Part shown: in pieces, positions 1 to 64,000 of the stretch
Position numbering within the stretch: position 1 is the stretch's first letter
Layout of the letters: each line of letters begins with the position of its first letter
Assembly: GCA_018062765.1 (NCBI GenBank)
Contig: JAGORR010000001.1
Location: 78,638-142,637, forward strand
Direction: 5' to 3'
DNA from: Minisyncoccota bacterium
GTDB lineage: Bacteria > Patescibacteriota > Minisyncoccia > Phycocordibacterales > Phycocordibacteraceae
Length of the DNA stretch: 64,000 nucleotides
The notes under the pieces: generated by a model
Databases searched by the model: none
Told to the model about the DNA's origin: nothing
Seen by the model: the letters and a program-made list of their open reading frames with translations, nothing else
Program-made: the position numbers and the translations under genes

Positions 1-424
1 TTTCTGCAGCAAGGTACGTGAATAGATTCCCGCTCGCACGCATCGCATATCGCACCTCGAGGTTCGAAAGCTGATCAGATGTCTCGAGGCTCGTCGTTGC
101 TGTGTCTGTCCGGCGCAATGCAACCGCTCCTTCGGCAACTGGCCCAGGAGTGATTTTCACGAGGCGGGGAGCAACATCCGTAGCGGTACCTCCCTCTCCA
201 GCGTCTTCGCCCCATCCGATTGTCCCCTCTTCAGGGTCGTCCCCTCCCCAGTCATCAACACCGCCACCGCCACCGGTTTCACCATCCCCTACTGGCTCGA
301 ACGGATTCGTGACGCCAGGTTCTGCAACGAGGCCGTCGTCGCCAGGTACTAGGTAGAAATAGAGCGCGACAGCGATCCCAACGAGGACGATGACGACGGC
401 GAGTATGGGAAGAAATTTACGCAT
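1..424 (-). CDS. Partial CDS whose 3' part lies beyond the left edge. N-terminal TM anchor followed by a Gly/Asp/Glu-rich low-complexity region. Most distal gene seen of the minus-strand T4SS-like operon.
   Basis: ATG at 424-422 on the minus strand, 4 nt after the stop of the upstream ORF. The frame stays open to position 1 and is absent from the ORF track because there is no stop in the window. Plus-strand ORF 102-356 is its antisense shadow. Confidence 0.45.
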   Translation of the reverse strand, partial: MRKFLPILAVVIVLVGIAVALYFYLVPGDDGLVAEPGVTNPFEPVGDGETGGGGGVDDWGGDDPEEGTIGWGEDAGEGGTATDVAPRLVKITPGPVAEGAVALRRTDTATTSLETSDQLSNLEVRYAMRASGNLFTYLAAE

Positions 425-427
425 AGG

Positions 428-1447
428 CTATTGGTCTCGGGACGAACGGCACCACTTATCGTCTTCGAAGTAGTTGCAGATCCGTGTGCGCTCTGGAGGA
501 AGAGGATTGAGGTCCATGTCGAGCGCTGAGTCGTGTCCTCCGCCTTGGCAGGAATCGTCTATCCCGTAAGCAAAAAGCGTACTCGGGCAAAGGCCGAATT
601 CGGCAAAGCCGCCGCAGAAGTCTTGCTGCTTTTCCTCGCTCAAGCCGACTTTCGCGTATCCGTACGAGGAGAGCTTACTGCACTCGGAAATGAGCGTCGC
701 ATTCTTTTGGCTATCAGTAACGTTGGATACTCGTATCGTCGGATTATTGTCCTGATAGAAGAATCCGTCGAAATCCATGTAGAGGCCGAAACCGGTCTCG
801 AGCCTGCACACGGCGAGTACCCCGTTTGCAACTACGTGGTGGTCGAACTCGTAATCGCCTTCGGAACATCGCTGGCTCCGGAACTCCTCGAGTTTCGCCG
901 AGAGGCTCGCATCGTCGGATGCAGGGAAGAGTTTCGCTCGTACGTAAACGCCATTAGGAATCAAATCTATCCCCTCAGGAGGAACGGGCGGGCCTTCATC
1001 TGTGCGATCGGAAAAATCAGGCTGCAGCTCCTCAAGACTCCCTTCGCATTCCGCGTTTCCAGTAAGACTCAGCGAGAGAATGCACGGGTTGATGATATTG
1101 AAGACGATGACTGGGGACAGGACCAATACGAGTCCCATGATGGCTACCGTAATGAGGTGGCGCGCCTGGCTCTTTTCCGTGAAGCTGTCCGTAAGCATCC
1201 ACAGAATGCCGCCGCGTACTATCTGCAGCACCGCAAGCACCACCGCAATGCCTATGACGAGCGTGTAGACCGTATTAAGGAACATTGGCAGATTGTCCTG
1301 CTCTTCGGCAAGCGCGCCGAACGGCCCGTCCTTCTCGGTAAGTAGAACGAAATCACCAGCTGCATCCTGTGCGGACGCCGCAAGAGGCAGCATGAAGGCG
1401 CCAAGGGCGAGGAGTGCGCGCGAAAGCATCTTCATAAGGTATCTCAT
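428..1447 (-). CDS. Exported membrane protein with T4SS-pilin-like (VirB2/TrbC-like) topology plus a Cys-rich C-terminal domain of about 220 aa.
   Basis: Signal peptide (MLSRALLALGAFMLPLAASAQDA), then two hydrophobic helices within the first ~120 aa, then about ten Cys. ATGA overlap with the upstream gene. Confidence 0.4.
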   Translation of the reverse strand: MRYLMKMLSRALLALGAFMLPLAASAQDAAGDFVLLTEKDGPFGALAEEQDNLPMFLNTVYTLVIGIAVVLAVLQIVRGGILWMLTDSFTEKSQARHLITVAIMGLVLVLSPVIVFNIINPCILSLSLTGNAECEGSLEELQPDFSDRTDEGPPVPPEGIDLIPNGVYVRAKLFPASDDASLSAKLEEFRSQRCSEGDYEFDHHVVANGVLAVCRLETGFGLYMDFDGFFYQDNNPTIRVSNVTDSQKNATLISECSKLSSYGYAKVGLSEEKQQDFCGGFAEFGLCPSTLFAYGIDDSCQGGGHDSALDMDLNPLPPERTRICNYFEDDKWCRSSRDQ

Positions 1448-2469
1448 AGGCCGAAGAATCCTGAATCAGGACTTGAGCCGTACCGGATACTCGCCTTCGC
1501 GTCGGCACTGTAGTATTCTCCCGCCTGCCGCGCATTTACCGAAAGTGCAGCTACGCCAGCCTCGCTCCCCGTCGTGCGCACGGTAATAGAGTCCTCCTGA
1601 CCGACTTCACTCGACCCCAACTTCCAGGTAAGCGTTGGACGACTCGAAAAAAAGTATGGAACGACCCGGAATGCTTCTTCGGTCTCTTTTAGGTCGTATG
1701 TGCCAGTAACTGCGCGCAAGAAACGAGGGCCTTCAAGTGGTCCGTCCTTATAGATGCGCACCAAGGGCTCGGTTGGCGCGATGCGCACGCTCGCTTCCCC
1801 GACGATAGCGCCGTCCCGACTCGAAACGGTCAGTGATACGCTCGCGTCACGGAACAGGACGGGAGCTGTTGCGGTGAGTACCGATTTCCCGAGCCCTGAA
1901 TCCGCGGTGAGGATGCGCCCGCCGGACTTCCAGGTATAGATAAGATCAGAGGATGCGATACGGGACCCGGGTGACGTCCGCAAGTCCGCAAGTGCAACGA
2001 CGCGCACCCGGCCCTCAGGAGCGACGAGCGCTCCACCCTGATAGAACGCGTGGGACGTGGAGATTGCGTCTATAACTAAAGAAACATCGGCGGGTCGTAT
2101 GGTGAGTTCCTCCGTGTAGACGCCGTCGGGCGCCGTCACCGTTACCTTCACTGGTACGCTCGTACCTATTGCGCCGATAGGAATCTGGTAGCTTTCCCGA
2201 CCGGAACCGCGACCGACCTCCTTCCCCGCCGCGACAACTACCACCGTGCTGCCCGAAAGATCGACTAACGTACTTTGTGGTGTGAGCGTAACGGTCTCGT
2301 ATGGGCGCGGGTAGCGCGGCGAGAGGGTTACGGTAAGCGGATCGACGCCGCTCATCGATTGCGAGGCAGCGAAAACCGGCACGAGCAGGATGAGGAGTGT
2401 GAGAAACCCTCGTATCATCGAGATAAGTATACCGTAGGCGTCAGTAGTTACGCTGCTTGCTGCGCCCAT
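1444..2469 (-). CDS. Secreted hypothetical protein of the T4SS-like cluster.
   Basis: Long ORF with an N-terminal hydrophobic signal (FLTLLILLVPVFAASQS). Translationally coupled to its neighbours. Confidence 0.5.
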   Translation of the reverse strand: MGAASSVTTDAYGILISMIRGFLTLLILLVPVFAASQSMSGVDPLTVTLSPRYPRPYETVTLTPQSTLVDLSGSTVVVVAAGKEVGRGSGRESYQIPIGAIGTSVPVKVTVTAPDGVYTEELTIRPADVSLVIDAISTSHAFYQGGALVAPEGRVRVVALADLRTSPGSRIASSDLIYTWKSGGRILTADSGLGKSVLTATAPVLFRDASVSLTVSSRDGAIVGEASVRIAPTEPLVRIYKDGPLEGPRFLRAVTGTYDLKETEEAFRVVPYFFSSRPTLTWKLGSSEVGQEDSITVRTTGSEAGVAALSVNARQAGEYYSADAKASIRYGSSPDSGFFGL

Positions 2470-3023
2470 TCCTCGTTATCGTTTGCCGCCGCATCCCTCG
2501 CTATGCTCGCCTCTTCGGCAGCAAGCCACCTGTCATATTTCTTACGGGCTTCCCTGTCGTCGCTACGGACGGTCTGTGTTATCGCCCAAATGCTCATTGT
2601 CGACCATGGTAATACGTTCACATACGGAAGGAATTCGAGAATGCTATTGCCAGCCATGATGAATATGCGTGCCCCCATCTTATCGAGGAAGCCGACACCT
2701 ATAAGACGGAACCATGCGATAAAGACCAGTATCGATATAGCGCTTAGAGCCGCACCGATAATCCAGCCAAGCATTGCGATGCCCACTCCCACTCCCACCG
2801 AGTAGGACGCCACTAACGAGAGACTTGAGACGTAGCAGGCGACGTCTCCAGCCCACACACTCCCTGCCCAACCCTCGACCCAATATTTCGCAAAATAACA
2901 GATCAGTAGGGGCGCAAACACTACCATCAGGGCCCCTATAGTCTGAAGCATTTCAAACGTTAAAGCTACCGCGATCATCCGTATCTGACGGCCGCGCGGC
3001 ATCTTTGGTTCTGGTTTATTCAT
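2448..3023 (-). CDS. Polytopic membrane protein (about 4 TM) of the T4SS-like cluster.
   Basis: ORF with four hydrophobic segments. Its ATG overlaps the stop of the VirB4-like gene (ATGA). Confidence 0.5.
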   Translation of the reverse strand: MNKPEPKMPRGRQIRMIAVALTFEMLQTIGALMVVFAPLLICYFAKYWVEGWAGSVWAGDVACYVSSLSLVASYSVGVGVGIAMLGWIIGAALSAISILVFIAWFRLIGVGFLDKMGARIFIMAGNSILEFLPYVNVLPWSTMSIWAITQTVRSDDREARKKYDRWLAAEEASIARDAAANDNEEWAQQAA

Positions 3024-4852
3024 GGACGGCGGTCCTGGTCCGCTTCAGCAGCGAGCCGTTGTTTTTCCCGTTTGATTGAAAGAATCTGAGAAGGGTCCGA
3101 GGTGATTATCTGGTCCTCCGTGTATGAGGCGACAACCTTGATGGCAACATGCTTGAGGCCAGCAAAGAATAGCCCGTCCCCCACCCCAGCCTCTAGTAGG
3201 AGGAATTTTTCCTGGTCAGTAAGGTTGAATGTTTGCTTCAGGAGATCAATCGTCGTTGGCGACTGCTTCAAAAGAAGCTGCATGGAAGAGTTTGTGAGTA
3301 TCGGGCGCCCATATGGTGAGCGGAGGAAGTCCTCGACGTCCTGGGTAACGGTTGCGAGCCCTAAATAGTATTTACGACCGCGCTTGGCGAGACTGTAGAG
3401 GAATGACGCGGTGTCATCCGATTTCATCATCCACCAAGCCTCGTCGATGACGAGAAGACGCTTTCTCAGCTCGCGCCGTACGGCGTTCCAGATGTAGTGC
3501 GTAATGATATACATCGCAACCGGTTTCAGTTCATCCTCCATATCACGCACCGAGAAGACGATGAACTGCTTATTGATATCGATATTCGTCGGCTGATTCA
3601 GGAAGCCGGCCCAAGTACCCTTTGTGTATTTCGACAGACGCGTCACGAGGGATTCGCTTCCCTCCATCCCGGAGAGTACTGATTCGAAATCCGATAGGAG
3701 CGGTGCGTCCATCCCAGTGAAGTCGCGATTCCCGGTGATGTCCTTAAGGGCATAGGTTTCCGTAATAGCGCGATCGATGATGGCGTCCTCCTCCGGCGTG
3801 AGTCCCCCGAGCATGATGCGGAAGAGACCGACGAGGTTGATGATGACCGAACGCAATATGTCGTTTGGCTCCTCCCCTTCCCGCACGGGCGGAAGATCGA
3901 AAGGATTGATGTGATGCTCCGAGGAAAGCGAGATGTTGAAAAGGCGGCCGCCTGTTGCCTCCGCAAGGTATTCGTACTCGCGCTCAGGGTCGATGACGAT
4001 GACTTCTGTATCGAACATAAGCGAACGGAGAATTTCGAGCTTCACTGCGTAGGATTTTCCGGAGCCCGACTTCGCGAATACGACCGAGTTGTAGTTCTCT
4101 AGAGAGAATCGGTCGAAGAGGACGAGGGATGAGTTGTGGCGGTTGATGCCGTAGAGGATGCCCTTATCGGAGGTGAGGTCGTAGGAGACGAACGGGAATA
4201 GAGAAGAGAGAGGTGAGGTATTGAGTTTCGAATGGACGCCTAGCTCGTCGAGCTCCAGGGGAAGCGTTGAGCGGAAGCCCTGCTCCTGCTGGAATATCGC
4301 AGGCTTTGTGTATACGAGTTTAGCGTCGAGGATACCTCGTAATTTTCCTTCAAGATTATCGAGCTCGTCCTTACTGTCTGCGTAAATGGTTAGGTACAGT
4401 CCGACCTCAAACAAGCGCTCCTGTGCCTGCTGCAGCTGGTCCCGTAGACGCTCCAGGTCCTGGTATGAGGTATCGAGCATTGGGTCGCGCACAAGACCTT
4501 TTTGCGCGCGGTCGGCCTGCTGGCTCTCCACTTCCGCGACTTTCTTCTGGAACTGGCGAAGGATCTGGCCCGTCTCTATGGGGTGGATGAAGATGCCGAC
4601 ATCGAATACTTGGTCCAAATTAATAACCGGGGAAAACCAGTCGTCGGACAAAAACCGCGGATACGAGATGGTGTAAAAGGAGCGCGCAAACTTGGCGCCA
4701 AGCTCCAATTCCCTGCCGGTGACCTTGAGTGCTGCTGGCGCGATAGTGTCCGCCAGGTCTAAGGCTCCCTCTGCATAGATATCCTTAGGAAGCACAGACG
4801 CGATGTCTGGCGCCTCTTCTTTCTTACGGTTAAGGAAATCGAGGAGTGCCAT
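3020..4852 (-). CDS. virB4: VirB4/TrbE/PrgJ-family T4SS ATPase, C-terminal ATPase portion.
   Basis: Walker A (VVFAKSGSGKSYAV), VirB4-type Walker B (LVIDEAWWMM) and a DPEREY motif. The ORF-track start at 4894 (TTG) would translate the upstream heptamer repeat (LYAARCHLYA). Start is placed at the ATG at 4852 (MALLDFL...). Confidence 0.8.
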   Translation of the reverse strand: MALLDFLNRKKEEAPDIASVLPKDIYAEGALDLADTIAPAALKVTGRELELGAKFARSFYTISYPRFLSDDWFSPVINLDQVFDVGIFIHPIETGQILRQFQKKVAEVESQQADRAQKGLVRDPMLDTSYQDLERLRDQLQQAQERLFEVGLYLTIYADSKDELDNLEGKLRGILDAKLVYTKPAIFQQEQGFRSTLPLELDELGVHSKLNTSPLSSLFPFVSYDLTSDKGILYGINRHNSSLVLFDRFSLENYNSVVFAKSGSGKSYAVKLEILRSLMFDTEVIVIDPEREYEYLAEATGGRLFNISLSSEHHINPFDLPPVREGEEPNDILRSVIINLVGLFRIMLGGLTPEEDAIIDRAITETYALKDITGNRDFTGMDAPLLSDFESVLSGMEGSESLVTRLSKYTKGTWAGFLNQPTNIDINKQFIVFSVRDMEDELKPVAMYIITHYIWNAVRRELRKRLLVIDEAWWMMKSDDTASFLYSLAKRGRKYYLGLATVTQDVEDFLRSPYGRPILTNSSMQLLLKQSPTTIDLLKQTFNLTDQEKFLLLEAGVGDGLFFAGLKHVAIKVVASYTEDQIITSDPSQILSIKREKQRLAAEADQDRRP

Positions 4853-4858
4853 ACTAGA

Positions 4859-4893
4859 AGTAGCGTACAGGTGACAGCGTGCAGCGTACAGCA
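4859..4893. repeat. Tandem heptamer array, 5 units: AGTAGCG TACAGGT GACAGCG TGCAGCG TACAGCA. On the gene's sense strand this reads CTGTACG CTGCACG CTGTCAC CTGTACG.
   Basis: Read directly from the sequence. It ends 7 nt upstream of the virB4 C-part ATG. Confidence 0.7.
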
Positions 4894-4920
4894 AAAGCGG
4901 TGCAGGAGTGTTCAGTCTGG

Positions 4921-4941
4921 ACGCTAGCCGCTAGACGCTTC
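4921..4941. repeat. Tandem heptamer array, 3 units: ACGCTAG CCGCTAG ACGCTTC. It is in inverted orientation relative to the 4859-4893 array.
   Basis: Read directly from the sequence. It lies immediately after the stop of the VirB4 N-part ORF. Confidence 0.6.
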
Positions 4942-4944
4942 ATA

Positions 4945-5577
4945 TCATTTTGTAAGCCTTATCGGGCTATCGAGCTCGCCGATGTTGAATGAGCGGTAGA
5001 GAAGCTCGATGATTTCCTCAGTGCCTAGGGGTACTGCGCGAATACCGGCCGAGTTTATGGCGCCTGCAGCCAGGGACATGCGCTGCTCGAGCTGGATGCG
5101 ATGCTCAGCGAATGCGTCGTTCCCTTCCCCGCCAGACCCGGATGACGGAGTGCGCTGGAGGAACGCGAGCGCACTCTTCACTTCCGAACCCGAGCCAGGT
5201 GCCAAAGGAACGACGATGTAGAATGTCTTCGTCATGATGTTTGCTTGATCAGCGAACGCGCGGACGAATTCCATGTATTCGCGTACCTGTATCTTCATGA
5301 GCTCGGTTTCCTGCTTATCTGTGCGCTCCTGAAGGAGTGCTAGGTACGGCCGGATATCCATGCGGCGGGAGTGCACAACAAGCTCCACGGAAAAATCGAG
5401 CGAATTGAGGAAGGTCTGGAATCCGCCGATGACCGCCCGCTGCTCGTCGTCGGATTTCAAGGAGAAGTTCACTGATGAGCACATGAGTATGCCCCGATAC
5501 GTGCCGTCCTTAAGGATGATGACCCCATTACGGACCTCCTTTACTGGAACAAACGACTGAGATGCTTTAGGCGCCAT
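4945..5577 (-). CDS. virB4: VirB4/TrbE N-terminal domain (CagE_TrbE_VirB-like), encoded as a separate ORF.
   Basis: The motif run VPVKEVRNGVIILKDGTYRGILMCSSVNFSLKSDDEQRAV...LNSLDFSVELVV matches the conserved N-terminal region of VirB4/TrbE proteins. It lies directly upstream of the ATPase part, in a different frame. Confidence 0.6.
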   Translation of the reverse strand: MAPKASQSFVPVKEVRNGVIILKDGTYRGILMCSSVNFSLKSDDEQRAVIGGFQTFLNSLDFSVELVVHSRRMDIRPYLALLQERTDKQETELMKIQVREYMEFVRAFADQANIMTKTFYIVVPLAPGSGSEVKSALAFLQRTPSSGSGGEGNDAFAEHRIQLEQRMSLAAGAINSAGIRAVPLGTEEIIELLYRSFNIGELDSPIRLTK

Positions 5578-5986
5578 GGTTTTCTTCCTGCGTGCGGTCC
5601 TTTATATCGAGGGACCATGCTAGGTCCCGAATCTTCGAGGACGACAGCCCGAGCTTCTGGCGGGCTTCTTCTGGGGCGACGACAGCTTTGGGTGCTTCTT
5701 GCGCCTTATCCTCCTTACGCCATACGTAGAGTTTCCCGCCAAACAGGTACGACACCTGTGCCTCGACAATCTCAACGAACGGCTTGTTGTTGACGCGATA
5801 GAACGCGAGGGCGCCAGAGAGTGCGCCGACGGGAAGTGCCACGATGAGGAACCCAATCATGGGAAGGTAGGCAAACGCGATGACGCAGATACCGATGCCT
5901 CCGGCAAGGTATATGAACTGCTTCAGCGTGAATGGTCCAAATATCTTCCCTTCCACTTCGAGAAACTGCGGTACTTGGTACTCCAT
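5567..5986 (-). CDS. PrgI/VirB3-like small T4SS membrane protein.
   Basis: N-terminus MEYQVPQFLEVEGKIFGPFTLKQFIYLAGGIG fits the PrgI-family pattern (VP..L....K.FG.T.KQ), followed by a TM hairpin. It sits in the canonical position upstream of virB4. Confidence 0.55.
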   Translation of the reverse strand: MEYQVPQFLEVEGKIFGPFTLKQFIYLAGGIGICVIAFAYLPMIGFLIVALPVGALSGALAFYRVNNKPFVEIVEAQVSYLFGGKLYVWRKEDKAQEAPKAVVAPEEARQKLGLSSSKIRDLAWSLDIKDRTQEENHGA

Positions 5987-6026
5987 CGCTCTATAGTATA
6001 CCGCCCGAGCGCCGAGTTTTGCGTGG

Positions 6027-6635
6027 TTATTGTGACGTACCCTCGTCTATGGGTTCACGATACGGGTCGCGAGCATAATTTTTTGGTACAGGAGCCGGAA
6101 GTGGCGCGATAGACGCAGGTGTTGTGACTTCACGCTCTGTTCGAGGGAGGCGGGGCTCGAAGACTGCTGGAGGTGTCACCGGCTCAGGGCGCGGCGCGGG
6201 AGGAGCAACAGGAGCAGAAGTTATCACAGGTGCAAGCGGCGCGGCTGGAGCGATTGGAGCAGTGGGTGGAGGAGTGGTGCCAAGAGGTGCAGGCACGTCG
6301 GTGAGTGGCGCGCGCGCAGGCTTCCCGGCCTCGCTCCGCATCTTCTCGTGGAGGGGCTTGAATATCGCGTCATTAAGTTCCTTGGCGATGAGAGAGGCTT
6401 TCAGATTAGATATGCCCATCTGCTCCATCTCCTGTATGAGCTGTGCAGGATTGATGAATCCGGACAACATAAGTCCAATGGACTCATCCAAGTCGCCTAC
6501 GACGTCTATGTGTAACTGGTACTTTGCACCTATGCGGCGCACTGCTGGCCCTAATTCACCGCTCGCGAGGTACTCACGAACAGAAAGAGGAAGACCGCGA
6601 TATGCCCGCAAAAGTTCTTCGTGTGGAATCTTCAT
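6027..6635 (-). CDS. Hypothetical protein with a Pro-rich C-terminal half (T4SS-like cluster).
   Basis: ORF with no TM segment. The C-terminal 90 aa are PAPxP-rich. Confidence 0.45.
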   Translation of the reverse strand: MKIPHEELLRAYRGLPLSVREYLASGELGPAVRRIGAKYQLHIDVVGDLDESIGLMLSGFINPAQLIQEMEQMGISNLKASLIAKELNDAIFKPLHEKMRSEAGKPARAPLTDVPAPLGTTPPPTAPIAPAAPLAPVITSAPVAPPAPRPEPVTPPAVFEPRLPRTEREVTTPASIAPLPAPVPKNYARDPYREPIDEGTSQ

Positions 6636-6641
6636 AGAGAG

Positions 6642-8933
6642 CTATAGTCCTGCAAAATCTTTCGGAAGCCCGAACAGACCGCGATCGAAATCATTACTCG
6701 TAAGATAATTATTGATACCTTCTATTTGCTTGGCGGAAAGTACGCCCGCAGCCTTACCTCGTCGAAGTTCAGCGATAACTTCCGCAGGGTCTGAGAACTT
6801 ACCCTCCGCCATACCTCGTTGCAAGTCGACTTGCGTGAAAGAATGCACGACAGCAGGTCGGGTATAGTCTTTAGCGCTTAGTTTGACCTTTGCCTTAGGC
6901 CCAAGACCGCTCGCCTGAGTCCTGATATTCACCTGTGATGCGGCTGATCCGTCGTCTTTCTCTATTAAGACGCGTAATTTACCAAAGTCCGATGAGTCCT
7001 TAACTGCGCGGCGTTGGTCATTGGTCAAGGCCTCACTCTTTTCAAGTGCCTCCAACTGTTCGTCGGAGAATTGGCCAGCAGCAAGCGCGTCTTCGAATGT
7101 CGCCGCGTTAAGCTTCGCAAACTCTGCCATATCCTTTGATGACCAGCGTTGTACCTCCTTCTTATCGTTTGTACCAATGGCCGCCACGAGTTTTTGGAAT
7201 CGCCCGCCTGCAACTTCGTCCTTAACGCTCTGATCGACCTTGTCGGTCTTCTGAATGTCGATGAACCGTTCAGTGCTGAGGTATTTCGCCGCCTCCTGTT
7301 TATCTGCATTTTTGAGTCTTTTGACGTACTCGAACGTGTCTCCCTGGTTCAGGCTCTGCAGGGTCTTCGAATACTCTTTCTCGGCTAGCATCCGCTTTGC
7401 ATCATCAGGCGCATCTTTTATGCTCTTAAGCTGCGTGCCAAGAGTGCTGAACGTGTGATCGCGATGAACTTCATGCGCGCGATGGTCACGCGCATGTTTC
7501 TCGTCATCCAGAGAAACACCAGCTACTTTTATTTTCTCGCGCTTATCGAGCGCGGATTGGATATTGGCGTCCGTCGTCGCAAGTATCTTGCTTCCTCTAA
7601 ACGCGGCGCCTATGCCAAGGCCATTATATGCCTTATCTGCCGCCCACATTCCAGCCTTCGCGCCATACCTAAGCCCCGTATTCCCTATCGCACGAGAAGG
7701 TTTTGATATTGGAGAGAGCGCTGCGCCGGTAAGACGTCGGCTCATGCCGATGGAGAAGCTCGCGCCGACCGCACCCATCTGTTTGGCGACAATGATGGAC
7801 GCCATAAGCATTCCCATGGAGATAACGAAGCCGAGTATCATTCGGGTCGTATTGGCCCAACCGGTGCCGCTGACGAGCGCGCTGAAATCGCGACTCTGTC
7901 CGATGATGAGCTGCGGCGAGGTCATCAGCGTCACACTGATGAGGAGGAACAGGAGGACAATAGGAGCAGTCGCGCTTTGGGCGATGAGCATGTGCCACCA
8001 CTGCTTCGCGCGCCCCTCTAGGGATGGTATGACCAGTCCAACGAAGCCGAGAGGGGACAGGATCATGAGGAATATGAGTACGAGGAAGCGCGCGATGAGC
8101 ATAAACGCGAGCGCAAGCATTACGAACGTAGCGACGATGAACAGGAGCGAGCCTAGTATGAGCGCAGCGAACCAGTTGTTCTCCAGCACCGTATTCTTAA
8201 GCTGCCCCGTCTGAAGCGTAGTTGCATCATAGAAATTCTGAAGTCCGACCATCTCCATAATGGCGTTCGAGACGCCCTCATTAGATGGCGACCAGCTTTC
8301 CCCCGGATCCGCGCCGAGCGCTTGCCTGCCCTCTCCGGGCTTCACCATGACGGAGTAGAACTGATAGGCGAACACGTTGCCAACGTCGATGATGGCGCGT
8401 GCAGCGAAGAGGCTGAAATTCACGGTAACGGCGACCAGGATGAGCTTCACGAGCATCTTCTTCGCGTTGTAACTCTGTACGTCGAGTATCGTCGCGACGC
8501 CGATAGCGACGAATCCGAATATGAGCGCAATGTTACCAAGATCGCGTAGCACCCTCCATGCATCGAGTATGCCGGGCATGCTATTCACGAAATCCCCCAT
8601 CTTAACGACTGTGTAGTAGACGGACGCGTTAAGCATCACGCCGGCGACTCCGGCGAGGTACGCGAACAGGGATAGCATCTTATACCCTATGGGTCCGTAG
8701 ATATCGTCTCCGGTCGTATGACTTCCAAAATTAGCGTTCGCGTCAGGGGTCCCTGCTTGCGGGGCAGCAGGAGGAGGACGATCCGGAAGCGTCAGATCAG
8801 GGGGCGAGTCCGGGGTCACTTCAGGAGGTGGAGGTGTCTGGGCAAATGCGAGACTAGGAAGCAGGAGCGAAAGCGAAAGCAGCAGGATGATACCTGCAGC
8901 CAGCCATGTCCTACCTGATACTCGGGAAGCCAT
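6642..8933 (-). CDS. Polytopic membrane protein, VirB6/TrbL/PrgH-like by topology and position.
   Basis: Signal peptide, at least 6 TM helices in the N-terminal 400 aa, and a large hydrophilic C-terminal domain. It lies upstream of the PrgI-like and VirB4 genes. Confidence 0.45.
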   Translation of the reverse strand: MASRVSGRTWLAAGIILLLSLSLLLPSLAFAQTPPPPEVTPDSPPDLTLPDRPPPAAPQAGTPDANANFGSHTTGDDIYGPIGYKMLSLFAYLAGVAGVMLNASVYYTVVKMGDFVNSMPGILDAWRVLRDLGNIALIFGFVAIGVATILDVQSYNAKKMLVKLILVAVTVNFSLFAARAIIDVGNVFAYQFYSVMVKPGEGRQALGADPGESWSPSNEGVSNAIMEMVGLQNFYDATTLQTGQLKNTVLENNWFAALILGSLLFIVATFVMLALAFMLIARFLVLIFLMILSPLGFVGLVIPSLEGRAKQWWHMLIAQSATAPIVLLFLLISVTLMTSPQLIIGQSRDFSALVSGTGWANTTRMILGFVISMGMLMASIIVAKQMGAVGASFSIGMSRRLTGAALSPISKPSRAIGNTGLRYGAKAGMWAADKAYNGLGIGAAFRGSKILATTDANIQSALDKREKIKVAGVSLDDEKHARDHRAHEVHRDHTFSTLGTQLKSIKDAPDDAKRMLAEKEYSKTLQSLNQGDTFEYVKRLKNADKQEAAKYLSTERFIDIQKTDKVDQSVKDEVAGGRFQKLVAAIGTNDKKEVQRWSSKDMAEFAKLNAATFEDALAAGQFSDEQLEALEKSEALTNDQRRAVKDSSDFGKLRVLIEKDDGSAASQVNIRTQASGLGPKAKVKLSAKDYTRPAVVHSFTQVDLQRGMAEGKFSDPAEVIAELRRGKAAGVLSAKQIEGINNYLTSNDFDRGLFGLPKDFAGL

Positions 8934-8938
8934 ATCGG

Positions 8939-10390
8939 TTAGCTTGTCGGGGTGCAGCGCAGGGAGGAGGTGCGCAGTTCCATATATAAGGAGGCTGGCG
9001 TGCCCTCTTCAGCTGCAAGTACCCCTGCTTCAGCAACCTCTGTGACAGAAGGGGTCGCAGGATTTGTCATGAGTGCTTGGAAGTCCTGGGCGACCGTTGC
9101 GACAGCGGTGGGATTCGCGCTCGTACGTGCCTCTAGGATTTCTGTGGTGATTGCCTGTAGCGCAGCGAGCGAGACGCCGACGCGCGCGAGTGCTGCATCC
9201 GCACGTGCTTTTGCGTCCGTTGCGCGCGCCTTCTCCTCATCCGTAGATTCATCGCAAGTAAGCGTTGACGATGCTACCGCCTCTATTTTCTGCCAATCCG
9301 TCTGATACGAAGCAAGGAGGGTTACTTGTCCCTGGATACCGCTTACAAGAAGCTCGTCGACAGATCCCCCGATAGGCGTTGTGGGAGGGGTGACCGGTGT
9401 CGGCGTCCCCGGTCTGTCTATATATCCTGAGCCGCCAGAGGATCGTGAGCCAATAGAAGAAAGTCCCTGAAGCGCCTGGCTTACAAGTTGGCTAACGAGC
9501 GCGTTCACGATCTCGTTTATCTCGTCAGCGACCTGGAGGCGCTGCTGCCCACCTGCCAAGGTCTCATTGAGCTGTTTTTCGATGACGGAACCTGGCGTCT
9601 CGATGGGGGCGTCGGCGCAGAATTCTTCCCCACCCAGATTGACCGCCGGCACAGGCGCGTTAATGCGGCCATCAGCGCCTGTTGTTGTCTGTCGGTCCCT
9701 GCACTCGCCGCGCCAAGACAGAAATCCGTTACCCCATCCGAGCTCCGTTATCCGCTTGTTAAGAGACGCTTCGATGCGGCGATTGAGCTCTTCTTTGGCA
9801 TTTAGATATGCGCCATGTGGGTTGTTTGCGCGATCTCCCGTGAGTGCGAACCACCCGTCCCAGCCGCCTTCGCTAAACCGACCGCGAGTGAACTCAAGAT
9901 CGTTCTCCACAGTGTCGCGAAGGGTGTACAGCTGCTCACGAAGGAACGCGTCGCCATTAGTCGAAAGGTAGTATCCGTACGCAACCGCCTCGACGGTACC
10001 CGAGAGCGGCGTGTCCATCATCTGATCGGCGAGCTGCCCGATGAATTCTGCGGCTACCGCGTCAGCGACCCCGCGCAGGTTCTGATTAAGGTCCTGGACG
10101 AAAGCCGGAGAGCCCTCGAAACCAGAGTTTATCCAATTGACGACGCTCCGCGACATCGACTCAAGGACGGTGTTCGCAAGCTGCCAAGCGACGCCGTCGA
10201 GGACCTGGTCGATATTGAGTTCTGCAGCATTTGTACCGAGAATGGCGTTTGTCGTTGCAAGGACTGCTTTATCGAGAACGAGCTGAACACCAAATTGTGC
10301 TTCAGCGCGTTGCGGTATTGCAAAGAGCGGCAGGATGAGCGCCAGCGTGAGCGCGGATGCGGTAGAACGATACAGGAGTGTACGCATCAT
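8939..10390 (-). CDS. Secreted hypothetical protein (T4SS-like cluster).
   Basis: Signal peptide ending in the AEAQF motif. A 483-aa ORF that overlaps its upstream neighbour by 4 nt. Confidence 0.5.
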   Translation of the reverse strand: MMRTLLYRSTASALTLALILPLFAIPQRAEAQFGVQLVLDKAVLATTNAILGTNAAELNIDQVLDGVAWQLANTVLESMSRSVVNWINSGFEGSPAFVQDLNQNLRGVADAVAAEFIGQLADQMMDTPLSGTVEAVAYGYYLSTNGDAFLREQLYTLRDTVENDLEFTRGRFSEGGWDGWFALTGDRANNPHGAYLNAKEELNRRIEASLNKRITELGWGNGFLSWRGECRDRQTTTGADGRINAPVPAVNLGGEEFCADAPIETPGSVIEKQLNETLAGGQQRLQVADEINEIVNALVSQLVSQALQGLSSIGSRSSGGSGYIDRPGTPTPVTPPTTPIGGSVDELLVSGIQGQVTLLASYQTDWQKIEAVASSTLTCDESTDEEKARATDAKARADAALARVGVSLAALQAITTEILEARTSANPTAVATVAQDFQALMTNPATPSVTEVAEAGVLAAEEGTPASLYMELRTSSLRCTPTS

Positions 10391-11364
10391 AGGCTGGTTG
10401 CAGAAAGGAGTGCGTAGAACCCGGCGCCGGCACCCGTTCGCGCAGCACCCGTTGCGTCGTACGCTTTCTTCACGGCTTTGAAGCCATCGATCATGCTGCG
10501 CGCATCCTTCTCATAATTTCCAAACCCAATCATCGCGCGCACAGGATCATCAGTGAGTGAAGCCATGTCCCCAATCGTCGCTCCGAGCCGTGCGATTGCG
10601 TTCGTAAGTGACTGATGTGCGCTCGTAAGTGCTATTGGCGCAGCGACCCCTCGGAGGCCTTCTGCTATCGCAACGTAATGGTCTCCTATCCGCTTTACCT
10701 GTGCGAGCGCATTCGTATCGCTCTTGAGCACTGCGTCGCTGAAATACGTAAGCTCGCTTTCCGGGAGCGAGAGCGCGTTCTTGGCAAATGCCTGCTCAGC
10801 CCCTGCAAGGTATGAGCTAGGGGTCGCTCCCTCGCTCGCTACGAAGTCGGCAACGACGTATGCGTCATCACGCGTCGCTTCGCGGCGGATTTCGTCAACC
10901 GCGCTTACGACGAACGAGCGCAGTGCCTCAGCGGTGAGTTTCTCCCCTCCCCCGGTAGTGACGTACGTCTCGAAGAACGTGAGCGCGAATTTCTCGGTGA
11001 GGGAACCTGGTGCCGGAGTTACCCCTGGCATGCTTGCGATGATGTCGCTTCCTATAGTGCCTTCGGGCGCCTCAATCGTGGGGCGCACGAGGCCCTGGGC
11101 AAGCGCCTCGCTATCCTTGATGTCGCTCCGTACCGAAGTAGCGTCCTCCGGGTCCATCCCATACAGGAGCTCCTGCCAGTCTGGAACGCCATCGGCATCC
11201 GTATCCTTCGCGGCGTATTCTTTAAGCACCTCCTCGGTCTCCTCTGCAGATAGCGTTGGCGTTGGTGGAGCGCCGTTTTGTATGTAGTAGGCGCCTCCGA
11301 TGAGCACAATCGCGATGAGCGATGCTCCTCCTACTATCCAGTGCGTTCGTGTGACAGCAATCAC
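10387..11364 (-). CDS. Membrane-anchored protein with an EF-hand-like Ca-binding loop. First gene of the T4SS-like operon.
   Basis: N-terminal TM segment (IVGGASLIAIVLIGGAYYI) and a DTDADGVPDWQE loop. Confidence 0.5.
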   Translation of the reverse strand: MIAVTRTHWIVGGASLIAIVLIGGAYYIQNGAPPTPTLSAEETEEVLKEYAAKDTDADGVPDWQELLYGMDPEDATSVRSDIKDSEALAQGLVRPTIEAPEGTIGSDIIASMPGVTPAPGSLTEKFALTFFETYVTTGGGEKLTAEALRSFVVSAVDEIRREATRDDAYVVADFVASEGATPSSYLAGAEQAFAKNALSLPESELTYFSDAVLKSDTNALAQVKRIGDHYVAIAEGLRGVAAPIALTSAHQSLTNAIARLGATIGDMASLTDDPVRAMIGFGNYEKDARSMIDGFKAVKKAYDATGAARTGAGAGFYALLSATSL

Positions 11365-11420
11365 GGCAGTTTCGCATTAATAGTATCACCGAAATCTCAC
11401 CATCCCCCCGAGAGCGGTGG

Positions 11421-12218
11421 CTACCGTTGTGAACTGCTTGCCGAATCGGTGAGCGCGCGAGCAAGATTCTTCCACGTATCGATGGAAAGCTCCTCGGCGC
11501 GGGCGTTTGGAGATATGGAAAGTGCAGTAAATGCTTGTAAGACGCTATCGGGTGGCAGGAGATCCTCGAGATTCTTTGCAAGCCTTTTGCGTTTATGTGC
11601 GAACCCGGTCCGCAAGACTTCAAAGAACGCCTTTTCTTCCTGAAGCGAGGCAAAGGGGCTCCTGATGTCCTTGATGTGGAGTACTGCGGAGTCAATGTTC
11701 GGTGCCGGAAGAAACGCGCCGCGCGGTACGGTGAAAAGATAGGAGGGCTCTCCGAAGGCGCGCACGGCGATTGAGAGAATGCTTCCCTTTTTGTCTCGGG
11801 CGACGCGCTCTGCGACCTCTTTCTGTACCAGGATGGTTACCGAAGCTGGCTTCGCTTGGGCTGAGAGGAATGTGCGGATAATCTCACCGGTGAGGTAGTA
11901 CGGAATATTGGCGACCAGGTGGTAGCGGTCATGGAGCGCGCTTGGTCCGAATTCTCGGATATCCGCATTGATGAGCTCGAGCCGTCGACCTTTGATTTCC
12001 CCGGCAAAACGCTCCGCGAGCGCCGGGATGAGCTCGCGATCTGCCTCGACCGCGATAACCTTCTTGGCGCGCGCCAAAAGCGGCGCGGTCAGCATGCCGG
12101 TCCCGGGACCTATCTCAAGTACGACATCATCCGCTCCTACGCCGGACTCGATAGCGATATGCTCCGCTATCTTCGCGTGCATGAGAAAGTTCTGCCCGAG
12201 TGATTTCTTAGCTTGCAT
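11421..12218 (-). CDS. rsmA: 16S rRNA (adenine1518/1519-N6) dimethyltransferase RsmA/KsgA.
   Basis: KKSLGQNFL N-terminus and LEIGPGTGMLT SAM motif. The start is trimmed from the ORF-track 12344 to the ATG at 12218. Confidence 0.85.
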   Translation of the reverse strand: MQAKKSLGQNFLMHAKIAEHIAIESGVGADDVVLEIGPGTGMLTAPLLARAKKVIAVEADRELIPALAERFAGEIKGRRLELINADIREFGPSALHDRYHLVANIPYYLTGEIIRTFLSAQAKPASVTILVQKEVAERVARDKKGSILSIAVRAFGEPSYLFTVPRGAFLPAPNIDSAVLHIKDIRSPFASLQEEKAFFEVLRTGFAHKRKRLAKNLEDLLPPDSVLQAFTALSISPNARAEELSIDTWKNLARALTDSASSSQR

Positions 12219-12222
12219 ACGG

Positions 12223-14157
12223 TTAGTGTATCTGCGGCAGACCATCATGTTCGCCAATCTCCGCGACAGTGAGCGAAGGATCGATTTCCGATAGGAATTG
12301 CGACGGCTCCGAAAGGAAGTCCGTTCCATAGATACGGCGTACATGTGCGAGCGTGAGGATCAGGGTCTTTCGTGCGCGCGTCATGGCAACGTAGAAGAGG
12401 CGGCGCTCCTCCTCCTCATCGCGATCGTTATCATCGCCACCCTCATGCGGAAACAATCCCTGCTCGAGCCCTGAGACGTAGACGGTATCGAATTCGAGTC
12501 CCTTAGCCGCGTGCACCGTCATCAGAGTGACGCCGTTCTTCTTTACTTCCTCGCGCGGCCTATCGATCTCGTCCTGGTCGCCTGAGAGCGCCGCGTCTGC
12601 GAGGAATGCGCATATCCCTTCTTCGCCTGGGGTTGCGTCGAACCGGCTTGCGAAGGTCGCAAGCTCCTTCGCGTTCTCAATGCGCTCTTCGCCTTCCTCC
12701 CCGCCTTTCTCTAAGGAACTCATGAGACCGCTTTTCTCGATGACGAGCTTTACGAAAGCAGAGGGAGCAAGTTCTTTTGACGCCCTGTGGAGCGTTTCGA
12801 TGAGGGCATCAAACGCAGCGATTTTCGTGCGATCCGCGGCACGTAACTCCGCAGTTTTTCCGGCCATGATCTTCCCTACCGTAGTCTTTCCGATGCCGCG
12901 TGCAGGCGCCTGCATAGCGCGGAGCCGGTCAGACTCGCGTGTGGGGTCAAGCGCGGCGCGCATCCACGCGACCGCGTCTTTAATCTCCTTGCGGTCGAAG
13001 AAGCGGATGCCCAATAGTCGGTACGGTACGCCGTAGCGCAGGAACGCTTCCTCTAGGGCACGTGACTGGAAATTCGTCCGATATAGAACGGCGATGCTTT
13101 CCGGCTCATCCCCGCGTAGGACGCGTTTCTTCGTGTCGGATGCTATCCACGCAGCCTCGCCCTCAGCGTTCGCGGCGAGGTGTATGTGTATCGGCTCTCC
13201 GTCGTCGTTCGTCGTAACCGAACGCTTCTCCTTGCGATTCCGGTTCTTCTCGATGACCTGGTTTGCAGCTGCAACGATGGTTCCCGTCGAGCGGTAGTTT
13301 TCTTCAAGGATGACGGTTTTCGCGTCGGGATACGTGCGATCAAATTCAAGGAGGTTCTCGATAGTAGCGCCACGCCAGGTGTAGATGGTCTGATCGATAT
13401 CGCCGACCACAAACAGGTTGCGGTGCTTGCCCGAAAGCAGGTTCGCGAGCCTTCCCTGGAGTTCGTTGGTGTCCTGGTACTCGTCGATATGCACGTGCGA
13501 GAAGCGCGACTGCATCGCGTCGAGCGCTTCAGGGTGTTCTTCTAGGAGGCGAAGTGGAAGCAGAATCAGGTCATCGAAATCGAGCGCCTTTGCTTCCTTC
13601 AAGGAGCGCTCGTACTTAAGCCATGCTTCCGCGACGATGCGCGTCCGGAAGCTTTCGCGTGCATGGCGCGCATGGAACTCATCCGAACGCATTCCTGCCC
13701 CCTTTGCTTTACTGATACGCCCGAGAACGGTGCGCGGCGGCACCTCCTTGGGGTCAACATCAAGCGCCTTCAAGGCCTCCTTTATCGCACGTTCGGAATC
13801 ATCGCGATCGAATATAGAAAAGTAGCGGGGAACGCCGATAAAGCGCCCATGGGTCTCAAGTATCTCGCGTCCGAGTCCGTGGAAAGTCGCAATGAATGGA
13901 AGGTCTCGTCTGCGGCGGGTGTCGCCGGTCTCTCCGAGAAGCGTGGCGAGCCGTTCACGCATCTCACGGGCTGCCTTATTGGTGAATGTTACGGCGAGGA
14001 TTTTCTCAGGAGGCGTCCCTTCGCGGATGAGGTGGTAGATGCGACTCGTGAGTACCCGGGTTTTCCCTGAGCCTGCCCCTGCGAGTACCGAGATAGGGCC
14101 TTGGGTCGTAAGCACAGCCTCCTTTTGTCTTTCATTGAGGCCGTGGAGGTACTCCAT
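12223..14157 (-). CDS. uvrD: UvrD/PcrA-family DNA helicase.
   Basis: N-terminal LNERQKEAV...AGAGSGKTRVLT Walker A and the full helicase motifs. Confidence 0.9.
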   Translation of the reverse strand: MEYLHGLNERQKEAVLTTQGPISVLAGAGSGKTRVLTSRIYHLIREGTPPEKILAVTFTNKAAREMRERLATLLGETGDTRRRRDLPFIATFHGLGREILETHGRFIGVPRYFSIFDRDDSERAIKEALKALDVDPKEVPPRTVLGRISKAKGAGMRSDEFHARHARESFRTRIVAEAWLKYERSLKEAKALDFDDLILLPLRLLEEHPEALDAMQSRFSHVHIDEYQDTNELQGRLANLLSGKHRNLFVVGDIDQTIYTWRGATIENLLEFDRTYPDAKTVILEENYRSTGTIVAAANQVIEKNRNRKEKRSVTTNDDGEPIHIHLAANAEGEAAWIASDTKKRVLRGDEPESIAVLYRTNFQSRALEEAFLRYGVPYRLLGIRFFDRKEIKDAVAWMRAALDPTRESDRLRAMQAPARGIGKTTVGKIMAGKTAELRAADRTKIAAFDALIETLHRASKELAPSAFVKLVIEKSGLMSSLEKGGEEGEERIENAKELATFASRFDATPGEEGICAFLADAALSGDQDEIDRPREEVKKNGVTLMTVHAAKGLEFDTVYVSGLEQGLFPHEGGDDNDRDEEEERRLFYVAMTRARKTLILTLAHVRRIYGTDFLSEPSQFLSEIDPSLTVAEIGEHDGLPQIH

Positions 14158-14475
14158 ATAAGGAGTATAGCCAAAAACGGCCTTATTACTACGTTTTTTC
14201 GCTTTCTTGCCTGTAATACCCTGCAGATATGCGGTTTCTCTAGCTTTTCAACAGGGCTCCTTTCACTACATTGACCTCATATTCTCTTCACGGTACCCTA
14301 GTCAGGTTGGTTGCTACGGATGCACGAAAAGATACGGCTTAGGTAAGCCATATCCTGAACACGGAAGGTACGGAAGACATTCCCGAAACACCCTATCGCC
14401 TTTGATTTACAGACCTCCGAGTCTACCGCTTCGGCGGAGAATCGGAATACATACCTTGTTCTGGGTGCTATCCCT

Positions 14476-15522
14476 GTGGCCGCGGTTGCCCTTAGCATCG
14501 TGGCTTTTGCCATACCTCGTGAAGTAGTCGCTTTTTGGCCGTTCGCGCCGTTCACCCGTTCTGCCGAGGCCCAAGTCCCTTTGGTCGCGCCCGATCCATC
14601 CCTCCGCCTTCTTGCGGCAGCGACGAACACTGACCCTAACCCTGAAAAGGGTGGCTGCGCGCTCCCAACCACCGAGGGTTCTGCGCTTACTGGAGCGTCA
14701 TGCCCTGATACCGCTTATATCGAGGCTGCAAACTCGGGTGGCAGTATCTCTTTGTACGAAGTCCACGAGGGCGATACGCTTTCTGATATTGCGGAGATGT
14801 TCGATGTTTCGGGGAACACCATACTTTGGGCGAATGATCTCAAGAGCTCGAAGGACATCCATCCGGGTCAGACACTGGTCATCCTTCCTGTGACCGGGAT
14901 TCGCCACAAGGTGCTTGCGGGCGAGACACTCGCGTCCCTCGCAAAAACCTACGGTGGCGACGCGGATGAGATCGCTTCGTATAATGGCCTCCACAGTGCA
15001 GAAGCCCTCATCAAGGGTTCCGTAGTCATCATTCCCGGTGGCGAAATCAAGGTCGCGGCGAAGCCAGTAGCTAAGTCCGGCGTGAAGCAGGGCGGCAGCA
15101 TCGCGTCGATAAGCGGCAAGGGTGGAGGCGCGGCGATACCTGGGTACTACGGGAATCCGGTTCCGGGCGCCATTGTCACGCAGGGCGTTCACGGATGGAA
15201 TGGCGTCGACCTCGGTGCCCCTGCGGGTACCTCCGTTTATGCGGCTGCCGGCGGTACCGTCATCATTTCGAAAGCGAATGGCGCGTGGAATGGAGGCTAC
15301 GGGAATTACGTGGTTATCGATCACGGCAACGGGACGCAGACGCTCTACTCCCACCTCTCGTCGGTTGCGCTCTCGGTTGGAAGCTCGGTCGCCAAGGGAG
15401 CTCTGGTTGGTGGCGTGGGACGCACAGGAGAAGCGACTGGCAACCATCTTCACTTTGAAGTTCGCGGCGCAAAGAATCCTCTTTCAGGCTGCGTTACCGG
15501 AAAGACCTGCTCCGCGCAGTAA
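14476..15522 (+). CDS. Secreted M23 peptidase with two LysM domains.
   Basis: Signal peptide, LysM repeats (YEVHEGDTLSDIA, HKVLAGETLASLA) and an M23 catalytic region (HGNGTQTLYSHLS...GNHLHFEV). Confidence 0.85.
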   Translation: MAAVALSIVAFAIPREVVAFWPFAPFTRSAEAQVPLVAPDPSLRLLAAATNTDPNPEKGGCALPTTEGSALTGASCPDTAYIEAANSGGSISLYEVHEGDTLSDIAEMFDVSGNTILWANDLKSSKDIHPGQTLVILPVTGIRHKVLAGETLASLAKTYGGDADEIASYNGLHSAEALIKGSVVIIPGGEIKVAAKPVAKSGVKQGGSIASISGKGGGAAIPGYYGNPVPGAIVTQGVHGWNGVDLGAPAGTSVYAAAGGTVIISKANGAWNGGYGNYVVIDHGNGTQTLYSHLSSVALSVGSSVAKGALVGGVGRTGEATGNHLHFEVRGAKNPLSGCVTGKTCSAQ

Positions 15523-15537
15523 CCGTTGCTTACGGGA

Positions 15538-15566
15538 AAAAGCCCCGGGCTGCGGGGCTTTTTTAT
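15538..15566. terminator. Bidirectional rho-independent terminator (AGCCCCGGGCTGCGGGGCT followed by a T-run).
   Basis: GC-rich hairpin flanked by an A-run and a T-run, between the convergent peptidase and comM genes. Confidence 0.6.
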
Positions 15567-17173
15567 TCAAATCCAAAAAGTCCGCGTGGTCGGTATTGCA
15601 ACGCTTCGTGGACGTGTTGGGGTAAGACTTCATCGCAGTCCTCTAGGTCTGCGATGGTGCGGGCCACACGCATGACGCGGTGATAGGCACGTGGTGAAAG
15701 GTCGAGCCGTGTGGCGGCGGTAAGAAGAGTTTCTCTCGCCTCAGTCGTGAAATGCGCGGCTTCAATCTCCTTGCCGGAGAGGCGTCCGTTTGCTACCTCC
15801 TTCCCACTCCTCTCTTTTGCGCGCGTTCTGGCACTAATGACACGCTTGCGCACTGCTTCCGAAGACTCCCCTTCTGAAAGCTGCGCGAGCTTCTCGTGGG
15901 CGATGTGCGGTACTTCAACCCAGAGGTCAAGACGGTCGACGATAGGCCGCGAAACCTTCCGTGCTTGCTTGCGGGCCTGCCGCACCGCTTCCTCGGCGTG
16001 CGCGGATAGCGTATCTGCGGGATTCATAGCGGCAACGAGCATGCAGTCGGCAGGAAATGTGACAGTAGCGCGAGCGCGCGAAACGGTGATTACTCGATCT
16101 TCGAGTGGCTGACGCAAAGACTCGAGGACACGTGACTCGAACTCGACGAACTCATCGAGGAAGAGAACGCCCTTATGTGCAAGCGTGATTTCTCCGGGGC
16201 GTGGGATTACTCCTCCTCCAACGACTGCCGCATGCGACGTCGTATGATGCGGCGAGCGAAACGGCGGCCAATCGACGGCGTAGTCATCATGCATGACGCC
16301 TGCTGACGAATGTATTGCAGTGACTTCGAGCACCTCATCAGGAGAAAGGGGCGGCAGGATGCCAGAGAGTGCGCGTGCGAGCATTGTCTTTCCCGTTCCT
16401 GGCGGGCCGTATAGGACGAGATTATGACGTCCAGCTGCCGCTATTTCCAAGGCGCGCTTCGCGCTCTCTTGACCCCGTACATCCGTAAGATCGACTGCAG
16501 GTGGTGCGATTTTTCTACGCACTTCCCGCGGCTTGGCTGCGAGTTTCTCTGTACCGGAAAGATGCGCGACGAGCGCCTTAAGAGACTCTGGTGCGTACAC
16601 TTTGATACCTTCGGCGAGTAAGGCCTCCTTCGCGTTACCCGGTGGAACATACGCGCAAGTAAATCCCGCGCGTTTGGCAGCCATCACTTGGGAGAGGATA
16701 CCGCGCACAGGTTTCAAGGTGCCGTCGAGTGCAAGTTCACCCGAGAATAAGCACCGTGTGTCAGTCGAGGGAAGTGCATTTGTTGCGACCAGGTAGCAGA
16801 CCGCGAGCGCAAGATCGTAGTGCGAGCCCTCCTTCTTGAGGTCTGCAGGGGAGAGTGAGAGAACGATTTTCTTATTCTCTGCCTTCGGGGATTTGATACC
16901 AGCGTGTCGTATCGCCGCGGCGATACGATCGCGTGACTCCTCGACCGCTTTATCGGGTAGGCCGACTATCGTAAACGCATGGAGTCCGCGCGTTACATCA
17001 GCCTCGACCGCGACGACTTCCCCACCGCCTGCGATAGGTTGGGAAGCGTGTACGCGAGCGTACCCGCTTCCCGTCTCGTCCCTCTTTTTCGGCGCGGCGC
17101 CGAGCGTGAGCGCGTCCTTTGCCACTTCCGCTATTGTACGACCGCGCGTACGCGCGGCGATGAGAATCCACAC
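15563..17173 (-). CDS. comM: Mg-chelatase-like AAA ATPase ComM/YifB.
   Basis: [16 protein letters not shown] Walker A. The C-terminal MCM/chelatase-like region is present. The true start may be internal. Confidence 0.8.
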
Positions 17174-17236
17174 GACCCGCTCGATACGGCTCGAGCTGGT
17201 GCTATAGTGCGGTCACGTGCGAATTAACTCATCCTT

Positions 17237-17755
17237 ATGAAAGCCATACAGAATATCGCCGCTTACCTCTTTATCGCCGCCGTTGCGGTCCTATCTATCG
17301 TCTCCATACTTGGTGTATGGGAAGTGGTTGAGGACGACATGATCGAGAAGTCGTTCCTTACGATTGGGCTCCTCGGTGTTGTCGCCATCGTGGTCATTGC
17401 TGCAGGCCGCTTTATCGATACAACGCCTATGGACGACATGAACAGTCTCGCGTGGGTTGCCGCGTTCAAATCGATACGGCACGTAACCCTAGGCTCTCTT
17501 ATCGTCTCGGCCGTTCTTCTCGCCTTCCTTGGCGTGCTTGCGATATGGGAAGTCATCGCTGACATGGAGGTCCTTATGCGCTCCATGGGAACGCTCGCCG
17601 TCATCGGCTTCGCGTCCCTCATCATCGTCATGGTCTGTCTTGAGCGTGAGAATCGCTCGGCAAAGCCTGGAGAAGCGGTGCGTATGTCCGCCGGTACCAT
17701 CGTGCTTGGCATCATCGGCGCATTTATTCTGTTCGCATTCCTCTCCGCGCTCTAA
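17237..17755 (+). CDS. Integral membrane protein (4-5 TM), hypothetical.
   Basis: ORF dominated by hydrophobic helices. Confidence 0.45.
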   Translation: MKAIQNIAAYLFIAAVAVLSIVSILGVWEVVEDDMIEKSFLTIGLLGVVAIVVIAAGRFIDTTPMDDMNSLAWVAAFKSIRHVTLGSLIVSAVLLAFLGVLAIWEVIADMEVLMRSMGTLAVIGFASLIIVMVCLERENRSAKPGEAVRMSAGTIVLGIIGAFILFAFLSAL

Positions 17756-17770
17756 TTGAGGCACAAAAGA

Positions 17771-17808
17771 AAAACCCGGAGCCAAAGGCTCCGGGTTTTT
17801 CTTTTTTC
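17771..17808. terminator. Bidirectional rho-independent terminator (CCCGGAGCC aaa GGCTCCGGG flanked by A-run and T-run).
   Basis: Perfect 9-bp stem with U tracts on both strands. Confidence 0.6.
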
Positions 17809-17810
17809 GC

Positions 17811-18161
17811 TTACGAAAGGTGCGCGGTACAAGTCGTTGCTGCGGGGTCTGCTTCAAGCCGTTCCGGCTCTATCGCCTCTCCCCCGATCGCGCAGGTGCC
17901 ATAGGTACCAGCCTCGATGCGCGTGAGTGCTGCATTTACCGCCCGGTAGCGTATCTCAAGGTCCTCGAGTATCGCTGCGTTCTCGCTATACCCTTCCATC
18001 TGGTCCGCAGTGATATTAGGGTCCGCTTCAAGTCCCGTATCCTGCGGCTTTGGCTCCCAATCAACATTAGAGTTCGGGTTCCTGTTCCCTATTGAGGCCA
18101 GTTCAGTCTCGAGCTTCGCTGCCTCTTCCGTAAGTCGTGCCTTGTATGCTTCAGTTTCCAT
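17811..18161 (-). CDS. DksA/TraR-family C4 zinc-finger protein.
   Basis: C-terminal GTYGTCAIGGEAIEPERLEADPAATTCTAH carries the CxxC-17-CxxC spacing typical of the DksA/TraR/YteA family. Confidence 0.6.
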   Translation of the reverse strand: METEAYKARLTEEAAKLETELASIGNRNPNSNVDWEPKPQDTGLEADPNITADQMEGYSENAAILEDLEIRYRAVNAALTRIEAGTYGTCAIGGEAIEPERLEADPAATTCTAHLS

Positions 18162-18182
18162 GCAGCGATACTAGCACACGCG

Positions 18183-19901
18183 CTATTGGCGAGATGTTCC
18201 GGTAAACCGGGTCAGCACGGCGCTGAATGCTGCCTCGTCGCGGACAATAATGAGCGTTTCTGAGTCCCGATATCCGTAGAGCATGAGTGAGCGTCCTTCG
18301 GTGTCCCGGAGGATGCGAATGTCGTAGCTCTCGACTACTTCATCGGCGAAGCTGCCACTCCGAGGAGATGATGCGGAAACTTCCGGCGTCGTGGTGCCCT
18401 CCGTAAATGCTGTAGGGTAATCCGGATATAGGAGCGCAAGGTCCTGCGCCATAGTCGCCTCCCAAGCGAGCATGCCGGCGAACGATCGTTCGTAGGACGT
18501 TGCAGCGAGAACGAAGAATGGATGAGCTTCTCCATTTGTGCCAACTGAGCCGAGCGTGCTCTCAGGTCCTAGGTTGCGTCGCAAGAGGTCAGGAGCGCGC
18601 AGGCGCATCGCACCAAGGAACGTCGTACCGTTCTGCGGAACGTCGACCAGTCCGCCGGGTGTTGAGGTTGCGATTGTGTAGTAGATGACTCGGATGCTTC
18701 CGTTTGGAAGCGGTGCCTCTGCTGCGTCGCGGAAGAGACGGAACGCATCACCCGCTTCTTTCCTAACCGCAACCTCCTCATCGGCGGCGAGCAAGGATAC
18801 GATGTCAGGACCTGCGGGCGCTACCGGCTGGCGGCTCTCGAAATAGGTATAGGCGAGGTAAAGCGAGGTAGATCCGCCGACGATAAGGATTGTCGAAAGT
18901 ACGATGTATACGAGACTGTAGTCGTTCGGGCGTCGCCGAGGAGGAGGCGCCGAGCGTCTCTGGTCTGCGTCAGCCGCGATGACTGCGAACGCACTTGCCT
19001 GTTGTGTGTCAATTCGCTTCGCGAAGTCGCTGGTGTAGGTCTGGAGCGGTTCGGGACGGATGTCCTCGAGAGGTACGCCAGGCAGGTTTGGTGGAGGCGC
19101 AGCGCGCATCGGCTCAGGTGCTTTCGTCGCCTCTGGGCGCGGTGTGGGAAACACCGGCGGCGGTGCCTCTTGGTCGCGGGAGGCGACTCGCGCACGCAGC
19201 CTTGCAAGTACCGCTTCTCGCTCATCCTCAGCAGATGTAGGCACAGGCGCGAGAGGTGCAGGTGGCGGAGGCGGTGGTATGGGAAGTGGTGCAGGCGCAG
19301 GAGGAGGTGGTGGCGGAACGGGAAGCGGCGCGGGTGGCGGTGGTGCAGGAGGAGTCGCCTCGCGCACGATGGTCGAAGTAAGTATGCGTCCTTCCTCAGG
19401 TACCTGTTTGCGGGAACCAAAAAGCGACATCAAGATTCGGATAAAGAAGCCTGGTTCCTTCGGCATACGTGCAGGCTCCATGCGATTCGGTTCGGGAGCC
19501 CAGTTAGACGGTGCCGCAAGATCTGCGTCTATTGAATGGATGGCGCGCGGACGTTCCGGTGGGGATGCAGGAATGACCGGTGCCGGAGGTGTGTATGCGC
19601 GTATAGGTTCCGGGGTCGGAAGGACGACAGGTTCTGGAGGTGGCGCAGGTGGAGGTGGTACTGGGCGAGGTGCAGGAGGAGCGGGCGGTGGCGCAGATTC
19701 CACGCGTGCGGGTTTAGGTGCTTCTACGGGCGCGGATTCTCGAGGTGTCGGCGTCGAAGTTGCTTGCGGCTGTTTTCCGGAGAGTGCTGCAAGGTCTGAT
19801 GCGTACGTGCGCATAACGCGCAGTGGAGGTGCGCCTGCCGGTTCGGCGATAAGGCCGTCAGCGCCGAGCGTCATCATCTTTGGTTTCTGGTCATCCGCCA
19901 T
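18183..19901 (-). CDS. Proline-rich membrane-anchored protein, hypothetical.
   Basis: Long PPAPP tracts, one TM segment (YIVLSTILIVGGSTSLYLAY) and a globular C-terminal domain. The plus-strand Gly-rich ORFs are its mirror image. Confidence 0.5.
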   Translation of the reverse strand: MADDQKPKMMTLGADGLIAEPAGAPPLRVMRTYASDLAALSGKQPQATSTPTPRESAPVEAPKPARVESAPPPAPPAPRPVPPPPAPPPEPVVLPTPEPIRAYTPPAPVIPASPPERPRAIHSIDADLAAPSNWAPEPNRMEPARMPKEPGFFIRILMSLFGSRKQVPEEGRILTSTIVREATPPAPPPPAPLPVPPPPPPAPAPLPIPPPPPPAPLAPVPTSAEDEREAVLARLRARVASRDQEAPPPVFPTPRPEATKAPEPMRAAPPPNLPGVPLEDIRPEPLQTYTSDFAKRIDTQQASAFAVIAADADQRRSAPPPRRRPNDYSLVYIVLSTILIVGGSTSLYLAYTYFESRQPVAPAGPDIVSLLAADEEVAVRKEAGDAFRLFRDAAEAPLPNGSIRVIYYTIATSTPGGLVDVPQNGTTFLGAMRLRAPDLLRRNLGPESTLGSVGTNGEAHPFFVLAATSYERSFAGMLAWEATMAQDLALLYPDYPTAFTEGTTTPEVSASSPRSGSFADEVVESYDIRILRDTEGRSLMLYGYRDSETLIIVRDEAAFSAVLTRFTGTSRQ

Positions 19902-19944
19902 GGTGCAAGTTCAGGATTCATTTTACCCCACTGCACGCGTATTA

Positions 19945-19987
19945 CTCATAAAAACGAACACGCCGCCTCCACGGAGGCGGCGTGTTC
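19945..19987 (-). terminator. Rho-independent terminator downstream of the NYN gene.
   Basis: 13-bp stem GAACACGCCGCCTCC/GGAGGCGGCGTGTTC followed by a U-run on the minus strand. Confidence 0.5.
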
Positions 19988-20001
19988 GACATGCGCGGCT
20001 A

Positions 20002-20511
20002 TTAGCGCGCGCCGATGAGGAAGCGCTTCGGATCCTCGCACATGTCGGTAAACGCGTGCGCGGCTTCTTTCAGTTTCCCCGACGACGACTTCCCGAACGA
20101 GATCACCTCGGTCTGTACGCCGTTCATATCAAGGAATTCGATAAGTGGTACGAAGTCACCATCGCCAGTCGCGAGGATTATCGTATCGAGCTTGTCTGAG
20201 AGTTTCACCGCGTCTATTGCGATACCCACATCCCAGTCCGCCTTCTTCGCGCCATCGGAGAAGACCTGCAGGTCCTTGACCTTGGTCTCGATGCCGATTT
20301 TGGTGAGCGCGTCGAAGAAGTTTTTCTCGTCCCCTGCCTCGGTCGAGATGACGTATGCGATAGCGCGCACCAAGGTGCGGCCTCCCACGGCCTCTTCGAG
20401 GACCTTGGCGAAGTTGACTCGCGCTTTATAAAGGTTCTTCGCGCTGTGGTACAGGTTCTGCGTATCGATGAAAACGCCGACGCGCTGAGCCGTATGTTTA
20501 ATGACTGCCAT
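20002..20511 (-). CDS. NYN-domain (LabA-like) predicted ribonuclease.
   Basis: VGVFIDTQNLY N-terminus and the TGDGDF motif. Confidence 0.7.
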   Translation of the reverse strand: MAVIKHTAQRVGVFIDTQNLYHSAKNLYKARVNFAKVLEEAVGGRTLVRAIAYVISTEAGDEKNFFDALTKIGIETKVKDLQVFSDGAKKADWDVGIAIDAVKLSDKLDTIILATGDGDFVPLIEFLDMNGVQTEVISFGKSSSGKLKEAAHAFTDMCEDPKRFLIGAR

Positions 20512-20517
20512 ATAAAT

Positions 20518-20545
20518 AGCTATTAGCTTCTAGCTTTGAGCTTCC
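20518..20545. repeat. (AGCTANN)x4 tandem heptamer array: AGCTATT AGCTTCT AGCTTTG AGCTTCC.
   Basis: Four AGCT cores exactly 7 bp apart, 7 nt upstream of the NYN start codon. Confidence 0.7.
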
Positions 20546-20652
20546 AGATATGAAAAAGGAAAACCCAAAAAGTTTGTAAATCGGGAACAGGCCGAGCGGC
20601 CTCCCTCTCCCATGCTACCACTGAAGCACAAAGCCCCGTTTGGGGCCTGTGA

Positions 20653-20919
20653 TTACTTCTTCAACCCGAGCTTTTTGACAATCGCGTTGTAGCGACGCTT
20701 GTCGTTTGCCTCAAGGTAGCGAAGATGCGAGCGACGATCAGCAACCATCTGAAGAAGTCCGCGACGCGAGTGTACGTCCTTATTGTTCTTCTTCAAGTGC
20801 TTCGTGAGGTCCTCGATACGACGCGTCAAAATAGCTACCTGTACGTCAGGTGAGCCTGTATCGCCTTCGTGCCGGGCGGCATTCTTCATGACTGCCGCCT
20901 TTTTCTTCGTAGTAAGCAT
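20653..20919 (-). CDS. rpsO: 30S ribosomal protein S15.
   Basis: GDTGSPDVQVAILTRRIEDLTKHLK...HSRRGLLQMV. Start trimmed to MLTTKKK. Confidence 0.9.
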   Translation of the reverse strand: MLTTKKKAAVMKNAARHEGDTGSPDVQVAILTRRIEDLTKHLKKNNKDVHSRRGLLQMVADRRSHLRYLEANDKRRYNAIVKKLGLKK

Positions 20920-21138
20920 GTGAACGTACCCTACCACATATTGACTATTCGCGCAAGGGTTATCTGGTGCGGAGTCGAGTCAAAACCGCGAACTGCTTTG
21001 TTGGGGAGGCCTCCCTGTTTTCTCCATCGTATGTATATACGACTACGAAAACCTCAGCTTCCCGCCGTGCATTTCATCGATGCTGAGCTCGCTCCGGTAA
21101 TTACAATATTTTCCGACGCTTGGTGGTACAATTTTTTT

Positions 21139-22035
21139 ATGGACGCACAGACGATGAAGCGGCAATTCCTCGAATATATCGAAATCGAGCGCGGCCGTTC
21201 GGTGAAGACGGTTGAGAACTACGACCGCTACCTCACTCGGTACCTGACGCAGATGAAGGTAGGCCAGGTAGGAGAGATTACGGAGGAAAGTATTCGCGAG
21301 TTCCGTATGTGGCTTAACCGCCAGCCCGGGACCGGCAAGGATTCGATGAAACGCCGCACGCAGAACTACTACCTTATTGCGCTCCGCGCCTTCCTGAAGT
21401 TCCTCCGCAAGCGCGGGGTCGAAAGCTCTTCCCCGGAACGTATCGAGCTTGCAAAGCTCCCCGAACGTCATCTGGACCTCATTACCTCAGCCGAGCTCGA
21501 TAGGCTCATGAAGGCAGCCGATGGCGACTCGGAGCGCTCGCTTCGTGATAAGGCCATCCTCGAGATGCTTTTCTCTACGGGTCTTCGCGTTTCAGAGCTG
21601 TGCGCACTCGATTCCGACCTCGACCTTACCCGGGACGAGCTCTCCGTGCGCGGCAAGGGAGACAAGGTACGCGTGGTATTCCTCTCCGAAGCTGCTAAAG
21701 ACGCCGTGAAGGCGTATCTAAAGGCTCGCAAGGACATGGGCGAGGCGCTTTTCGTGAATATCGCGAAGGGTCGTGAGCGGGGCGAGCGTCTCACTCCCCG
21801 TTCTATAGAGCGCACTATGAAAACGTATGCCGCGAAGGCGGGCATCACCAAGAAGGTCACTCCCCACGTGCTCCGACACTCGTTCGCGACCGATTTACTC
21901 TCGAATGGCGCTGATATTCGTTCTGTGCAGCAGCTTTTGGGGCATGCCTCTATCAATACGACGCAGATCTATACCCACGTCACCGACTCTCATCTGCGTG
22001 AGGTCCACAAAAAGTTCCACGGGCGTACGCGCTAG
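21139..22035 (+). CDS. xerC: Tyrosine recombinase XerC/XerD-like.
   Basis: Catalytic motifs R...HVLRHSFAT...LLGH...Y (IYTHV). The ORF-track start at 20869 is an upstream extension. Confidence 0.85.
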   Translation: MDAQTMKRQFLEYIEIERGRSVKTVENYDRYLTRYLTQMKVGQVGEITEESIREFRMWLNRQPGTGKDSMKRRTQNYYLIALRAFLKFLRKRGVESSSPERIELAKLPERHLDLITSAELDRLMKAADGDSERSLRDKAILEMLFSTGLRVSELCALDSDLDLTRDELSVRGKGDKVRVVFLSEAAKDAVKAYLKARKDMGEALFVNIAKGRERGERLTPRSIERTMKTYAAKAGITKKVTPHVLRHSFATDLLSNGADIRSVQQLLGHASINTTQIYTHVTDSHLREVHKKFHGRTR

Positions 22036-22057
22036 CGGAGTGCGCTAGAATGCGCGC

Positions 22058-22852
22058 ATGCGCATCATGAGCTGGAACGTGAACGGCATCCGTGCCGTTC
22101 ATAAGAAAGGCGTCTTCCTCCCCTTCCTTAAAAAGTACAAGCCGGACATCCTCTGTCTCCAGGAGACTAAGGCGGAACAAGAGCAGTCCCCTCTTGACCT
22201 CCCTGACTATGAGGAGTATTGGAGCTCAGCAAAGAAGAAGGGCTACAGTGGAACGGCTATTTTCACCAAGGTTACCCCGGATGACGTAGTTTTTGGCATG
22301 CCGGAGGACATTGCTAAAAAGTGGGGGCTTGCGGGCGATAGCTACGGAGACCCAAACCAGGAGGGGCGTATCGTCGCCTGCGATATGCATGATTTCTGGG
22401 TGGTATCGGTCTACACTCCGAACGCTAAGGACGATCTCTCCCGTCTTCCGCTGCGTCATAAGCACTGGGACCCTGCGTTCCTCGAATATATGAAGCGACT
22501 TGAGGAGGATAAACCCGTCATATTCTGCGGGGACTTAAACGTTGCTCACACTCCGGAAGACCTCGCCCGTCCCAAGGAGAACGACGGTAAGAAAGGATTT
22601 ACTAATGAGGAGCGCGAAGGGATTGATAACATCATCTCCGCTGGCTTCTTCGACACCTTTCGTGCCTTCAAGCAGGGCGGCGGTTTCTATACATGGTGGA
22701 CCGCATGGGGCGGGGCGCGTGAGCGCAATGTGGGATGGCGTATCGACTACATTTTTGCCTCAAGTTCTTTTAAGAAGCATGTTAAAGGCGCCGACATACA
22801 TCCTGATGTCATGGGCTCCGATCACTGCCCCGCTTCCCTTACTCTGGGATAA
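22058..22852 (+). CDS. xth: Exodeoxyribonuclease III (Xth).
   Basis: MRIMSWNVNGIR...LQETK and C-terminal DHCP motifs. Confidence 0.85.
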   Translation: MRIMSWNVNGIRAVHKKGVFLPFLKKYKPDILCLQETKAEQEQSPLDLPDYEEYWSSAKKKGYSGTAIFTKVTPDDVVFGMPEDIAKKWGLAGDSYGDPNQEGRIVACDMHDFWVVSVYTPNAKDDLSRLPLRHKHWDPAFLEYMKRLEEDKPVIFCGDLNVAHTPEDLARPKENDGKKGFTNEEREGIDNIISAGFFDTFRAFKQGGGFYTWWTAWGGARERNVGWRIDYIFASSSFKKHVKGADIHPDVMGSDHCPASLTLG

Positions 22853-22872
22853 AGGACAAATGTCCTTTATCC
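22847..22872. repeat. Perfect palindrome GGATAAAGGACA AA TGTCCTTTATCC overlapping the xth stop. Further copies are TGTCCTTTAC at 22880-22889 and GATAAAGGACAG at 22910-22921.
   Basis: Read directly. The same 12-13-mer recurs at 26553-26578 and 28497-28509. Confidence 0.7.
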
Positions 22873-23223
22873 CCACTAATGTCCTTTACACTAAGTAACT
22901 ACGCCGTAAGATAAAGGACAGAGCGAGACGGCGCACCGAGATTTGGTAGGCGCATTTGACCCGGGCTTCGAGATTTCTGTACGCCGTCTGGCACTAACCC
23001 AGATGTTCTTTACGGCTCTTTCCAAAACCTAGTGAAGCGCGAAGTTAGCGAGATCGGCTACGAACTTCGGGGCGTATCCCCGCATACTAAAGAGGCCCGT
23101 TTCCCGTGAAAAGCGCTGTAGTCGTACCTTCGAGACGAAGTCCAAAAATAAAGACCGCCACAGAGAGGCGCATCTATTGGGGTCCTATCACATGCCCCCT
23201 GCTCCTTTCCGGGACCCCGCCAA

Positions 23224-23253
23224 ACCGCCTTACCTAAGGCGGTCTTTTATTTC
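23224..23253 (+). terminator. Plus-strand rho-independent terminator (ACCGCCT tacctaa AGGCGGT followed by CTTTTATTT).
   Basis: Stem-loop plus a T-run on the plus strand, 370 nt after the xth stop with no intervening ORF. Confidence 0.45.
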
Positions 23254-23269
23254 ACGCGAAACAGCTCCC

Positions 23270-24733
23270 CTAGCAAACGTTGTGCTTCTCGAGGATGCGC
23301 CGTACTTCCAACTCCTCCTCAATCTCGCGACGTTTTTTGCCGGACTCCCCCATGTCCTTTAGCTCACTGTCCTTTAGAGCAAGTAATTCCCCTGCCCTAC
23401 TATCCATATACTCCTCCGTATTCTTCTCAGGATCGATAAGTACCTCCTCCAAGAGTGCATTTAAAGTCCACCCAATGCGCGGACCAGGTTCCACGTGAAA
23501 GCGGCTCATAAGACGTCTACCGTCAGTCTTAAGCATTGCTACGGATATCGGGTCGCGAAGCGCCTGTTCAACCATGGCCTTGTACTTACGGAAACGAAAA
23601 GGCTGCTCTTTAGGGCGGCCAGTACCTATGCGGTCACATATCCTAAGGTTCAACAGATCCCAAATATTCTCCTCCCCTACGTTCACAATCATCCGGCGGA
23701 CAGCGGACAGCGATATTTGGTCAGGGTCGGAGAAGAACATGTGCCAGCGTACTAGTTTCACAACTTTTGAGATAGTTTCCCGTGAAAACCGGAGGTCCTC
23801 TAGAGCTTTGCGTGTTACACGTGAACCAACTACCTCGTGTCCGTGGAAAGTCCAGTCCTGTTTCTCTTCGGACCAACGCCTAGTGTCTGGCTTAGCGATA
23901 TCGTGGAATAGGGCAGAAAGGCGTATATCGAAGCCCCATCCCTTGTCTGCGGCGTGCTGCATGCTTCGCATAAGATGCTCGAACACGTCGTAGCTGTGTG
24001 CCTGATTTTGCGCCACGCCGACGGACTGCGGCAAATCAGGAACTATATGTGGCAACAAACCGAGCTGCAGAGCCAAGGTGAATGCCATCATTGGCTGGTC
24101 AGACATGAGGATTCGGGTAAGTTCATCCCGAACCCTTTCACGTGAAATAGCCCCTAGATTGCTAGCTTTTTCGCTTATTGCAGCCGCAGTTTCGCCATCT
24201 AGGACAAATCCAAGCTCTGCGACGAGGCGTATAGCCCGCATAAGGCGCAGTCCGTCTTCCTCAAATCGGATGCTAGGTACTCCTACGGCCCGGAGAACCT
24301 TGGCTTTCAGGTCTACTTGTCCTTTATAGGGGTCTACGATGTGTCCTTTAGAGTCGTCCAGGGCTATGGCGTTCACGGTGAAGTCCCGGCGAGCGAGGTC
24401 ATCCTCGAGGCTCTCGCCGAATATGACTTCGTCCGGCCGGCGCTTATCGGAGTACCCGGTCTCGGTTCGATATGGGGTCACCTCGACAACTGCCGTTGTC
24501 TCGTCCTCAGACCCGGTCTTTACCCCGACTGTCCCGAACTCGTTTTCGTAAAAGGAGTCGGGGAAGACTCTTTGGATGTCTCCTGGCTTTGCGTTGGTGG
24601 TGACATCCCAATCCTTGGGCTTTCGATTGAGCAATAGATCACGTACACAGCCGCCCACCAGGTAGGCCTCGAAGCCTGCATTGCGCAAGTCCCCGGCGAC
24701 CTTCTCTACTACGTTTGGAATAGGGAAGTGCAT
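23270..24733 (-). CDS. cca: CCA-adding enzyme / poly(A) polymerase-family nucleotidyltransferase with an HD domain.
   Basis: GGCVRDLLLNRKPKDWDVTT nucleotidyltransferase motif, plus HD-domain residues downstream. Confidence 0.8.
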   Translation of the reverse strand: MHFPIPNVVEKVAGDLRNAGFEAYLVGGCVRDLLLNRKPKDWDVTTNAKPGDIQRVFPDSFYENEFGTVGVKTGSEDETTAVVEVTPYRTETGYSDKRRPDEVIFGESLEDDLARRDFTVNAIALDDSKGHIVDPYKGQVDLKAKVLRAVGVPSIRFEEDGLRLMRAIRLVAELGFVLDGETAAAISEKASNLGAISRERVRDELTRILMSDQPMMAFTLALQLGLLPHIVPDLPQSVGVAQNQAHSYDVFEHLMRSMQHAADKGWGFDIRLSALFHDIAKPDTRRWSEEKQDWTFHGHEVVGSRVTRKALEDLRFSRETISKVVKLVRWHMFFSDPDQISLSAVRRMIVNVGEENIWDLLNLRICDRIGTGRPKEQPFRFRKYKAMVEQALRDPISVAMLKTDGRRLMSRFHVEPGPRIGWTLNALLEEVLIDPEKNTEEYMDSRAGELLALKDSELKDMGESGKKRREIEEELEVRRILEKHNVC

Positions 24734-25462
24734 AACAATATTCTACGGCATGACCTAGCGCGCTTCCTAAATGAATTATATGATTGTGTGTATAGAACTA
24801 TGAAAGAGAAAGTTCAGCATAAGAAATACGCGACTGATTTGCGACTAGCAGGGAGCACCTATTCGGAGATACTCGCGCAAGTCCCTGTTTCGCGTGGCAC
24901 ATTATCAGCGTGGCTTAGTGATGTTCCTCTACCGGAGAACGTGGTAAAGCACCTCTCCGCCAATCGGCGAGCGAGGGTCAGTCAGGCAAGAAGAAGGGAA
25001 GCGACGGTCCGGAAAGCGGCAGCGATAGTTCGCCGCGGATTCGCTGAAAAAGGTGCAAAAAAGGAATTCGAAAGACACTCGAAGGAACCCTTTTTCCTGG
25101 CCGGTCTCGGTCTTTATCTTGGTGGCGGGACCTTTGGGAAGGCATCCTTCTCGTACATGTCCGGGGAGGAGCGCCAGATAGCGCTAATGGTCCGCTGGGC
25201 TAAGGAATACCTTGCCCACGAGAGTCGTATAGCGCTCCGACTCTATCTGCCGCCCTCCATGGACCTCGGATCTGCCCGTGTGCACTGGTCCAAGGCCACC
25301 GGGCTCCCTGCAGCAGCCTTCAAGAAGGCGGTGATGACGAAGGAAAGGGCCAGAAAACCTAGTAATTACGCGGGTATTGCCCGATTGGAGCTTACGGGTG
25401 GCAGGGCAGCGCTTCGTGTGCGCGTGTGGCTGGATATGCTTGTTGTGCGCTATGCGGAATAA
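24728..25462 (+). CDS. Hypothetical protein with an N-terminal HTH-like motif.
   Basis: STYSEILAQVPVSRGTLSAWL resembles a sigma-70-region-4/terminase-type HTH. It ends 18 nt before tRNA-Arg. The true start may be an internal ATG. Confidence 0.4.
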   Translation: MHNNILRHDLARFLNELYDCVYRTMKEKVQHKKYATDLRLAGSTYSEILAQVPVSRGTLSAWLSDVPLPENVVKHLSANRRARVSQARRREATVRKAAAIVRRGFAEKGAKKEFERHSKEPFFLAGLGLYLGGGTFGKASFSYMSGEERQIALMVRWAKEYLAHESRIALRLYLPPSMDLGSARVHWSKATGLPAAAFKKAVMTKERARKPSNYAGIARLELTGGRAALRVRVWLDMLVVRYAE

Positions 25463-25480
25463 AGCTAGTGTTTACCTCAG

Positions 25481-25552
25481 GCTCCGATAGTGAAATGGAT
25501 ATCACATCAGTCTTCGGAACTGACGTTCCAGGTTCGAATCCTGGTCGGAGCA
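25481..25552 (+). tRNA. tRNA-Arg (anticodon TCG), no encoded CCA.
   Basis: Cloverleaf read manually: acceptor GCTCCGA/TCGGAGC, anticodon stem TCAGT/ACTGA, loop CTTCGGA, T-arm CCAGG TTCGAAT CCTGG. Confidence 0.85.
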
Positions 25553-25726
25553 CAGAAAGCAGCAAACCCGAGCTTACGCTTGGGTTTGCTGCTTTCTGGC
25601 TCAAGGCCAGGATTCGAAAGACGGAGTCGGTATACAAGCGAGCGAAGCGAGGCTTGAGACGATGAAAGCTGCCGGGGGTCGCTTTCATGGGTCGCGGAAA
25701 TCCCGCGTAGAGGGATTATCCGTGAC

Positions 25727-25746
25727 CGAATCCTGGTCGGAGCACA
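25727..25746 (+). repeat. 20-nt direct repeat of the tRNA-Arg 3' end (CGAATCCTGGTCGGAGCACA). The first copy is 25535-25554.
   Basis: Exact 20/20 match. It is preceded by GTGAC and is not part of a foldable tRNA. Confidence 0.75.
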
Positions 25747-25792
25747 CTAAGAATTGAAGAAAAGGCATAGCTATGGGAATATAGAGCCCGTA

Positions 25793-25863
25793 GCGGCTAT
25801 GGTTTAGTGGTAGAACGCGTCCTTGCCAAGGACGAGTCGGGAGTTCGATTCTCCCTAGCCGCA
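25793..25863 (+). tRNA. tRNA-Gly (anticodon GCC), no encoded CCA.
   Basis: Acceptor GCGGCTA/TAGCCGC, anticodon stem CGTCC/GGACG, loop TTGCCAA, T-arm GGGAG TTCGATT CTCCC. Confidence 0.85.
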
Positions 25864-25970
25864 CTAAGAAAAGCGAAGCTTTGCGTGTACAGACGAGGGA
25901 GGATCGAAGGCCGGAGCGCGGCGGCGCGAGGCGAGGTCGCGGCCATTTTCAGAAGAAAATGAGCTGTGAC

Positions 25971-25989
25971 CGATTCTCCCTAGCCGCAC
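25971..25989 (+). repeat. 19-nt direct repeat of the tRNA-Gly 3' end (CGATTCTCCCTAGCCGCAC). The first copy is 25846-25864.
   Basis: Exact match, again preceded by GTGAC. Confidence 0.75.
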
Positions 25990-25996
25990 CAGAGCG

Positions 25997-26025
25997 AAAA
26001 GCGCCCGGAAGGGCGCTTTTCGTTT
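25997..26025 (+). terminator. Rho-independent terminator (GCGCCC ggaa GGGCGC followed by a T-run) closing the tRNA locus.
   Basis: Hairpin plus TTTTCGTTT. Confidence 0.55.
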
Positions 26026-26085
26026 ATAGACAATAGGGGATAACTACCTACCTCTCCCTTGAACGCATAATTTCTAGGCCATTTC

Positions 26086-26114
26086 TTGGTGTTGACTTCA
26101 TGAAATGGTATAAT
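26086..26114 (+). promoter_or_regulatory. Sigma-70-like promoter with an extended -10 (TTGGTG-17-TGgTATAAT). An alternative -35 TTGACT sits 11 nt upstream.
   Basis: TGGTATAAT at 26106-26114. There is no ORF with a plausible start downstream for about 600 nt. Confidence 0.45.
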
Positions 26115-26552
26115 CCTAGAGCCTCGCAAGGGGTGGCAGGTATGGTCAGGTATCGGGACGAAAGTCGTTGCGTAAGCACAGCTCTAGTGGTCGGTACTTG
26201 TAAGGTCGAAAGACCTCGAGTACCTGCCAGTGGAGCTGTTTTCGTGGGCCCGCGGAACCAGTTTGAGCCCTCCACGGGTTAGCGATGAACCTGCACCTCG
26301 AATTTCGCGGTGTCGCTGGTCGACAAGATACCAGCATCGTAATCTTGGTCAAAACATGACTAAGACGATTACGAGGAGCGCGAAGACAGGTCGCTTCGTA
26401 CCGGCAAGGCAGGCGATCACTCGCCCCGCTACGACGGTACGGGAGACAATCTTCGTCCCTCGCAAAAAGAAGTAAGCCCCCTAGCTAAACGCTAGAGAGC
26501 TTGCTTCGTAAGGAAGCAAAAGCGCTCACAGCAGGTGTGGGTGCTTTTGCTT

Positions 26553-26578
26553 AAGGACATGGTACCACAGGTGTCCTT
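26553..26578. repeat. Inverted repeat AAGGACA-N12-TGTCCTT (a TAAAGGACA-family motif).
   Basis: Read directly. Same core as the 22847-22921 and 28497-28509 copies. Confidence 0.55.
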
Positions 26579-26759
26579 TAGACCACCAACCACACCGATA
26601 GGCAGGGGATAATCATGTAATTTATCCCTAGAAAGCATAATCGATTGAATAAAATCAAAGGATCTCAGGAATATTATCGGCTTATGCAAGGCACATTTTA
26701 TCGCTGTCCACACCTGCATTGTACGTTCACGGAATAAGGTGTAGCGTTGAAGTAAAGAT

Positions 26760-27371
26760 ATGAAGCGGTACGCATTTATAGATGTCGAAAATACGGCCAC
26801 GACAGCCGAAGATATGCTTGGCTTTGTCGTTGATTGGTCAAAAGTGGCTGATTTCCTCAAGAATGTGAAAAGTTGTACAGAAGTGTTCTACTACACGGCT
26901 ATAGAGACTGGTGATGCCCAGAAGGCGGCAGAGTTCGAGGCGATCGATAAAACTGCCTGCTGCGTTGTTAGGGCGAAACAAAAGATGCTCTATAAGCGTA
27001 AGGACAAGTATCTTTCTTTCACGTGCTCAAAGTGCGGGGAACCCGGCAATAAAAGCATTGACATGGGGTACAACGTCAAAGGTAACTGCGATGTTGAATT
27101 AACGGTGGATGCTCTCGAGCATGGAGAGAAAGATAACGAATTTTACATATTCACGGGCGACGGTGATTTCGAGTACCTAGCTATAAAGCTTATGGAGCGG
27201 GGCGTTAAGGTCGTGTTTGTTTCTCACGCAAAAGTGATTCAGAGGGCTGGTCAGCCCTATGGACGGTATTCAAAAAAGCTTAGAGATCTTGTTGCTGCCA
27301 ACCCGACCCACCTCTCTTTCCAAGAACTAGATAATTGGAAGAAGAAATTTGAGCGCGTAATTGTGCCGTAA
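26760..27371 (+). CDS. NYN-domain protein with an inserted Cys4 zinc ribbon, in a lower-GC context.
   Basis: MKRYAFIDVEN N-terminus, TGDGDFEYLAIKL motif and CSKCG...C insert. AT-richer codon usage than the surrounding genes. Confidence 0.65.
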   Translation: MKRYAFIDVENTATTAEDMLGFVVDWSKVADFLKNVKSCTEVFYYTAIETGDAQKAAEFEAIDKTACCVVRAKQKMLYKRKDKYLSFTCSKCGEPGNKSIDMGYNVKGNCDVELTVDALEHGEKDNEFYIFTGDGDFEYLAIKLMERGVKVVFVSHAKVIQRAGQPYGRYSKKLRDLVAANPTHLSFQELDNWKKKFERVIVP

Positions 27372-27562
27372 ATACGCCGTATAAATACGAAAACGCCGCG
27401 AAGCGCGGCGCCTTCTAAGGACTCCCTCAGTATACTCAGGACCCATGAGGTGTCAATTAAGGGTCAAGGGGTCTTTCTAATAACCTGTTGATAGCTGATT
27501 TAAGAAGAATTTAAGATAGTTTCAAGTATAATTTTCACAAATGGATCAACCCGAGTTTCTTT

Positions 27563-28450
27563 CTATACTTTCGAGAGCAATACGGTTCCGAGGAGCGCAG
27601 AAAACCGCTGACTGTCGCTGTGTCGGTTGTTCCAATGGAACGAATACGCATCTAGATACCCCTGAAGGTGTCGCTTCGACACCACCTTATACGTCCCCCG
27701 AAGAGAGCGCTTCACGTGCGCCCAATACGCCTCAATAGTGTTTATGTAGATTGGGCCTCGCGCCCATTCTTTCTTTGAGTGATTCACCATGTATCGCTCG
27801 TAGCCTATAGCTACATTGTCTAGGGTCTTAGTAGCGTCAGTCATGAGCGCGGTGCCTTCCTCCTCAACGTTTTCCCGAAGAAACCGGCCGTGGGTATCTG
27901 CGCCTATGTCGGGTACGACCTTGGTGCGTACCTCGCCGTTTCGCTGTACCGCGCCTATAACCGGGGACTTAGCCCTAATGTTCCTGCTCTGGTGCATATT
28001 GTCCTTCCCGCCGTCACCCTTGCCGCCCATATAGGTGCTATCCACCTCGACAACCCCCGACAGCTTCTTGGGAGTCTGTTTCCCGAGGGATTCGCGGATC
28101 AGTTTCAGCATTCGCCACGCCGTCTTATAGGTCACTTCAAGCTGTCGCTCCATCTCCTTAGCTGAAATGCCGCTCTTGGCGTTAGAAAAGACCCACAGGG
28201 CATGGAACCAGAGGGAAAGGGGAGTATCTGACTTATGGAAGATCGTGCCTGCTGTAGGGGCTATCTGGAACCTACACTTGGAGCATTGATACTGTTTCCG
28301 GCCTGAAATGCGCCTGTAGGTACCACCACAGGAGCACTCCCGGCTGTGGAGGGAATCGAAAATGAAGTCCAGACAGACCGCGTCGGTCGGGAAATCACGT
28401 TTTAGGGAAGATAGGCCGTATTTACTCATTATTCTCACTCTATCGGACAT
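27563..28450 (-). mobile_element. IS1595-family (ISXO2-like) DDE transposase gene.
   Basis: N-terminal zinc ribbon (CSCGG...CSKC), HTH and a DDE domain with the typical IS1595 C-terminus. Lower GC. No convincing terminal inverted repeats were located. Confidence 0.75.
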
Positions 28451-28496
28451 GGATTATGTTGTCAAGGGATATCGGGGGATAACTAAGGGGACATGT

Positions 28497-28509
28497 GGAT
28501 AAAGGACAG
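28497..28509. repeat. GGATAAAGGACAG copy of the TAAAGGACA motif.
   Basis: Identical 13-mer to 22909-22921. It lies just outside the transposase start. Confidence 0.55.
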
Positions 28510-28577
28510 CGTCCAAGATGAACGGATTATGATGAGTCTTAAGAAAAGCTAGTAAATAAGCCGTTTTTCTAAACTCC

Positions 28578-28973
28578 ATGAATCTCGAGAAGGCCACAAA
28601 GAAGGAAATCGGTGATTATGGTGAAAGGGCCGTCGTCCGAGAGCTCGAGAGGAATGGCTACAGGCTAGTTGGTAGGAATATCGCACGAAAGACAGGAGAA
28701 ATAGACGTGCTAATGCGAAAGAGCGATACCCTCCACTTTATCGAAGTTAAGGCGCTCTCATGTGAGGAGTTGCCGGATCTTGAAGCGGTAAACGATCGCT
28801 ATGACCCCTCTGCAAACCTTCATGAGGCGAAGGTACGAAAAGTCGCCCGGACAGCTGAGTGGATAGTCGCAGAAAAGGAGTGGGAAGGGGATTGGCAGGT
28901 TGATGGCGCCCTAGTATGGCTCCGGCTGCGCGATGGAGTCGCCAAGGTCCTCCATCTGCCGCAAATCGTCTAG
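28578..28973 (+). CDS. yraN: YraN/UPF0102-family predicted endonuclease.
   Basis: GDYGERAVVRELERNGYRLVGRN...GEIDVLMRK...FIEVKA. Confidence 0.7.
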   Translation: MNLEKATKKEIGDYGERAVVRELERNGYRLVGRNIARKTGEIDVLMRKSDTLHFIEVKALSCEELPDLEAVNDRYDPSANLHEAKVRKVARTAEWIVAEKEWEGDWQVDGALVWLRLRDGVAKVLHLPQIV

Positions 28974-29074
28974 CAATGCTAGGATGGCCCATATAGGACG
29001 TTGGCCTATGTGTATGGGCGGTGAGCTAGGGTCATTATGTGCCGGAGTAGCTTGGGTGGGTTAAATCATTTGGT

Positions 29075-29148
29075 CGGGCCGTCGTATACCGGTAGTACGC
29101 TTGGTTTGGGACCAAGATGACCGGGTTCGATTCCCGGCGGCCCGACCA
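29075..29148 (+). tRNA. tRNA-Pro (anticodon TGG) with encoded CCA.
   Basis: Acceptor CGGGCCG/CGGCCCG, D-arm GTAT/GTAC, anticodon stem CTTGG/CCAAG, loop TTTGGGA, T-arm CCGGG TTCGATT CCCGG, then ACCA. Flanked by the inverted repeat 29061-29081 / 29138-29158. Confidence 0.85.
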
Positions 29149-29305
29149 AATGATTTAACGGCTCTCTGGGAGAGAGCCAAGGTCCGGAGGAAAGATGACC
29201 GGGACGACCCCTTACAGGGGCGGTATACCTTTCGGATATTTTGCATCGCAAGCTCGCAAATTATCTCGAAAGGTCTTGCGAACGCTCCAAGCATTCGCGT
29301 TCTCA

Positions 29306-29324
29306 CCCGGCGGCCCGACCAAAT
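29306..29324 (+). repeat. 19-nt direct repeat of the tRNA-Pro 3' end (CCCGGCGGCCCGACCAAAT). The first copy is 29133-29151.
   Basis: Exact match 173 nt downstream, followed by a T-run. Confidence 0.75.
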
Positions 29325-29383
29325 TTTTCGTGATGCGCACTGAATCGATTCTCCGGGGGAGAACCGTATGACTGGGTTAATGC

Positions 29384-29411
29384 AAAAAAGATCCGCGAAC
29401 GGATCTTTTTT
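29384..29411. terminator. Bidirectional terminator (A-run, GATCCG cgaa CGGATC, T-run).
   Basis: Perfect hairpin with symmetrical A and T tracts. Confidence 0.6.
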
Positions 29412-29434
29412 GCAATTGTAATTCCAGCGGTCCC

Positions 29435-30484
29435 CTAATCACTCGTCGCTTCAATAAGTATCTCCCGCAACGCTTTCGCCCTCGCCGCAAACGCATCTGC
29501 AAGATTCGGAAGTGGCGCGCTTAGGAGGTATTGCGAAAGACTCATGCCAGCGTCGAGCTCGAAGTTCTTCCTGATATGACGAGGTGTGATGGCGCGCACT
29601 TGGCGAGATGAGAGATCTGCTTCCGCCGAGCTTGTGGTGATGAGTCCGACCATTTCCCCGGAAAGCGAAGCGACAGCACCCCCCGAAGAACCTTCCTGCG
29701 CCGTATCGCTTCCAGACACTGACAGCAAATCGATAGTATTCTCGCCAAACGTATAAACCTTCTCAATCTCTCCGCCATCAACAATGAGTGGTAATGCATT
29801 CTGGATGAGTTCGCTCCCAGCAAACTCAGCGCCGTACGCTGCGAGTACTACGGTGTCGCCTGTGCGTGCATCCGTATCAGCAAGTGGAAGTGAAGGAAAT
29901 GAGGAGGGAAGTGGTGTGCCAGAAATTGTTCCGGTGATGTACAGGAGCGCAAAATCACTCTCACCGGTCCCAGTTGGTGCTGCGTCTGAAAGAGTCGCTT
30001 GATTAGCGGTTATCCAGTGCGTCGATACGTACAGGGGATCTGCCGTGTATGTCGCAACAGCAGGACTTCCAACTCGTACAGAACAACGAATGCTATTTGG
30101 TTTCGGATAATCGCGCAGGATAAAGTACTGTCCGATGTGAGCGGCGGTAAGGATGACACCGCGCGAATCGATGAAGACGCCGCTTCCAGAAATTGATTTG
30201 AATGGACTACCGTCCGTCGTGCAGAGAATATTCACCGCAGCATTTCCGGCAAGTCGAACCGCAGCGTCCAATTTTCGCGTATCCAGAGGTGCGCCCGCGT
30301 CTGCGACTGCTGCGGGCTGCGGAGGAGCTTCGATCAGTGTTGCGCCAGGAAGTGTCGTAGTCGCGAGTGGCGTCGCTTCCTCTATGACGATAGTCGTTGG
30401 AGAGCGAAAACCTGTGGTTGCTATGGCGATAACAGCAAACGCAAGGAGGCCTGCGCCCGCGTAGGAGATCCAGTCACGCTTCAT
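29435..30484 (-). CDS. Trypsin-like (S1) serine protease, membrane anchored.
   Basis: N-terminal TM segment. TAAHI (His), GDTVVLAAYG and a GSSGGAV-type Ser motif. Confidence 0.65.
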   Translation of the reverse strand: MKRDWISYAGAGLLAFAVIAIATTGFRSPTTIVIEEATPLATTTLPGATLIEAPPQPAAVADAGAPLDTRKLDAAVRLAGNAAVNILCTTDGSPFKSISGSGVFIDSRGVILTAAHIGQYFILRDYPKPNSIRCSVRVGSPAVATYTADPLYVSTHWITANQATLSDAAPTGTGESDFALLYITGTISGTPLPSSFPSLPLADTDARTGDTVVLAAYGAEFAGSELIQNALPLIVDGGEIEKVYTFGENTIDLLSVSGSDTAQEGSSGGAVASLSGEMVGLITTSSAEADLSSRQVRAITPRHIRKNFELDAGMSLSQYLLSAPLPNLADAFAARAKALREILIEATSD

Positions 30485-30485
30485 G

Positions 30486-30556
30486 TGCGGGATAGGAGAA
30501 TCGAACTCCTGCTAGCAGTTTGGAAAACTGCAGTTCTACCATTAAACTAATCCCGC
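30486..30556 (-). tRNA. tRNA-Gly (anticodon TCC), no encoded CCA.
   Basis: The reverse complement folds with acceptor GCGGGAT/ATCCCGC, anticodon stem GCAGT/ACTGC, loop TTTCCAA and T-arm AGGAG TTCGATT CTCCT. Confidence 0.8.
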
Positions 30557-30642
30557 GTTCTTCGCCGCTACGATACCATTTTGACGGCAACCGCGCATCG
30601 GTCCCGGTATCGAGCTGGTCCCCCGTGCGTTATGCTTTCATC

Positions 30643-30915
30643 ATGATTCCTGATCCCCTCCACCACCTAGAGCGCACCACCGAGCGTATGAATGAGTTCA
30701 TGCACGCAAGGCATCATACGGCCTTCAGCAAATACCCACTCCTGTTTGCCTTGCTAGGCGCTTTTGGCGTTGTTGCCGTCATGTATGGGCTCGAGAACAT
30801 GCTCGGCCAGATACGGGTTGTTAAAGAGTATCCGGTACTTTCGTTCCTCGCGGGCGTAGCAATCCTCCTTTTCACTGGGTCGTTGTATAAGCGTATCGAT
30901 AAGAAGCTCGATTAA
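30643..30915 (+). CDS. Small membrane protein (2 TM), hypothetical.
   Basis: The ORF-track start at 30520 (TTG) lies inside the minus-strand tRNA. Start is trimmed to the internal ATG (MIPDPLHH...). Confidence 0.35.
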   Translation: MIPDPLHHLERTTERMNEFMHARHHTAFSKYPLLFALLGAFGVVAVMYGLENMLGQIRVVKEYPVLSFLAGVAILLFTGSLYKRIDKKLD

Positions 30916-30984
30916 CCCCGATTCACTCTTTCTCCATATCTGTGCTATAGAATGCGGTTAGGTATTACCGGCTAGTTTTCTCAT

Positions 30985-32391
30985 ATGACCATCACTTCCA
31001 ACCTCAAAAGGGCGGCAGGCTTTGCGCTCGTCCTCGGGCTCGTGCTCTCCTCTGGTGCCGTCATAGGCGCCAAGGGCGTAGAAGCTGCTTCCTGCTCCTT
31101 TTCCCGAGACCTCTACATAGGCGTCTCGTGGGGAGAGGATGTGCGTTGTCTCCAGGGCACGCTCTCCTCTATGGGCTACTACGTACCCCAGACGGGGACC
31201 TATGGCAATGAGACGGCCATCGCCGTCGCTCGCTGGCAGGCCACCAAGGGTATTAGCCTCGCAAATGGGGTATTTGGCCCTGTCTCCCGTTCCGCTATGG
31301 GTGGCTACTCGGGCACCCCGACCTACCCAGGTACCTCATGGCAGGACAACGACTCAGACGAGGCATACCGAGCCATTTTGGACGCGGTCGCGGCTTACGT
31401 GGACGCCCTGGACGAGTTCCGGGACGCTGAGGACGATAACGACCGCACGGGGGACGCTGAGGACCTTCTTGAGGACGCCCTCGATGAGATACGCGACGCA
31501 CTCCAGTCCTTCATCCGTCATGACTTCGATGACGCGATAGATGCCGCCGAGGAAGCAGAGGACCTCGCAGACGAGGCGATGGACGAAATAGATGGAGATC
31601 GCGATGACGATAACGACAACGACCGCGAAGACGCCGAGGATGCCATCGATGAGGCGTGGGACGCTATCGATGAGGCCGAGGATGAGATAGAGAACGCAGA
31701 CGACCGCGGCGACGATGTCGATGAGGCCGAAGAGCTTCTTGATGACGCCTGGGATGCCATCAATGATGCTGAAGAGGCATACGATGACCGCGATTACGAT
31801 GACGCAGTCGACTACGCGCGGGACGCGGAGGACCTCGCCAAGGACGCAATCGATGCTATCGACGAGGATCGTAACGATTACGACGACGACGATGCAGCCG
31901 ACGCACTCGATGACGCGAACGACGCTATCAATGACGCATGGGACGAAGTTGATGATGCGCGCCGCGATGGCGACGATGTCGACCGCGCCGAGGACCTCCT
32001 TGATGACGCAGAGAACCGTTACGATGATGCGATCGAAGCGTTCGATGATGAGGATTGGGATGATGCGGTCGAGTTTGCGCATGACGCTGAGGACCTCGCG
32101 CATGACGCAGTTGATGCCATCGACGAAGACGACAACGATGGTGATCGGCAAGACGCGATCGACGAAATAAATGATGCGTACGACATAATCCGTGATGCGC
32201 AGGATGAGATTGAGGATGCGGACGACGATGGCGCGGATGTCGACGAGGCGGAGGATCTCTTGCAGGATGCGGTAGACGCATACAACGATGCCGTCGAAGC
32301 GTTTGAAGATCACGACTACGACGATGCTATCGATCTTGCTGAGGAAGCTCAGGATCTTGCCGACGACGCGGTAGACGCAATTGGCTACTAA
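30985..32391 (+). CDS. Exported protein with a PG_binding_1-like domain followed by about 330 aa of hyper-acidic degenerate repeats (D/E/A plus periodic I/L/Y/W).
   Basis: Signal peptide. DLYIGVSWGEDVRCLQGTL...WQATKGISLANGVFGP matches the peptidoglycan-binding fold consensus. The rest is about 45% Asp+Glu in about 50-aa repeat units. Confidence 0.7.
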   Translation: MTITSNLKRAAGFALVLGLVLSSGAVIGAKGVEAASCSFSRDLYIGVSWGEDVRCLQGTLSSMGYYVPQTGTYGNETAIAVARWQATKGISLANGVFGPVSRSAMGGYSGTPTYPGTSWQDNDSDEAYRAILDAVAAYVDALDEFRDAEDDNDRTGDAEDLLEDALDEIRDALQSFIRHDFDDAIDAAEEAEDLADEAMDEIDGDRDDDNDNDREDAEDAIDEAWDAIDEAEDEIENADDRGDDVDEAEELLDDAWDAINDAEEAYDDRDYDDAVDYARDAEDLAKDAIDAIDEDRNDYDDDDAADALDDANDAINDAWDEVDDARRDGDDVDRAEDLLDDAENRYDDAIEAFDDEDWDDAVEFAHDAEDLAHDAVDAIDEDDNDGDRQDAIDEINDAYDIIRDAQDEIEDADDDGADVDEAEDLLQDAVDAYNDAVEAFEDHDYDDAIDLAEEAQDLADDAVDAIGY

Positions 32392-32404
32392 TTAGTTTCT
32401 TCTA

Positions 32405-32447
32405 GAGAAAATCCGCAGCCGTCGAGGCTGCGGATTTTCTCTTTATG
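32405..32447 (+). terminator. Rho-independent terminator between the two acidic-repeat genes.
   Basis: 16-bp stem GAGAAAATCCGCAGCC/GGCTGCGGATTTTCTC followed by a T-run. Confidence 0.6.
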
Positions 32448-32512
32448 CGCACATCATTAGCTCATAAGGTGCGTGCTATCGTTTACGCATTACTCAAAAA
32501 GCATCGTTTCGT

Positions 32513-33679
32513 ATGAAAACGTCACGCCTGTCACGCTTATCCGCCGCTGCACTTCTCGCACTCTCGCTTGCCGTCGCGAGTTTCGCACCGCTCGCTGCAT
32601 CCGCAGCAGCGTGCTCACTTACTCGCGACCTGTATCTCGGTGATACTGGCGAGGATGTGCGCTGCTTGCAGCGGTACTTGAACGGCGCGGGCTTTACCGT
32701 ATCGTCGAGCGGTGTTGGTTCTCCCGGGTCGGAGACGAATCAGTACCAGTTGAAGACAGTCGATGCGGTGAAGAAGTGGCAGACGGCGAACGGAATTAGT
32801 CCAGCGACCGGAGGATTCGGTCCGTTGTCGCGCGCGAAGTATGCGGCGCTTGCGGGCGGCAGCGTGACTATGCCGACACCTTCGACACCTTCCACTGGCG
32901 CCGTGACCGCAGCAAGCGTATCCGCTTTGACTGCGATAAACGAGGCGCGTGAAGCGTACGAAGATGCGCGGGATGCCGTAGCGGATGATGGAAGCGATGA
33001 CGCCGATGACTATCTCGATACCGCGCGAGAGAATTTACTCAACGCGCTCTACGCATACATCGCGGGAAACTATCCATCAGCTGAGTCGCGTGCTGATACT
33101 TCGACCAGTGCTTCCAAAAACGCGCTCGATGAAGTTGGTGGCGACGAAGATGAAGATGAGGACGAAGATCATGACACCGATGAGGAGGGGGCAGACGACG
33201 CGATAGAGGAAGCTAAGCAGGCGATACGTGACGCCGATGACGCGATTGAAGAGGCGCAGGATGAGGGTGACGACACTGAGGACGCAGAAGATTTGATTGA
33301 GGATGCACGAGAGAAACTCGACGAAGCAGAGGAAGCATTCGACGATGAGGAGTGGGATGACGCGATAGAAGCTGCGGAAGAAGCGAAAGACCTTGCGGAT
33401 GAATCCTATGAGGAGGCAGGAGGAGAGGATGCTGACGCGGAGGAAGCGGCGGACGATGCAATCGATGCTGCAGTGCACGCTATTAACGTCGCGTGGAACG
33501 CTATAGAGGAAGCGGATGACGACGGTGATGATACGGAAGAGGCAGAGGACATCGTAAACGAAGCGGAGGCACGGCTCGATGACGCCCGGGATGAGTTCGA
33601 GGACGAGGATTGGGATGAAGCAATCGAGTCCGCAGAGGAGGCCGAGGAGCTTGCAGAAGAGGCTGAAAACGCGCTCTAG
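32513..33679 (+). CDS. Paralogous exported PG_binding_1-like protein with a Glu/Asp-rich acidic repeat region.
   Basis: Signal peptide. DLYLGDTGEDVRCLQRYL...WQTANGISPATGGFGP, then DDAIEEA.../WDDAIEAAEEA repeats. Confidence 0.7.
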   Translation: MKTSRLSRLSAAALLALSLAVASFAPLAASAAACSLTRDLYLGDTGEDVRCLQRYLNGAGFTVSSSGVGSPGSETNQYQLKTVDAVKKWQTANGISPATGGFGPLSRAKYAALAGGSVTMPTPSTPSTGAVTAASVSALTAINEAREAYEDARDAVADDGSDDADDYLDTARENLLNALYAYIAGNYPSAESRADTSTSASKNALDEVGGDEDEDEDEDHDTDEEGADDAIEEAKQAIRDADDAIEEAQDEGDDTEDAEDLIEDAREKLDEAEEAFDDEEWDDAIEAAEEAKDLADESYEEAGGEDADAEEAADDAIDAAVHAINVAWNAIEEADDDGDDTEEAEDIVNEAEARLDDARDEFEDEDWDEAIESAEEAEELAEEAENAL

Positions 33680-33696
33680 CCCTCAGGTTCCACGCT

Positions 33697-33734
33697 AACA
33701 AGCCGCGACTCAAAGAGAGTCGCGGCTTGTTTCG
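33697..33734 (+). terminator. Rho-independent terminator (13-bp stem CAAGCCGCGACTC/GAGTCGCGGCTTG).
   Basis: Hairpin plus TTTCGC. Confidence 0.55.
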
Positions 33735-33818
33735 CAACTAGGCAATGAATAGTTGCGGGGCACGCACGTTTTGATAGGGTCAGGATAGAAACCAACGTAC
33801 CTGCAAAAGGAGGCAACA

Positions 33819-34937
33819 ATGCCAAGAACACGTACGAAACGTCTCGCGGCGCACCAGCGGCTCCGGTACGGGGAGAACCCGCACACCAAGAACGCGGAGC
33901 ACCTCGTCATCCTTCCTGAGAAGAAGGATCTCTTTGCGGCACATCGCTTCGAGCAGATTCTCGGTCGGATTCCAAGTTATGGGAATGTCGCTGGTCTCGA
34001 TGAGGTGGTGCGGACGATGACTCGCATCGCCGCTTGCTACGCAGTGAACTTTGGCAGAAGCAAACGCCGGCGCATTACCGTGGTTCAGAAGCACGGCATC
34101 ACGTGTGGTGCGGCCGTTCGCACGATTCCGCTTCGTGCGCCGCCGCGTAAGCGAGCCGAGGTCACGCTCGAGTCGGCGCGGATGGCAATCGCGGGTGATC
34201 CGGAGAGTGCGCACGGCGGCGTCGTCGGAGCGAATTACGTCATCGACGGTGTTGTCGCAAGTGCGCTCCGAAGTCACCTCAATGATTCCAACATGCCTCT
34301 GCGTCCCTTCGACGTCGTCGTTGCCGCAGGGTTTACCAAGGAAGCGGTTCGTATCCTCAATCGAGCGAAAGAGGCGCGTTGCATACTGCTCGTGAATCCT
34401 GCACTCGAACGCATGGGCAAGGGGTCGATGGAGCGCGGGGTACGTTATCGTTTTGTGCGCGGTGGTCTTCTCACTGAAAATGTTGAGACGCCGATACCGG
34501 TCATCGAGGAGGATGGTGGCGCGGTTTACCGTATCTGGGGAAACAAGGATCCTAAGAAGCAGGGAACCGATTACGTGAAGCTCCATCAGGCGAACCTCGC
34601 CCTCGCGTGGGCCGTAGGCGCGGCTCCCGCGAATGCGATTGCGATAACCGGTGACGAAATGCTTCTTGCACTTGCGGCTGGTGATCAGAATCGCAAACGT
34701 GCGGCCTTGCGCGCCAAGCAGATGATCTTTTCGGTGACCGAATTCCTCGCTCCAAAAGCTGCGTACAGCAACGGATTCTTTGGATTTGTGGACGCGCCGC
34801 GTGTCCTCGCGTACGGCATCGACGTCATCATGGTTCCCGCGGGATCCATGCGCGACCAAGAAATCGGGATGGAGCTCGCCGACAGAACGGTGCTCATGCA
34901 GATTCCGCGTGAGTGGCGAAGCTTCGCGAAAGAGTGA
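33819..34937 (+). CDS. Stand-alone AICAR transformylase (PurH C-terminal, AICARFT) domain protein with no IMP cyclohydrolase/MGS domain.
   Basis: LRYGENPH, VVQKHGITCGAA, DPESAHGGVV, NAIAITGDEM and VPAGSMRDQEI align with the conserved blocks of the PurH formyltransferase domain. AAGGAGG Shine-Dalgarno 7 nt upstream. Confidence 0.6.
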   Translation: MPRTRTKRLAAHQRLRYGENPHTKNAEHLVILPEKKDLFAAHRFEQILGRIPSYGNVAGLDEVVRTMTRIAACYAVNFGRSKRRRITVVQKHGITCGAAVRTIPLRAPPRKRAEVTLESARMAIAGDPESAHGGVVGANYVIDGVVASALRSHLNDSNMPLRPFDVVVAAGFTKEAVRILNRAKEARCILLVNPALERMGKGSMERGVRYRFVRGGLLTENVETPIPVIEEDGGAVYRIWGNKDPKKQGTDYVKLHQANLALAWAVGAAPANAIAITGDEMLLALAAGDQNRKRAALRAKQMIFSVTEFLAPKAAYSNGFFGFVDAPRVLAYGIDVIMVPAGSMRDQEIGMELADRTVLMQIPREWRSFAKE

Positions 34938-34940
34938 CGA

Positions 34941-34976
34941 AAACGGCCGCCCCTCGGGCGGCCGTTTCTTTTTTGT
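34941..34976. terminator. Bidirectional terminator (GGCCGCCC ctc GGGCGGCC followed by a T-run).
   Basis: Hairpin with a U-run on the plus strand and a shorter one on the minus strand. Confidence 0.55.
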
Positions 34977-34984
34977 TATGCGCG

Positions 34985-35863
34985 CTAAAGTCTAAATATG
35001 AGTTTCGCTTGATATGCAATTTCCTCGACCGTGGGATCAGACCGAAGCTCTGCGTCCGCGATGTGTCGCTTGGCAACGCGCAGGGGTCGAAGAGTATCGA
35101 GCGCCTCTTCTATCGACGCCGCTGCTTCGTGCCTCATCCAGTTTCGCGCGTATTTAAGCTGCAGCTCGAGCTGCGTATACATCTGTTCGATAGCTATTTT
35201 TTGTACGCCATGCTCGGCAAGTGCCTTGTGCTTCCCGTTCACCCAGAGCCCTGCAATTTGTTTGACCGCACCCTCGGATACGCCGACTATCGTTCTCGGC
35301 ACGTCCTTTCTAGCAGGGAGCGCGTCTCCTTGCCGGTCCTTGAGATAGCGTATTTCCGAAAGCTTTCCTTGCTGCAGGGAATCACGTATAGCTTTAAGCT
35401 TCTTTGAAATTGCTTCTTTGCTTGATGTCAGGTCAACGCCAAGTGCAAGAAGATTTGAGCCGCCGCGCGGTCGTCGGAATTCCGCGACCATATCGACGCC
35501 GTGTTTAATGTCGTCCAATTCCGATGTCTTAAGTACGTGCGCATCCCCAAGCCAGCCGTTCTCGCGAGTCTGCGTTATGTAGGCGGCCTCGAATATGTCA
35601 GCGGTCTTCTTCATGTTCGCTTCTTCGCGCGAGTCATGGAACGAAGACTTGATGCGGCGCACGTACTCAAGGTCCTGGCGGACGATATGAGGACCGCCGT
35701 CCATCGTGTGTGTAAAATCCTGCTCTCGAATCGCATACGCCGGGTCCTTGAAGACATCCATCGCCTTCCTATAAGCTGTTTCCATTACCGGCGAAGTGGT
35801 CTCGTGGCGTTCGCGCTGCCTGTCTATGCGCGCCTCCATGCCGCTCATGCTTCCGAATCCCAT
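34985..35863 (-). CDS. Hypothetical protein of 292 aa.
   Basis: Clean ORF bounded by terminators. No recognisable motifs. Confidence 0.45.
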   Translation of the reverse strand: MGFGSMSGMEARIDRQRERHETTSPVMETAYRKAMDVFKDPAYAIREQDFTHTMDGGPHIVRQDLEYVRRIKSSFHDSREEANMKKTADIFEAAYITQTRENGWLGDAHVLKTSELDDIKHGVDMVAEFRRPRGGSNLLALGVDLTSSKEAISKKLKAIRDSLQQGKLSEIRYLKDRQGDALPARKDVPRTIVGVSEGAVKQIAGLWVNGKHKALAEHGVQKIAIEQMYTQLELQLKYARNWMRHEAAASIEEALDTLRPLRVAKRHIADAELRSDPTVEEIAYQAKLIFRL

Positions 35864-35946
35864 ACCTCAAGTATAGCTGCATACCCTAAAGCAGAGCGGC
35901 CGCCCTGTGGGCGGCCGCTCTGGAACGACACACTACACTCGACTCG

Positions 35947-36219
35947 CTACTTCACTGCATCCTTAAGGCCCTTTGCGGGGCGGAACTTCGGCGTGCGGGT
36001 AGCGGCGATGCGGATAGTCTCTCCAGTGCGCGGATTGCGACCCTCGCGCGCGGGGCGCGCCTTCGTGACGAAGATGCCGAGCCCTGCGATAGAAACCTCG
36101 TCGCCCTTTGCAAGCGAGCTCGTGATGGAGTCGATGATGGTTTCCATCGCGCGCTCCGCATCGGCCTTGGTGGAGCCCAAGACCTCCTGCACCTTCCCGA
36201 CGATGTCTGCTTTGTTCAT
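35947..36219 (-). CDS. hup: HU-family DNA-binding protein.
   Basis: MNKADIVGKV...GLGIFVTKARPAREGRNPRTGETI. Start trimmed to the MNKAD ATG. Confidence 0.85.
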   Translation of the reverse strand: MNKADIVGKVQEVLGSTKADAERAMETIIDSITSSLAKGDEVSIAGLGIFVTKARPAREGRNPRTGETIRIAATRTPKFRPAKGLKDAVK

Positions 36220-36396
36220 GGTGGTGGATCTTATGGGTAACACCGGGCTCGGCCGGTTACGGGAGAAAGTATAGGAAATAGGCCGTTTAGCGCAATACTT
36301 GCCAGAAAGACGCGTGGATAGCGTAGCGAGCGCGACGTTTCTCAAAGAAAGTCAAAGGGGTGGGTGTTTCTGGGGCGTAAATGCTAGGATTCGGGG

Positions 36397-36957
36397 ATGA
36401 AAATCGGTGTTTCGGGCGCGAAAGGGAGCTTTACGGAGCAGGCTGCAAACCAATATTGCAGAGAGAATGGGGTCGAAGGAGCCGAGATCGTCTACCTTAC
36501 CTTCGTCGAGCAGGTTCTGGAGGCTCTTGAGAGCGGCCAGATAGATACGGGGATATTTGCTATCGAAAATAGCAACGGCGGCGTAGTTACTGAGTATCTT
36601 CCGGCTATCGCGGCCCACCGCTTCCGTATCGAGCGCATCTTCGAGATGAACGTCGAGCACATGCTCATGGTATTGCCGGGCACCAGAAGGGAAGAGGTGA
36701 AGCAAATCGTCTCCCAGAATCAGGCTCTACGGCAGTGCCGCCTCTATATAAAGCGCGTTTGGCCGGACGCCGACGTTAAGGAGTACGTAGACACCGCTAC
36801 CGCCGCTAAGGACCTTCATGAGGGAACCTTGGACAAGGATTCGGCTGTTGTGGCACCCAAGAGCGCGGCAGAACTCTACGGCTTGGAGATCCTTGAGGCA
36901 AGCATTCAGGACCTGAAGTTCAACTTCACCACCTTCATCGTCGCTAAACAGGCGTAA
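36397..36957 (+). CDS. pheA: Prephenate dehydratase catalytic (PDT) domain protein with no ACT regulatory domain.
   Basis: IENSNGGVV, SQNQALRQC and AAELYGLEIL blocks typical of the PDT domain. Only 186 aa. Confidence 0.65.
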   Translation: MKIGVSGAKGSFTEQAANQYCRENGVEGAEIVYLTFVEQVLEALESGQIDTGIFAIENSNGGVVTEYLPAIAAHRFRIERIFEMNVEHMLMVLPGTRREEVKQIVSQNQALRQCRLYIKRVWPDADVKEYVDTATAAKDLHEGTLDKDSAVVAPKSAAELYGLEILEASIQDLKFNFTTFIVAKQA

Positions 36958-36983
36958 GAAAGGCCCCGCAGGGGGCCTTTCTG

Positions 36984-38513
36984 CTAGCGAGCGAACTCCA
37001 CGACGCGGTTTTCGCGGATGACGTTTACCTTTATCTCGCCCGGATACTTCAATTCCTCCTGGATGCGCTCGGCTATCGCGCGTGCGAGCTTGTGGGTGTC
37101 GATATCAGAAATCTTTCCTGGATTCACGAAGACGCGTATCTCGCGGCCCGCCTGTATCGCATATACCTTCTCGACGCCAGGGAAGGAAAGGGCGATACGC
37201 TCGAGGTCGCCGAGACGCTCGAGATAGCGCTCTACGGTGTCGCGACGCGCACCGGGGCGTCCGCCTGAAACGGCGTCCGCAACCTGCACAATCATCGACT
37301 CAGGAGTCTCGTACGGATATTCCTCGTGATGGGACTGCATCGCCTGGATGACGCGCTTATCGATACCGAATTTCTCGAGGATGCGGCGGCCTATCTCCAC
37401 ATGCGTGCCCTGCACCTCATGGTCTACGGCTTTTCCGATGTCGTGAAGCAAAGCGCCTGTCTTCGCGATAGTGACGTCAGCACCGAGCTCCTCTGCGAGC
37501 ATGCCCGCGATATGCGCCATCTCTATAGAGTGCTGCAGAACGTTCTGTCCGTAGCTCGTACGGAAGTGGAGCCGGCCGAGGAGTGCGGTGACTTTTGGAT
37601 CGAGTCCCACAACGCCCGCCTCGTACGCAGCTTCCTCGCCCTTCTGCTTTACGATGTCGTTCACTTCCTGCTTGGTCTTCTCGACCGCCTCCTCGATCTT
37701 CGCGGGCTGTATGCGGCCGTCGAGGATAAGCTTTTCGAGTGCAATTTTTGCAATGTGGCGGCGAAGCGGGTCAAAGGACGAGAGCGTAATCTTGTCCGGT
37801 TGGTCATCGATAAGCACATCAACGCCAGTCGCACGCTCGAACGCCTTGATGTTGCGTCCTTCCTTGCCGATGATCTTCCCCTTCACTTCTTCCGAAGGGA
37901 TTTGGACGGAAAGCGTCGTTACGTCAGCGTTCACGGCGCTTCCGAGACGGTGGATGACGGAGGTTAGGATGGTGCGGGCCTTATCCTCGAGGCGCTCGCG
38001 TCCGCCAGCCTCCAGTTTCTGGATGCGCGCGAGGATAGAGTCCTCGTATGCGCGTTCGATGTCTTTCATCAAGAGCTCCTTGGCTGCTGTTTCCGAGAGA
38101 CGTGCGAACTTCGTGAGTTCCGAGACGCGCTCAGCGATGAGTTCCTCTGCCTCGCGACGCTTCCTGGCAGCCTCGTTCTCGCGGCTCTTAAGCTCGTCCA
38201 TGGACTCTGCTAAGGAACGCTCCCGATCGTCGAGGAATTCCTCTTTCTTCGTAAGGCGGTCCTCAATCTTCTCCAGTTTCTGCTTCTCCTCTTCAAGTGG
38301 TGCTAGGCGCTCGTCAGCGAGCTTTTCGGCGCGCTCCTCAGCTTCCTTCAAAAGGCGCTGTGCTTTCTCGCGAGCTTCGAGCATCTTCTGTTTAATCTCC
38401 AATTCCAAAGAGCCCCGCTGTCCGAGCGCGATGAGGAGGCGAAGCACGTAACCGAGCGCGATTCCGGCAAGGCCGGAGAACGCGAGGAGGATGAACACGA
38501 GTTTTATAGACAT
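36984..38513 (-). CDS. rny: Ribonuclease Y.
   Basis: N-terminal TM segment, coiled coil, KH domain and an HD domain (LLHDIGKAVDHE). Confidence 0.9.
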   Translation of the reverse strand: MSIKLVFILLAFSGLAGIALGYVLRLLIALGQRGSLELEIKQKMLEAREKAQRLLKEAEERAEKLADERLAPLEEEKQKLEKIEDRLTKKEEFLDDRERSLAESMDELKSRENEAARKRREAEELIAERVSELTKFARLSETAAKELLMKDIERAYEDSILARIQKLEAGGRERLEDKARTILTSVIHRLGSAVNADVTTLSVQIPSEEVKGKIIGKEGRNIKAFERATGVDVLIDDQPDKITLSSFDPLRRHIAKIALEKLILDGRIQPAKIEEAVEKTKQEVNDIVKQKGEEAAYEAGVVGLDPKVTALLGRLHFRTSYGQNVLQHSIEMAHIAGMLAEELGADVTIAKTGALLHDIGKAVDHEVQGTHVEIGRRILEKFGIDKRVIQAMQSHHEEYPYETPESMIVQVADAVSGGRPGARRDTVERYLERLGDLERIALSFPGVEKVYAIQAGREIRVFVNPGKISDIDTHKLARAIAERIQEELKYPGEIKVNVIRENRVVEFAR

Positions 38514-38659
38514 AGCCCTTTAGAAGCTCCTTCCGCAGCGATAGAGCATCCGAGTCATCCGTACGGCCTAGGAAGGAGGAAATCGATCAAATAAAGCACC
38601 CGAACCTACCCTTTGTACCGGGTTACATTGCCACAAAATGCGGCTTGCGGCGAGCATAA

Positions 38660-38691
38660 TTGACTTACTGTACTTTATATGCTATTATAAT
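38660..38691 (+). promoter_or_regulatory. Sigma-70-like promoter (TTGACT-17-TATTATAAT) upstream of the lipoprotein gene.
   Basis: Near-consensus -35 and -10 hexamers at canonical spacing, about 55 nt before the ATG. Confidence 0.5.
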
Positions 38692-38748
38692 CTCAGGAAC
38701 AAGCGACTCATCGGGAGTTGTCAGCGTCCTTACGAGAAGGATTTATAG

Positions 38749-39033
38749 ATGAAGAAGATTCTGTATGCGGCGGCGCTCCTCGCGACGTTCGCTGCGGCTG
38801 GCTGCACCGAACAGGAGCGCGTCAAGGCGTTTGGCGGCACGATGACGCTCGAGATCCCGGCCTGCGTCAAACTCGTCAACATGACGTGGAAGGAGACGAA
38901 TCTCTGGTACCTCACGCGGCCGCTGAAGGCCGGCGAGGTGACCGAGACGCACAGCTTCAATGAGTCGAGCAGTTTCGGCACCTTCGAGGGCACGATCCAC
39001 GTGGTCGAGCGCCGCGACAAGACCTGCCCGTAA
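38749..39033 (+). CDS. Small lipoprotein, hypothetical.
   Basis: Lipobox LATFAAAGC. An AAGGA Shine-Dalgarno lies upstream. Confidence 0.55.
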   Translation: MKKILYAAALLATFAAAGCTEQERVKAFGGTMTLEIPACVKLVNMTWKETNLWYLTRPLKAGEVTETHSFNESSSFGTFEGTIHVVERRDKTCP

Positions 39034-39097
39034 GCCAGCTCATAGACGCCAAACGGCCCGCACATATGTGCGGGCCGTTATCTTTTTGAGTCTTGGC

Positions 39098-39697
39098 TTA
39101 AGAGAAAACCTTGTCGACGATGCCGTACTTCTTCGACTCGTCCGCCGTCATGAAGAAGTCGCGCTCGACATCCTTCTCAATCTTCGCAAGAGGTTGCCCG
39201 GTGGCTTTAGAGAGAATCTTATTAAGGCGGTCACGGGTCGCAAGGATGTGACGCGCCGTAAGCTCGATGTCGGTCGCCTGACCCTCTGCGCCGCCTGAAG
39301 GCTGGTGAATCATCACCTCTGCGTTTGGGAGCGCGAAGCGTTTACCCTTCTCGCCGCCGGCGAGGAGCACTGCGGCGCCTGAAGCTGCGAGTCCGACCGC
39401 CACCGTCGAAACCTGCGGCTTCACATGGTTCATGGTGTCGAGCATCGCCAAGGTTGCCGTTACCGAGCCACCTGGAGAATTGATGTAAAGCGAAATATCC
39501 TTCTTCGGGTCTTCAGCCTCAAGGAATAGGAGCTGCGCAATGACGAGGTTCGCGACGTCGTCATGTATGGGGCCGCCGAGGAATACGATGCGCTCCCGGA
39601 GGAGGCGCGAGTAGATGTCGTAGGCGCGCTCGCCGAACTGCGACTTCTCGATAACCATCGGGACGAGCATGGATGCCTGCGGGGTTATGTGCTTCAT
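39098..39697 (-). CDS. clpP: ATP-dependent Clp protease proteolytic subunit.
   Basis: [18 protein letters not shown] with the catalytic Ser, His and Asp residues. 199 aa. Confidence 0.9.
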
Positions 39698-39895
39698 AGT
39701 GAACGCAGCCTATCAAAAAAGGGCGCTCGCATCAATTCTTGCGGGAGCACGCGTTCCGTCATTCCAGCGATGACGGCCGCTCTCTCTCATCGGCGTGACT
39801 CGCAAAACGGCCTCCAAACTGTTTTGCTCGTGCCAAGCCACGCCTCTTCCGAGAGTCTCCCTCAGAATCGATGCTCGCTAAGAAGCAGAGTCGCG

Positions 39896-40051
39896 CTAGA
39901 AAGTCTGGCTTTCTGCTGCAGGGGTCGGAAGAGGAGCCTTACGCTTTTCGATTCGTTCGCCCCAGACGTAGAAGGCACCGATGACGACGATGGCGAGGAT
40001 GAGAAAGATGGAGATGAGTGCACCGTACGACGCGTTCTTCTTTGGGGGCAT
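39896..40051 (-). CDS. Small single-TM membrane protein of 51 aa, hypothetical.
   Basis: MPPKKNASYGALISIFLILAIVVIGAFYVW... The upstream part of the ORF-track frame translates the heptamer repeat and was trimmed. Confidence 0.35.
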   Translation of the reverse strand: MPPKKNASYGALISIFLILAIVVIGAFYVWGERIEKRKAPLPTPAAESQTF

Positions 40052-40056
40052 ATGAA

Positions 40057-40091
40057 TACAGGGTACAGCGTACAGGTTACAGCGTACAGTG
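40057..40091. repeat. Five perfect-phase tandem heptamers: TACAGGG TACAGCG TACAGGT TACAGCG TACAGTG.
   Basis: Read directly. On the sense strand it ends 5 nt before the ATG of the small membrane protein. Confidence 0.75.
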
Positions 40092-40126
40092 GAAAACGAA
40101 CAAACGCCGCGATGCGACGTTTGTTC
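40091..40126 (-). terminator. Rho-independent terminator for ppa (GAACAAACG / CGTTTGTTC followed by GTTTTCC on the minus strand).
   Basis: 9-bp stem with an 11-nt loop and a U-run. Confidence 0.5.
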
Positions 40127-40131
40127 CTGAC

Positions 40132-40159
40132 AGCTAAAAGCTAGAAGCTGTAAGCTATT
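40132..40159. repeat. (AGCTANN)x4 tandem heptamer array: AGCTAAA AGCTAGA AGCTGTA AGCTATT.
   Basis: AGCT cores at 40132, 40139, 40146 and 40153. The last core overlaps the ppa stop codon. Confidence 0.7.
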
Positions 40160-40673
40160 TTGACGTGTCGTACATCTCGCGCGAGCGCAGGAATGCGGCT
40201 TCTGCGTCACTCTTGCCGCCGAACCCGTTTACCTCAACCACTTTGTTCTGAAGTTTCTTATAGGTGGAGTAGAAGTGCTCGATTTCCTTAAGCGTGTGCT
40301 TATTGATGTCGCCAAGGTCTTTCATTTCCGCAAAGCGCGGATCGCCCACAGGAACCGCAATGACCTTATCGTCTTTATCACCACTGTCGACCATATTGAG
40401 GAGCGCGATAGGTCGCGCACGTACCATGATGCCAGGGAGAAGGGGATGGGTCGTAAGTAGGATGACGTCGAGGGCGTCACCATCGTCCCAGAGGGTCTGC
40501 GGCACGAAGCCGTAGTCAAACGGGAAGTCCTGCGCCGTGTGCGCAACGCGATCGAGCGCGATGATGCCCGTCTCTTTGTCTATCTCATACTTATTCTTCG
40601 AGCCCTTGTTAATCTCGACGATGACGGTCATCTCGTCTTTGGTTCCCGGGTCAATGTCGTGAAGCAGGTTCAT
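40155..40673 (-). CDS. ppa: Inorganic pyrophosphatase (family I).
   Basis: HDIDPGTKDEMTVIVEINKGSKNKYEIDKETG. Start trimmed to MNLLHDID. The ORF-track extension translates the upstream repeat. Confidence 0.85.
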   Translation of the reverse strand: MNLLHDIDPGTKDEMTVIVEINKGSKNKYEIDKETGIIALDRVAHTAQDFPFDYGFVPQTLWDDGDALDVILLTTHPLLPGIMVRARPIALLNMVDSGDKDDKVIAVPVGDPRFAEMKDLGDINKHTLKEIEHFYSTYKKLQNKVVEVNGFGGKSDAEAAFLRSREMYDTSK

Positions 40674-40679
40674 ATAAGA

Positions 40680-40714
40680 GATAGCGTATAGCTGACAGCG
40701 TGCGGCGTACAGGG
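40680..40714. repeat. Five tandem heptamers: GATAGCG TATAGCT GACAGCG TGCGGCG TACAGGG. On the sense strand these read CCCTGTA CGCCGCA CGCTGTC AGCTATA CGCTATC.
   Basis: This fills almost the whole 43-nt nusA-ppa spacer. It is 33/36 identical to the 4859-4893 array. Confidence 0.75.
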
Positions 40715-40716
40715 GA

Positions 40717-42141
40717 TTACTCGTCGCGGCTTTCTGCGACGTCAGAGGCCGACTCGTTTCCTTCGTCTGCGACGGTGGTCTCCTCCTCAGCAGCAAGAGT
40801 GGTGTGCTCCTTAGGTGCCTCGAGTGACTCCTCTGCGTCCGCGCTTTCAGCGCCGATGTCGGTCGCGTCTACAGGAGTTGCGGTCTCAACCATCGCTTCC
40901 GTCATCTCCTCTTTTCCGGCGTCGGCTGCCTCGTCGATAGAAGGCGCAGGAGCCGCTTCGGGTGCTACATTGGCTGCCTCAGCGCCGGCATCTGCGACTT
41001 CCGTACCGCCCGACGAGATGATGTCGATGTTCCACCCAGTGAGCTTTGCGGCAAGGCGTACGTTCTGCCCGCCGCGACCGATGGCAAGGGACTGCTGATC
41101 GTCGGAAACCGATACCTTCGCGCGCTTCTCTTCCTCGTTAAGCTCGATTTCAAGGACGGATGCGGGAGAGAGTGCTTCTTTGATGAACGCGGACTGGTCC
41201 TCGCTCCACTCGATGATGTCGATGCGCTCGCCGCCGAGTGCCGCCATGACGGTTGAAACGCGCACGCCGCGCTGACCGACGAGGGATCCGACAGGGTCGA
41301 CATGAGGGTCGACAGATGCGACTGCAATCTTCGTGCGGCTTCCAGGCTCGCGTGCGATGCTCTTCACTTCGATGGCGCCCGAAGCGAGTTCTGGTACTTC
41401 CATTTCAAACAACTGCACCAAAAAGCGTGGGTGGCTGCGCGAGAGGCGGAGGAATACGCCGCGGAAGCCCTCATCTACCGCGTAAAGATACGCGCGGATG
41501 CGCTCCCCGGGACGATACCGCTCACCAGGAATCTGCTCCTCATACGGGATGATGCCGGTTGCACGGCCGAGGTCGACGAATATCGCGCCGCGCTCCATGC
41601 GCTGCACGATTCCGGAAATTATCTCGCCCTTCTTGTGGCCGAACTCCTCAAGTATGGACATCTTCTCCGCTTCGCGGATTTTCTGGATAACGACCTGCTT
41701 TGCAGTTTGTGCGGCGATGCGGCCGAAATCGTCCTGGGGCTCAAGAGGGAAGATAATCTCCTCGCCCAAGGTTGCGGTGCGGCGGATACGCTTCGCGTCA
41801 TCAAGAAGCATGTGCTTCTCGGCGTTGTAGCGGGGGAGCTCGCCCTCAGGGACGACCTCCTCGCGCTCACGACCAAAATGGTGCTCAGGCTCGGGAGTAA
41901 ACTCCTCGCCTTCCTCGGGGAAACGCACCATCGTCTCATCGACGACAGACTTCACCTGCTCGAAGGAGACGGTGCCGGTGTCCATATCAACCTTGGCACG
42001 CACGACCTGGTCGCGCTTTCCGTACTCTTTCTTATATGCGGTGGCCATCGCGGTTTCGATAGCCTCAATCATCGTTTCCTTCGTGATACCGCGGTCTTCG
42101 AACTCTCCGAGCACTGAGTGAATAGTTTTGAGATCCAACAT
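40717..42141 (-). CDS. nusA: Transcription termination/antitermination factor NusA with an acidic C-terminal tail.
   Basis: NusA N-terminal, S1 and two KH domains. No rimP upstream. Confidence 0.9.
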   Translation of the reverse strand: MLDLKTIHSVLGEFEDRGITKETMIEAIETAMATAYKKEYGKRDQVVRAKVDMDTGTVSFEQVKSVVDETMVRFPEEGEEFTPEPEHHFGREREEVVPEGELPRYNAEKHMLLDDAKRIRRTATLGEEIIFPLEPQDDFGRIAAQTAKQVVIQKIREAEKMSILEEFGHKKGEIISGIVQRMERGAIFVDLGRATGIIPYEEQIPGERYRPGERIRAYLYAVDEGFRGVFLRLSRSHPRFLVQLFEMEVPELASGAIEVKSIAREPGSRTKIAVASVDPHVDPVGSLVGQRGVRVSTVMAALGGERIDIIEWSEDQSAFIKEALSPASVLEIELNEEEKRAKVSVSDDQQSLAIGRGGQNVRLAAKLTGWNIDIISSGGTEVADAGAEAANVAPEAAPAPSIDEAADAGKEEMTEAMVETATPVDATDIGAESADAEESLEAPKEHTTLAAEEETTVADEGNESASDVAESRDE

Positions 42142-42285
42142 AGTCCTATATTTAGTTGTAGTCGCACATATTAAGTTTTCGCTTCTTCAGTATGTCCTAC
42201 CTGCGTGATTCCTAAAAAGAAAATCCGCCAAGCGGACATTCAGTACCCGTAACGTACCACGCTGAGCCTGTTGCGTCAATGAAGC

Positions 42286-42323
42286 TATATAAAGAAAGCG
42301 CCCCGGCATAGTGCCGAGGCGCG
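42286..42323 (-). terminator. Rho-independent terminator after the RTX-repeat gene.
   Basis: Stem GCGCCTCGGC / GCCGGGGCGC followed by TTTCTTTATATA on the minus strand. Confidence 0.5.
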
Positions 42324-42353
42324 AAGTTGGGTAAAGAACTCAGTCGTGAGGGG

Positions 42354-43331
42354 TTAGGCGAATGCCCAGTCACCATTGATCGTGGTCGCTTCTGCAGCGA
42401 ACACCAAAGGCGGGGGCGGAACCCACTCGACGCCAGGAGCCAGATAGATGTGGCCGACGTTCGCCCCGTTCTCGATCGTCAACGACTTGGACGAGATTAC
42501 GAGGTCGTGTCCGACCATCGTGATTTCGCTGTTGTCGAGGCCGAGCGAGGTCAGGACAAGCGAGTCGTGGACGTTCGCATCGGAGAGCACGGTAGTGCCG
42601 TTGCCGAACCGGGCGTCGAAGACGTCCGAGCCCGAGCCGCCGTGCATGGTGTCGTTGCCGCCACCGCGCAGGACGTCGCGTCCGTCGCCGCCAACGAGGA
42701 AGTCGCCCACCCCGTCTTCGACACCGTTCGACTGGAAACCACGGACGTCGTCGTTGCCGTCGCCGCCGTGGACCGTGTCGGCTCCGTTGCCGCCGAACAG
42801 TGTGTCGTTGCCGTCCTCGCCGTAGAGCGAGTCGTCACCGTTGTTGCCGTTCAGCGTGTCGCTGTCAGCACCGCCCCAGGCGCGATCGCGCGCCGACGAA
42901 CCGCTGACCCAGTCGTTGCCGGCGCCGCCGAAAAACTGGTCGAGGCCGGTACCGCCGAACATCTTGTCGTGGCCGTCGCCGCCGATGAACATGTTGTCCC
43001 CGGTCGAGCCGCGAGCGTAGAGGTAGTCGTCGCCTTGTACGCCGAGCAGCCAGTTGTCGCCGCTCCCGTTGACCCTGACCTCGTCGTTGCCTTCGCCGCC
43101 GACCAGCTGGTCGTTCCCGGAGGCAGAGATCAGCTGGTCGTTCCCGGAGTGGCCCTCTAGGTGGTCGTCGCCCTGGGTGCCGATGAGGGTGTCGTTGCCG
43201 GCACCTGCAAGGATGGCGAGGCCGTGATCCGTAAACGCGCGGAAGTCCATGCGATTCGGGTCGTGGTCGCCCCACCTGGTGGTGGCGTCAGTGGCGAAGT
43301 AGGTCGGCATCACGGGTTCTGCACGGTTCAT
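42354..43331 (-). CDS. RTX-type (hemolysin-type Ca-binding GGxGxD nonapeptide repeat) protein.
   Basis: More than 15 tandem GxxGxDxL/F-type nonapeptides (GGEGNDEV, GGDGHDKMFGG, GGAGNDWVSG...). No N-terminal signal peptide. Non-repeat C-terminal region of about 90 aa. Confidence 0.7.
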   Translation of the reverse strand: MNRAEPVMPTYFATDATTRWGDHDPNRMDFRAFTDHGLAILAGAGNDTLIGTQGDDHLEGHSGNDQLISASGNDQLVGGEGNDEVRVNGSGDNWLLGVQGDDYLYARGSTGDNMFIGGDGHDKMFGGTGLDQFFGGAGNDWVSGSSARDRAWGGADSDTLNGNNGDDSLYGEDGNDTLFGGNGADTVHGGDGNDDVRGFQSNGVEDGVGDFLVGGDGRDVLRGGGNDTMHGGSGSDVFDARFGNGTTVLSDANVHDSLVLTSLGLDNSEITMVGHDLVISSKSLTIENGANVGHIYLAPGVEWVPPPPLVFAAEATTINGDWAFA

Positions 43332-43379
43332 CTTAGTCTCCTGTTTAGGACATCTGCGAGAAGTCGCAGGTCTGGTATT

Positions 43380-43408
43380 ATAGTATCATACATAGTCACC
43401 TGTGTCAA
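43380..43408 (-). promoter_or_regulatory. Candidate sigma-70 promoter for the RTX gene (TTGACA-17-TACTAATAAT).
   Basis: Perfect -35 hexamer on the minus strand and an AT-rich -10 window, about 70 nt upstream of the ATG. Confidence 0.35.
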
Positions 43409-43477
43409 TAGGCATCGGCAGCACTTCATATCGCTCGCGCGTGACGCACAAACTCGAACTTTTTCTTTTCCCCGCGT

Positions 43478-45283
43478 TTGTTTTTATGTTCTCTGTTCTC
43501 TCTACTCGGTCAGCTATACTTATATATAGTCATGCAGGTCTCGGAGAGCGAACTTAAGGAATTCATCACGGATTCGGGACTGGTGTCCCGGAAGGATGTC
43601 GACGCTGCAGAAGTAACTGCCAAAGAGCGTAAGCAGTCGGTGGGCGACATCCTGGTGGGTTCAGGCGCGCTTACCTCGGATGCGCTCCGTCGCATCAAGG
43701 CATACGTGCTTGGTATACCGTTTGTGAACCTCAAGGATAAGAAGATAGACGTTGCCGTGCTCTCTCTTATCCCGGAGCCAATCGCACGTACGCACTCCAT
43801 CATTGCGTACCAGAAAAAAGGGACTGAACTTGAGGTCGCGATGCTCGATACGGAAGACCTGCCCGCAATAGACTCGGTCAGGAAGAAGACAGGCCTCAAG
43901 ATACAGGCGCGTCTTACTGATGACGAGTCCGTAAAGCATGCCTTGCTGCAGTACCAGAAGTCCTTGAAGGAGGAGTTTGGTGACTTGATTGCAACTGAAG
44001 CAGGGAAGCTCACGGTCGTTAAGGAATCGTCTGATAAAGAGGCGTCGGGAGAGGAGCTTAAGAAGTTGGCGGAGGATCTGCCTATCGTGCGCATCGTCGA
44101 CACCTTGTTGCGGCACGCCATCATCCAGAAAGCATCTGACATACATATAGAGCCAGGAGAACAGGAAGTCATGGTGCGCTACCGCATCGACGGCTCACTC
44201 CATGACGCGATGACGCTGCCGCGCCAGGCTGCGGCCGGCATTACTGCCCGCATCAAGGTTCTCGCTAACCTGAAGCTCGATGAGAAACGTCTGCCGCAGG
44301 ACGGACGTTTCAAGATGGAGACGGAGAGCGACAAGGTTTCGTTCCGTGTTTCTTTGCTCCCTACCTACTTCGGCGAGAAGGTCGTGATGCGACTTTTGCG
44401 CGAGAGCGGCGACGGATTCACGCTAGAAGGACTTGGCTTTCATGGCGACTCCCTGGAGCGCATTCATAAAGCAACGAAGCAAGCGAACGGACTCATTTTG
44501 ATTTCTGGACCTACGGGCTCAGGTAAAACGACAACGCTTTATACGGTGCTCGATATTCTGAATACGCCGGACGTGAACATCAGTACGATAGAAGACCCCA
44601 TCGAGTACCAGATGAAGCGCGTAAATCAGACACAGGTGAATCCGGCGATAGGATTCTCATTCGCAAACGGACTACGCGCACTCGTTCGACAGGACCCAGA
44701 TGTCATCATGGTCGGAGAAATTCGAGACGGCGAGACAGCCGCGCTTGCGGTGAATGCTGCGCTTACCGGACACTTAGTGCTTTCAACCATCCACACGAAC
44801 AGCGCCGCGGGAGCGATACCGAGGCTTGTCGACATGGGCGTCGAGCCATTTCTTCTCGTCTCGACGTTGAAGGTTATCGTCGGTCAGCGCCTCGTACGTC
44901 GCCTGTGCGACGACAAGGAGGAATACAAATCTACCCAGGCTGAGCGCGATAAGGTTGCGGGCGTCGATAAGTTTGATGCGGCTCTCAAGGCGCTTTTGGA
45001 CGAGAAGCTCGTTAAGCCAAAGACGGATATCGACGACGTTCCGTTTTATCACCCGAAGGCGGGCGGGGAGTGCGAGGAGGGGTACGCAGGCCGCATGGGC
45101 ATACACGAAGTCCTTTCTATGAGTTCTACGATAAAGGATCTCATCATAAAGGGTGCGACCTCCGACGCTATAGAGGCGCAAGCCAGGAAGGAAGGCATGC
45201 TCACCATGCTTGAGGACGGTATTTATAAGGCATCGCGCGGGATTACGAGCCTTGAGGAAGTGCTTGGCGCGGTGACGGAATAA
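43478..45283 (+). CDS. pilB: Type IV pilus / type II secretion assembly ATPase (PilB/GspE family).
   Basis: GspE N-terminal domain, Walker A GPTGSGKTTTL, Asp and His boxes and the C-terminal tetracysteine. Confidence 0.85.
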   Translation: MFLCSLFSLLGQLYLYIVMQVSESELKEFITDSGLVSRKDVDAAEVTAKERKQSVGDILVGSGALTSDALRRIKAYVLGIPFVNLKDKKIDVAVLSLIPEPIARTHSIIAYQKKGTELEVAMLDTEDLPAIDSVRKKTGLKIQARLTDDESVKHALLQYQKSLKEEFGDLIATEAGKLTVVKESSDKEASGEELKKLAEDLPIVRIVDTLLRHAIIQKASDIHIEPGEQEVMVRYRIDGSLHDAMTLPRQAAAGITARIKVLANLKLDEKRLPQDGRFKMETESDKVSFRVSLLPTYFGEKVVMRLLRESGDGFTLEGLGFHGDSLERIHKATKQANGLILISGPTGSGKTTTLYTVLDILNTPDVNISTIEDPIEYQMKRVNQTQVNPAIGFSFANGLRALVRQDPDVIMVGEIRDGETAALAVNAALTGHLVLSTIHTNSAAGAIPRLVDMGVEPFLLVSTLKVIVGQRLVRRLCDDKEEYKSTQAERDKVAGVDKFDAALKALLDEKLVKPKTDIDDVPFYHPKAGGECEEGYAGRMGIHEVLSMSSTIKDLIIKGATSDAIEAQARKEGMLTMLEDGIYKASRGITSLEEVLGAVTE

Positions 45284-45284
45284 T

Positions 45285-46502
45285 ATGAGATTCAAAGCGA
45301 CTTTTAAAAAGGAAGACGGGAGTGAAGAAACGCGCGTCGTCGAAGCCGAGAACCGGTTCTCGGTCTATCAGGAGGCCGAGAAGACAGGAGAGACCGTGAC
45401 TGCGATAGAGGAAGCAGGGCGCGGATGGAACTTCAAGGCACTTGCGAGCCTCACTATCGGCAAGGGAATCAAAGTCGAGGAGCATATTACCTTCGTCAAA
45501 AACCTTGCGGCCATGCTCTCAGCAGGGCTTAACCTCAACCGTGCGCTCTCTGTTATTGAGCGACAGACTTCCAATAAGGTGCTGAAGCGCATCGTCACCG
45601 AGCTCCAGACCGCAGTGAAGGGCGGTATGTCATTTCACGAAGCGCTTGCGCAGCATCCGAAGATATTCTCGAAGCTTGAAATCGCGATGTCGAAGGCAGG
45701 AGAGGAGTCTGGAACGCTCGCCGAGTCTCTGCGCGTGGTCGCAAAGCAGATGGACCGCGCGCACACCCTTATGAAGAAGGTGAAGGGTGCGATGATTTAC
45801 CCGGGCATCATCCTGTTTGCCATCATCGTTATCGGTATTCTTATGATGGTGTACGTGGTGCCTACTCTCGCGTCGACCTTCACGGAGCTCGGTGTTGAAC
45901 TCCCGACATCGACCAAGATTATCCTCGCGGTCTCGGATTTCATGGTTAACAACATCGTACTTGTCATTGCGTCGGTACTGCTTCTTATGGGTCTCATCGT
46001 TTACGCCCTACGCTCTCCCGCTGGAGCCGCGGTCGCGCTTCGCGGCTCGTTATATATCCCGGTCGTATCGACCATCGTAAAGGAGACATTCAGTGCGCGC
46101 GCGGCGCGCACCCTCTCCTCGCTCCTCTCTTCCGGAGTCGAGATGCTAACCGCCATCTCCATCACGCGTGAAGTCGTCGGAAATCGCATTTTCGGCAAGC
46201 CTATAGAAGAGGCAGAGGAGCTCGTCCGGAAAGGTGAGCCGCTCTCTGCTTCATTTGCTAAGTACCCAAAGCTCTATCCAGTCCTGTTCACCGATATGAT
46301 CGCGGTGGGGGAGGAGACGGGTAAGGTCGCCGATATGCTCGGACAGGTCGCGGAATACTACGAAACAGACGTTGAGGATAAGACGAAGGACCTCTCGACT
46401 GTCATAGAGCCGGTGTTGATGCTTATTATTGGCGCGGCAGTGGGCGTGTTTGCCTTTTCAATGATTGGACCGATATATTCCCTCACCTCCCAAATCGGTT
46501 AA
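45285..46502 (+). CDS. pilC: Type IV pilus platform protein (PilC/GspF family).
   Basis: Duplicated GspF domain with 3 TM. Start 2 nt after the pilB stop. Confidence 0.8.
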   Translation: MRFKATFKKEDGSEETRVVEAENRFSVYQEAEKTGETVTAIEEAGRGWNFKALASLTIGKGIKVEEHITFVKNLAAMLSAGLNLNRALSVIERQTSNKVLKRIVTELQTAVKGGMSFHEALAQHPKIFSKLEIAMSKAGEESGTLAESLRVVAKQMDRAHTLMKKVKGAMIYPGIILFAIIVIGILMMVYVVPTLASTFTELGVELPTSTKIILAVSDFMVNNIVLVIASVLLLMGLIVYALRSPAGAAVALRGSLYIPVVSTIVKETFSARAARTLSSLLSSGVEMLTAISITREVVGNRIFGKPIEEAEELVRKGEPLSASFAKYPKLYPVLFTDMIAVGEETGKVADMLGQVAEYYETDVEDKTKDLSTVIEPVLMLIIGAAVGVFAFSMIGPIYSLTSQIG

Positions 46503-46660
46503 TGGTGCGCTTAAAAAACGGGAACCTGCTTCGTTGCAGGCGCCCGTCGATGTTCTCCACCGTATAGTCCATACGTTTCCGAACATCGCCTGCCCGCGCC
46601 TCGCATCTTCCTCGTTTTTTAAACGCACCGGAAGGCGCAACAGGTATTCATGGTTAAGGG

Positions 46661-48391
46661 GTGCGTTATCATTTCATTATGCCGTTTGAAAATCGGGGGA
46701 TGACTTTAATCGACGTTCTCGTCGGTACTTCCGTCGCGGTCATCATTTTCCTCGGCATCTTCGTTATCCTTCAGGCATCCGCATCCATTACGGGCGCGTC
46801 TGCATCGAAGGCGACCGCATTGGCGCTCGCCAACGGGCGTATTGAGATGTTGCGCTCCTTACCATACGCATCCATAGGAACGGTGGGCGGCATTCCGTCA
46901 GGTGCCATCGCGCAGGAAGAGACCATTTATTCCGATCTGGTGCCGTACGAGGTCCGTACCTTCATCTCTTACTACGACGATGCGAAGGACGGCTCGGGCG
47001 CTGCAGACTCTAATGGCATCCAGGCGGACTACAAGCGGGCGAAGGTGACAGTTACCTACGAGACACAGAACGGGGAGCGGGAAGTAGCCGTCGTTTCGAC
47101 CTTTGCGCCGATTGGAATCGAGACGACTGCGGGTGGCGGCACGCTACGCGTCGTCGTTGTGGACGCTGACGGCGTAGCGGTTCCAGGAGCAGAAGTTGTT
47201 GTCGAAAATCCAAATACAACTCCCACAATCGACGTAACGACGTACACAGACTTCGCGGGGTACGCCTTATTCCCGGGTGCCGCGACCTCAACGGGGTACG
47301 AGGTGTCAGTCACAAAGGGCGGGTGGTCTACGGCGCGCACCTATAGTCAGGACGCAACCAACCAGAACCCGACACCGGGACATCTCACCATCGCTGGGGG
47401 GCAGACGACGACCGGCACGTTTGCGATAGATGAGCTTGCGGCCGTCCTCGTGCGTTCCTTTACACCGGTTGTGCCTGGCACATGGTCCGATGCATTTATA
47501 GATGCGTCGAATCTCGTGACGATGGTGGGTGTATCGGTAGGTGGAGGCGAGCTCACGCTCGCAACTGGCGCGGACGGGTATGAGGCGTCAGGTGCTGCCG
47601 TCGCGTCATCGGTAGCACCCACCTATCTTGTTGCGTGGCACGAAGCGTCATTTACTCCCGCAACTCCTGGCGGGACGACGCTTCTGGTGAAAGTTACCGA
47701 CGCTGCCGGTACCTTGGTGCCGGACGCCGCGCTCCCCGGGAACAGCAGTGGTTTCGCGGCATCACCAATAGACCTCTCCGCGCTCGCAACATCGACCTAT
47801 CCATCTCTTTCGCTACGTGCTGAGCTTTCAACCGCTGCCACTACGACAACGCCGACGCTTGCGGATTGGGGGCTGGCCTATAGTCGTGGTCCGATACCGT
47901 ATCCGTCTCTGGCGTTCTCGCTTACAGGCGCGAAAGCCATAGGTTCTACCGTAGGCGGCGCACCTATATATAAGACCGAACTCGATGAGACGACCGATTC
48001 TTCCGGAAGCATCGGCCTCGATCTTGAGTGGGACAGCTACACACTCTCGCTCTCAGGCCCCGTGATTATCGATACCTGTGCCGCGTTCCCACTTGAAGTG
48101 GCGCCTGGCGCGGGTATGACGGCGGACATTATCGTTGCGACTTCGACTGGGAATGCGCTCAAGGCGTATGCGAAATTTCTGTCGGGGAGCGCTGTGGCGA
48201 GTCCTACGTTCACTCTCTCGAGGAGCGGCTTTTCGCGCACGTTGCCTGGGAACGTGTGCGGATTTGCTTACTTTGGAGACCTCACGCCAGCTGCCGATTA
48301 CGCGCTTTCTGTGACTTCGACCTCTACGACCGAGTCGTTCACTGACATTTCTATTTCCGGTCTTTCAAGCTATGACGCGATTCTCGATTGA
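46661..48391 (+). CDS. Large type IV pilin-like protein (class III signal peptide) with a Thr/Ser/Gly-rich extracellular region.
   Basis: FENRG|MTLIDVLVGTSVAVIIFLGIFVIL prepilin-type N-terminus. 576 aa. The true start may be the ATG at 46679. Confidence 0.55.
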   Translation: MRYHFIMPFENRGMTLIDVLVGTSVAVIIFLGIFVILQASASITGASASKATALALANGRIEMLRSLPYASIGTVGGIPSGAIAQEETIYSDLVPYEVRTFISYYDDAKDGSGAADSNGIQADYKRAKVTVTYETQNGEREVAVVSTFAPIGIETTAGGGTLRVVVVDADGVAVPGAEVVVENPNTTPTIDVTTYTDFAGYALFPGAATSTGYEVSVTKGGWSTARTYSQDATNQNPTPGHLTIAGGQTTTGTFAIDELAAVLVRSFTPVVPGTWSDAFIDASNLVTMVGVSVGGGELTLATGADGYEASGAAVASSVAPTYLVAWHEASFTPATPGGTTLLVKVTDAAGTLVPDAALPGNSSGFAASPIDLSALATSTYPSLSLRAELSTAATTTTPTLADWGLAYSRGPIPYPSLAFSLTGAKAIGSTVGGAPIYKTELDETTDSSGSIGLDLEWDSYTLSLSGPVIIDTCAAFPLEVAPGAGMTADIIVATSTGNALKAYAKFLSGSAVASPTFTLSRSGFSRTLPGNVCGFAYFGDLTPAADYALSVTSTSTTESFTDISISGLSSYDAILD

Positions 48392-49058
48392 TATGGAAAG
48401 AGCAGCGAGCAGCGAAAAGTGTACAGCGACTAGGAATATGACCACCGCTTCTTCCGCGGCTATACGCTTTCGGGCCGGCTTTACGCTTATCGAGACGTTG
48501 ATGGTGATTGGTCTTACCGCCGTCGTGGGACTCGCGATTTCGAACATGATTTTGTTCACCTATCGCACGAACACCTACCTCTACCAGCAGAGCGCAGCGA
48601 CTGATAACGCGCGACGCGGCCTCGACCCGGCGCTGCAGAACCTACGCGAGGCGACCTACGCTGCTGATGGCTCGTATCCGCTGTCGACGGCAGCTACTTC
48701 GTCCGTAACTTTCTTCAGCGACGTCGATGTCGACGGATCGGTTGAGAAAATTCGTTACTATCTCTCAGGGACGACGTTCTATCGCACGATTACGAATCCG
48801 GCAGGTTCGCCCCCGTCATACGTGGGGCAGGCAGCCGCGACGTCGACTATCGCTTCCTACGTGAAGAATTTCTCCGCAAACGCGAGCGTGTTCCGCTATT
48901 ACGACAGCACCGGAACGGAGCTTGCAGCGCCCATTGATGTTGCTGAGGTGAGGAGTATCAGTATCTCGGTAATGGTCGACGTGGACCCAAACCGCACACC
49001 AACGACCTATTCGCTCACGGGCTCGGCGACATTCCGCAACCTGCGCGATACTGATTGA
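48372..49058 (+). CDS. Type IV prepilin (canonical G|FTLIE).
   Basis: RFRAG|FTLIETLMVIGLTAVVGLAIS. The heptamer array at 48401-48428 lies inside the annotated 5' end. The real start is probably the ATG at 48438. Confidence 0.6.
   Translation: MTRFSIDMERAASSEKCTATRNMTTASSAAIRFRAGFTLIETLMVIGLTAVVGLAISNMILFTYRTNTYLYQQSAATDNARRGLDPALQNLREATYAADGSYPLSTAATSSVTFFSDVDVDGSVEKIRYYLSGTTFYRTITNPAGSPPSYVGQAAATSTIASYVKNFSANASVFRYYDSTGTELAAPIDVAEVRSISISVMVDVDPNRTPTTYSLTGSATFRNLRDTD
48401..48428. repeat. Tandem heptamers AGCAGCG AGCAGCG AAAAGTG TACAGCG.
   Basis: Same TACAGCG-family unit as the 4859 and 40057 arrays. It ends 9 nt before the ATG at 48438. Confidence 0.6.
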
Positions 49059-49059
49059 T

Positions 49060-50589
49060 ATGGAAAGGAAAGCGTTTAGCGTAGAGCGTAGAGCATGTAG
49101 GAAAGACGGACCGGCTTCTTCTATACGCTATACGCTATCAGCTAGACACTCTCTGCAAGGCGGGTATCTCATGCTCCTGTCGCTCGTCTTTGGCGGGATA
49201 TTCCTAGGACTCCTCGGAGCGCTAACGAGCTACGTTCTTCTTGAGAATCGGCTTCAGGACCAGAAGGACGCGCAAGGTCGTGCATTTGCGATAGCTGAAG
49301 CAGGGCTCGAGTACTATCGATGGTTCTTGGCGCACTATCCGGGAAACGTCACGAATGGAGTTTCAGGCGGCCCCACAACGTTTACGCTTCCGTACTATGA
49401 CCCGGAGGGCGAGCAGCTCGGAAACTACACGCTGACGCTGAATCAGAATTCCGCCTGTGGCGCCGTCTCCTCCGTAGATATCGAATCGGAGGGCGCTACG
49501 CTCGATATGCCACAGGTGACACAGACGGTATCGGCGCGCTACGCGCAGCCTTCGGTTGGGCGTTATTCCTACGTATTGAATGACAGCGTATGGGCCGGCG
49601 CGGACCGCATCATCCTGGGGCCCTATCACTCCAATGGTGGTATCCGTATGGACGGGACCGCAAACTCATCTGTGTCGAGCTCGGTTTCGACTTGGAACTG
49701 CACGAGTAGCTACGGCTGTAGCCCAACGCAGTCGGCTGCGCCAGGCGTTGTTGGCACAGGCCCCAATCAGAGTCTTTGGACGTATCCGGTGCCGCAGGTG
49801 GACTTTGCGGCCATAGCTGCGGATTTTGCCTCGCTCAAATCGACCGCGCAGGCGCAGGGTCTCTACTATCCTCGCTACAGTAATACGAACAATCCGAATT
49901 CCTCTGCGTACTGGCACGGATACCACCTCACATTTAACGCAAACGACACCGTTACGGTTCGGCGCGTGACCTCAACAACGGAACTCGAGGTCGAGCCAGT
50001 GAATCCGGCGGAGACCCTCGATACAGACCGCGCGCTGATAGCGAACGAAACCATGTATGAAACGAGGACGATACCCGCTTCATGCGGACTCATCTACGTG
50101 GAGGATCACGTATGGATAGATGGCACCATCCCGTCTGAAGTGACGGTCGTTGCCGCTAATACAGCGTCGGGGCTCTCACCAAACGCATACCTGCGCAACA
50201 ACATCGTGTATGAAAATACAGACGGTAGTTCTGGCCTCACACTTATTGCGGAGAACAACGTGCTGATTGCACCTAACGCGCCTGCTGCAATGACCCTGAA
50301 CGGCATCTTCATCGCACAGAACGGTGCGTTTGGTCGGAACCTCTACTACAACAATTCCCGGACAGCATGCCACTCAACCTATGAACCGAAAACATCTCTC
50401 ACCATCCTTGGCACCACGGTCTCGAACAAGCGCACCGGAACCAAGTGGACCGGCGTTTCCTGCTCGGGCGGATACGCGGGCTTCGGTACCCGTATCGACT
50501 CCTACGACGAGCAGATGGCCATAGATCCACCACCCTTCACTCCTATCGTTTCGACCGATTACGAGATTATGGATTGGCGTGAACGGTAG
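49060..50589 (+). CDS. Pseudopilin/minor-pilin-like protein (N-terminal hydrophobic helix, no Glu5).
   Basis: SLQGGYLMLLSLVFGGIFLGLLGALTSYVLLE. 509 aa. Two heptamer arrays (49075-49102 and 49121-49148) lie in its annotated 5' region. The ATG at 49171 is an alternative start. Confidence 0.45.
   Translation: MERKAFSVERRACRKDGPASSIRYTLSARHSLQGGYLMLLSLVFGGIFLGLLGALTSYVLLENRLQDQKDAQGRAFAIAEAGLEYYRWFLAHYPGNVTNGVSGGPTTFTLPYYDPEGEQLGNYTLTLNQNSACGAVSSVDIESEGATLDMPQVTQTVSARYAQPSVGRYSYVLNDSVWAGADRIILGPYHSNGGIRMDGTANSSVSSSVSTWNCTSSYGCSPTQSAAPGVVGTGPNQSLWTYPVPQVDFAAIAADFASLKSTAQAQGLYYPRYSNTNNPNSSAYWHGYHLTFNANDTVTVRRVTSTTELEVEPVNPAETLDTDRALIANETMYETRTIPASCGLIYVEDHVWIDGTIPSEVTVVAANTASGLSPNAYLRNNIVYENTDGSSGLTLIAENNVLIAPNAPAAMTLNGIFIAQNGAFGRNLYYNNSRTACHSTYEPKTSLTILGTTVSNKRTGTKWTGVSCSGGYAGFGTRIDSYDEQMAIDPPPFTPIVSTDYEIMDWRER
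49075..49102. repeat. Tandem heptamers TTTAGCG TAGAGCG TAGAGCA TGTAGGA.
   Basis: Read directly. TANAGCG-type units. Confidence 0.6.
49121..49148. repeat. Tandem heptamers CTATACG CTATACG CTATCAG CTAGACA. Inverted relative to the 49075-49102 array.
   Basis: Same units as the sense strand of the 40680-40714 array. Confidence 0.65.
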
Positions 50590-50630
50590 TCACACGGTAC
50601 CCTGCTGCCAGAAGAATCGAGGAGGCTTCG

Positions 50631-51098
50631 ATGAAGAGGGCAACACTGGTGTTCGTTGTTAAAGACGGGCACGTACTGCTTGGTATGAAGAAGTCCGGTG
50701 AAATCGGTACCGGAACCTGGAACGGTCCCGGAGGAAAGATTGAACCCGGAGAGACGGCGATCGCCTGCTTGTTGCGTGAGGTCGAGGAGGAGCTCGACAT
50801 TCGGCTGATTCCGGACGCGCTTGAGGAAATCGCCACTATCCTTTTCCGTAACAACGAGTCCGATGACTTCTATGTCCACGTGTATCGGACGGCCCGGTTT
50901 GAGGGAACGCCTCGCGAGACCCGGTACATGCTCCCTCGCGCCTTTCCGATTGATGAACTACCGTACGAGCACATGCTCCCAGGAGATTCTCTCTGGATTC
51001 CACGCGTTCTATCGGGCTCACGCTTTTCCGCTCTTGTTGAGCGGCGCAGCGCAGACCTCTCGATTGAATTTCTGCCCTTCGGGGCGATTCTTGCCTGA
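50631..51098 (+). CDS. NUDIX hydrolase.
   Basis: Nudix box GGKIEPGETAIACLLREVEEELDI. A GAGGAGG Shine-Dalgarno lies upstream. Confidence 0.7.
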   Translation: MKRATLVFVVKDGHVLLGMKKSGEIGTGTWNGPGGKIEPGETAIACLLREVEEELDIRLIPDALEEIATILFRNNESDDFYVHVYRTARFEGTPRETRYMLPRAFPIDELPYEHMLPGDSLWIPRVLSGSRFSALVERRSADLSIEFLPFGAILA

Positions 51099-51148
51099 CC
51101 GAGGCCTCTTAAAACGAGGCCTCTTTCACTGTCTGCTACAATTGGCCC

Positions 51149-51892
51149 ATGCTCATCGTTGCTAACTGGAAGGCGTACGTAGAGGAGGGGAAGCGAGCAA
51201 AGGCATTGTTCGCTCTTGCGAAGCGTCTTTCGGGAAAGTACAAGCACGAGATAGTGCTCGCGCCTTCCTTTCCACAGCTCGGACTCCTTGCTCCAGGGAA
51301 CCGCACCAAAGTCCGCTTCGCGTCTCAGGACGTGTCGGTTGTTACCGGTGGTGCGCAGACTGGCGAGACGACCGCGCAGGTCGTGAAAGATACCGGCGCC
51401 ACATACGCCATCATTGGGCACTCCGAACGCCGTGGCTCGGGCGAGGACGACGCAATAGTGGCGCTCAAGGTGCAGCACGCTCTCGCGCAAGGGCTTATAC
51501 CTATTCTTTGTGTCGGAGAACGCGAGCGCGATCAGAGTGCTGAGTATCTTGGCTTCGTTCGCGCGCAACTCGCGGCGGTGATGGCGCCCTTGTCGCAGAA
51601 GGAGCGTATGCAGGTTGTCGTCGCGTATGAGCCCATTTGGGCCATAGGGAAGTCTGCGGCCGAGGCCATACTGCCCGCAGATCTTGCGGAGATGTCCTTA
51701 TATATACGCAAAGTGCTCGGCGACTATCTCCCCGGGAAGGCCCCCGCAAAGACTCGGGTCATTTACGGTGGATCGGTTGAGCCCGGCAACATCCGCGACC
51801 TCGCGGCCGCTGGTGGCATCGACGGATTCCTTATCGGCCACGCTTCGGTCGAAGTGCCGTCCTTCGCATCGCTCGTCGCAGCCATTTCCTAA
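51149..51892 (+). CDS. tpiA: Triosephosphate isomerase.
   Basis: MLIVANWK..., IIGHSERR and AYEPIWAIG motifs. Confidence 0.9.
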   Translation: MLIVANWKAYVEEGKRAKALFALAKRLSGKYKHEIVLAPSFPQLGLLAPGNRTKVRFASQDVSVVTGGAQTGETTAQVVKDTGATYAIIGHSERRGSGEDDAIVALKVQHALAQGLIPILCVGERERDQSAEYLGFVRAQLAAVMAPLSQKERMQVVVAYEPIWAIGKSAAEAILPADLAEMSLYIRKVLGDYLPGKAPAKTRVIYGGSVEPGNIRDLAAAGGIDGFLIGHASVEVPSFASLVAAIS

Positions 51893-51893
51893 T

Positions 51894-52172
51894 ATGAAGG
51901 GTCTCGAGAGCGCGGGTTCAGGAGGGGGGCGTACAGGCACTGACGAGGCATTTCTCCAGCGCAATGCCCTGCAGATAGCGCTAGCAAAAAAAGCTTTTCC
52001 GGGCGTAGAGGGCGGCGACGCAATGATGGAATGGGCTACGGGTCCGCTTTCAAGTCGCTTTGCTCGCTATGAAAAGATGCACCCAGAACTTGATCTGCGT
52101 GACAGTAGTAGCCAGGCTCTCGACGCGATTATTACGGAACTTCGTGCGATGACGGACGATACCGTCCACTAA
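51894..52172 (+). CDS. Hypothetical 92-aa protein between tpiA and pgk.
   Basis: ATG 2 nt after the tpiA stop. The ORF-track start at 51684 is an overlapping upstream extension. Confidence 0.3.
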   Translation: MKGLESAGSGGGRTGTDEAFLQRNALQIALAKKAFPGVEGGDAMMEWATGPLSSRFARYEKMHPELDLRDSSSQALDAIITELRAMTDDTVH

Positions 52173-52177
52173 GTGGT

Positions 52178-53311
52178 ATGCGGAGCGTCCGCGATATACC
52201 GGTCCTCGAGAACATTCCTGTTCTTGTTCGTGCAGCACTGAACGCTGAGGTGGAAAAGGGAAAGGTAACCGAAGACTATCGGCTCCGCGCGGCGCTCCCG
52301 ACGATTGAGTATCTCGCAAAGCGTCATGCGCGCGTGGTTTTGCTGGGGCACATATCAGGGAAGGGAACAGAATCGCTCCGTCCCATGCAGGAAGCGATGA
52401 AGAAATGGATTCCGAGTATCGCGTTCTGTCCGACAACTTCCGGAGAAGAGGCAAGAGCGGCAATACGCGCGCTTTCCCCAGGGGGCGTCCTTATGCTTGA
52501 GAACCTGCGACGCGATGTTCGAGAAGAGAAGAATGACCCTGCTTTCGCGCGTGAGCTCGCAGAGCTTGGCGACATATTCATTGAGGATGCGTTTGATGTC
52601 TGTCACCGCGCGCACGCGTCTGTCGTTGGTATACCGAAGTTCCTACCGTCCTACGCAGGACTACTCGTAGAGAAGGAAGTCAACGCGCTTACTAAGGCGC
52701 TTGCGCCGGCAACGCCCTCGCTCGCCATAATCGGTGGTGCGAAGTTCTCGACTAAGGAGCCGGTCTTAGCAAAGCTCATAAACACATACGATCAGGTGTT
52801 TATAGGAGGGGCGCTCGCGAATGATTTTATACAAGCATCTGGAAAGCCTGTAGGAACTTCGCTCGTATCTGGGGCGGATCAGGATAAGTTAAAAATGCTG
52901 CTCGCAACCGGAAAGATTCTTTTGCCAATCGATTACGTCGTCGCCCCTAAAGGGAAGACTCGAAACGAAGGGCGTGTGTGCGAGCCGGACGAGGTGCTCC
53001 CGGAGGAAGCGATTCTCGATAACGGACCAGCCTCCATAGCGCTCCTCAATGAACGGATACAAAACGCGAAGACCGTTCTTTGGAACGGTCCCTTGGGGAA
53101 TTATGAGAACGGATTCGTTGAGGGCACGGAGGCACTTGCGGTTATCGTCGCGCGCGCAAAAGCGTATTCAATACTCGGTGGAGGAGACACGGTGGCTGCG
53201 ATAGAGAAAACCGGCGTTGAGAAACACATTGATTTCGTCTCGACTGGCGGCGGCGCGATGCTCGAGTTTCTCGCAAGCGGAACACTCCCTGGCCTTAAGG
53301 CGCTTTCCTAG
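52178..53311 (+). CDS. pgk: Phosphoglycerate kinase.
   Basis: N-terminal RxDxNVP-type motif (VLVRAALNAEV), hinge and C-terminal GGGAMLEFL motifs. Confidence 0.9.
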   Translation: MRSVRDIPVLENIPVLVRAALNAEVEKGKVTEDYRLRAALPTIEYLAKRHARVVLLGHISGKGTESLRPMQEAMKKWIPSIAFCPTTSGEEARAAIRALSPGGVLMLENLRRDVREEKNDPAFARELAELGDIFIEDAFDVCHRAHASVVGIPKFLPSYAGLLVEKEVNALTKALAPATPSLAIIGGAKFSTKEPVLAKLINTYDQVFIGGALANDFIQASGKPVGTSLVSGADQDKLKMLLATGKILLPIDYVVAPKGKTRNEGRVCEPDEVLPEEAILDNGPASIALLNERIQNAKTVLWNGPLGNYENGFVEGTEALAVIVARAKAYSILGGGDTVAAIEKTGVEKHIDFVSTGGGAMLEFLASGTLPGLKALS

Positions 53312-53712
53312 CCGAGAGCGAGCTTCACACGGACCTTCTCGAGTTCCTCTGCGTCCGGGCTCCCGCGCTTTCCCGTAAGGATGAGGTTCGAGGTGAGGTC
53401 GAGGGAGTCTTCCATCGGTACCACATGCACATGGGCGTGCGGTACATCCCATCCAGCGACCTGAAATCCGACCCGTTTTGGGGAAAGGGTTCGCTCAATC
53501 ATGCCCGCTACCCTTTTGGATGCGCGCGTAACAGCGTCAAAGGTCCCATCGTCGAGGTGGTGCAGGTCCGGGTCGTGAACTTTGGGTATCACAAGGGTGT
53601 GGCCAGGCCGGAGCGGATGGATATCAAGGAATGCGACCACCTGATTATCCTCGTACACCACGGAGGCAGGCAGTTCGCCAGCTGCGATCTTGCAGAATAT
53701 GCAGTCTTTCAT
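53308..53712 (-). CDS. HIT-family hydrolase.
   Basis: MKDCIFCKIA..., HTLVIPKVH and the histidine triad HAHVHVVP. Start trimmed from the ORF-track 53853. Confidence 0.7.
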   Translation of the reverse strand: MKDCIFCKIAAGELPASVVYEDNQVVAFLDIHPLRPGHTLVIPKVHDPDLHHLDDGTFDAVTRASKRVAGMIERTLSPKRVGFQVAGWDVPHAHVHVVPMEDSLDLTSNLILTGKRGSPDAEELEKVRVKLALG

Positions 53713-53755
53713 GCGGCAAGCATACTCCCGAAGGCGATTTTGATACAATCCACGA

Positions 53756-55465
53756 ATGTCGCCCTTGCACGCTCCTATCGATGACGCCATTCGCGAGGAG
53801 CTCAAGGAATTTGATGACCTCACTGCAGCGCTTCTTGCGCGTCGCGGCGTCACGACGCGCGCGGAGGCCGAGACGTTTCTTAATCCTTCGTATGAAGACC
53901 ATATTCACGACCCGCTCCTCCTCAAGAATATGCACGCCGCAGCAAAGCGCGTTGCGCGTGCGATACATGCAGGCGAGCGCATCACGATATGGAGCGATTA
54001 TGACTGCGACGGCATACCTGGCGCCGTCATCCTCCATGATTTTCTGAAGAAGGCAGGAGCTAATTTCGATAATTACATTCCGCATAGGCACTTGGAGGGG
54101 TATGGCGTGAACTCGGAGGGAATCGAGAAGCTCGCCAAAGCAGGGACCTCGCTCGTCATCACGGTCGACTCAGGTATCACTGATAACGAGGCAGTGGCGC
54201 ATGCGCGGGAACTTGGCATGGACGTTATCGTGACTGATCACCATCTGCCGCAGCCACCTATGCCGGACGCCATCATCCTCGACCATAAACAGGAAGGAGA
54301 GACATATCCCTTTAAAGAGCTTTGCGGCGCTGTGATGGCGTGGAAGCTTGTGTGCGGGGTCTTAGCAGTAGATGCCCCGTTGCGCGAGAAGATACCCGTT
54401 GGATGGGAAAAGTGGCTTCTTGATATGGCCGCCTTGGCGACCATCGCCGACATGATGCCGCTTACAGGAGAGAATCGCGTCATTGTGCGTTACGGACTTC
54501 TCGTCCTTCGGAAATCCCCACGCGTGGGACTCCAGAAGCTCTGTAAGGCGATGCGTGTGAACCAGTCGCGCATCACCGAGGACGATGTCGCGTTCATGCT
54601 CGCCCCTCGCGTGAACGCCGCAAGTCGCATGGGAGACCCGCGGTACGCGTTTACGCTTTTCACAACGAGTGACGAAGCCGAGGCCGAGACGCTCGCAAAG
54701 AAACTCGAGAGCCTTAACCGGAGTCGGAGAGCAAGCGCAGGCGCCATCACAAAAGCGGTTCACGCGAAACTCGAGGAGCTCAAGGCATCGGGTACCATCC
54801 CCTCGGTCATCGTGCTCGGAGACCCAGAGTGGCGACCGGCACTGCTCGGGCTCGTTGCAAGCGGTATCGCAAGCGAGTACGAGCGCCCCGTATTCCTCTG
54901 GGGACGAGAAGGGAACGACACCCTTAAGGGCTCGTGCCGTAGCTGGGGAAACGTGCATCTGGTCGAACTCATGAAGGCAGCTAAGGACGCATTCGCGGAA
55001 TTTGGCGGTCACGCATACTCGGCGGGGTTTAGTGTCGCGGGTGACCAGATATTTAAGCTGTCGGAGAGACTTGTTGCTGCGCGAGAAATGCTTGCTGAAT
55101 CTTCGGAAGAGGATGCTGTACGGGCGGACGCGCCGCTCGCGCTTTCTGCCGCGACGTTCAGATTGTTGTCGACTCTTGAGAAGCTTGCGCCGTACGGGCA
55201 ATCGAATCCGAAGCCCGTATTCGGTTTCGAGAATGCCACAGTAGATGCGGTCGCATGGTTTGGGAAAACCGGAGAGCATCTGCGACTCTCCATCAGCGAC
55301 GGGTTCGTAGAGCTCGAAGCGATATCCTTCTTCGCGAGGCGCGAGCTTGGAAAGAAGGCAGACAGGCTTGAAAAGGGTAGTACGGTGACAGTCCTCGGTA
55401 ATCTTGAGCGCGACCAATTCTCTCGGAGCCGCGTACCGCGAGTACGTATCGTCTCCTTGGTATAG
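53756..55465 (+). CDS. recJ: Single-stranded-DNA-specific exonuclease RecJ.
   Basis: DHH motifs (SDYDCDGI, VTDHH) and a DHHA1 domain. Confidence 0.85.
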   Translation: MSPLHAPIDDAIREELKEFDDLTAALLARRGVTTRAEAETFLNPSYEDHIHDPLLLKNMHAAAKRVARAIHAGERITIWSDYDCDGIPGAVILHDFLKKAGANFDNYIPHRHLEGYGVNSEGIEKLAKAGTSLVITVDSGITDNEAVAHARELGMDVIVTDHHLPQPPMPDAIILDHKQEGETYPFKELCGAVMAWKLVCGVLAVDAPLREKIPVGWEKWLLDMAALATIADMMPLTGENRVIVRYGLLVLRKSPRVGLQKLCKAMRVNQSRITEDDVAFMLAPRVNAASRMGDPRYAFTLFTTSDEAEAETLAKKLESLNRSRRASAGAITKAVHAKLEELKASGTIPSVIVLGDPEWRPALLGLVASGIASEYERPVFLWGREGNDTLKGSCRSWGNVHLVELMKAAKDAFAEFGGHAYSAGFSVAGDQIFKLSERLVAAREMLAESSEEDAVRADAPLALSAATFRLLSTLEKLAPYGQSNPKPVFGFENATVDAVAWFGKTGEHLRLSISDGFVELEAISFFARRELGKKADRLEKGSTVTVLGNLERDQFSRSRVPRVRIVSLV

Positions 55466-55473
55466 TCAATTCT

Positions 55474-55890
55474 ATGCGTTTTTACATACAGGCGGATGGC
55501 GGAGCCCGCGGGAACCCCGGGCCCGCAGGGTCAGGTGCTGTCGTCCGTGACGCCGAGGGCAACACCATTCTAGAAGTCTCCGAGTTTATCGGGCACGCAA
55601 CCAACAATGTTGCTGAGTACACCGCGATTATCCGGGCTCTGGAAGGACTCAAGGAGCGGCTTGGCGCTGATGCATCGCAGGCGACGGTGACCATTGAGAT
55701 GGACAGCAAGCTCGTCGTCGAGCAGATGGAGGGTCGTTGGAAGGTGAAGCATCCAAACATGCGCCCTTTAGCCGCAAGGGCTGCCGTGCTCGCCTTATCG
55801 TTCGGACACGTTTCTTATGCGCACATTCCGCGCGAGAAGAATGGCGCGGCTGACGCCCTGGCGAACGCGGCGATGGATAGAGGACAGTAG
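55474..55890 (+). CDS. rnhA: RNase HI-like ribonuclease.
   Basis: YIQADGGARGNPGPAG, EYTAIIRALE and IEMDSKLVV motifs with the RNase H catalytic residues. Confidence 0.7.
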   Translation: MRFYIQADGGARGNPGPAGSGAVVRDAEGNTILEVSEFIGHATNNVAEYTAIIRALEGLKERLGADASQATVTIEMDSKLVVEQMEGRWKVKHPNMRPLAARAAVLALSFGHVSYAHIPREKNGAADALANAAMDRGQ

Positions 55891-55892
55891 CT

Positions 55893-57371
55893 ATGATTGC
55901 GCGATACGCGCTCTTCCTGGTCGCCATAGGGTTCTCGCTCGGAGCGCTGTCGCGCTCCTTGTTCGTGTATGACGTTGTCGCGCTCGGCTTCGTCGCGATA
56001 CTCGTCACAATATTCATCATCGCGTGGGCGATAACCCGGTTTAACGCGTACGCGTTTGCAACCATACTCCTAATAAGCGCTCTCGCAGGCTCTGGACGTG
56101 CGGTGCTCGCGATTGAATCACTCCCGAGCACATTCGCTCCGCTTGTTGGAAGCGAAGTGTCTTTTGAGGGAAGGGTAGCGACCGAGCCTGATATACGCGA
56201 AACGAGCCAGCGCATCACGGTTCGCGTCGAAAATACAGGAGAGGTGACGCGGCTGCTTGCGGTAGTACCCTCGTACCCACAGGTCGCATACGGCGAGTAT
56301 GTCAGGGTTTCGGGAAGGCTCGAGCTGCCTGAGCCCTTCGATACGGAGAATGGACGTGAGTTTCGTTATGATCGGCACCTTGCGAAGGACGGCGTGTTAC
56401 TCATCATGCCGCGGGCAAGTATAGAATCGTTCGCGCCACCGAGCGCTTGGGATGCCTACACGTTCGGTCTCTTGTACCAACTGAAAGCAGTATTCATGGA
56501 TGGCGTCGAGGCGGCGCTTCCGGAGCCATCTGCAGCGCTTGCCGAGGGGATCCTCGTGGGTGGTAAGCAAGGCCTCGGCAAGGAATTGCTCGATGTGTTC
56601 ACGATAGCTGGGCTCGTCCATGTCGTGGTGTTATCCGGCTACAACATCATGCTGGTTGCGCGCGGATTCCTTACTGTATTCGGGAAAGGTAGGAGGACGG
56701 GTCAAGTAGCGGCAGGCGTCGCGATACTTCTGTTCGTTCTTATGGCTGGTGCTGGGAGCGCTTCGATACGCGCAGGACTTATGGCGGGTCTCGCGCTTTT
56801 CGCGCGGGCTACAGGGCGCACCTATGATGCACTGCGTGCACTTGCCGCGGTCACGCTCCTCATGCTTCTTCACAACCCGCTTCTTCTTGCGTATGACATC
56901 GGCTTTCAATTCACGCTTGCCGCAACCATCGGCGTCATCTGGCTCACACCCCTTATAGAGCGAAGACTTGCGAAGCTTAAGCCCGGATTCATTCGAGAGA
57001 TTGCGGCGACGACCCTTGCCGCGCAGATAGGAATTCTTCCGATACTCCTCTACCAAACGGGAATCCTATCTCCGTATGCGCTTCCGGCTAACCTCATCGT
57101 GCTCTCCCTCATACCGCCCGCGATGCTGTTCTCGTTTGTCGCTGGTATCGCGGGAATGCTCGTGCCCGCCGTTGCTCCTATCATTGCGTTTCCCGCGAAC
57201 GTGCTCCTCATGGTCGTCGTTTCAATTGCCGAAGGCGTCTCCAAGCTTCCTGGTGCGACCGCGACCGTTCCTGAGTTTGGTATCTGGGTCGTCGTCTTCG
57301 CCTACGCGGTGCTCATTGCGCTCTCTATAAGCTTGCAGCGCGGAGAGAGAAGGGGTAGTTTCAAAAACTAG
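55893..57371 (+). CDS. comEC: ComEC/Rec2 competence protein, N-terminal DUF4131 plus Competence membrane domains only.
   Basis: Polytopic membrane ORF ending before any metallo-beta-lactamase domain. Confidence 0.65.
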   Translation: MIARYALFLVAIGFSLGALSRSLFVYDVVALGFVAILVTIFIIAWAITRFNAYAFATILLISALAGSGRAVLAIESLPSTFAPLVGSEVSFEGRVATEPDIRETSQRITVRVENTGEVTRLLAVVPSYPQVAYGEYVRVSGRLELPEPFDTENGREFRYDRHLAKDGVLLIMPRASIESFAPPSAWDAYTFGLLYQLKAVFMDGVEAALPEPSAALAEGILVGGKQGLGKELLDVFTIAGLVHVVVLSGYNIMLVARGFLTVFGKGRRTGQVAAGVAILLFVLMAGAGSASIRAGLMAGLALFARATGRTYDALRALAAVTLLMLLHNPLLLAYDIGFQFTLAATIGVIWLTPLIERRLAKLKPGFIREIAATTLAAQIGILPILLYQTGILSPYALPANLIVLSLIPPAMLFSFVAGIAGMLVPAVAPIIAFPANVLLMVVVSIAEGVSKLPGATATVPEFGIWVVVFAYAVLIALSISLQRGERRGSFKN

Positions 57372-57393
57372 GAGCAGGGAAGGAGATACGGTA

Positions 57394-57573
57394 ATGAAGA
57401 CGTACCCAGGACACCAGGACTTTGAGGATTACACGCGACAGGAGTATCCGCTTTCTCCGCTTGGCTACGGCCTTGTGGGCGCCCTAGCGGGGGTGGTGAT
57501 TATCTCGCTCATCGGCGCCGTGAGCTACGGTATCGGAAGCGCCGTCGACGCAGTCGCCTCATTCCTCACGTAG
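57394..57573 (+). CDS. Small 59-aa TM protein, hypothetical.
   Basis: AAGGAG Shine-Dalgarno 8 nt upstream. Below the 60-aa ORF-track cut-off. Confidence 0.3.
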   Translation: MKTYPGHQDFEDYTRQEYPLSPLGYGLVGALAGVVIISLIGAVSYGIGSAVDAVASFLT

Positions 57574-57630
57574 CGAAGCTACGAAAAAGGCCCGCGCACT
57601 AAGGTGCGCGGGCCTTCACTTGTATCGGTG

Positions 57631-58227
57631 CTACGCAACGGCGTTCACGAATCGTTCCTCGACCGTCTTCCAATTAAGGTTATCGAAAAACGCGCTCACA
57701 TAGTCTTTCTTTTCTGCCGGAAGATAATCGACCATGTAGGCATGCTCCCAAAGATCGAGCGCAAGAATGATGGGAAGCCCCGCAAGCTGGCCAAGCTCAT
57801 GATCGGCGACGAAGACAGTATGGAGGGTGCGCGCGACAGGGTCCGCATACACGACTACCCAGCCGATGCCACGCGTACCGGCGACTTCTTTTATATGTGC
57901 GACGAGTCCACCACGGTCGCCATAACGCTCCTCGGAGAGCTTCGCGAGTGCGCTCCCCACATCGATACCGCACGCTCCGCCCTCAAACTGTTCGAAGTAG
58001 TACTCGTGCATGCGCATACCGTCGAACTCAAATGCGAAGCGCCGTCGCAACTCCGCCATGGGGTACATATTCCCCTCGGCGTCCGATTCGCGCATTTTCT
58101 TGAGCATGTCAGCGATGAGGTTCGTATGCTTCACGTACCCCTCGTAAAGCGCGAGATGGGCATCTATCTGCGCCTTGGAGAGCCCCTTCAACTCCGGTAG
58201 TGAGAATTTCCGTGCTTCGTATGTCAT
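57631..58227 (-). CDS. sodA: Fe/Mn superoxide dismutase.
   Basis: HH...YV and DLWEHAYMVDY signature blocks. Confidence 0.9.
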   Translation of the reverse strand: MTYEARKFSLPELKGLSKAQIDAHLALYEGYVKHTNLIADMLKKMRESDAEGNMYPMAELRRRFAFEFDGMRMHEYYFEQFEGGACGIDVGSALAKLSEERYGDRGGLVAHIKEVAGTRGIGWVVVYADPVARTLHTVFVADHELGQLAGLPIILALDLWEHAYMVDYLPAEKKDYVSAFFDNLNWKTVEERFVNAVA

Positions 58228-58281
58228 GACTCTAAGCTAGCGCGCGACGCGTGAGCGTCTAATGACGGTAGTATAGCAATA

Positions 58282-59133
58282 ATGAGACTCCGTCCGGCAC
58301 TCTGGCTCCTCATATGCGCGCTTATTCTCGGAAACGGTGCGCTCTGGTACGTTGCTGTCGCCCGGGAGACGGGGAAGCTCCACGTATCCGTGCTTGATGT
58401 AGGGCAGGGCGACGCGATCCTCATCGAAGGGCCAACGGGCACCCAGGTGCTTATCGACGGGGGACGGGATCGGTCCGTGCTGCGGCGGCTCGGGACTCTG
58501 ATGCCGCTTTTCGACCGCAGTATCGACCTTGTTATCGCTACGCACCCGGATGCCGACCATATCGGCGGGCTTCCCGGCGTTTTCTCTCGCTACCGGGTTT
58601 CGTATTACATGGATGGAGCCGCCGCGGGAGACACTGCGCAGGCCGCGGCTCTTGATAAGACGGTCGAGGATGAGGATGGGATGGAGGTAATCGAGACTGA
58701 GCGCGGCACCCGCATCGATCTCGGGGGCGGAGCATACCTCGACGTCCTCTACCCGGATCGCGAAGCTCCCTCAATAGAAAACAATACCGGTTCCGTCGTC
58801 GCGCGGCTCGTCTACGGCGAGACATCATTCATGTTCACCGGTGACGCGCCGAGCGCGGTCGAGGATTGGCTCGTGCGCCTTGATGGCGAAGCGCTTAAAA
58901 GCGACATGCTTAAGGCCGGACACCACGGTTCGAAAACATCGACGGGTGAGGCCTGGCTCACTGCCGTCGCTCCCGACTATGTCGCCATATCGGCAGGAAA
59001 GGATAATTCCTACGGCCACCCATCTCCGGAGGTGGTCGCGCGGGCCGTTGCGACTGGTGCGCGAATCGTCTCTACGATGGAGGAGGGCACGCTTACATTC
59101 CTCTCTGACGGCGCCGCAGTAACCTATAAATGA
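58282..59133 (+). CDS. comEC: ComEC C-terminal metallo-beta-lactamase domain protein with its own N-terminal TM.
   Basis: VLDVGQGDAILIE...ATHPDADHIGG...GHHGS MBL motifs. Confidence 0.65.
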   Translation: MRLRPALWLLICALILGNGALWYVAVARETGKLHVSVLDVGQGDAILIEGPTGTQVLIDGGRDRSVLRRLGTLMPLFDRSIDLVIATHPDADHIGGLPGVFSRYRVSYYMDGAAAGDTAQAAALDKTVEDEDGMEVIETERGTRIDLGGGAYLDVLYPDREAPSIENNTGSVVARLVYGETSFMFTGDAPSAVEDWLVRLDGEALKSDMLKAGHHGSKTSTGEAWLTAVAPDYVAISAGKDNSYGHPSPEVVARAVATGARIVSTMEEGTLTFLSDGAAVTYK

Positions 59134-59184
59134 AAAAACTCCGTAAGGAGCCGTTCTCGAAGCTTCTCGCTAGCAGTTGATAGC

Positions 59185-59427
59185 TTAAATGACGCCGGCC
59201 TTCTTAAGGGTTGCGTGCGCGCCGTTCTTCTTGATGTGGCGCATACCCTTTACCGATACCTCGAGGATAATCGTCTTATTGAGCTCGGGCACAAAGATGC
59301 GACGCTTCTGGATGTTCGCCTTGCGACGAACTTTCCCCGTAGGGTTGAACTGGGTCGCGCGCGTACGGTTAGAGTACCGTCCGCCTATCTGCGTCGACTT
59401 CCCGGTGACTGCGCATTCCCTTGCCAT
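59185..59427 (-). CDS. rpmB: 50S ribosomal protein L28.
   Basis: MARECAVTGKSTQIGG...RRIFVPELNKTI...KGMRHIKK. Trimmed from the 167-aa ORF-track frame. Confidence 0.85.
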   Translation of the reverse strand: MARECAVTGKSTQIGGRYSNRTRATQFNPTGKVRRKANIQKRRIFVPELNKTIILEVSVKGMRHIKKNGAHATLKKAGVI

Positions 59428-59458
59428 AATTCCCGCATGGTAGCATGGTTTTGCCTCC

Positions 59459-60100
59459 ATGCAACCGGAACTCATAGAAATCATTTTCACGCTCGCGATC
59501 CTCGTCCTTTCCATCATCGTCCACGAGGTGGCGCACGGATATGCAGCCAATTCCCTAGGGGATCCGACCGCGAAGCTCCAGGGACGCTTGACCCTTAACC
59601 CCATACCGCACATAGACCCTATCGGCTCGATACTCATTCCCGGAGCACTCATTCTCTCGTCGGCGGGGGTATTTTTCGGATGGGCCAAGCCGGTTCCCTA
59701 TAATCCCTATAACCTGAGGAGTCAGCGCTGGGGCGAGGCCATTGTTGCTTCTGCTGGAGCGGTTACCAATCTCACACTCGCCCTCATCTTCGGGCTCATT
59801 GTGCGGTTCGGGGTTGGAACGTTGCCGCTCCCGTTCTTGGAACTTTCCGCAACGATATGTGCCATGAACCTCTTCCTCGGCATTTTTAACCTTATTCCGA
59901 TTCCACCCCTCGACGGCTTCACAGTGCTGCGGGGACTCCTTCCATATCGACTCGGCTCCCGGCTCCAGGAATTTGAGGAGCGCATGCGCGCGGGAGGCAT
60001 CCTGACCCTCATCCTCATTCTGTTTGCGTTTTCCTACCTCTTTGCGGGCTATTTCGTTGCATTCATAGGAACAATCTTCAGTCTCATCACCGGAGTGTAG
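59459..60100 (+). CDS. Site-2-protease-like M50 zinc metalloprotease (membrane).
   Basis: HEVAHG HExxH motif inside a TM helix. 5-6 TM segments. Confidence 0.65.
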   Translation: MQPELIEIIFTLAILVLSIIVHEVAHGYAANSLGDPTAKLQGRLTLNPIPHIDPIGSILIPGALILSSAGVFFGWAKPVPYNPYNLRSQRWGEAIVASAGAVTNLTLALIFGLIVRFGVGTLPLPFLELSATICAMNLFLGIFNLIPIPPLDGFTVLRGLLPYRLGSRLQEFEERMRAGGILTLILILFAFSYLFAGYFVAFIGTIFSLITGV

Positions 60101-60335
60101 GTCTTGCGTTTTATCTCATATACGGCATACTCCCAGCAGTCAGTTTTGTCTGGAACGACCCTAAAGCCCCCAGCCCCCCGCGGTTGTTCCAGACTAGGGG
60201 GCGGCAGGAAGTCCTCCAAACACGCTTGCCGCCCCCGACTTCTACCGACCCTTCCGCTTGGAGGGTCGTTTGCTTTTACGGCCTATCTTTTATATAGTCA
60301 TCGTGACTCGGGACGCGAGTCTTCTTTATTGCCAC

Positions 60336-60743
60336 ATGGCGACCATCAATCAGCTTTCGAAGAAGCACCGCAAGGACAAGACTCGTAAGTCTAAGGTCCT
60401 TGCTCTTGGGCGTGGTTTCAATCACCTCGAGAACCGTCCCACCTACTACTCGGCCCCCTTCAAGCGCGGTGTCTGCACGAAGGTAACGACGAAGACTCCT
60501 CGCAAGCCTAACTCGGCTATTCGTAAGATTGCCCGTGTCCGTCTCTCTAACGGTATGGAGGTTACGGCGTATATCCCAGGCGAGGGACACAACCTCCAGG
60601 AGCACTCCGTCGTCCTGCTTCGTGGTGGTCGCGTGAAGGACATCGGTGTCCAGTACACTATCGTTCGCGGCAAGCTCGACACTGCAGGCCTTGAGAAGCG
60701 ACGCCGTGGACGATCGCGCTACGGAGCGAAGAAACCAAAATAG
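60336..60743 (+). CDS. rpsL: 30S ribosomal protein S12.
   Basis: [10 protein letters not shown]...[16 protein letters not shown]...[10 protein letters not shown]. Start trimmed to the ATG at 60336. Confidence 0.95.
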
Positions 60744-60769
60744 CTATCAGCTACTAGCTACGAGCTTTA
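60742..60769. repeat. (AGCTANN)x4 tandem heptamer array: AGCTATC AGCTACT AGCTACG AGCTTTA.
   Basis: AGCT cores at 60742, 60749, 60756 and 60763. The first core overlaps the rpsL TAG stop. It ends 12 nt before the rpsG ATG. Confidence 0.7.
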
Positions 60770-60781
60770 AATACAAGAAAT

Positions 60782-61246
60782 ATGCGACGTCCTCTCAAAC
60801 ACAAGCGAACCTGGCGCCCCGACCTTAAGTACGGGAGCGAAACCCTCACCCGTTTCATCAATGCGGTGATGTGGGACGGAAAGAAAGACACTGCCCGCAA
60901 GGTCGTTTACGAGGCACTTGAGATAGTGAAGAAGGAGGGCATGGACCCACTTGAGACCTTTGATACCGCTATCCGTAACGTGTCTCCTCTCATGGAGGTC
61001 CGCTCGCGCCGCGTGGGAGGTGCAAACTACCAGGTTCCACGCGAAGTTCCTCAGGCGCGCCGTCTCGCGCTCGCATTCCGTTGGCTCATCAACGGCGCTC
61101 GCGCCAAGAAGGGGAAACCTATGGCCGAGAAGCTCGCCGGGGAGCTCCTCCTTGCGGTTAAGAACGAGGGAGATGCAATCAAGAAGAAGGACGAGATGCA
61201 CCGCATGGCCGATGCGAACAAGGCGTTTGCCCACTTCGCCTGGTAG
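60782..61246 (+). CDS. rpsG: 30S ribosomal protein S7.
   Basis: Full-length S7 (RFINAVMWDGKK...YQVPREV...). Confidence 0.95.
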   Translation: MRRPLKHKRTWRPDLKYGSETLTRFINAVMWDGKKDTARKVVYEALEIVKKEGMDPLETFDTAIRNVSPLMEVRSRRVGGANYQVPREVPQARRLALAFRWLINGARAKKGKPMAEKLAGELLLAVKNEGDAIKKKDEMHRMADANKAFAHFAW

Positions 61247-61265
61247 TTCATCTAGTTCGATAGAA

Positions 61266-61296
61266 GTGAAAAGCGCCTCAGGGCGCTTTTCACTTT
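61266..61296 (+). terminator. Rho-independent terminator after rpsG.
   Basis: GAAAAGCGCC tcag GGCGCTTTTC. Confidence 0.6.
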
Positions 61297-61357
61297 GCTC
61301 ACTCGGTATTCATGCATCCCGTGGCTTAGTGGGGTGATATCCGCTAAACCGTCCCTC

Positions 61358-61432
61358 ATGAAAGGCATCATCCTCTGGCTCGCAGGAGTCCCGGTAATCG
61401 TCATCATCCTGCTCTATATCTTCATATTTTAG
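61358..61432 (+). CDS. Possible 24-aa hydrophobic peptide (MKGIILWLAGVPVIVIILLYIFIF).
   Basis: Short ORF enclosed by two terminators inside the str operon. Speculative. Confidence 0.2.
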   Translation: MKGIILWLAGVPVIVIILLYIFIF

Positions 61433-61462
61433 GAAAAGCCCGGCGTACGCCGGGCTTTTCCT
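61433..61462 (+). terminator. Rho-independent terminator (GCCCGG cgtacg CCGGGC followed by a T-run).
   Basis: Read directly. Confidence 0.55.
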
Positions 61463-61505
61463 ATCACTCCCTTTTTGAACGATGTCTAGCTGATATGCTT
61501 AGTTT

Positions 61506-61895
61506 ATGGAAGGAATGCCAAAATCGCTAAAGCGGCTTGATGTAGAAACACTACTGCCGCGAGCTGAGGGGGAGCCAATTGCACACGGAGAGAATCTCGA
61601 AAGACTTCGCTACACCGAAGAGGATCTCCAGGTGATTGACGCAATTCTTAACGCTGCGGGTATACCACCGCTACTTATTGGAGACGGAACCGTGGTGGAT
61701 CAAGAAATGGTGAAATTTCTCAATACGGTCTCCGGGAGCGACTTGCTCGAGCTAGACAGATATCTCCATGAGATGGATGGGAATGCGATGAATACCCCAG
61801 AAGGTCGAGAGCTGAAGAAATACCTCAGAGACACCATTTTCACTCTTTGGAAGAATTACGAGCCGGTTGGAGAGGGGTTTCGCAAGGCTGCCTAG
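61506..61895 (+). CDS. Hypothetical 129-aa protein, lower GC, inserted between rpsG and fusA.
   Basis: ORF with AT-richer composition than its neighbours. Confidence 0.4.
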   Translation: MEGMPKSLKRLDVETLLPRAEGEPIAHGENLERLRYTEEDLQVIDAILNAAGIPPLLIGDGTVVDQEMVKFLNTVSGSDLLELDRYLHEMDGNAMNTPEGRELKKYLRDTIFTLWKNYEPVGEGFRKAA

Positions 61896-62035
61896 AAAAG
61901 ACCCAAGAGTTTTCTTTACGAGAACCGCCTCTTTTGCTTTATAGCCGTGTTTTCGCTACTATCAGGGGTAACGCGCAGGCGGTTTTTCTTTATTATCAGG
62001 CCGCCTACTGCTAACTGCATTCCGCTCACCATTCT

Positions 62036-64000
62036 ATGAACCGTGATTACCCGCTTGAGAGAGTGCGCAACTTCGGCATCATCGCCCACATCGACGCGGG
62101 CAAGACCACCACGTCCGAGCGCGTGCTCTTCTACACGGGCTCCCAGCACAAGATCGGCGAGGTCCATGAGGGCGAGACTACGACCGACTGGATGGAACAG
62201 GAGCGCGAGCGCGGCATCACCATCACCGCAGCCGCCATCACCTGCTTCTGGAACAAGACGGATGCTACGTCGGAGGATACCAAGGTTCGCTTCAACGTCA
62301 TCGACACCCCAGGACACATCGACTTCACCGTGGAGGTGAAGCGCTCTATGCGCGTGCTGGACGGCGCGGTCGTCGTGTTCGACGGCGTTGCGGGCGTCGA
62401 GCCACAGTCTGAAACGAACTGGCGTTACGCGGACGAGGCGAATGTGCCGCGTCTCTGCTTCATCAACAAGCTCGATCGTACGGGTGCGTCATTCGAGCGC
62501 TCCTACGCATCTATCCTCGACAGACTTTCTAAGAAAGCCGTGCGCGTGCAGATACCTATCGGCGAGGAAGGGGAGCATGAGGGTGTCGTCGACCTCCTCA
62601 AGATGAAGGCGTTCCGTTTCGAGGGCGAGATGGGCTCGAAAGTCATCGAGGGAGAGATTCCCGAGAATCTGCTTGCGGACGCGAAGAAGTACCGTGCAGA
62701 GCTCATCGAGCGCATCGTCGAGCACGATGATGCGGCTATGAGCGCGTATCTAGAAGGCACCGAGCCGTCGTTTGAGGACCTGAAGAAGATTCTCCGTAAG
62801 GCGGTTATCGCAAACGCGATATTCCCGGTCTACACTGGTTCTGCCCTCAAGAACAAAGGTGTGCAGCTTGTTCTCGACGGCGTCGTCGACTACCTGCCTT
62901 CTCCTCTCGATATGCCGGAGATTAAGGGCATCAATCCAAAGACGGGTGAGGAGATTACCCGCAAGGCCTCAGACGAGGAGCCGTTTACCGCGCTCGCTTT
63001 CAAGCTCCAGGCCGACCCATTCGTGGGAGCGCTTACGTTCTTCCGCGTGTACGCAGGCTCTCTGGAGTCCGGTTCGTACGTCTACAACTCTTCTACGGGT
63101 ACGAAGGAGCGCGTCGGCCGTATCGTGCGCCTCCAGGCTGACAAGCGCGAGGAAGTGAAGAAGGTGTTCGCAGGAGAGATTGCTGCAGCCGTCGGGCTTA
63201 AGGACACCAAGACGTCGCACACCCTGTGCGACGAGGCAAATCCGATAATCCTCGAGACCATCAAGTTCCCAGAGCCAGTGGTGTCGCTTCGCATTGAGCC
63301 TGCGACGAAGGTTGACCAGGAGAAGATGGGTATGGCGCTCAAGAAGCTCGCGGACGAGGACCCTACCTTCCGCATCACCTCGGACGATGAGACGGGAGAG
63401 ACGATTATCGCCGGCATGGGTGAGCTCCACCTTGAGATTCTCGTCGACCGTATGAAGCGCGAATTCAACGTGAGCGCGAACGTCGGCAAGCCACAGGTCG
63501 CCTACCGCGAGACCATACAGGCGGCTGCGGACGCAGATCACAAGTACATCAAGCAGACCGGCGGTAAGGGTCAGTACGGTCACGTGAAGATCAAGATGAA
63601 GCACCTCGAGCCGCTTGAGGAGGGCGCGAAGATTGCGAAGAACGTCACCCGCGAGGACCACTTCGAGTTCATTAACTCGATCAAGGGAGGTGTCATCCCC
63701 CAGGAATACATTCCAGCGGTGGAAAAGGGTATTCGCGAAGCAATGGACCGAGGTATTCTCGCCGGCTTCCCGGTCGTAGATATCTCAATAGACCTCTACG
63801 ACGGCTCCTTCCACGAGGTGGACTCCTCGGAAATCGCCTTCAAGATTGCTGCATCTATGGCCTTCAAGGAGGCGGCGCAGAAAGCTCGCCCCGTTATCCT
63901 CGAGCCAATCATGAAGGTCGAGGTCGTCGTCCCAGAGCAGTTCATGGGCGATATCACAGGCTCTCTTTCAGGGAAGCGTGGCGCTATCGAAGGTATGGAG
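62036..64000 (+). CDS. fusA: Elongation factor G, 5' portion only (runs off the right edge).
   Basis: [35 protein letters not shown]... The frame is open to position 64000, with no stop in the window. Confidence 0.9.

Follow-up and report, generated by a model that had tools for sequence, protein, structure and literature searches.

The closest known system to the locus analysed here is the T4SS of Southlakia epibionticum ML1 (SEML1_0005-0019; Wang et al., 2023), together with those described in a survey of the phylum (Quinonero-Coronel et al., 2025). In Southlakia, the T4SS and pilins are essential for epibiotic growth, and comEC is not (PMC10633639, PMC12857230). Tubular structures, possibly T4SS pili, have been described at a parasite-host interface (bioRxiv 10.64898/2026.06.21.733656). 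The same component set as found here, with its dnaA/rnpA/ksgA neighbourhood, has been described for Paceibacteria (PMC12102498), and the arrangement is already published as a lineage-wide Patescibacteria system (PMC12102498, PMC10633639). Here, we analysed a stretch of DNA of 64,000 nucleotides (hereafter, the window). The gene cluster at its left end is almost certainly a chromosomal Patescibacteria T4SS, its placement in this clade resting on similarity and synteny.

A T4SS operon at a conserved chromosomal site

The cluster is formed by 11 minus-strand genes, 10 of which are complete ORFs within the window, whereas the eleventh, with its start at position 424, is cut by the left edge:

10387..11364, minus strand: TSP3-type anchored protein, 325 aa; first operon gene
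8939..10390, minus strand: secreted all-alpha protein, 483 aa, directly upstream of the VirB6 gene
6642..8933, minus strand: extended VirB6-like polytopic membrane protein, 763 aa (AlphaFold fold match)
6027..6635, minus strand: Pro-rich soluble protein, 202 aa (no family match)
5567..5986, minus strand: PrgI/VirB3-family small membrane protein, 139 aa (PF12666)
4945..5577, minus strand: detached VirB4 N-terminal domain, TrsD/TraC-like, 210 aa (NCBIfam profiles)
3020..4894, minus strand: VirB4 ATPase, C-terminal two thirds (NF045971, PF19044, PDB VirB4)
2448..3023, minus strand: small polytopic membrane protein, 191 aa (transmembrane prediction)
1444..2469, minus strand: Ig-like beta-sandwich protein, 341 aa (profile matches, conservation)
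428..1447, minus strand: VirB2-like T4SS pilin, 339 aa (T4SS_pilin family)
1..424, minus strand: TolB-like propeller protein, first 141 codons, 422 aa in full (PDB profile matches)

All 11 ORFs are intact and, being on one strand with intergenic junctions of -4, 5, 6, 40, -11, 92, -4, -22, -4 and 3 nt, they form a tightly packed, co-directional operon, the GC content of which is the same as that of the remaining window. An earlier note on this DNA had proposed that the operon continues past the left edge; it does, but by one gene only, as 845 nt complete the 422-aa gene, the last of the operon, which was read whole in the left flank (L001, 11024-12292) and the end of which abuts convergent yidC. 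Inspection of the sequence left of the window for VirD4, a relaxase or oriT, as the same note had advised, revealed none of these; instead, the neighbours beyond the operon are convergent yidC-rnpA, followed by dnaA-dnaN. The operon is bracketed by rsmA on one side and by the yidC-rnpA/dnaA origin region on the other, and neither an integrase nor a tRNA was found at its borders. Where contigs are long enough, the order pcrA-rsmA-operon-yidC/rnpA-dnaA recurs among 80 related Paceibacteria loci, and the order rsmA, T4SS genes, yidC-rnpA, dnaA is found in dozens of Paceibacteria species.

The translocon: a split VirB4, PrgI and an extended VirB6

The core of the operon follows the order VirB6-like, 202-aa gene, PrgI, VirB4 N-domain, VirB4 ATPase. 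The ATPase ORF matched NCBIfam NF045971 at 371.6 bits (cutoff 325; profile positions 184-733), Pfam P-loop_TraG (PF19044; E 1.3e-25) and, in the PDB, the Thermoanaerobacter VirB4 (4ag5; 9.5e-45) and TrwK (3e-10); Walker A (AKSGSGKS, aa 274-281) and Walker B (LLVIDE, aa 480-485) motifs are present. The true start is likely to be M15 (nt 4852), giving a protein of 610 aa; the resulting start, MALLDF, is conserved among orthologues. VirB4 is 70-86% identical over 80 Paceibacteria species, and the nearest plasmid VirB4s, every one from monoderms, are 30-36% identical. In the same loci, which were picked by VirB4 similarity and therefore favour VirB4, its median identity is 75%, versus 55% for DnaA, which puts the conservation of VirB4, in loci so selected, no lower than that of DnaA.

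The 210-aa ORF covers positions 5-136 of NF045971 and 103-233 of NF045975, matches TrsD (NF041427) at 2e-4 and codes for a soluble protein with a precomputed annotation as TraC-like (PF26593). Its residues 3-201 align to residues 20-193 of a single-chain, 783-aa plasmid VirB4 (BLASTP, E 4e-5), residues 203-754 of which correspond to the ATPase ORF, so that the two ORFs are collinear with the one protein; they are also collinear on NCBIfam and PHROG profiles. The N-domain ORF is found in 79 of the 80 loci, a stop codon closing it every time. Judged from its sequence, 4945-5577 is the VirB4 N-terminal domain, encoded as a separate polypeptide. The earlier note had counted five secreted or membrane hypotheticals in the operon, a description from which this protein is now removed, as is the product of 6027-6635, which carries neither a signal peptide nor a transmembrane segment.

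PrgI (PF12666) was identified with 31.7 bits, above the gathering threshold of 27 (E 2.3e-7); it has a transmembrane hairpin at about residues 21-51, its gene overlaps the next by 11 nt, and it is present in 76/80 loci (median identity 48%). The 763-aa protein is composed of a signal peptide, a Pro-rich stretch, about six transmembrane helices (residues about 75-405), a basic disordered linker and a helical-repeat C-terminal domain (475-763) that is confident in the model. A Pfam search with this ORF itself gave no match. However, structure prediction, which the earlier note had recommended, returned R388 TrwI/VirB6 as the best match of the AlphaFold model, and we assign the protein to VirB6 at the level of the predicted fold. 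The operon encodes a translocon of the cytoplasmic membrane, with an extended VirB6, a PrgI/VirB3 protein and a split VirB4 as its parts. A monoderm-type T4SS-like operon with the PrgH/PrgI/PrgJ order had been proposed, with the outcome of T4SS profile searches set beforehand as a possible refutation; the VirB4 and PrgI profile matches and the VirB6-like fold match bear the proposal out.

A pilin with a variable, Cys-rich tail

The operon also codes for one VirB2-type pilin. The 339-aa protein has a signal peptide, predicted to be cleaved near ASA-QD, a conserved core with transmembrane helices at 59-77 and 98-116, and a Cys-rich C-terminal extension of 214 aa that is hypervariable between species. 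The ORF itself scored slightly below threshold for T4SS_pilin (25.2 bits; threshold 26.6) and matched TrbC at 0.025; among its orthologues, 44/49 matched T4SS_pilin (3e-11) and 17/49 TrbC/VirB2. Pairwise identity has a median of 38.5% for the core and of 16% for the tail. The tail ranges in length from 5 to 296 aa, and its number of Cys residues is even in 45 of 49 orthologues; both the drop in identity and the even Cys count argue for a variable tail that faces outward. A domain of 214 aa on each subunit may not fit the canonical VirB2 helical polymer, however; alternatively, cleavage may remove the tail, or the protein may function as an adhesin anchored in the membrane.

Accessory and envelope proteins

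Six envelope or accessory proteins fall outside the T4SS families (the TSP3, secreted helical, Pro-rich soluble, small polytopic, Ig-like and TolB-like propeller proteins). It had been noted that most components lack a recognisable family; several can in fact be assigned at the fold or domain level. The 325-aa protein has a transmembrane anchor (10-28) followed, at residues about 52-70, by a Ca-binding TSP3-type repeat (DxDxDGxxDWxE), and no known fold was recognised in its C-terminal domain. TSP3_bac (PF18884) matches 18 of its 26 orthologues (best E 2.8e-10), and among PDB profiles the protein itself matches the Bap Ca-binding repeat (E 6e-4). Found in 26/80 related loci, with its position kept (tblastn, E 1e-5), it is a lineage-specific accessory protein. 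The 341-aa protein, exported or N-terminally anchored, has one N-terminal hydrophobic segment and tandem Ig-like beta-sandwich domains; BiPBP_C matches 17/66 and Cadherin-like 7/66 of its orthologues, the protein matches the Hoc Ig-like domains among PDB profiles (E 2.9e-4), and its gene, present in 76/80 loci, is the best conserved accessory gene. The 422-aa protein, encoded in 65/80 loci, consists of an N-terminal transmembrane anchor, a Gly/Asp-rich linker and a TolB-like beta-propeller, which matched 12 TolB chains among PDB profiles (best E 2e-4); PD40 matches 2/63 orthologues.

The 483-aa protein has a signal peptide ending AEA-Q and 263 homologues, all unnamed Paceibacteria-type proteins, 13 of 69 of which match DUF4141 (PF13605; best E 1.6e-9) over about 35 N-terminal residues only; beyond this stretch, no relative was detected. 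Its AlphaFold model is wholly helical (pLDDT 68), without significant match to the PDB by fold or sequence. It may form part of a stalk or tip. As a VirB5, it failed in both the fold and the sequence tests. The 202-aa protein has a helical N-terminal and a Pro-rich C-terminal half, gave no match in family searches (including PHROGs) and is weakly conserved (24/80 loci, position kept; tblastn, E 1e-5). The 191-aa protein, with about 3-4 predicted transmembrane segments, is conserved in place and fast-diverging in sequence: sequence matches were found in 4/80 loci only, and in about 50 of 70 loci the gene that follows virB4 is separated from it by an ORF of 110-290 aa with 2-5 transmembrane segments.

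Components absent from the locus

In line with the earlier note, which had seen none, profile scans found no VirB7/9/10, VirD4 or relaxase among the operon proteins, the remaining ORFs of the window that reach 450 aa or the genes called in the 10 kb on its left. Neither the window nor these 10 kb yielded an outer-membrane core, the sequence to the left showed no oriT context, and tblastn queries for a relaxase (clostridial), MobC, VirD4 and SLT returned nothing in 2.27 Mb (the window and the related loci). In many Patescibacteria, VirD4 homologues lie far from virB4 (Quinonero-Coronel et al., 2025), and a T4CP or relaxase may likewise be encoded at a distance in this genome. No VirB8-like protein was identified here, and there is no peptidoglycan hydrolase within the operon. 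A LysM-M23 gene is located 3 kb from the operon, on the opposite strand.

Proposed mechanism and alternatives

Taken whole, the explanation that the cluster is a Patescibacteria T4SS working through a pilus and host contact is, in our view, probable, the pilus and host-contact mechanism being less certain than the identity of the system. By analogy with R388 structures and models and with Southlakia genetics, VirB4 hexamers would dock on VirB3/VirB6 and pull the Sec-inserted pilin from the membrane, and the extracted pilin would build a pilus or a short tube across the monoderm envelope. The disulfide-bonded, species-variable pilin tail and the Ig-like and propeller proteins would be exposed on the outside, in contact with the host cell. 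In this model, the apparatus sustains growth on the host through transfer of macromolecules between the two cells, in either direction: nucleic acid or protein could be imported from the host, or effectors exported. The suggestion of a cell-contact or uptake apparatus holds. The system would not be a conjugation machine, as the operon comes without a relaxase, a coupling protein or a mobile-element context.

It is possible, though we consider it unlikely, that the system mainly exports effectors, proteins being injected into or released onto the host for nutrients, with the pilus serving attachment only. The lack of a relaxase or coupling protein was read by Wang and co-authors as pointing to export of protein, not DNA; T4SSs without T4CP do secrete proteins (Bordetella Ptl, Brucella VirB), and both the 483-aa secreted helical protein and the variable tail of the pilin might be products of such export. 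However, neither in the operon nor beside it did we find an effector candidate bearing a recognisable toxic or enzymatic domain, and the secreted operon proteins carry Sec signal peptides and therefore need no T4SS to exit the cytoplasm; moreover, this reading overlaps the favoured one, which leaves the direction open. More doubtful still is import of DNA or other nucleic acid in the manner of ComB or Ced, from host or environment via ComEC to the cytoplasm, which would feed a cell unable to make nucleotides. A split ComEC (55893-57371, 58282-59133), ComM, RecJ and a type IV pilus cluster are indeed encoded in the window; in the 2025 survey, the system is proposed to import DNA or other macromolecules, and a 2026 preprint reports host RNA uptake by a cultivated relative and ties VirB4 to macromolecule transfer. 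Yet in Southlakia comEC is needed for competence, not growth, and the T4SS is essential, so the essential role does not run via ComEC; the competence genes lie 40-50 kb off and are unlinked to the operon in other genomes, and the only ComB/Ced part matched is the VirB4-type ATPase, CedB and CedD being weak and far under their cutoffs.

An integrated conjugative element lying near the origin by chance, represented by its transfer module or by a decayed remnant, would account for a VirB4 of the CD1110 family of Firmicute ICEs and plasmids and for the PrgI-then-VirB4 order of monoderm conjugation loci (e.g. C. perfringens pSXP-169_2). This is very improbable, and close to refuted, given that the relaxase, MobC, T4CP and SLT hydrolase that flank the clostridial homologue are absent, that no integrase or tRNA marks the borders, that dozens of species have identical chromosomal neighbours, that VirB4 identity is 70-86% within the lineage but at most 36% to any plasmid copy, and that 11/11 ORFs are intact. 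The match of phrog_2666 ('terminase large subunit') to both VirB4 ORFs might suggest a prophage or phage-tail-like particle; it is, however, collinear with the N- and C-parts and is therefore most simply a VirB4-like ATPase family. With the other eight proteins matching no PHROG, no phage-tail signal in that search and housekeeping genes as neighbours, a phage origin has a negligible likelihood and is refuted for practical purposes.

Comparison with known systems

Among monoderm conjugative T4SSs, those of the MPF-FATA type (pCF10 PrgH-PrgI-PrgJ; C. difficile CTn2 CD1110; C. perfringens pSXP-169_2) share with the locus a VirB4 above the CD1110-family cutoff (33% identity to the clostridial protein over 560 residues), PrgI immediately upstream and the lack of a VirB7/9/10 outer-membrane core. 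Their virB4, however, adjoins MobC, relaxase, VirD4 and a large SLT hydrolase, all four absent here; their VirB4 is a single chain, they have no VirB2-type pilin, and the present locus is fixed in the chromosome rather than mobile. Unlike R388 Trw and Agrobacterium VirB (MPF-T), it has no VirB7/9/10 core complex, VirB11, recognisable VirB8 or demonstrable VirB5; its VirB6 has a 290-residue C-terminal domain and its pilin a large extra domain. A free-standing VirB4 N-region homologue beside virB4 is also found as TrsD of staphylococcal pGO1, although the 210-aa ORF scores 21 bits against a family cutoff of 200. DUF4141 of Bacteroides conjugative transposons, encoded beside traJ/VirB6 and traG/VirB4, likewise adjoins a VirB6 homologue, but the 483-aa protein itself is unmatched and the match of its homologues lies at the signal-peptide end. 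Helicobacter pylori ComB and archaeal Ced, T4SS-derived uptake systems with a VirB4-type ATPase and no relaxase, offer a functional analogy only: ComB retains VirB7/9/10 in a diderm host, and CedB and CedD score 36 bits (cutoff 700) and 15 bits (cutoff 600).

Where Southlakia has six short pilins in an array and two VirB6 proteins, the present locus has one pilin with a long, variable, Cys-rich tail and one VirB6; neither a lysozyme nor a peptidase is encoded inside the operon, an NTF2-like (VirB8-like) protein was not seen, and the TolB-like propeller, TSP3 and DUF4141-like secreted proteins are extra conserved genes. The Southlakia/Patescibacteria T4SS and the present one nevertheless share the core order VirB6-like, PrgI, TrsD-like, VirB4 (about 610 aa), a VirB6 with a helical or ARM-like C-terminal extension, PF18895 pilins with an exported Ig-like protein, a cluster adjoining the chromosome start (dnaA) and a locus without relaxase or coupling protein, and the rsmA(ksgA)/rnpA/dnaA/dnaN neighbourhood is that reported for Paceibacteria. 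To what is known, our analysis makes small additions: the collinear split of VirB4, a fold-level VirB6, conserved accessory genes and a variable, disulfide-rich pilin tail. The locus is thus not a new kind of system but a good example of a known machine of the ultra-small, host-dependent Patescibacteria.

Layout and borders of the operon

The T4SS-like genes lie on the minus strand (window 1-11364) and form a packed, co-directional operon, as the earlier note had described: ten complete ORFs, named here by length, are followed by an eleventh that starts at 424 and leaves the window, and the gaps between consecutive genes are -4, 5, 6, 40, -11, 92, -4, -22, -4 and 3 nt.

Table. Genes of the operon (window coordinates, strand, description)
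10387-11364, minus: 325-aa ORF; TM anchor and bacterial TSP3 Ca-binding repeat (18 of 26 orthologues)
8939-10390, minus: 483-aa ORF; secreted, all helical
6642-8933, minus: 763-aa ORF; VirB6-like, assigned by fold
6027-6635, minus: 202-aa ORF; soluble, Pro-rich tail
5567-5986, minus: 139-aa ORF; PrgI/VirB3 family, above the Pfam threshold
4945-5577, minus: 210-aa ORF; VirB4 N-terminal part (VirB4-N), TrsD-like
3020-4894, minus: 624-aa ORF (probably 610 aa); VirB4 ATPase
2448-3023, minus: 191-aa ORF; small polytopic protein, position conserved, sequence not
1444-2469, minus: 341-aa ORF; tandem Ig-like sandwiches (orthologues: BiPBP_C in 17 of 66, Cadherin-like in 7 of 66; Hoc in the PDB)
428-1447, minus: 339-aa ORF; pilin, signal peptide and two TM helices
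424 to beyond the left edge, minus: 422-aa ORF; TM anchor and TolB-like propeller (12 TolB chains, best E 2e-4; PD40 in 2 of 63)

The rsmA/ksgA gene lies 56 nt upstream of the operon on the same strand and is itself preceded by the gene for a PcrA/UvrD helicase; the GC content of the operon is level with that of the remainder of the window. The left flank was read on contig JAGOQO010000006.1 (GCA_017991435.1), which carries the exact 339-aa protein. There the edge gene reaches its full length of 422 aa, ends 845 nt outside the window and is directly abutted by the convergent yidC and rnpA, beyond which lie dnaA, dnaN, a class A PBP gene, ruvC, yebC and ruvB. Thus, the operon does continue past the left edge, as had been proposed, and since the 422-aa gene abuts yidC it ends one gene beyond that edge, about 2.2 kb from dnaA. 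VirD4, relaxase and integrase genes were not found in this flank (10 kb), nor was an integrase or tRNA gene found at the operon borders. Scans of window 1-14600 and the left flank gave fewer promoters than expected from shuffled sequence and terminator-like sites at most about 2 SD above that expectation; with counts so near or below the shuffle expectation, no operon boundaries were drawn from them.

Conservation in relatives

At least 579 relatives of VirB4 were confirmed in a species-level genome collection; the best 80 share 70-86% identity, and nearly all of these are MAGs labelled Paceibacteria/Paceibacterota, Kaiserbacteria, Nomurabacteria, Campbellbacteria, Parcubacteria or Patescibacteria. 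A tblastn search of all window proteins against the related loci, which were picked by VirB4 similarity, revealed one conserved order: pcrA, rsmA, 325, 483, VirB6, 202, PrgI, VirB4-N, VirB4, small TM protein, Ig-like, pilin, propeller, the convergent yidC-rnpA pair and dnaA.

Table. Recovery of proteins in the related loci (loci, median identity)
VirB4: 80/80, 75%
VirB4-N: 79/80, 55%
PrgI: 76/80, 48%
Ig-like: 76/80, 33%
Propeller: 65/80, 30%
Pilin: 51/80, 42%
VirB6: 49/80, 29%
DnaA (same loci): 58/80, 55%

Even with loci selected by VirB4 similarity, which tilts the comparison toward VirB4, the ATPase is under no less constraint than the replication initiator DnaA. The nearest plasmid-borne VirB4 proteins share 30-36% identity and all come from Actinobacteria or Firmicutes, and the best curated family is the MPF-FATA-type CD1110 family. 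These identities and the family match are consistent with a place in the Patescibacteria VirB4 clade of Quinonero-Coronel et al. (2025), sister to MPF-FATA.

VirB4 is split into two polypeptides

The VirB4 ORF has 624 aa; the start MALLDF is conserved among orthologues, and the protein probably begins at M15, for a length of 610 aa. Against NCBIfam NF045971 ("VirB4-like conjugal transfer ATPase, CD1110 family"; cutoff 325) it reaches 371.6 bits. It also matches Pfam P-loop_TraG at 1.3e-25, carries Walker A (AKSGSGKS) and Walker B (LLVIDE) motifs, and has Thermoanaerobacter VirB4 (4ag5, 9.5e-45) and R388 TrwK as its best solved relatives in the PDB. The ATPase ORF spans profile positions 184-733 of NF045971 only. 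Positions 5-136 are matched by the 210-aa ORF, which also matched TrsD weakly and has a precomputed TraC-like Pfam match; phmmer of the 210-aa protein against the PDB returned no VirB4. Against the single-chain 783-aa VirB4 of a C. perfringens plasmid, the 210-aa ORF aligned with residues 20-193 and the ATPase ORF with residues 203-754; as both parts align collinearly to one VirB4, the protein is split in two polypeptides. A TrsD-like protein (a homologue of the VirB4 N-terminus) beside virB4 is a trait of the published survey of these systems (Quinonero-Coronel et al., 2025; PMC12102498), and is represented here by the 210-aa ORF (4945-5577).

Wherever VirB4-N was found in the related loci, a stop codon separates both parts. 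Apparent fused VirB4 proteins of 818-824 aa in five related loci were ruled out, each having one in-frame stop before MALLDF; since that stop lies between the N-domain gene and MALLDF, the split is conserved. In these five loci (L007, L009, L012, L020 and L031) the two parts share one frame, and a single stop plus one or two codons precede MALLDF (at about 10019-10030 in L007). We do not claim read-through, because in-frame parts in 5 of about 77 loci are no more than expected by chance.

PrgI, the VirB6-like protein and the pilin

The 139-aa ORF is a PrgI-family protein with a score above the Pfam threshold. The 763-aa ORF is assigned to VirB6 at the level of its predicted fold, and its C-terminal domain is a helical repeat; searching the PDB with a profile of its family returned only coiled-coil and GPCR noise. 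Together with the NF045971 score, these results bear out the combination of VirB4, PrgI-like and VirB6-like proteins recognized in the earlier note, and PrgI/VirB3 and VirB6 homologues near virB4 are likewise a trait of the 2025 survey (PMC12102498).

The same note had pointed to a pilin-type protein with a Cys-rich extension. The 339-aa ORF scores 25.2 bits against T4SS_pilin, just short of the 26.6 threshold, and its positional orthologues match T4SS_pilin in 44 of 49 cases and TrbC/VirB2 in 17 of 49; a VirB2-like pilin gene near virB4, also a trait of the survey, is thus found through the orthologue matches, with the protein's own score just under the cutoff. Conservation among the 49 orthologues extends over the signal peptide, an FVPLxxIPG motif and the two-helix core (median pairwise identity of the core, 38.5%). 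The tail after the second helix has between 5 and 296 residues and can hardly be aligned (16% identity), and its cysteine count is even in 45 of the 49 proteins, which is the pattern of disulfide-bonded extracellular domains. VirB2 topology places the C-terminus outside the cell. We read the tail as an exposed, fast-evolving domain, which plausibly serves host recognition.

Accessory proteins

Most components had been described as lacking a recognisable family. This held for single-sequence Pfam and NCBIfam scans of the 763-, 483-, 341-, 325-, 202- and 191-aa proteins, which were empty or gave noise only, so that family-wide scans and structure prediction were needed; with these the claim no longer stands in full, as domain- or fold-level descriptions were obtained. 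Six operon proteins (325, 483, 202, 191, 341 and 422 aa) are without T4SS family membership and are described at the domain level, from family-wide scans and PDB profile searches. The conserved envelope proteins here are the set left unannotated by published surveys.

DUF4141 was matched in 13 of 69 homologues of the 483-aa protein, over only about 35 N-terminal residues. In Bacteroides conjugative transposons the gene of this family adjoins traJ (VirB6) and traG (VirB4), and in Agrobacterium the VirB5 gene lies upstream of virB6. A VirB5 analogue was proposed for the 483-aa protein on its position upstream of virB6, its helical content and its DUF4141-like N-terminus, and was unsupported by searches: Foldseek of the model against the PDB gave generic helical bundles only (E at least 0.38), and two PDB profile searches gave no VirB5, TraC or TrwJ. 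This is a weak negative, because the conserved N-terminal part was modelled with low confidence, and we keep the VirB5-like role as a positional hint only.

In about 17 of 70 related loci (for example L056, L065, L071, L080 and L082) the small polytopic gene is missing and virB4 abuts or overlaps the Ig-like gene; this component is therefore dispensable or has moved elsewhere.

Conjugation-specific genes and alternative origins

The VirB4 family, with the CD1110 cutoff of NF045971 passed, is a trait shared with MPF-FATA systems of the pCF10/CTn2 type. A clostridial example of a conjugative neighbourhood comprises MobC, a relaxase, DUF3801, VirD4, two small proteins, PrgI, a single-chain VirB4 and a large SLT hydrolase. 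When the clostridial-plasmid relaxase, MobC, DUF3801, VirD4, PrgI and SLT proteins were searched by tblastn against the window and 82 related loci (2.27 Mb), VirB4 alone was recovered; because even PrgI was missed, this search has low sensitivity and is weak negative evidence. No relaxase or oriT was found in the window proteins scanned (64 kb) or in the 10 kb to the left. A VirD4/TcpA-type T4CP had no match among the non-operon ORFs of the window with 450 aa or more, which are mostly PcrA, ComM, CCA-adding enzyme, RNase Y, NusA, PilB, RecJ and ComEC, with three lacking an informative match; tblastn with a CD1115 VirD4 was also negative. VirB7/9/10 were not found among the proteins scanned in the window, in agreement with the earlier note, which had seen neither these nor VirD4 or a relaxase. 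Neither a ComB6-10 nor a CedA/CedA1/CedA2/CedB set was found; the scores were 36 bits for CedB (cutoff 700) and 15 bits for CedD (cutoff 600).

VirB8-like proteins (PrgL/PrgD) and a cell-wall hydrolase of the VirB1 type were sought through SLT, CHAP, lysozyme and NTF2, none of which matched an operon protein, structures being predicted for two proteins only. A secreted protein with two LysM domains and Peptidase_M23 is encoded 3 kb upstream of the operon (14476-15522, plus), divergent from pcrA. LysM/M23-containing VirB1-like proteins go with virB4 in Paceibacteria (PMC12102498), and because of this link the protein could be the missing cell-wall hydrolase.

That the locus is the remnant of an ICE is nearly excluded by its synteny, its conservation and the parts missing from the window and its left flank; in place of the signs of a plasmid or integrative element we found housekeeping flanks conserved across species and even GC content. 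A prophage module, the other origin considered, draws its sole support from a PHROG labelled as terminase. Searches for phage structural families (PHROGs) matched the two VirB4 parts only, both with one ATPase family, and phrog_2666 ('terminase large subunit') is collinear with both (3020-5577, minus; profile positions 6-90 for the VirB4 N-domain and 138-366 for the ATPase), suggesting that this PHROG is really a VirB4-like ATPase family. A prophage origin is thus also nearly excluded, and the monoderm-type T4SS reading holds.

Other features of the window

The window also contains pilB, pilC and a split ComEC, as previously noted, among the following features.

15563-17173, minus: ComM/YifB-type Mg-chelatase-like AAA ATPase, near the T4SS operon
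18183-19901, minus: 572-aa protein, extremely proline-rich with long PPPAP runs and no family match; its region is the window maximum for GC content (0.60) and GC skew (0.149)
30985-32391, plus, and 32513-33679, plus: adjacent paralogues, each with PG_binding_1 and a DUF4398-like helical region; GC and AT skew are unusually high in the surrounding 32-34 kb block
42354-43331, minus: 325-aa protein, largely RTX (HemolysinCabind) nonapeptide repeats, adjoining the pilus cluster; unusual for a monoderm with a tiny genome
43478-50589, plus: type IV pilus cluster with PilB (601 aa), PilC (405 aa) and proteins of 576 aa (weak CarboxypepD_reg), 228 aa (weak N-methylation motif) and 509 aa (no family)
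55893-57371, plus: ComEC, DUF4131 and Competence domains
58282-59133, plus: separate metallo-beta-lactamase domain of ComEC, about 900 nt downstream

A model for the T4SS and its significance

The present analysis establishes the parts list, the split VirB4, the fold-level VirB6, the chromosomal and conserved status of the locus and the lack of conjugation-specific genes nearby. A pilus that makes contact with the host is the likely function. VirB4 would dock on PrgI and VirB6, with its N-domain supplied in trans, and, by extracting Sec-inserted pilin, would assemble a filament or tube that crosses the monoderm envelope; the host-facing parts would be the variable domain of the pilin, the Ig-like protein and the propeller, and the machine would support host-dependent growth via macromolecule transfer. 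Effector export and nucleic-acid import are both live sub-cases of this host-contact model.

A more far-reaching proposal, which we consider rather improbable, is that the Paceibacteria T4SS goes beyond a reduced monoderm conjugation core. It would be a conserved organelle for host contact, encoded by 11 genes, whose single VirB2-type pilin carries a fused receptor-binding domain, hypervariable and disulfide-bonded, as the determinant of host specificity. Around it would lie a lineage-specific envelope module (TSP3 Ca-binding, DUF4141-like secreted helical, Ig-like and TolB-like propeller proteins), and host nucleic acid or other macromolecules would be imported through it. If so, it would serve a large part of the bacterial tree as its feeding tube, and the separate N-domain of VirB4 would be no accident of gene splitting but a regulated adaptor.

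Patescibacteria account for a large share of bacterial diversity and are unable to make nucleotides, amino acids or lipids. Their T4SS, a biologically important and mechanistically unsolved machine, belongs to the few with a demonstrated essential role in the host-dependent lifestyle (in Southlakia). The window is a clean, complete Paceibacteria example: its gene order is fixed, its borders can be given exactly and its VirB4 is as conserved as DnaA. It offers four experimental handles: the collinear VirB4 split, the fold-level VirB6, the conserved set of envelope proteins and a pilin outer domain that varies like a host-recognition module.

Relation to known systems

The 2025 survey described a phylum-wide, monophyletic VirB4 clade, sister to MPF-FATA, whose members are accompanied by TrsD, PrgI/VirB3, VirB6 and VirB2-like pilins, usually without a relaxase and rarely with a coupling protein nearby; in Paceibacteria the system adjoins dnaA, dnaN, rnpA and ksgA (Quinonero-Coronel et al., 2025; PMC12102498). 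In Southlakia, growth on the host was shown by Tn-seq to require SEML1_0006-0019 and the pilins of the system (Wang et al., 2023; PMC10633639). As comEC is dispensable for growth, the essential role of the T4SS is therefore not natural transformation (2025 FEMS review; PMC12857230). Tubular structures at a parasite-host interface, which may be T4SS pili, are reported in a 2026 preprint together with host RNA acquisition (bioRxiv 10.64898/2026.06.21.733656). It is near certain that the locus is this published Patescibacteria T4SS in its Paceibacteria form; the system is already in the literature, and the window adds detail, not a new category. The Paceibacteria pattern of the survey is reproduced both here and in the related loci, with rsmA (ksgA) upstream, yidC, rnpA, dnaA and dnaN downstream and no relaxase found nearby, and the core gene order is the same as that annotated for the Southlakia T4SS locus (PMC10633639).

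What the first reader, a model, noticed from the sequence alone, without database searches (positions are those of the whole stretch)
3020..5577. VirB4 ATPase encoded as two separate ORFs, split at the domain boundary by a repeat-bearing spacer
ORF 4945-5577 carries the conserved VirB4/TrbE N-terminal domain. ORF 3020-4852 carries the Walker A/B ATPase domain. They are in different frames, 92 nt apart. The spacer holds a 5-unit heptamer array (4859-4893) and an inverted 3-unit array (4921-4941). The C-part has its own ATG directly after the array. This could be a genuine two-polypeptide VirB4, a frameshifted pseudogene, or a repeat-mediated (phase-variable?) switch.
Basis: seen in the sequence. 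Interest (0 to 1): 0.55.

Follow-up and report, generated by a model that had tools for sequence, protein, structure and literature searches.

The report
Two-gene VirB4 with recent spacer insert
The type IV secretion ATPase VirB4 really is encoded as two genes here, but this is the normal, already published arrangement in Patescibacteria (TrsD-like protein plus VirB4), and the only unusual part is a recently inserted 90-base repeat element between the two genes.

Summary
Two intact minus-strand ORFs lie 92 nt apart in different frames, and the gap carries imperfect 7-nt arrays. The split is not a lesion or a switch. All 78 related Paceibacterota species with readable DNA have the same two genes, usually 1-6 nt apart, with a real stop codon and a conserved ATG (MALLDF...). 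149 of 150 diverse representatives of the N-part are stand-alone proteins, and both halves are under purifying selection.

The N-part is a TrsD/TraC-like protein with the fold of the first ~175-200 residues of VirB4. The split therefore lies inside the VirB4 N-terminal domain, not at the ATPase domain boundary. TrsD plus VirB4 in Patescibacteria was published in 2025 (PMC12102498), and Firmicutes plasmids carry the same trio.

The spacer is a recent ~89-nt insertion. A strain with 94% identical DNA has only a 3-nt gap. Five independent assemblies show the same spacer length, so there is no sign of phase variation.

The insert belongs to a family of heptad arrays that sit next to start codons elsewhere in this genome. 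A 29-codon mini-ORF tiles the gap exactly. Long gaps in other species are tiled the same way, which hints at relayed translational coupling in a genome that uses no Shine-Dalgarno sites. This last point is unproven.

The parts
5567..5986 (-). PrgI family (VirB3-like) membrane protein. Its 3' end overlaps the N-part start by 11 nt.
   Evidence: Pfam PF12666 PrgI, E 2.3e-7, 31.7 bits against a cut-off of 27. The same gene sits upstream of the N-part in related loci.
4945..5577 (-). N-part: a 210-aa stand-alone TrsD/TraC-like protein, equivalent to the first ~175-200 residues of VirB4.
   Evidence: - 3650 homologues; the best 120 are all about 203-227 aa.
- The precomputed Pfam family is PF26593 TraC-like.
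- The top 14 Foldseek PDB hits are all TrwK/VirB4 of R388, probability 0.97-1.0.
- NCBIfam matches the N-termini of VirB4 models and TrsD/TraD.
- It is 36% identical to residues 8-208 of the fused 797-aa P0218.
4853..4944 (-). 92-nt intercistronic spacer, of which about 89 nt is a recent lineage-specific insertion.
   Evidence: Relatives with 98%, 91% and 88% identical N-part proteins have 3-nt gaps. 67 of 78 species have gaps of 1-6 nt. Five assemblies carry the identical spacer.
4854..4943 (-). Mini-ORF of 29 codons plus stop (MKRLAASVQTEHSCTAFAVRCTLSPVRYF). It starts 1 nt after the N-part stop and ends 1 nt before the C-part ATG (TGAtATG...TAGtATG).
   Evidence: Read directly from the sequence. 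The tiling probability is 0.013-0.07 in shuffles, depending on whether the fixed upstream ATGA is counted as a start, and 0.11 given the start codon. The single SNP among assemblies is synonymous in this frame.
4917..4941 (-). 5' arm of the insert. On the coding strand it reads AAG-CGTC TAG-CGGC TAG-CGTC CAG, i.e. (NAG-N4)x4.
   Evidence: TRF and the pattern match at 4917-4939(-). The TAG triplets fall only in the two frames the mini-ORF does not use (read from the sequence).
4859..4893 (-). 3' arm of the insert. On the coding strand it reads CTGTACG CTGCACG CTGTCAC CTGTACG CTACTTC and ends 6 nt before the C-part ATG.
   Evidence: TRF and pattern matches. A closely similar array lies at 40054-40091 directly upstream of another start codon.
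3020..4852 (-). C-part: 610-aa VirB4 ATPase lacking the first ~180-200 residues of a full VirB4. It contains the rest of the N-terminal domain plus the Walker A/B ATPase domain.
   Evidence: - NCBIfam conju_CD1110 scores 371.6 bits against a cut-off of 325, covering model positions 184-733 of 752.
- PDB 4AG5 VirB4 C-terminal domain, E 9e-45, aligns to aa 229-585. TrwK residues 289-736 align to aa 114-552.
- The start MALLDF is conserved in 78 of 78 species.
428..1447 (-). Putative T4SS pilin-like protein at the distal end of the same minus-strand cluster.
   Evidence: Pfam PF18895 T4SS_pilin, E 1.7e-5, 25.2 bits. This is just below the 26.6 cut-off, so the assignment is tentative.

Best explanation
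This is the ordinary two-gene form of VirB4 used by the chromosomal, monoderm-type type IV secretion system of Patescibacteria.

Gene order is PrgI (VirB3-like), then a ~210-aa TrsD/TraC-like protein that supplies the first part of the VirB4 N-terminal domain, then a 610-aa VirB4 that carries the rest of that domain and the ATPase. The two polypeptides are made separately. They presumably assemble non-covalently at the membrane with PrgI (inferred).

In relatives the second gene starts 1-6 nt after the first gene's stop and has no Shine-Dalgarno site. Its translation is therefore most likely coupled to termination of the first gene (inferred).

In this lineage an ~89-nt element was recently inserted at the junction. 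It consists of a (NAG-N4)n arm, a short centre and an inverted (CTGTACG)n arm. It belongs to a family of heptad arrays found next to start codons elsewhere in the genome.

Expression of the C-part across the insert is most plausibly kept by a 29-codon mini-ORF that starts 1 nt after the upstream stop and ends 1 nt before the C-part ATG, relaying the ribosome (hypothesis). Alternatively the 3' arm provides a start-proximal promoter or initiation element.
For: The split is conserved:
- 78 of 78 species loci have a stop codon (TAA 65, TAG 11, TGA 2) followed by ATG-GCA-CTN (MALLDF). The gap is 1-6 nt in 67 of them. The relative frame is 0, 1 or 2 in 43, 18 and 17 loci, so no conserved frameshift or readthrough exists.
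- 149 of 150 50%-identity representatives of the N-part are stand-alone.

The two parts together make one VirB4:
- The fused 797-aa Colwellbacteria protein aligns to both parts.
- NCBIfam coordinates are complementary: the N-part covers model positions 5-136 and the C-part 184-733 of the same 752-position model.
- The N-part model matches the TrwK/VirB4 fold.

Both halves are under purifying selection: synonymous versus non-synonymous codon differences are 247/33 (C-part) and 92/20 (N-part).

Published and external precedent:
- PMC12102498 reports 2,272 TrsD homologues in Patescibacteria, 1,664 of them next to virB4. The Southlakia homologue is essential.
- Paenibacillus plasmid pSC2 carries the same PrgI, TrsD-like, DUF87 trio.

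The insert is recent and stable:
- A strain with 94% identical DNA (L207) has TAAcccATG at the junction.
- Five independent assemblies carry an identical-length spacer.

The insert belongs to a dispersed family.

No Shine-Dalgarno use:
- 0 of 78 C-part starts have a core SD, against a 15% background.
- In the window 10 of 59 genes have one, which equals background. A TAnnnT hexamer peaks at exactly -12 from the start codon.

Mini-ORFs tile every long gap examined:
- All four N/C gaps of 55 nt or more (window, L003, L007, L030), the 30-nt L070 gap, and both long PrgI/N gaps (L053, L077) are tiled.
Against: - No expression, protein or interaction data exist. Assembly of the two polypeptides is inferred.
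- The local Pfam copy gave no hit for the N-part, and the TrsD NCBIfam score is far below its cut-off.
- The mini-ORF tiling criteria were set after seeing the data. Given a start codon, tiling is not rare (p 0.07-0.69 per case).
- Heptad units are poor in stop codons on this strand, which inflates open frames.
- The L007 spacer contains what reads by eye as a terminator-like hairpin, plus TATACT 7 nt before the ATG. This points to a promoter rather than a relay there.
- The spacer RNA is not unusually structured (z = +0.48).
Confidence: 0.85

Rival explanations
1. Frameshifted or interrupted pseudogene: a once-continuous virB4 was broken here by an indel or by the repeat insertion.
For: The two parts are in different frames and separated by a repeat-bearing gap. 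A fused 797-aa homologue exists in Ca. Colwellbacteria.
Against: All 78 related species have the same stop/ATG boundary, and 149 of 150 representatives are stand-alone. Synonymous changes far outnumber non-synonymous ones in both halves. Relatives without the insert are split in the same way.
Confidence: 0.01
2. Phase-variable switch: slippage of the 7-nt units changes spacing or frame and turns the C-part on or off.
For: Period-7 tandem units, not a multiple of 3, lie directly upstream of the C-part ATG. A unit change would shift the mini-ORF stop relative to the ATG.
Against: The units are imperfect (76-84% matches, with indels). Five assemblies from different samples have identical length and one SNP. 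The C-part has its own conserved ATG, so its frame cannot be switched.
Confidence: 0.03
3. The insert acts as an internal promoter or initiation element. The (CTGTANN)n arm is a tandem run of TAnnCT (-10-like) hexamers that drives a near-leaderless C-part transcript, and the mini-ORF is incidental.
For: - This genome shows a leaderless signature: TAnnnT at -12 in 11 of 59 genes.
- The homologous array at 40054-40091 lies between an intrinsic-terminator-like hairpin (z = -4.5) and a start codon, so it must hold that gene's promoter if the gene is expressed.
- The L007 spacer has what reads as a terminator-like hairpin plus TATACT 7 nt before the ATG.
- About 10% of metagenome (CTGTACG)n arrays sit 10-40 nt upstream of the first ATG of a long ORF on the same strand.
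Against: - In the spacer the hexamer TACGCT starts at -15, not -12.
- The consensus sigma-70 scan finds nothing there.
- The hexamer-to-ATG offsets in metagenome cases are spread over 11-16.
- The arrays between rpsL and rpsG and at 20515 are AGCT-type and lack TAnnnT in register.
Confidence: 0.3
4. The insert is a neutral, tolerated piece of selfish or slippage-generated DNA, and C-part expression is simply reduced or unaffected.
For: It is a very recent gain. It has no significant RNA structure and no Rfam, promoter or terminator match. Heptad arrays are sporadic among related genomes: 30 observed against about 20 expected in 629 kb.
Against: The exact tiling by an ORF recurs in every independent long gap. 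The TAGs of the 5' arm avoid the mini-ORF frame. The C-part remains under strong purifying selection.
Confidence: 0.3

Closest known systems
TrsD + VirB4 of the Patescibacteria T4SS (PMC12102498, Microb Genom 2025)
   Same: The gene set and order match: PrgI/VirB3, TrsD-like protein, VirB4, plus a pilin-like gene. The TrsD homologue is adjacent to virB4 and remotely homologous to the VirB4 N-terminus. The host is a Paceibacterota MAG.
   Different: Nothing in kind. This locus additionally has an ~89-nt insert between the two genes, which is absent in 74 of 78 related species.
TrsD/TrsE (TraD/TraE) of the pGO1/pSK41/pIP501-type MPF_FATA conjugation systems, and the PrgI / hypothetical / DUF87 trios on Firmicutes plasmids
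   Same: A stand-alone ~200-aa protein homologous to the VirB4 N-terminus is encoded immediately upstream of the VirB4-like ATPase. The NF041427 match spans model positions 27-142 of 201. In Paenibacillus pSC2 the order is PrgI, a 332-aa protein, then a 641-aa DUF87 protein after an 18-nt gap.
   Different: Identity is only about 25-28%. The NF041427 score of 21 bits is far below its 200-bit cut-off. Those systems are plasmid conjugation systems, whereas this is a chromosomal system of an epibiont-type lineage.
Single-chain VirB4 (TrwK of R388, PDB 7O41/8RTB; CD1110-family VirB4)
   Same: Fold and sequence are collinear with N-part plus C-part. A fused 797-aa relative exists in Ca. Colwellbacteria.
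   Different: Here the chain is cut at about TrwK residue 175, inside the N-terminal domain.
Intergenic heptanucleotide arrays: TAACTGA direct repeats of Beggiatoaceae, Cyanobacteria and Bacteroidetes (PMC4679880), and cyanobacterial STRR heptamers (the latter from my own knowledge)
   Same: These are short tandem 7-nt arrays, mostly within a few nucleotides upstream of start codons and also inside ribosomal-protein operons. The surrounding intergenic regions lack canonical ribosome-binding sites (window arrays).
   Different: The unit sequence differs (AGCGTAC or AGCT-type). Only the AG/CT positions are kept. The arrays often come as inverted pairs flanking a centre. Patescibacteria are not among the lineages named in the abstract of PMC4679880; only the abstract and outline were read.
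Rickettsia palindromic elements (from my own knowledge; not tested here)
   Same: Small palindromic insertions that land in expressed regions and keep a reading frame open.
   Different: RPEs insert in frame within genes and become part of the protein. Here the insert sits between two cistrons and carries its own start and stop.

Membership tests
VirB4-family T4SS ATPase (C-part) | Walker A and Walker B P-loop ATPase domain of VirB4/TraC type | tested here: met
   GSGKS at aa 263-267 and LLVIDEAW at aa 466-473. Pfam P-loop_TraG, E 1.2e-25. PDB 4AG5 VirB4 C-terminal domain, E 9e-45.
VirB4-family T4SS ATPase (C-part) | Score above the curated cut-off of a VirB4 equivalog model | tested here: met
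   NF045971 conju_CD1110 scores 371.6 bits against a cut-off of 325, but covers only model positions 184-733 of 752.
VirB4-family T4SS ATPase (C-part) | Complete N-terminal domain on the same polypeptide | tested here: not met
   Model positions 5-136 are matched by the separate 210-aa ORF. A stop codon separates the two in 78 of 78 species.
VirB4-family T4SS ATPase (C-part) | Encoded with other T4SS membrane components | tested here: met
   PrgI (VirB3-like) lies directly upstream. The T4SS_pilin hit is just below its cut-off. The other cluster genes have no family hit.
TrsD/TraD and Pfam TraC-like (PF26593) (N-part) | Profile match to the family | tested here: inconclusive
   The precomputed PF26593 TraC-like hit is on record for this exact protein and its homologues. 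The local Pfam scan returned nothing. NF041427 TrsD gives E 2e-4 and 21 bits, against a 200-bit cut-off.
TrsD/TraD and Pfam TraC-like (PF26593) (N-part) | Stand-alone ~200-aa protein encoded immediately upstream of virB4 | tested here: met
   The arrangement is also reported in PMC12102498.
TrsD/TraD and Pfam TraC-like (PF26593) (N-part) | Homology to the N-terminal part of VirB4 | tested here: met
   The top 14 Foldseek hits are all TrwK/VirB4. It is 36% identical to residues 8-208 of the fused P0218. It matches the N-termini of three VirB4 NCBIfam models.
Physical complex of N-part with C-part and PrgI | Direct interaction of the polypeptides | not testable with these tools
   No multimer prediction or experimental data were available.
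Phase-variable simple-sequence contingency locus | Perfect or near-perfect tandem units | tested here: not met
   76% and 84% matches, with 15% indels in the longer array.
Phase-variable simple-sequence contingency locus | Unit-number polymorphism between populations | tested here: not met
   Five independent assemblies have identical length and one SNP. Read-level heterogeneity was not testable.
Frameshift pseudogene | Orthologues are uninterrupted and selection is relaxed | tested here: not met
Intergenic heptanucleotide arrays (TAACTGA/STRR type) | Tandem 7-nt units, intergenic, close upstream of start codons | tested here: met
   Six period-7 arrays against 0 in shuffles, and none at periods 8-13. 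The positions relative to starts were read.
Intergenic heptanucleotide arrays (TAACTGA/STRR type) | The specific unit TAACTGA (or STRR1-3) | tested here: not met
   The units here are AGCGTAC/CTGTACG or NNNAGCT.

The most novel reading that the evidence does not exclude
The heptad-array inserts, built as a (NAG-N4)n arm, a centre and a (CTGTANN)n arm, would be a recently active class of small insertions that can enter operons of Shine-Dalgarno-less, leaderless-type Patescibacteria genomes. They would be tolerated because each carries, or quickly acquires, a mini-ORF that starts at the upstream stop and ends at the downstream ATG. This would relay termination-reinitiation coupling across the insert.
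Probability: 0.2. Interest if true: 0.55.

Novelty: already known. Interest (0 to 1): 0.22.

Why it matters
The main finding does not change what is known. It places this locus among the TrsD plus VirB4 systems already described for Patescibacteria, where the T4SS is thought to matter for the epibiotic lifestyle. It does make the published description more precise: the cut lies inside the VirB4 N-terminal domain, at about TrwK residue 175.

The side finding could matter modestly. If the mini-ORF relay is real, it would show how internal genes keep being translated in genomes that lack Shine-Dalgarno sites. It would also give the poorly understood intergenic heptanucleotide arrays a testable role.

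Tried and rejected
- The local Pfam scan of the N-part at E up to 10 gave no hit.
- A PDB sequence-profile search with the N-part alignment gave no hit. Only the fold search worked.
- Folding the spacer RNA gave z = +0.48, so it is not a meaningful hairpin. Related inserts gave z between -0.7 and -1.8. Only the site downstream of ppa is strong, because it holds a terminator-like hairpin.
- Rfam at a permissive threshold and the promoter/terminator scans on 4700-5100 found nothing.
- Extending the junction survey to the gene after the C-part failed. The 191-aa product is too poorly conserved, with only 3 loci matched.
- Heptad arrays are not generally enriched around the T4SS of related species: 30 observed against 14-28 in shuffles. 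They are sporadic.
- I tested whether the 3' arm is a run of -10 boxes for leaderless transcripts. The offsets in metagenome examples are 11-16 and not sharp, so the result is inconclusive.
- Recoding that would join the two parts (readthrough, frameshift or bypass) is rejected. Stop codons are mostly TAA and the relative frame varies among species.
- A HutP/TRAP-like NAG-repeat RNA-binding protein was considered from memory only. It was not tested.
Full report
**1. What is in the sequence.**
All genes of the region lie on the minus strand.
- ORF 4945-5577 encodes 210 aa and ends with TGA at 4945-4947.
- The next ORF has an ATG at 4850-4852 and runs to 3020, giving 610 aa. A TTG-extended version reaches 4894.
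- The gap is 92 nt and the frames differ.
- TRF reports a period-7 array at 4862-4892 (4.4 copies, 76% matches) and one at 4920-4939 (2.9 copies, 84% matches). They are in inverted orientation.
- The C-part has Walker A (GSGKS, aa 263-267) and Walker B (LLVIDEAW, aa 466-473). It hits Pfam P-loop_TraG, AAA_10 and DUF87.
- Upstream, overlapping the N-part start by 11 nt, is a PrgI (VirB3-like) gene at 5567-5986.

**2. The split is conserved, not a lesion.**
- A search with the N-part found 3650 homologues. The best 120 are all about 203-227 aa and come from Patescibacteria/Paceibacterota.
- I fetched 80 loci from different species. In every one of the 78 with readable downstream DNA, the N-part ends at a stop codon (TAA 65, TAG 11, TGA 2). 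The C-part then begins at residue 1 with a conserved ATG-GCA-CTN-CTN-GAT-TTC (MALLDF).
- The gap is 1-6 nt in 67 loci and 19 nt or less in 74. The relative frame is 0, 1 or 2 in 43, 18 and 17 loci. A conserved frameshift, readthrough or bypass is therefore excluded.
- In an exhaustive profile search, 149 of the best 150 50%-identity representatives are stand-alone.
- Codon comparisons with close relatives give 247 synonymous against 33 non-synonymous differences for the C-part, and 92 against 20 for the N-part.
- NCBI already annotates the two as separate proteins of a Ca. Paceibacterota MAG: MBP6860487.1 (hypothetical protein) and MBP6860486.1 (DUF87 domain-containing protein).

**3. What the two parts are.**
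- The single fused representative, a 797-aa protein seen in three Ca. Colwellbacteria records, is 36% identical to the N-part over its residues 8-208. It is 57% identical to the C-part over residues 226-796.
- An AlphaFold model of the N-part (pLDDT 74) gives TrwK/VirB4 of plasmid R388 as its top 14 Foldseek PDB hits (probability 0.97-1.0, TM about 0.46). The hit list then drops sharply.
- NCBIfam places the N-part on positions 5-136 of the 752-position CD1110-type VirB4 model, and on TrsD/TraD. It places the C-part on positions 184-733 of the same model, above the curated cut-off.
- The precomputed Pfam family for the N-part is PF26593 'TraC-like'. The local Pfam copy did not report it.
- By sequence, C-part residues 114-552 align to TrwK 289-736, and residues 229-585 align to the crystallised VirB4 C-terminal domain 4AG5.

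The cut therefore falls at about TrwK residue 175, inside the N-terminal domain.

**4. Already known.**
- PMC12102498 (2025) reports TrsD as the most abundant T4SS component in Patescibacteria. [quoted passage not shown]
- That paper counts 2,272 homologues, of which 1,664 are associated with virB4. It states that the homologue in Southlakia epibionticum is essential.
- The arrangement also exists outside the phylum. tblastn finds N-part relatives on 122 mostly Firmicutes plasmids. In Paenibacillus pSC2 the order is PrgI, a 332-aa protein, then a 641-aa DUF87 protein.

**5. The spacer is a recent insertion.**
- Relatives whose N-part proteins are 88% and 91% identical have a 3-nt gap.
- A strain with a 98.1% identical N-part protein (94% identical DNA) has TAAcccATG at the junction.
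- Five assemblies from different samples carry the insert with identical length. They differ by one SNP, which is synonymous in the mini-ORF frame. The insert is thus real, fixed in this lineage, and shows no unit-number variation.
- The spacer RNA is not unusually stable (z = +0.48). It matches no Rfam family and contains no consensus promoter or terminator.

**6. The insert belongs to a dispersed family.**
- Period-7 arrays are over-represented in the window: six at a strict threshold against none in shuffles, and none at periods 8-13.
- The (AG-N5)x4 pattern occurs 23 times against 2.1 expected.
- The matches cluster at six places:
  - the VirB4 spacer;
  - 20515-20547, upstream of the start at 20511(-);
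  - 40054-40159, between the stop of a pyrophosphatase gene and the ATG of a small membrane-protein gene, flanking a terminator-like hairpin;
  - 48400-48433 and 49067-49150, at the 5' ends of two pilin-like genes, each following TGAtATG;
  - 60739-60766, between rpsL and rpsG.
- On the coding strand the common layout is stop, (NAG-N4)n, centre, (CTGTACG-like)n, ATG. The copies align in register.
- The same layout, sometimes with other units, occurs at T4SS junctions of other species: L003 at the N/C junction and L053 and L077 at the PrgI/N junction.
- In L057 an array follows the N-part stop and precedes an inserted SET-domain gene.
- (CTGTACG)n arrays are widespread in metagenomes.
- The closest described phenomenon is the TAACTGA heptamer arrays that lie just upstream of start codons in Beggiatoaceae, Cyanobacteria and Bacteroidetes (PMC4679880).

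**7. How the C-part may still be expressed.**
- This genome does not seem to use Shine-Dalgarno sites. A core SD motif precedes 10 of 59 genes, which equals background.
- A TAnnnT hexamer starts exactly 12 nt before the start codon in 11 of 59 genes, against 0-4 at other offsets. This is the signature of leaderless transcripts.
- None of the 78 C-part starts in relatives has a core SD, against a 15% background. Together with the 1-6-nt gaps, this points to termination-reinitiation coupling.
- A 92-nt insert would break that coupling. Yet a 29-codon ORF (4943 to 4854) starts 1 nt after the N-part stop and ends 1 nt before the C-part ATG (TGAtATG...TAGtATG).
- All other long gaps are tiled in the same way: L003, L007, L030 and L070 at the N/C junction, and L053 and L077 at the PrgI/N junction.
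  - For the four N/C gaps of 55 nt or more, shuffles give 0.009-0.07 per case without conditioning.
  - For those four gaps given the start codon, shuffles give 0.07-0.28.
  - Tiling is much less rare for L070, L053 and L077 (0.14-0.69), because a fixed ATGA start lies upstream of each.
- I regard a ribosome relay as the most attractive mechanism. However, the criteria were set after seeing the data, and heptad units are poor in stop codons on this strand.
- The alternative is a promoter or initiation element in the 3' arm. The terminator-flanked copy at 40054-40091 supports this. So does L007, which has what reads as a terminator-like hairpin plus TATACT 7 nt before the ATG.
- The offsets from hexamer to ATG are not sharp. 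I could not discriminate between these mechanisms, or between either one and neutrality.

**8. Verdict.**
The finding is real but ordinary for this phylum and already published in kind. The pseudogene and phase-switch readings are rejected. The modestly new elements are the precise position of the cut, the recent heptad-array insert, and the recurrent tiling mini-ORFs.

Noticed in passing
window 20515-20547, 40054-40159, 48400-48433, 49067-49150, 60739-60766: Further period-7 arrays lie directly next to gene starts or stops. The units are AGCGTAC/CTGTACG-type or NNNAGCT-type. One array sits between rpsL and rpsG. Another pair flanks a terminator-like hairpin downstream of a pyrophosphatase gene. 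The (AG-N5)x4 pattern occurs 23 times against 2.1 expected.
   Followed up: partly
window, whole (59 ORFs of at least 100 aa): The genome shows a leaderless-type start signature. A TAnnnT hexamer, usually preceded by GC, starts exactly 12 nt before the start codon in 11 of 59 genes. Shine-Dalgarno motifs occur only at background frequency (10 of 59).
   Followed up: partly
L003 4628-4729; L007 4607-4748; L030 4637-4691; L053 3893-3992; L077 3930-3990: Every long intercistronic gap at the PrgI/N-part or N-part/C-part junctions of other species is spanned by a mini-ORF of 16-44 codons. Each begins at or overlaps the upstream stop and ends within a few nt of the downstream ATG.
   Followed up: partly
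L057 4633-5545: In this species the N-part is followed by a heptad array, then a SET-domain gene and a gene that reads like a four-helix-bundle (rRNA-intervening-sequence-type) protein. Both identifications were made by eye from the translation. No C-part is found within the remaining 900 nt of the contig.
   Followed up: no
L007 4690-4748: By eye, the 142-nt N/C spacer of this species contains a terminator-like hairpin (CCCCA...TGGGG followed by a T-run). TATACT lies 7 nt before the C-part ATG, which would be an apparent separate leaderless promoter for the ATPase gene.
   Followed up: no
P0218 / MBI3088895.1 (Ca. Colwellbacteria): A fused 797-aa VirB4 (N-part plus C-part in one chain) recurs in three records. 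It lacks about 20 junction residues that are conserved in the split forms. Whether it is ancestral or a secondary fusion is open.
   Followed up: partly
metagenome loci L086-L205: (CTGTACG)n heptamer arrays are widespread in environmental metagenomes. The scan stopped at 120 stretches. Many carry an inverted AGCGTTC-type arm a few tens of nt upstream, and some are long satellites.
   Followed up: partly
window 48372-50589: Two adjacent pilin-like genes each start at a TGAtATG junction. The first carries a prepilin-type motif (RAGFTLIETLM). Their 5' ends contain heptad arrays and resemble the VirB4 spacer at the DNA level and at the mini-ORF peptide level.
   Followed up: no
window 42750-42985: Tandem repeats of 27 and 54 nt (2-4 copies, 68-79% matches) lie inside the minus-strand ORF 42354-43331.
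   Followed up: no

Follow-up and report, generated by a model that had tools for sequence, protein, structure and literature searches.

The question raised by this locus is what short intergenic arrays with an exact 7-bp period are doing beside start and stop codons: whether they act on the neighboring genes, or are insertions that these genes tolerate. The arrays were examined throughout the window, the whole 64-kb stretch of DNA analyzed here, and then in related genomes and in other phyla. The window matches the metagenome-assembled genome (MAG) GCA_017991435.1, and the homologues of its NusA and of its TraG/VirB4-like ATPase carry the names Candidatus Paceibacterota, Minisyncoccia or Patescibacteria.

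Periodicity and core motif of the arrays

Ten period-7 arrays of 3-5 degenerate units apiece were found at seven gene junctions in the window. The unit consensus is AGC[G/T]NNN on one strand, so that the opposite strand is GCT-phased. When the window was scanned by lag autocorrelation, six regions showed a self-match of at least 16/21 at lag 7 and none did at lags 5, 8, 10, 11 or 13; the signal seen at lags 6, 9 and 12 is coding periodicity. The pattern AGCNNNNAGCNNNNAGC, with AGC every 7 nt, has 19 matches on both strands against 0.99 expected, a number reached by 0 of 100 shuffles, and all but one of them (18/19) fall within arrays. The AGC motif at 8-nt spacing, which served as a control, has no match in the window. 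The arrays were also called by TRF, with 68-84% matches within them.

Of 40 units compared, about 32-39 have retained A, G and C at positions 1-3 and 34 have G or T at position 4; positions 5-7 are unconstrained. Three arrays have a palindromic core, (AGCTNNN)4, with AGCT present in 12/12 units and the NNN triplets unrelated between units.

Six of these arrays had been listed in an earlier note on this DNA, and all six were recovered in place. Arrays at 20518-20545, 40130-40157 and 60742-60769 belong to the same family and were missing from that list, as was 4917-4944, the inverted partner of the first array. The identity between 4859-4893 and 40680-40714, given earlier as 33/36, is actually 28/35. 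LYAARCHLYA and LYAARCQLYA, the N-terminal extensions of ORFs, are translated repeat, as that note had said, and what had been taken for the C-terminal part of virB4 proved to be a full-length 610-aa gene for a TraG/VirB4-like ATPase, starting at 4852.

Locations of the arrays

The arrays, designated F, R or AGCT-type, and a stem-loop lying between two of them are located as follows.

4853..4895, minus strand: F array abutting the ATG (4852) of the TraG/VirB4-like ATPase gene; in mRNA sense GCUGUAC GCUGCAC GCUGUCAC CUGUAC GCUACUU CUAGU
4917..4944, minus strand: R array beginning 1 nt past the stop codon (4945-4947) of the TraC-like gene; in mRNA sense UAUG AAGCGUCU AGCGGCU AGCGUCC AG
20518..20545, no strand assigned: AGCT-type array, AGCTATT AGCTTCT AGCTTTG AGCTTCC, a few nt from the ATG (20511, minus strand) of an NYN-domain gene
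40052..40094, minus strand: F array ending at the ATG (40051) of a gene for a 51-aa membrane protein; in sense ACUGUAC GCUGUAAC CUGUAC GCUGUAC CCUGUAU UCAU
40098..40128, minus strand: stable stem-loop of 13 bp followed by GUUUUCC, between both arrays of the spacer that separates ppa from the small gene
40130..40157, no strand assigned: AGCT-type array that has the ppa stop codon TAG (40155-40157) as its first triplet; in sense UAGCUUA CAGCUUC UAGCUUU UAGCUGU CAGG
40674..40716, minus strand: F array occupying the entire 43-nt nusA-ppa spacer; in sense CCUGUAC GCCGCAC GCUGUCA GCUAUAC GCUAUCU CUUAU AUG
48401..48431, plus strand: R array, AGCAGCG AGCAGCG ..AGCGACT, downstream of the stop codon 48389-48391, with the junction TGA-T-ATG-GAA-AG
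48447..48472, plus strand: F-like array, GCTTCTT CCGCG GCTATAC GCTTTCG, in-frame within the prepilin leader of pilin-like gene 1 (annotated start 48438; then G/FTLIE)
49071..49098, plus strand: R array, AGCGTTT AGCGTAG AGCGTAG AGCATGT, downstream of the stop codon 49056-49058, with the junction TGA-T-ATG-GAA-AG
49121..49148, plus strand: F array, CTATACG CTATACG CTATCAG CTAGACA, 22 nt upstream of the annotated ATG (49171) of pilin-like gene 2
60742..60769, no strand assigned: AGCT-type array, AGCTATC AGCTACT AGCTACG AGCTTTA, overlapping the rpsL stop codon TAG (60741-60743) and 12 nt upstream of the rpsG ATG (60782)

The stem-loop is terminator-like, was missed by a simple terminator scan, and has an equivalent in the relatives described below. 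In the count of ten arrays, several spans are narrower (4862-4892, 4917-4939, 40057-40089 and 40683-40712), and the F-like run at 48447-48472 is an addition to 48401-48431.

All occupied junctions lie between genes on the same strand. They are those of the TraC-like gene with the TraG/VirB4-like ATPase gene (TraC-TraG), the upstream side of the NYN gene, nusA-ppa, ppa and the gene for the 51-aa membrane protein, a CarboxypepD_reg protein gene and pilin-like gene 1, pilin-like genes 1 and 2, and rpsL-rpsG. Paired arrays are 20-45 nt apart; half of the junctions have a single arm. Earlier, each array had been described as ending shortly before a start codon. Their distances to the annotated starts, about 2-22 nt, bear this out, but several arrays are equally stop-proximal, lying 0-16 nt past the upstream stop. 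Because nusA-ppa, rpsL-rpsG and the NYN gene are also flanked, the arrays are not specific to surface genes, and the proposal that they control surface-structure genes is not supported.

The CT-phased strand reads 5' to 3' toward the adjacent ORF end in 7/7 orientable arrays of the window. In mRNA terms, (AGC....)n lies downstream of stop codons and (....GCU)n upstream of start codons: the sense-AGC arrays are stop-proximal in 3/3 cases and the sense-GCU arrays start-proximal in 4/4.

Comparison with related genomes

Eight related Paceibacterota loci with conserved gene order were compared with the window: L124, L125/126, L127 and L128, with NusA identities of 76-87%, and L157-L160, with TraG-like identities of 85-90%. 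Seven of the eight are without period-7 arrays. At a threshold of 15/21, array density is 1.41 per 10 kb in the window genome and 0.29 in the relatives, three of whose four arrays come from one genome. The nusA-ppa spacer, 43 nt long in the window, is 13-23 nt in the relatives and contains no array.

The TraC-TraG junction is an empty site, TAA-T-ATG-GCx, in three of four relatives (TAATATGGCA in L157, TAATATGGCC in L160 and TAAACCATG in L159); it reads TAA-T-ATG-GCA in L157 (90% identity) and TAA-T-ATG-GCC in L160 (87%). The window has TGA-T-ATG-(88 nt)-T-ATG-GCA, which amounts to a 92-nt insertion with TATG on either side, made up of the R array 4917-4944, a spacer and the F array 4853-4895. 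In the fourth relative, L158 (86% identity), a different heptamer family is present at the identical nucleotide, also between TATG and TATG, with R units AGTATGC AGGAAGT AGCAGGC... and F units CTGCTTA CTACCTA CTGCATA...; two further arrays in L158 adjoin the yidC and dnaN stop codons. As a sign of target-site duplication, the TATG on both sides of the window and L158 inserts (two cases) is confounded, since the ATG must be regenerated anyway. At their ends the inserts have heptamer arrays in inverted orientation with low identity to each other, and none of the 17 cross-phylum pairs among the matches listed in the survey described below showed an evident duplication.

The two pilin-like genes have extended leaders. 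In pilin-like gene 1 the window has MER, 25 codons and G/FTLIE against MKRG/FTLVE in L125, and since no in-frame start lies between the ATG at 48438 and G/FTLIE, translation must include at least the F half at 48447-48472. In pilin-like gene 2 the window has MER, 26 codons and HSLQGG/YLML against MKRTPQRG/YLML in L127; measured against this leader, the R..F pair adds 78 nt in frame.

A spacer motif, ACCG(G)CTTyTT, is common to three pairs, and the arrays upstream of traG, ppa and pilin-like gene 2 have irregular units and a tail in common (GCTGTCAsCTrTACGCTayTCT). These shared irregular units, tail and spacer motif indicate that the arrays are copies of one element and not independent slippage products. 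Pairs occupy three of the 4-5 genuine TRATATG stop-start junctions in the window. Judged from these sequence comparisons, the arrays behave as young, dispersed insertions that probably arrived recently, and in a lineage-specific fashion, in one uncultivated Paceibacterota species.

Further copies and partner genes were sought. The 10 kb to the left of the window has no array, an nhmmer profile search found no further copies, and a family-specific pattern had only 6 matches in JGI metagenomes, all unrelated (GC 42-70%). Viral contigs were used to ask whether CTGTACG is special among heptamers, but the comparison carries no information: (CTGTACG)3 had 3 matches against 12 and 4 for two permuted controls, numbers that are tiny and controls that retain the CTG..CG skeleton. 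No transposase or other mobilizing gene was found in the 74 kb of genome examined. Literature searches returned no mention of the present heptamers or of heptamer repeats in Patescibacteria. A role as restriction sites was also considered and rejected; GTAC and AGCT are not avoided in the genome (observed/expected 0.98 and 1.04).

Orientation and position of heptamer arrays in other phyla

A cross-phylum scan with CTGTACGCNGNNNNCTGTNNNCTRTAC, using one genome per species and a simple ORF map of the loci, gave at least 118 stretches. Genuine arrays of the type (CTGTACG/CTGTACC/CTGAACG...)n were present, among the matches listed, in Cloacimonadota, Omnitrophota, Planctomycetota, Gemmatimonadota and Acidobacteriota, as well as in Bacteroidota, Chloroflexota, Saccharibacteria, Bacillota and others; stretches within Streptomyces kinase-coding sequence are false positives among them. 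The figures that follow all refer to the matches listed.

In 64/85 arrays, drawn from dozens of genomes, the CTG strand runs toward the closest ORF end (binomial p=3e-6). In co-directional junctions this rule holds for 23/29 arrays at starts and 21/29 at stops (23/8 versus 6/21, Fisher p=1.7e-4); it also holds for 13/18 in convergent and 7/9 in divergent junctions, and for 43/63 of the arrays without a partner (p=0.005). A cruder orientation test across phyla, blind to which ORF end an array abuts, had shown no bias and is superseded by these counts. The four arrays of L158 likewise obey the rule (4/4).

Position is similarly constrained. Of 67 arrays in gaps that leave 40 nt or more free, 41 lie within 10 nt of an ORF end, where 13.7 would be expected, and the median distance to stop or start codons is 4-8 nt. 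An inverted partner was found no more than 150 nt upstream of the CTG array in 24 cases and downstream in none, with spacers of 17-87 nt, so that inverted pairs invariably run (..CAG)n and then (CTG..)n. The arms of a pair are often non-complementary, as in (CGTACAG)4...(CTGTCCG)4; what is retained is the CAG/CTG phasing and not a helix. Matched arrays on both flanks of one ORF occurred in a single case. Placement and orientation are thus strongly non-random, contrary to what would be seen if the arrays were scattered without regard to genes or were a REP-like element without positional bias.

Origin and possible role of the arrays

The explanations considered here are set against what was observed directly, namely the presence of the arrays, their periodicity, conserved core and fixation, the empty sites of the relatives, the shared irregular units and the orientation rule. 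The reading that we favor, and to which we give about an even chance of being correct, is that the arrays represent copies of a selfish or neutral element, non-coding and lineage-specific, that inserts or expands, is built of short runs of degenerate heptamers and survives where expression is left unbroken. Such an element would usually lie in tight stop-start junctions of operons, either as an R arm past the stop, a spacer and an F arm ahead of the start, or as a single arm. Its copies would have multiplied through duplication, gene conversion or transposition, and would not have arisen separately by slippage. The arrays would be transcribed within the operon mRNA, would have no essential function of their own, and would be kept where expression of the downstream gene survives.

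Several features would make them tolerable. The arrays contain no stop codons and have little secondary structure, and the upstream TGA-T-ATG junction is retained at the junctions that bear pairs, from which we infer that ribosomes can read into or through the insert. Translational coupling would in this way be preserved. The TraC-TraG insert would be read as a 29-codon relay ORF (4943-4854) ending at TAG-T-ATG, and the inserts at the two pilin-like genes as in-frame leader extensions, for one of which the start would be 48393 or 48438. The orthologous junctions of the relatives have neither arrays nor Shine-Dalgarno motifs, which shows that the arrays are not needed for expression; such motifs are rare in the window genome, also within operons. 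If the arrays are merely selfish DNA, they matter mainly for annotation, since start codons and leader peptides near them are mis-called.

Some observations weigh against a neutral element. Even decay across the unit would be expected, yet AGC(K) is retained and positions 5-7 vary, which suggests constraint on the core. Neither random insertion nor slippage would predict the strict orientation, or the closeness to ORF ends, that is seen across phyla. Finally, the presence of two heptamer families at the same nucleotide in two species implies target specificity or selection.

These are the points on which an iterated protein-binding site draws. In this alternative, an oligomeric or cooperative protein would recognize the arrays at ORF boundaries, in DNA or in RNA, and modulate translational initiation or termination, or read-through, of operon-internal genes. 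The DNA version would resemble the 7-bp heptad operators of the ribbon-helix-helix omega repressor, which are active in either orientation, and the RNA version the sites of HutP, TRAP or cold-shock/S1 proteins, which contact a short core every few nucleotides. A 3-4-nt core in exact 7-nt phase with free bases between, the 3-5 units and the pairing of arrays are all in keeping with it, as are the location of the arrays inside the ribosome footprint of stop and start codons and their polarity in the window (3/3 and 4/4, as above). In the window and in other phyla the arms keep their CAG/CTG phasing and do not keep complementarity, which fits motif recognition better than a helix, and an equivalent binding-site idea was put forward by MacGregor for TAACTGA repeats (PMC4679880). 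However, the relatives express the same operons without arrays, and ten small proteins encoded in the window, when scanned with Pfam, showed neither a ribbon-helix-helix domain nor another obvious binder. The units also differ between related species (AGCGTAC in the window, TANGNAG in L158), and the orientation rule is symmetric to gene direction, applying at starts, stops, convergent and divergent junctions alike, which is hard to square with a single RNA-level function. We regard a binding site as possible but doubtful, and our estimate is about the same when it is taken jointly with a targeted insertion mechanism, for which the core conservation, the strict polarity and the reuse of a single insertion point would speak as well. 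The protein-binding site proposed in the earlier note is compatible with the retained AGC core and the free positions 5-7, and stands as a rival to the favored reading. A wider version, which we think unlikely, is that CT(G)-phased heptamer arrays are a cross-phylum class of ORF-boundary elements whose geometry is imposed by a conserved machine stepping 7 nt; ribosome-associated S1 or cold-shock proteins, primase, or an as yet unknown insertion enzyme that targets stop-start junctions may be candidates. Were it correct, the window arrays would be one family of a general system also comprising the TAACTGA and GGGAATC repeats.

Explanations based on RNA structure, promoter activity or slippage fare less well. 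R and F arms could fold into an intercistronic hairpin that is melted by the terminating ribosome, giving translational coupling, or that acts as a processing or stability signal. The geometry would suit melting (stop, at most about 16 nt, 5' arm, spacer, 3' arm, at most about 22 nt, start), and predicted folds do pair the arms at TraC-TraG, at ppa and the small gene, and at pilin-like genes 1 and 2. These folds, though, are no stabler than dinucleotide shuffles (z=+0.6, -0.9 and +1.0), and when seven junction RNAs were folded none beat its shuffles except the one at the ppa locus, where the score is driven by the ordinary terminator-like hairpin in the center. Single arrays are less structured than shuffles (nusA-ppa, for example, has z=+1.5), the two arms of a pair have diverged independently and lack unit-by-unit complementarity, and half of the junctions are single-armed. 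No Rfam match supports a hairpin either: Rfam 15 gave only tRNAs at the gathering threshold and nothing at E<=1 in 39900-40800. We consider this explanation improbable. Still less probable is that the units are tandem, -10-like promoter elements driving leaderless transcription of the downstream gene. The idea comes from TAnnnT, which stands exactly 6 nt upstream of the ATG at many first genes of the window genome as a leaderless-type promoter, and from the resemblance of the units GCTATAC and TACGCT to the local GC-TAnnnT motif; but the nearest TAnnnT in the arrays is 8-9 nt from the ATG, a sigma-70 consensus scan found no promoter in them and a terminator scan likewise nothing, and arrays also occur downstream of stop codons and in convergent junctions of other genomes. 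The explanation to which we attach the least credence, and which we hardly entertain, is a contingency locus, in which slipped-strand mispairing would alter the unit number and switch pilus and secretion genes on and off. Short tandem units do adjoin the start codons of pilin-like and secretion genes, and 7-bp repeats drive phase variation of the hmw adhesin promoters in Haemophilus. Against this, contigs assembled independently from separate samples (a MAG at NCBI, three runs in Logan and an assembly at ENA) match the window at 99.97-100% identity and are identical to it across all the arrays that they cover, with no gap in any. Heterogeneous units, with 68-84% matches by TRF, suppress slippage; housekeeping junctions (nusA-ppa, rpsL-rpsG) carry arrays too; and lengthening or shortening an intercistronic spacer by 7 nt would not obviously switch a gene on or off. 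At the assembly level, then, neither variation of unit number between populations nor a near-perfect tract, the marks of contingency repeats, is seen. Of the earlier interpretation, the iterated motif remains plausible, and contingency behavior and the control of surface genes do not.

Relationship to known repeat systems

Bacterial heptamer repeats, recognized since 1990-2007 as the long simple repeats with the strongest over-representation, have to our knowledge no accepted origin or function. The window arrays are a new family within this known, still unexplained class of bacterial heptanucleotide repeats. They have tandem 7-nt periodicity above chance, they lie in spacers and leader regions and occur sporadically in one lineage, and similar arrays are scattered across many phyla. 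According to Mrazek et al. 2007, as quoted in PMC4679880 and PMC4692102, heptamers are the most abundant long simple-sequence repeats (SSRs) in many bacteria. With the long SSRs of 7-nt units, as these two papers present them, the window arrays share the tandem heptamers, the intergenic over-representation and the sporadic, lineage-specific distribution; they differ from the SSRs so presented in being short (3-5 units) and degenerate, with a conserved 3-4-nt core and dispersed near-copies, and are not perfect slippage products. Heptamer families GGACCGG and MTYCTGA occur in Geobacter.

A close parallel in arrangement is offered by the GGGAATC/GGGGAYT repeats that Rehm et al. 2015 (PMC4692102) describe in Xanthomonas and Nostoc. 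These also prefer about four units and lie between aligned ORFs, one strand being found no more than 50 bp past stops and its complement no more than 50 bp upstream of ORFs, and they too form inverted pairs and have conserved core positions with others variable. The same polarity between aligned ORFs is seen in 7/7 arrays of the window and 4/4 of L158. The GGGAATC/GGGGAYT repeats are, however, G-rich, form G-quadruplexes and vary in unit number between related strains (PMC4692102). AGCGTAC and AGCTNNN have no G-runs and so lack the four or more G-tracts that a quadruplex requires; quadruplex formation therefore cannot be a general explanation or the common denominator of such repeats.

The TAACTGA repeats of marine Beggiatoaceae, cyanobacteria and Bacteroidetes (MacGregor 2015, PMC4679880) resemble the window arrays in that 2-6 heptamers end a few nt before starts and replace a Shine-Dalgarno site, in including ribosomal-protein operons, and in a patchy cross-phylum distribution. 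With the unit written in CTG register, as CTGATAA, their direction is that of the F arrays of the window, toward the start codon. The unit is a different one, however; it carries stop codons, the arrays are mostly start-proximal, and inverted pairs are rare (PMC4679880). The window arrays thus share with them an array ending a few nt upstream of a start without a Shine-Dalgarno site, and not the unit.

REP/BIME elements, REPINs and MITEs are likewise short dispersed intergenic elements, often inverted doublets in a fixed arrangement, transcribed within operons and with empty sites in related genomes; empty sites of this kind are present in the relatives examined here. The window arms differ from them in being direct heptamer arrays and not imperfect palindromes; they are not kept complementary, their folds are not above those of shuffles, unlike the stable-hairpin doublets of palindromic units, and no RAYT or transposase is known to accompany them. 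The heptad operators of the omega repressor (pSM19035), the (UAG-N4)x3 site of HutP and the sites of TRAP are examples of a small core iterated at an exact short period, functioning in arrays of 3 or more, which may form two blocks separated by about 20 nt. Like the omega operators, the window arrays consist of adjoining 7-bp heptads, direct or inverted, but the motif is different, no such protein was found among the ten small window proteins scanned, and the arrays do not appear to lie at promoters or attenuators; searches by sigma-70 consensus and TAnnnT spacing found no promoter in or at them.

To these systems the window adds a case from a minimal genome of the candidate phyla with datable insertions, given that its close relatives have empty sites and that another species has a second heptamer family at the identical nucleotide, and it shows that heptamer arrays can lie in-frame inside prepilin leader peptides. 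The comparison across phyla adds a quantitative rule of orientation and position that is valid for units that are not G-rich, which argues against the G-quadruplex as the general explanation of heptamer repeats and yields concrete predictions for experiment.

Promoters and translation starts in the window

At many genes throughout the window, a TAnnnT hexamer lies exactly 6 nt 5' of the ATG, often directly preceded by GC or TGC. Judged from sequence, this arrangement is the promoter architecture of leaderless mRNAs.

Examples of TAnnnT, 6 nt, ATG:
5987-6005
14158-14175
18162-18182
22036-22057
36375-36396
51125-51148
58260-58281

Few Shine-Dalgarno motifs are present in the window, operon-internal genes included. 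Two pilin-like genes carry in-frame heptamer arrays within their leader regions (48393-48479 and 49060-49173), with leader lengths of 14-29 aa and up to 35 aa, versus 4-13 aa in relatives. Gene callers place the starts at internal ATGs (48438 and 49171), so the true start and the leader length of these genes are uncertain. An unannotated small ORF may be present at 51890-52177, where 285 nt of 'intergenic' sequence, opening with ATGAAGGGTCTCGAG, come after a TAA-T-ATG junction.

Other features of the window

The conjugation/T4SS-like cluster, of monoderm type, includes PrgI, TraC-like, TraG/VirB4-like ATPase and T4SS_pilin genes.

Conjugation/T4SS-like cluster:
1-12300, window
11448-21020, locus L148

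The cluster adjoins yidC-rnpA-dnaA-dnaN, which puts the presumed replication origin ~2-3 kb away from the start of the window. GATC is strongly under-represented window-wide (155 observed vs 327 expected, ratio 0.47); other 4-bp palindromes are near expectation. Two further sets of repeats were noted.

42750-42985, 27/54-nt tandem repeats inside minus-strand ORF 42354-43331
25846-25864 and 25971-25989, tRNA-Gly(GCC) 3'-end copies

The tandem repeats are probably RTX-like coding repeats, since the orthologue of this ORF at L124, a related Paceibacterota locus, matches HemolysinCabind. The 19-nt 3' end of tRNA-Gly(GCC) has an exact second copy ~125 nt downstream, a duplication resembling the att-site scar of an element that integrated or excised.

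Heptamer arrays in other genomes

In a related Paceibacterota genome (GCA_036261925.1, L158), the heptamers belong to a separate family, CTNCNTA / TANGNAG.

Heptamer arrays of GCA_036261925.1:
5172-5267
10402-10434
14490-14532

These arrays follow the same orientation rule as those of the window, the CT-phased strand reading 5' to 3' toward the adjacent ORF end. One pair, with an R arm after the stop and an F arm before the start, lies at the TraC|TraG junction, inserted at precisely the nucleotide position used in the window. The Cloacimonadales chromosome OY759316.1 (L042, L043, L104 and other loci) has very long CTGTACG-type arrays of up to ~37 units with 14- and 21-nt higher-order periodicity, and their flanks are conserved within the genome (..TTCTCTGAACCTGTTAC 5' of the array, GCTTCTGCC 3' of it).
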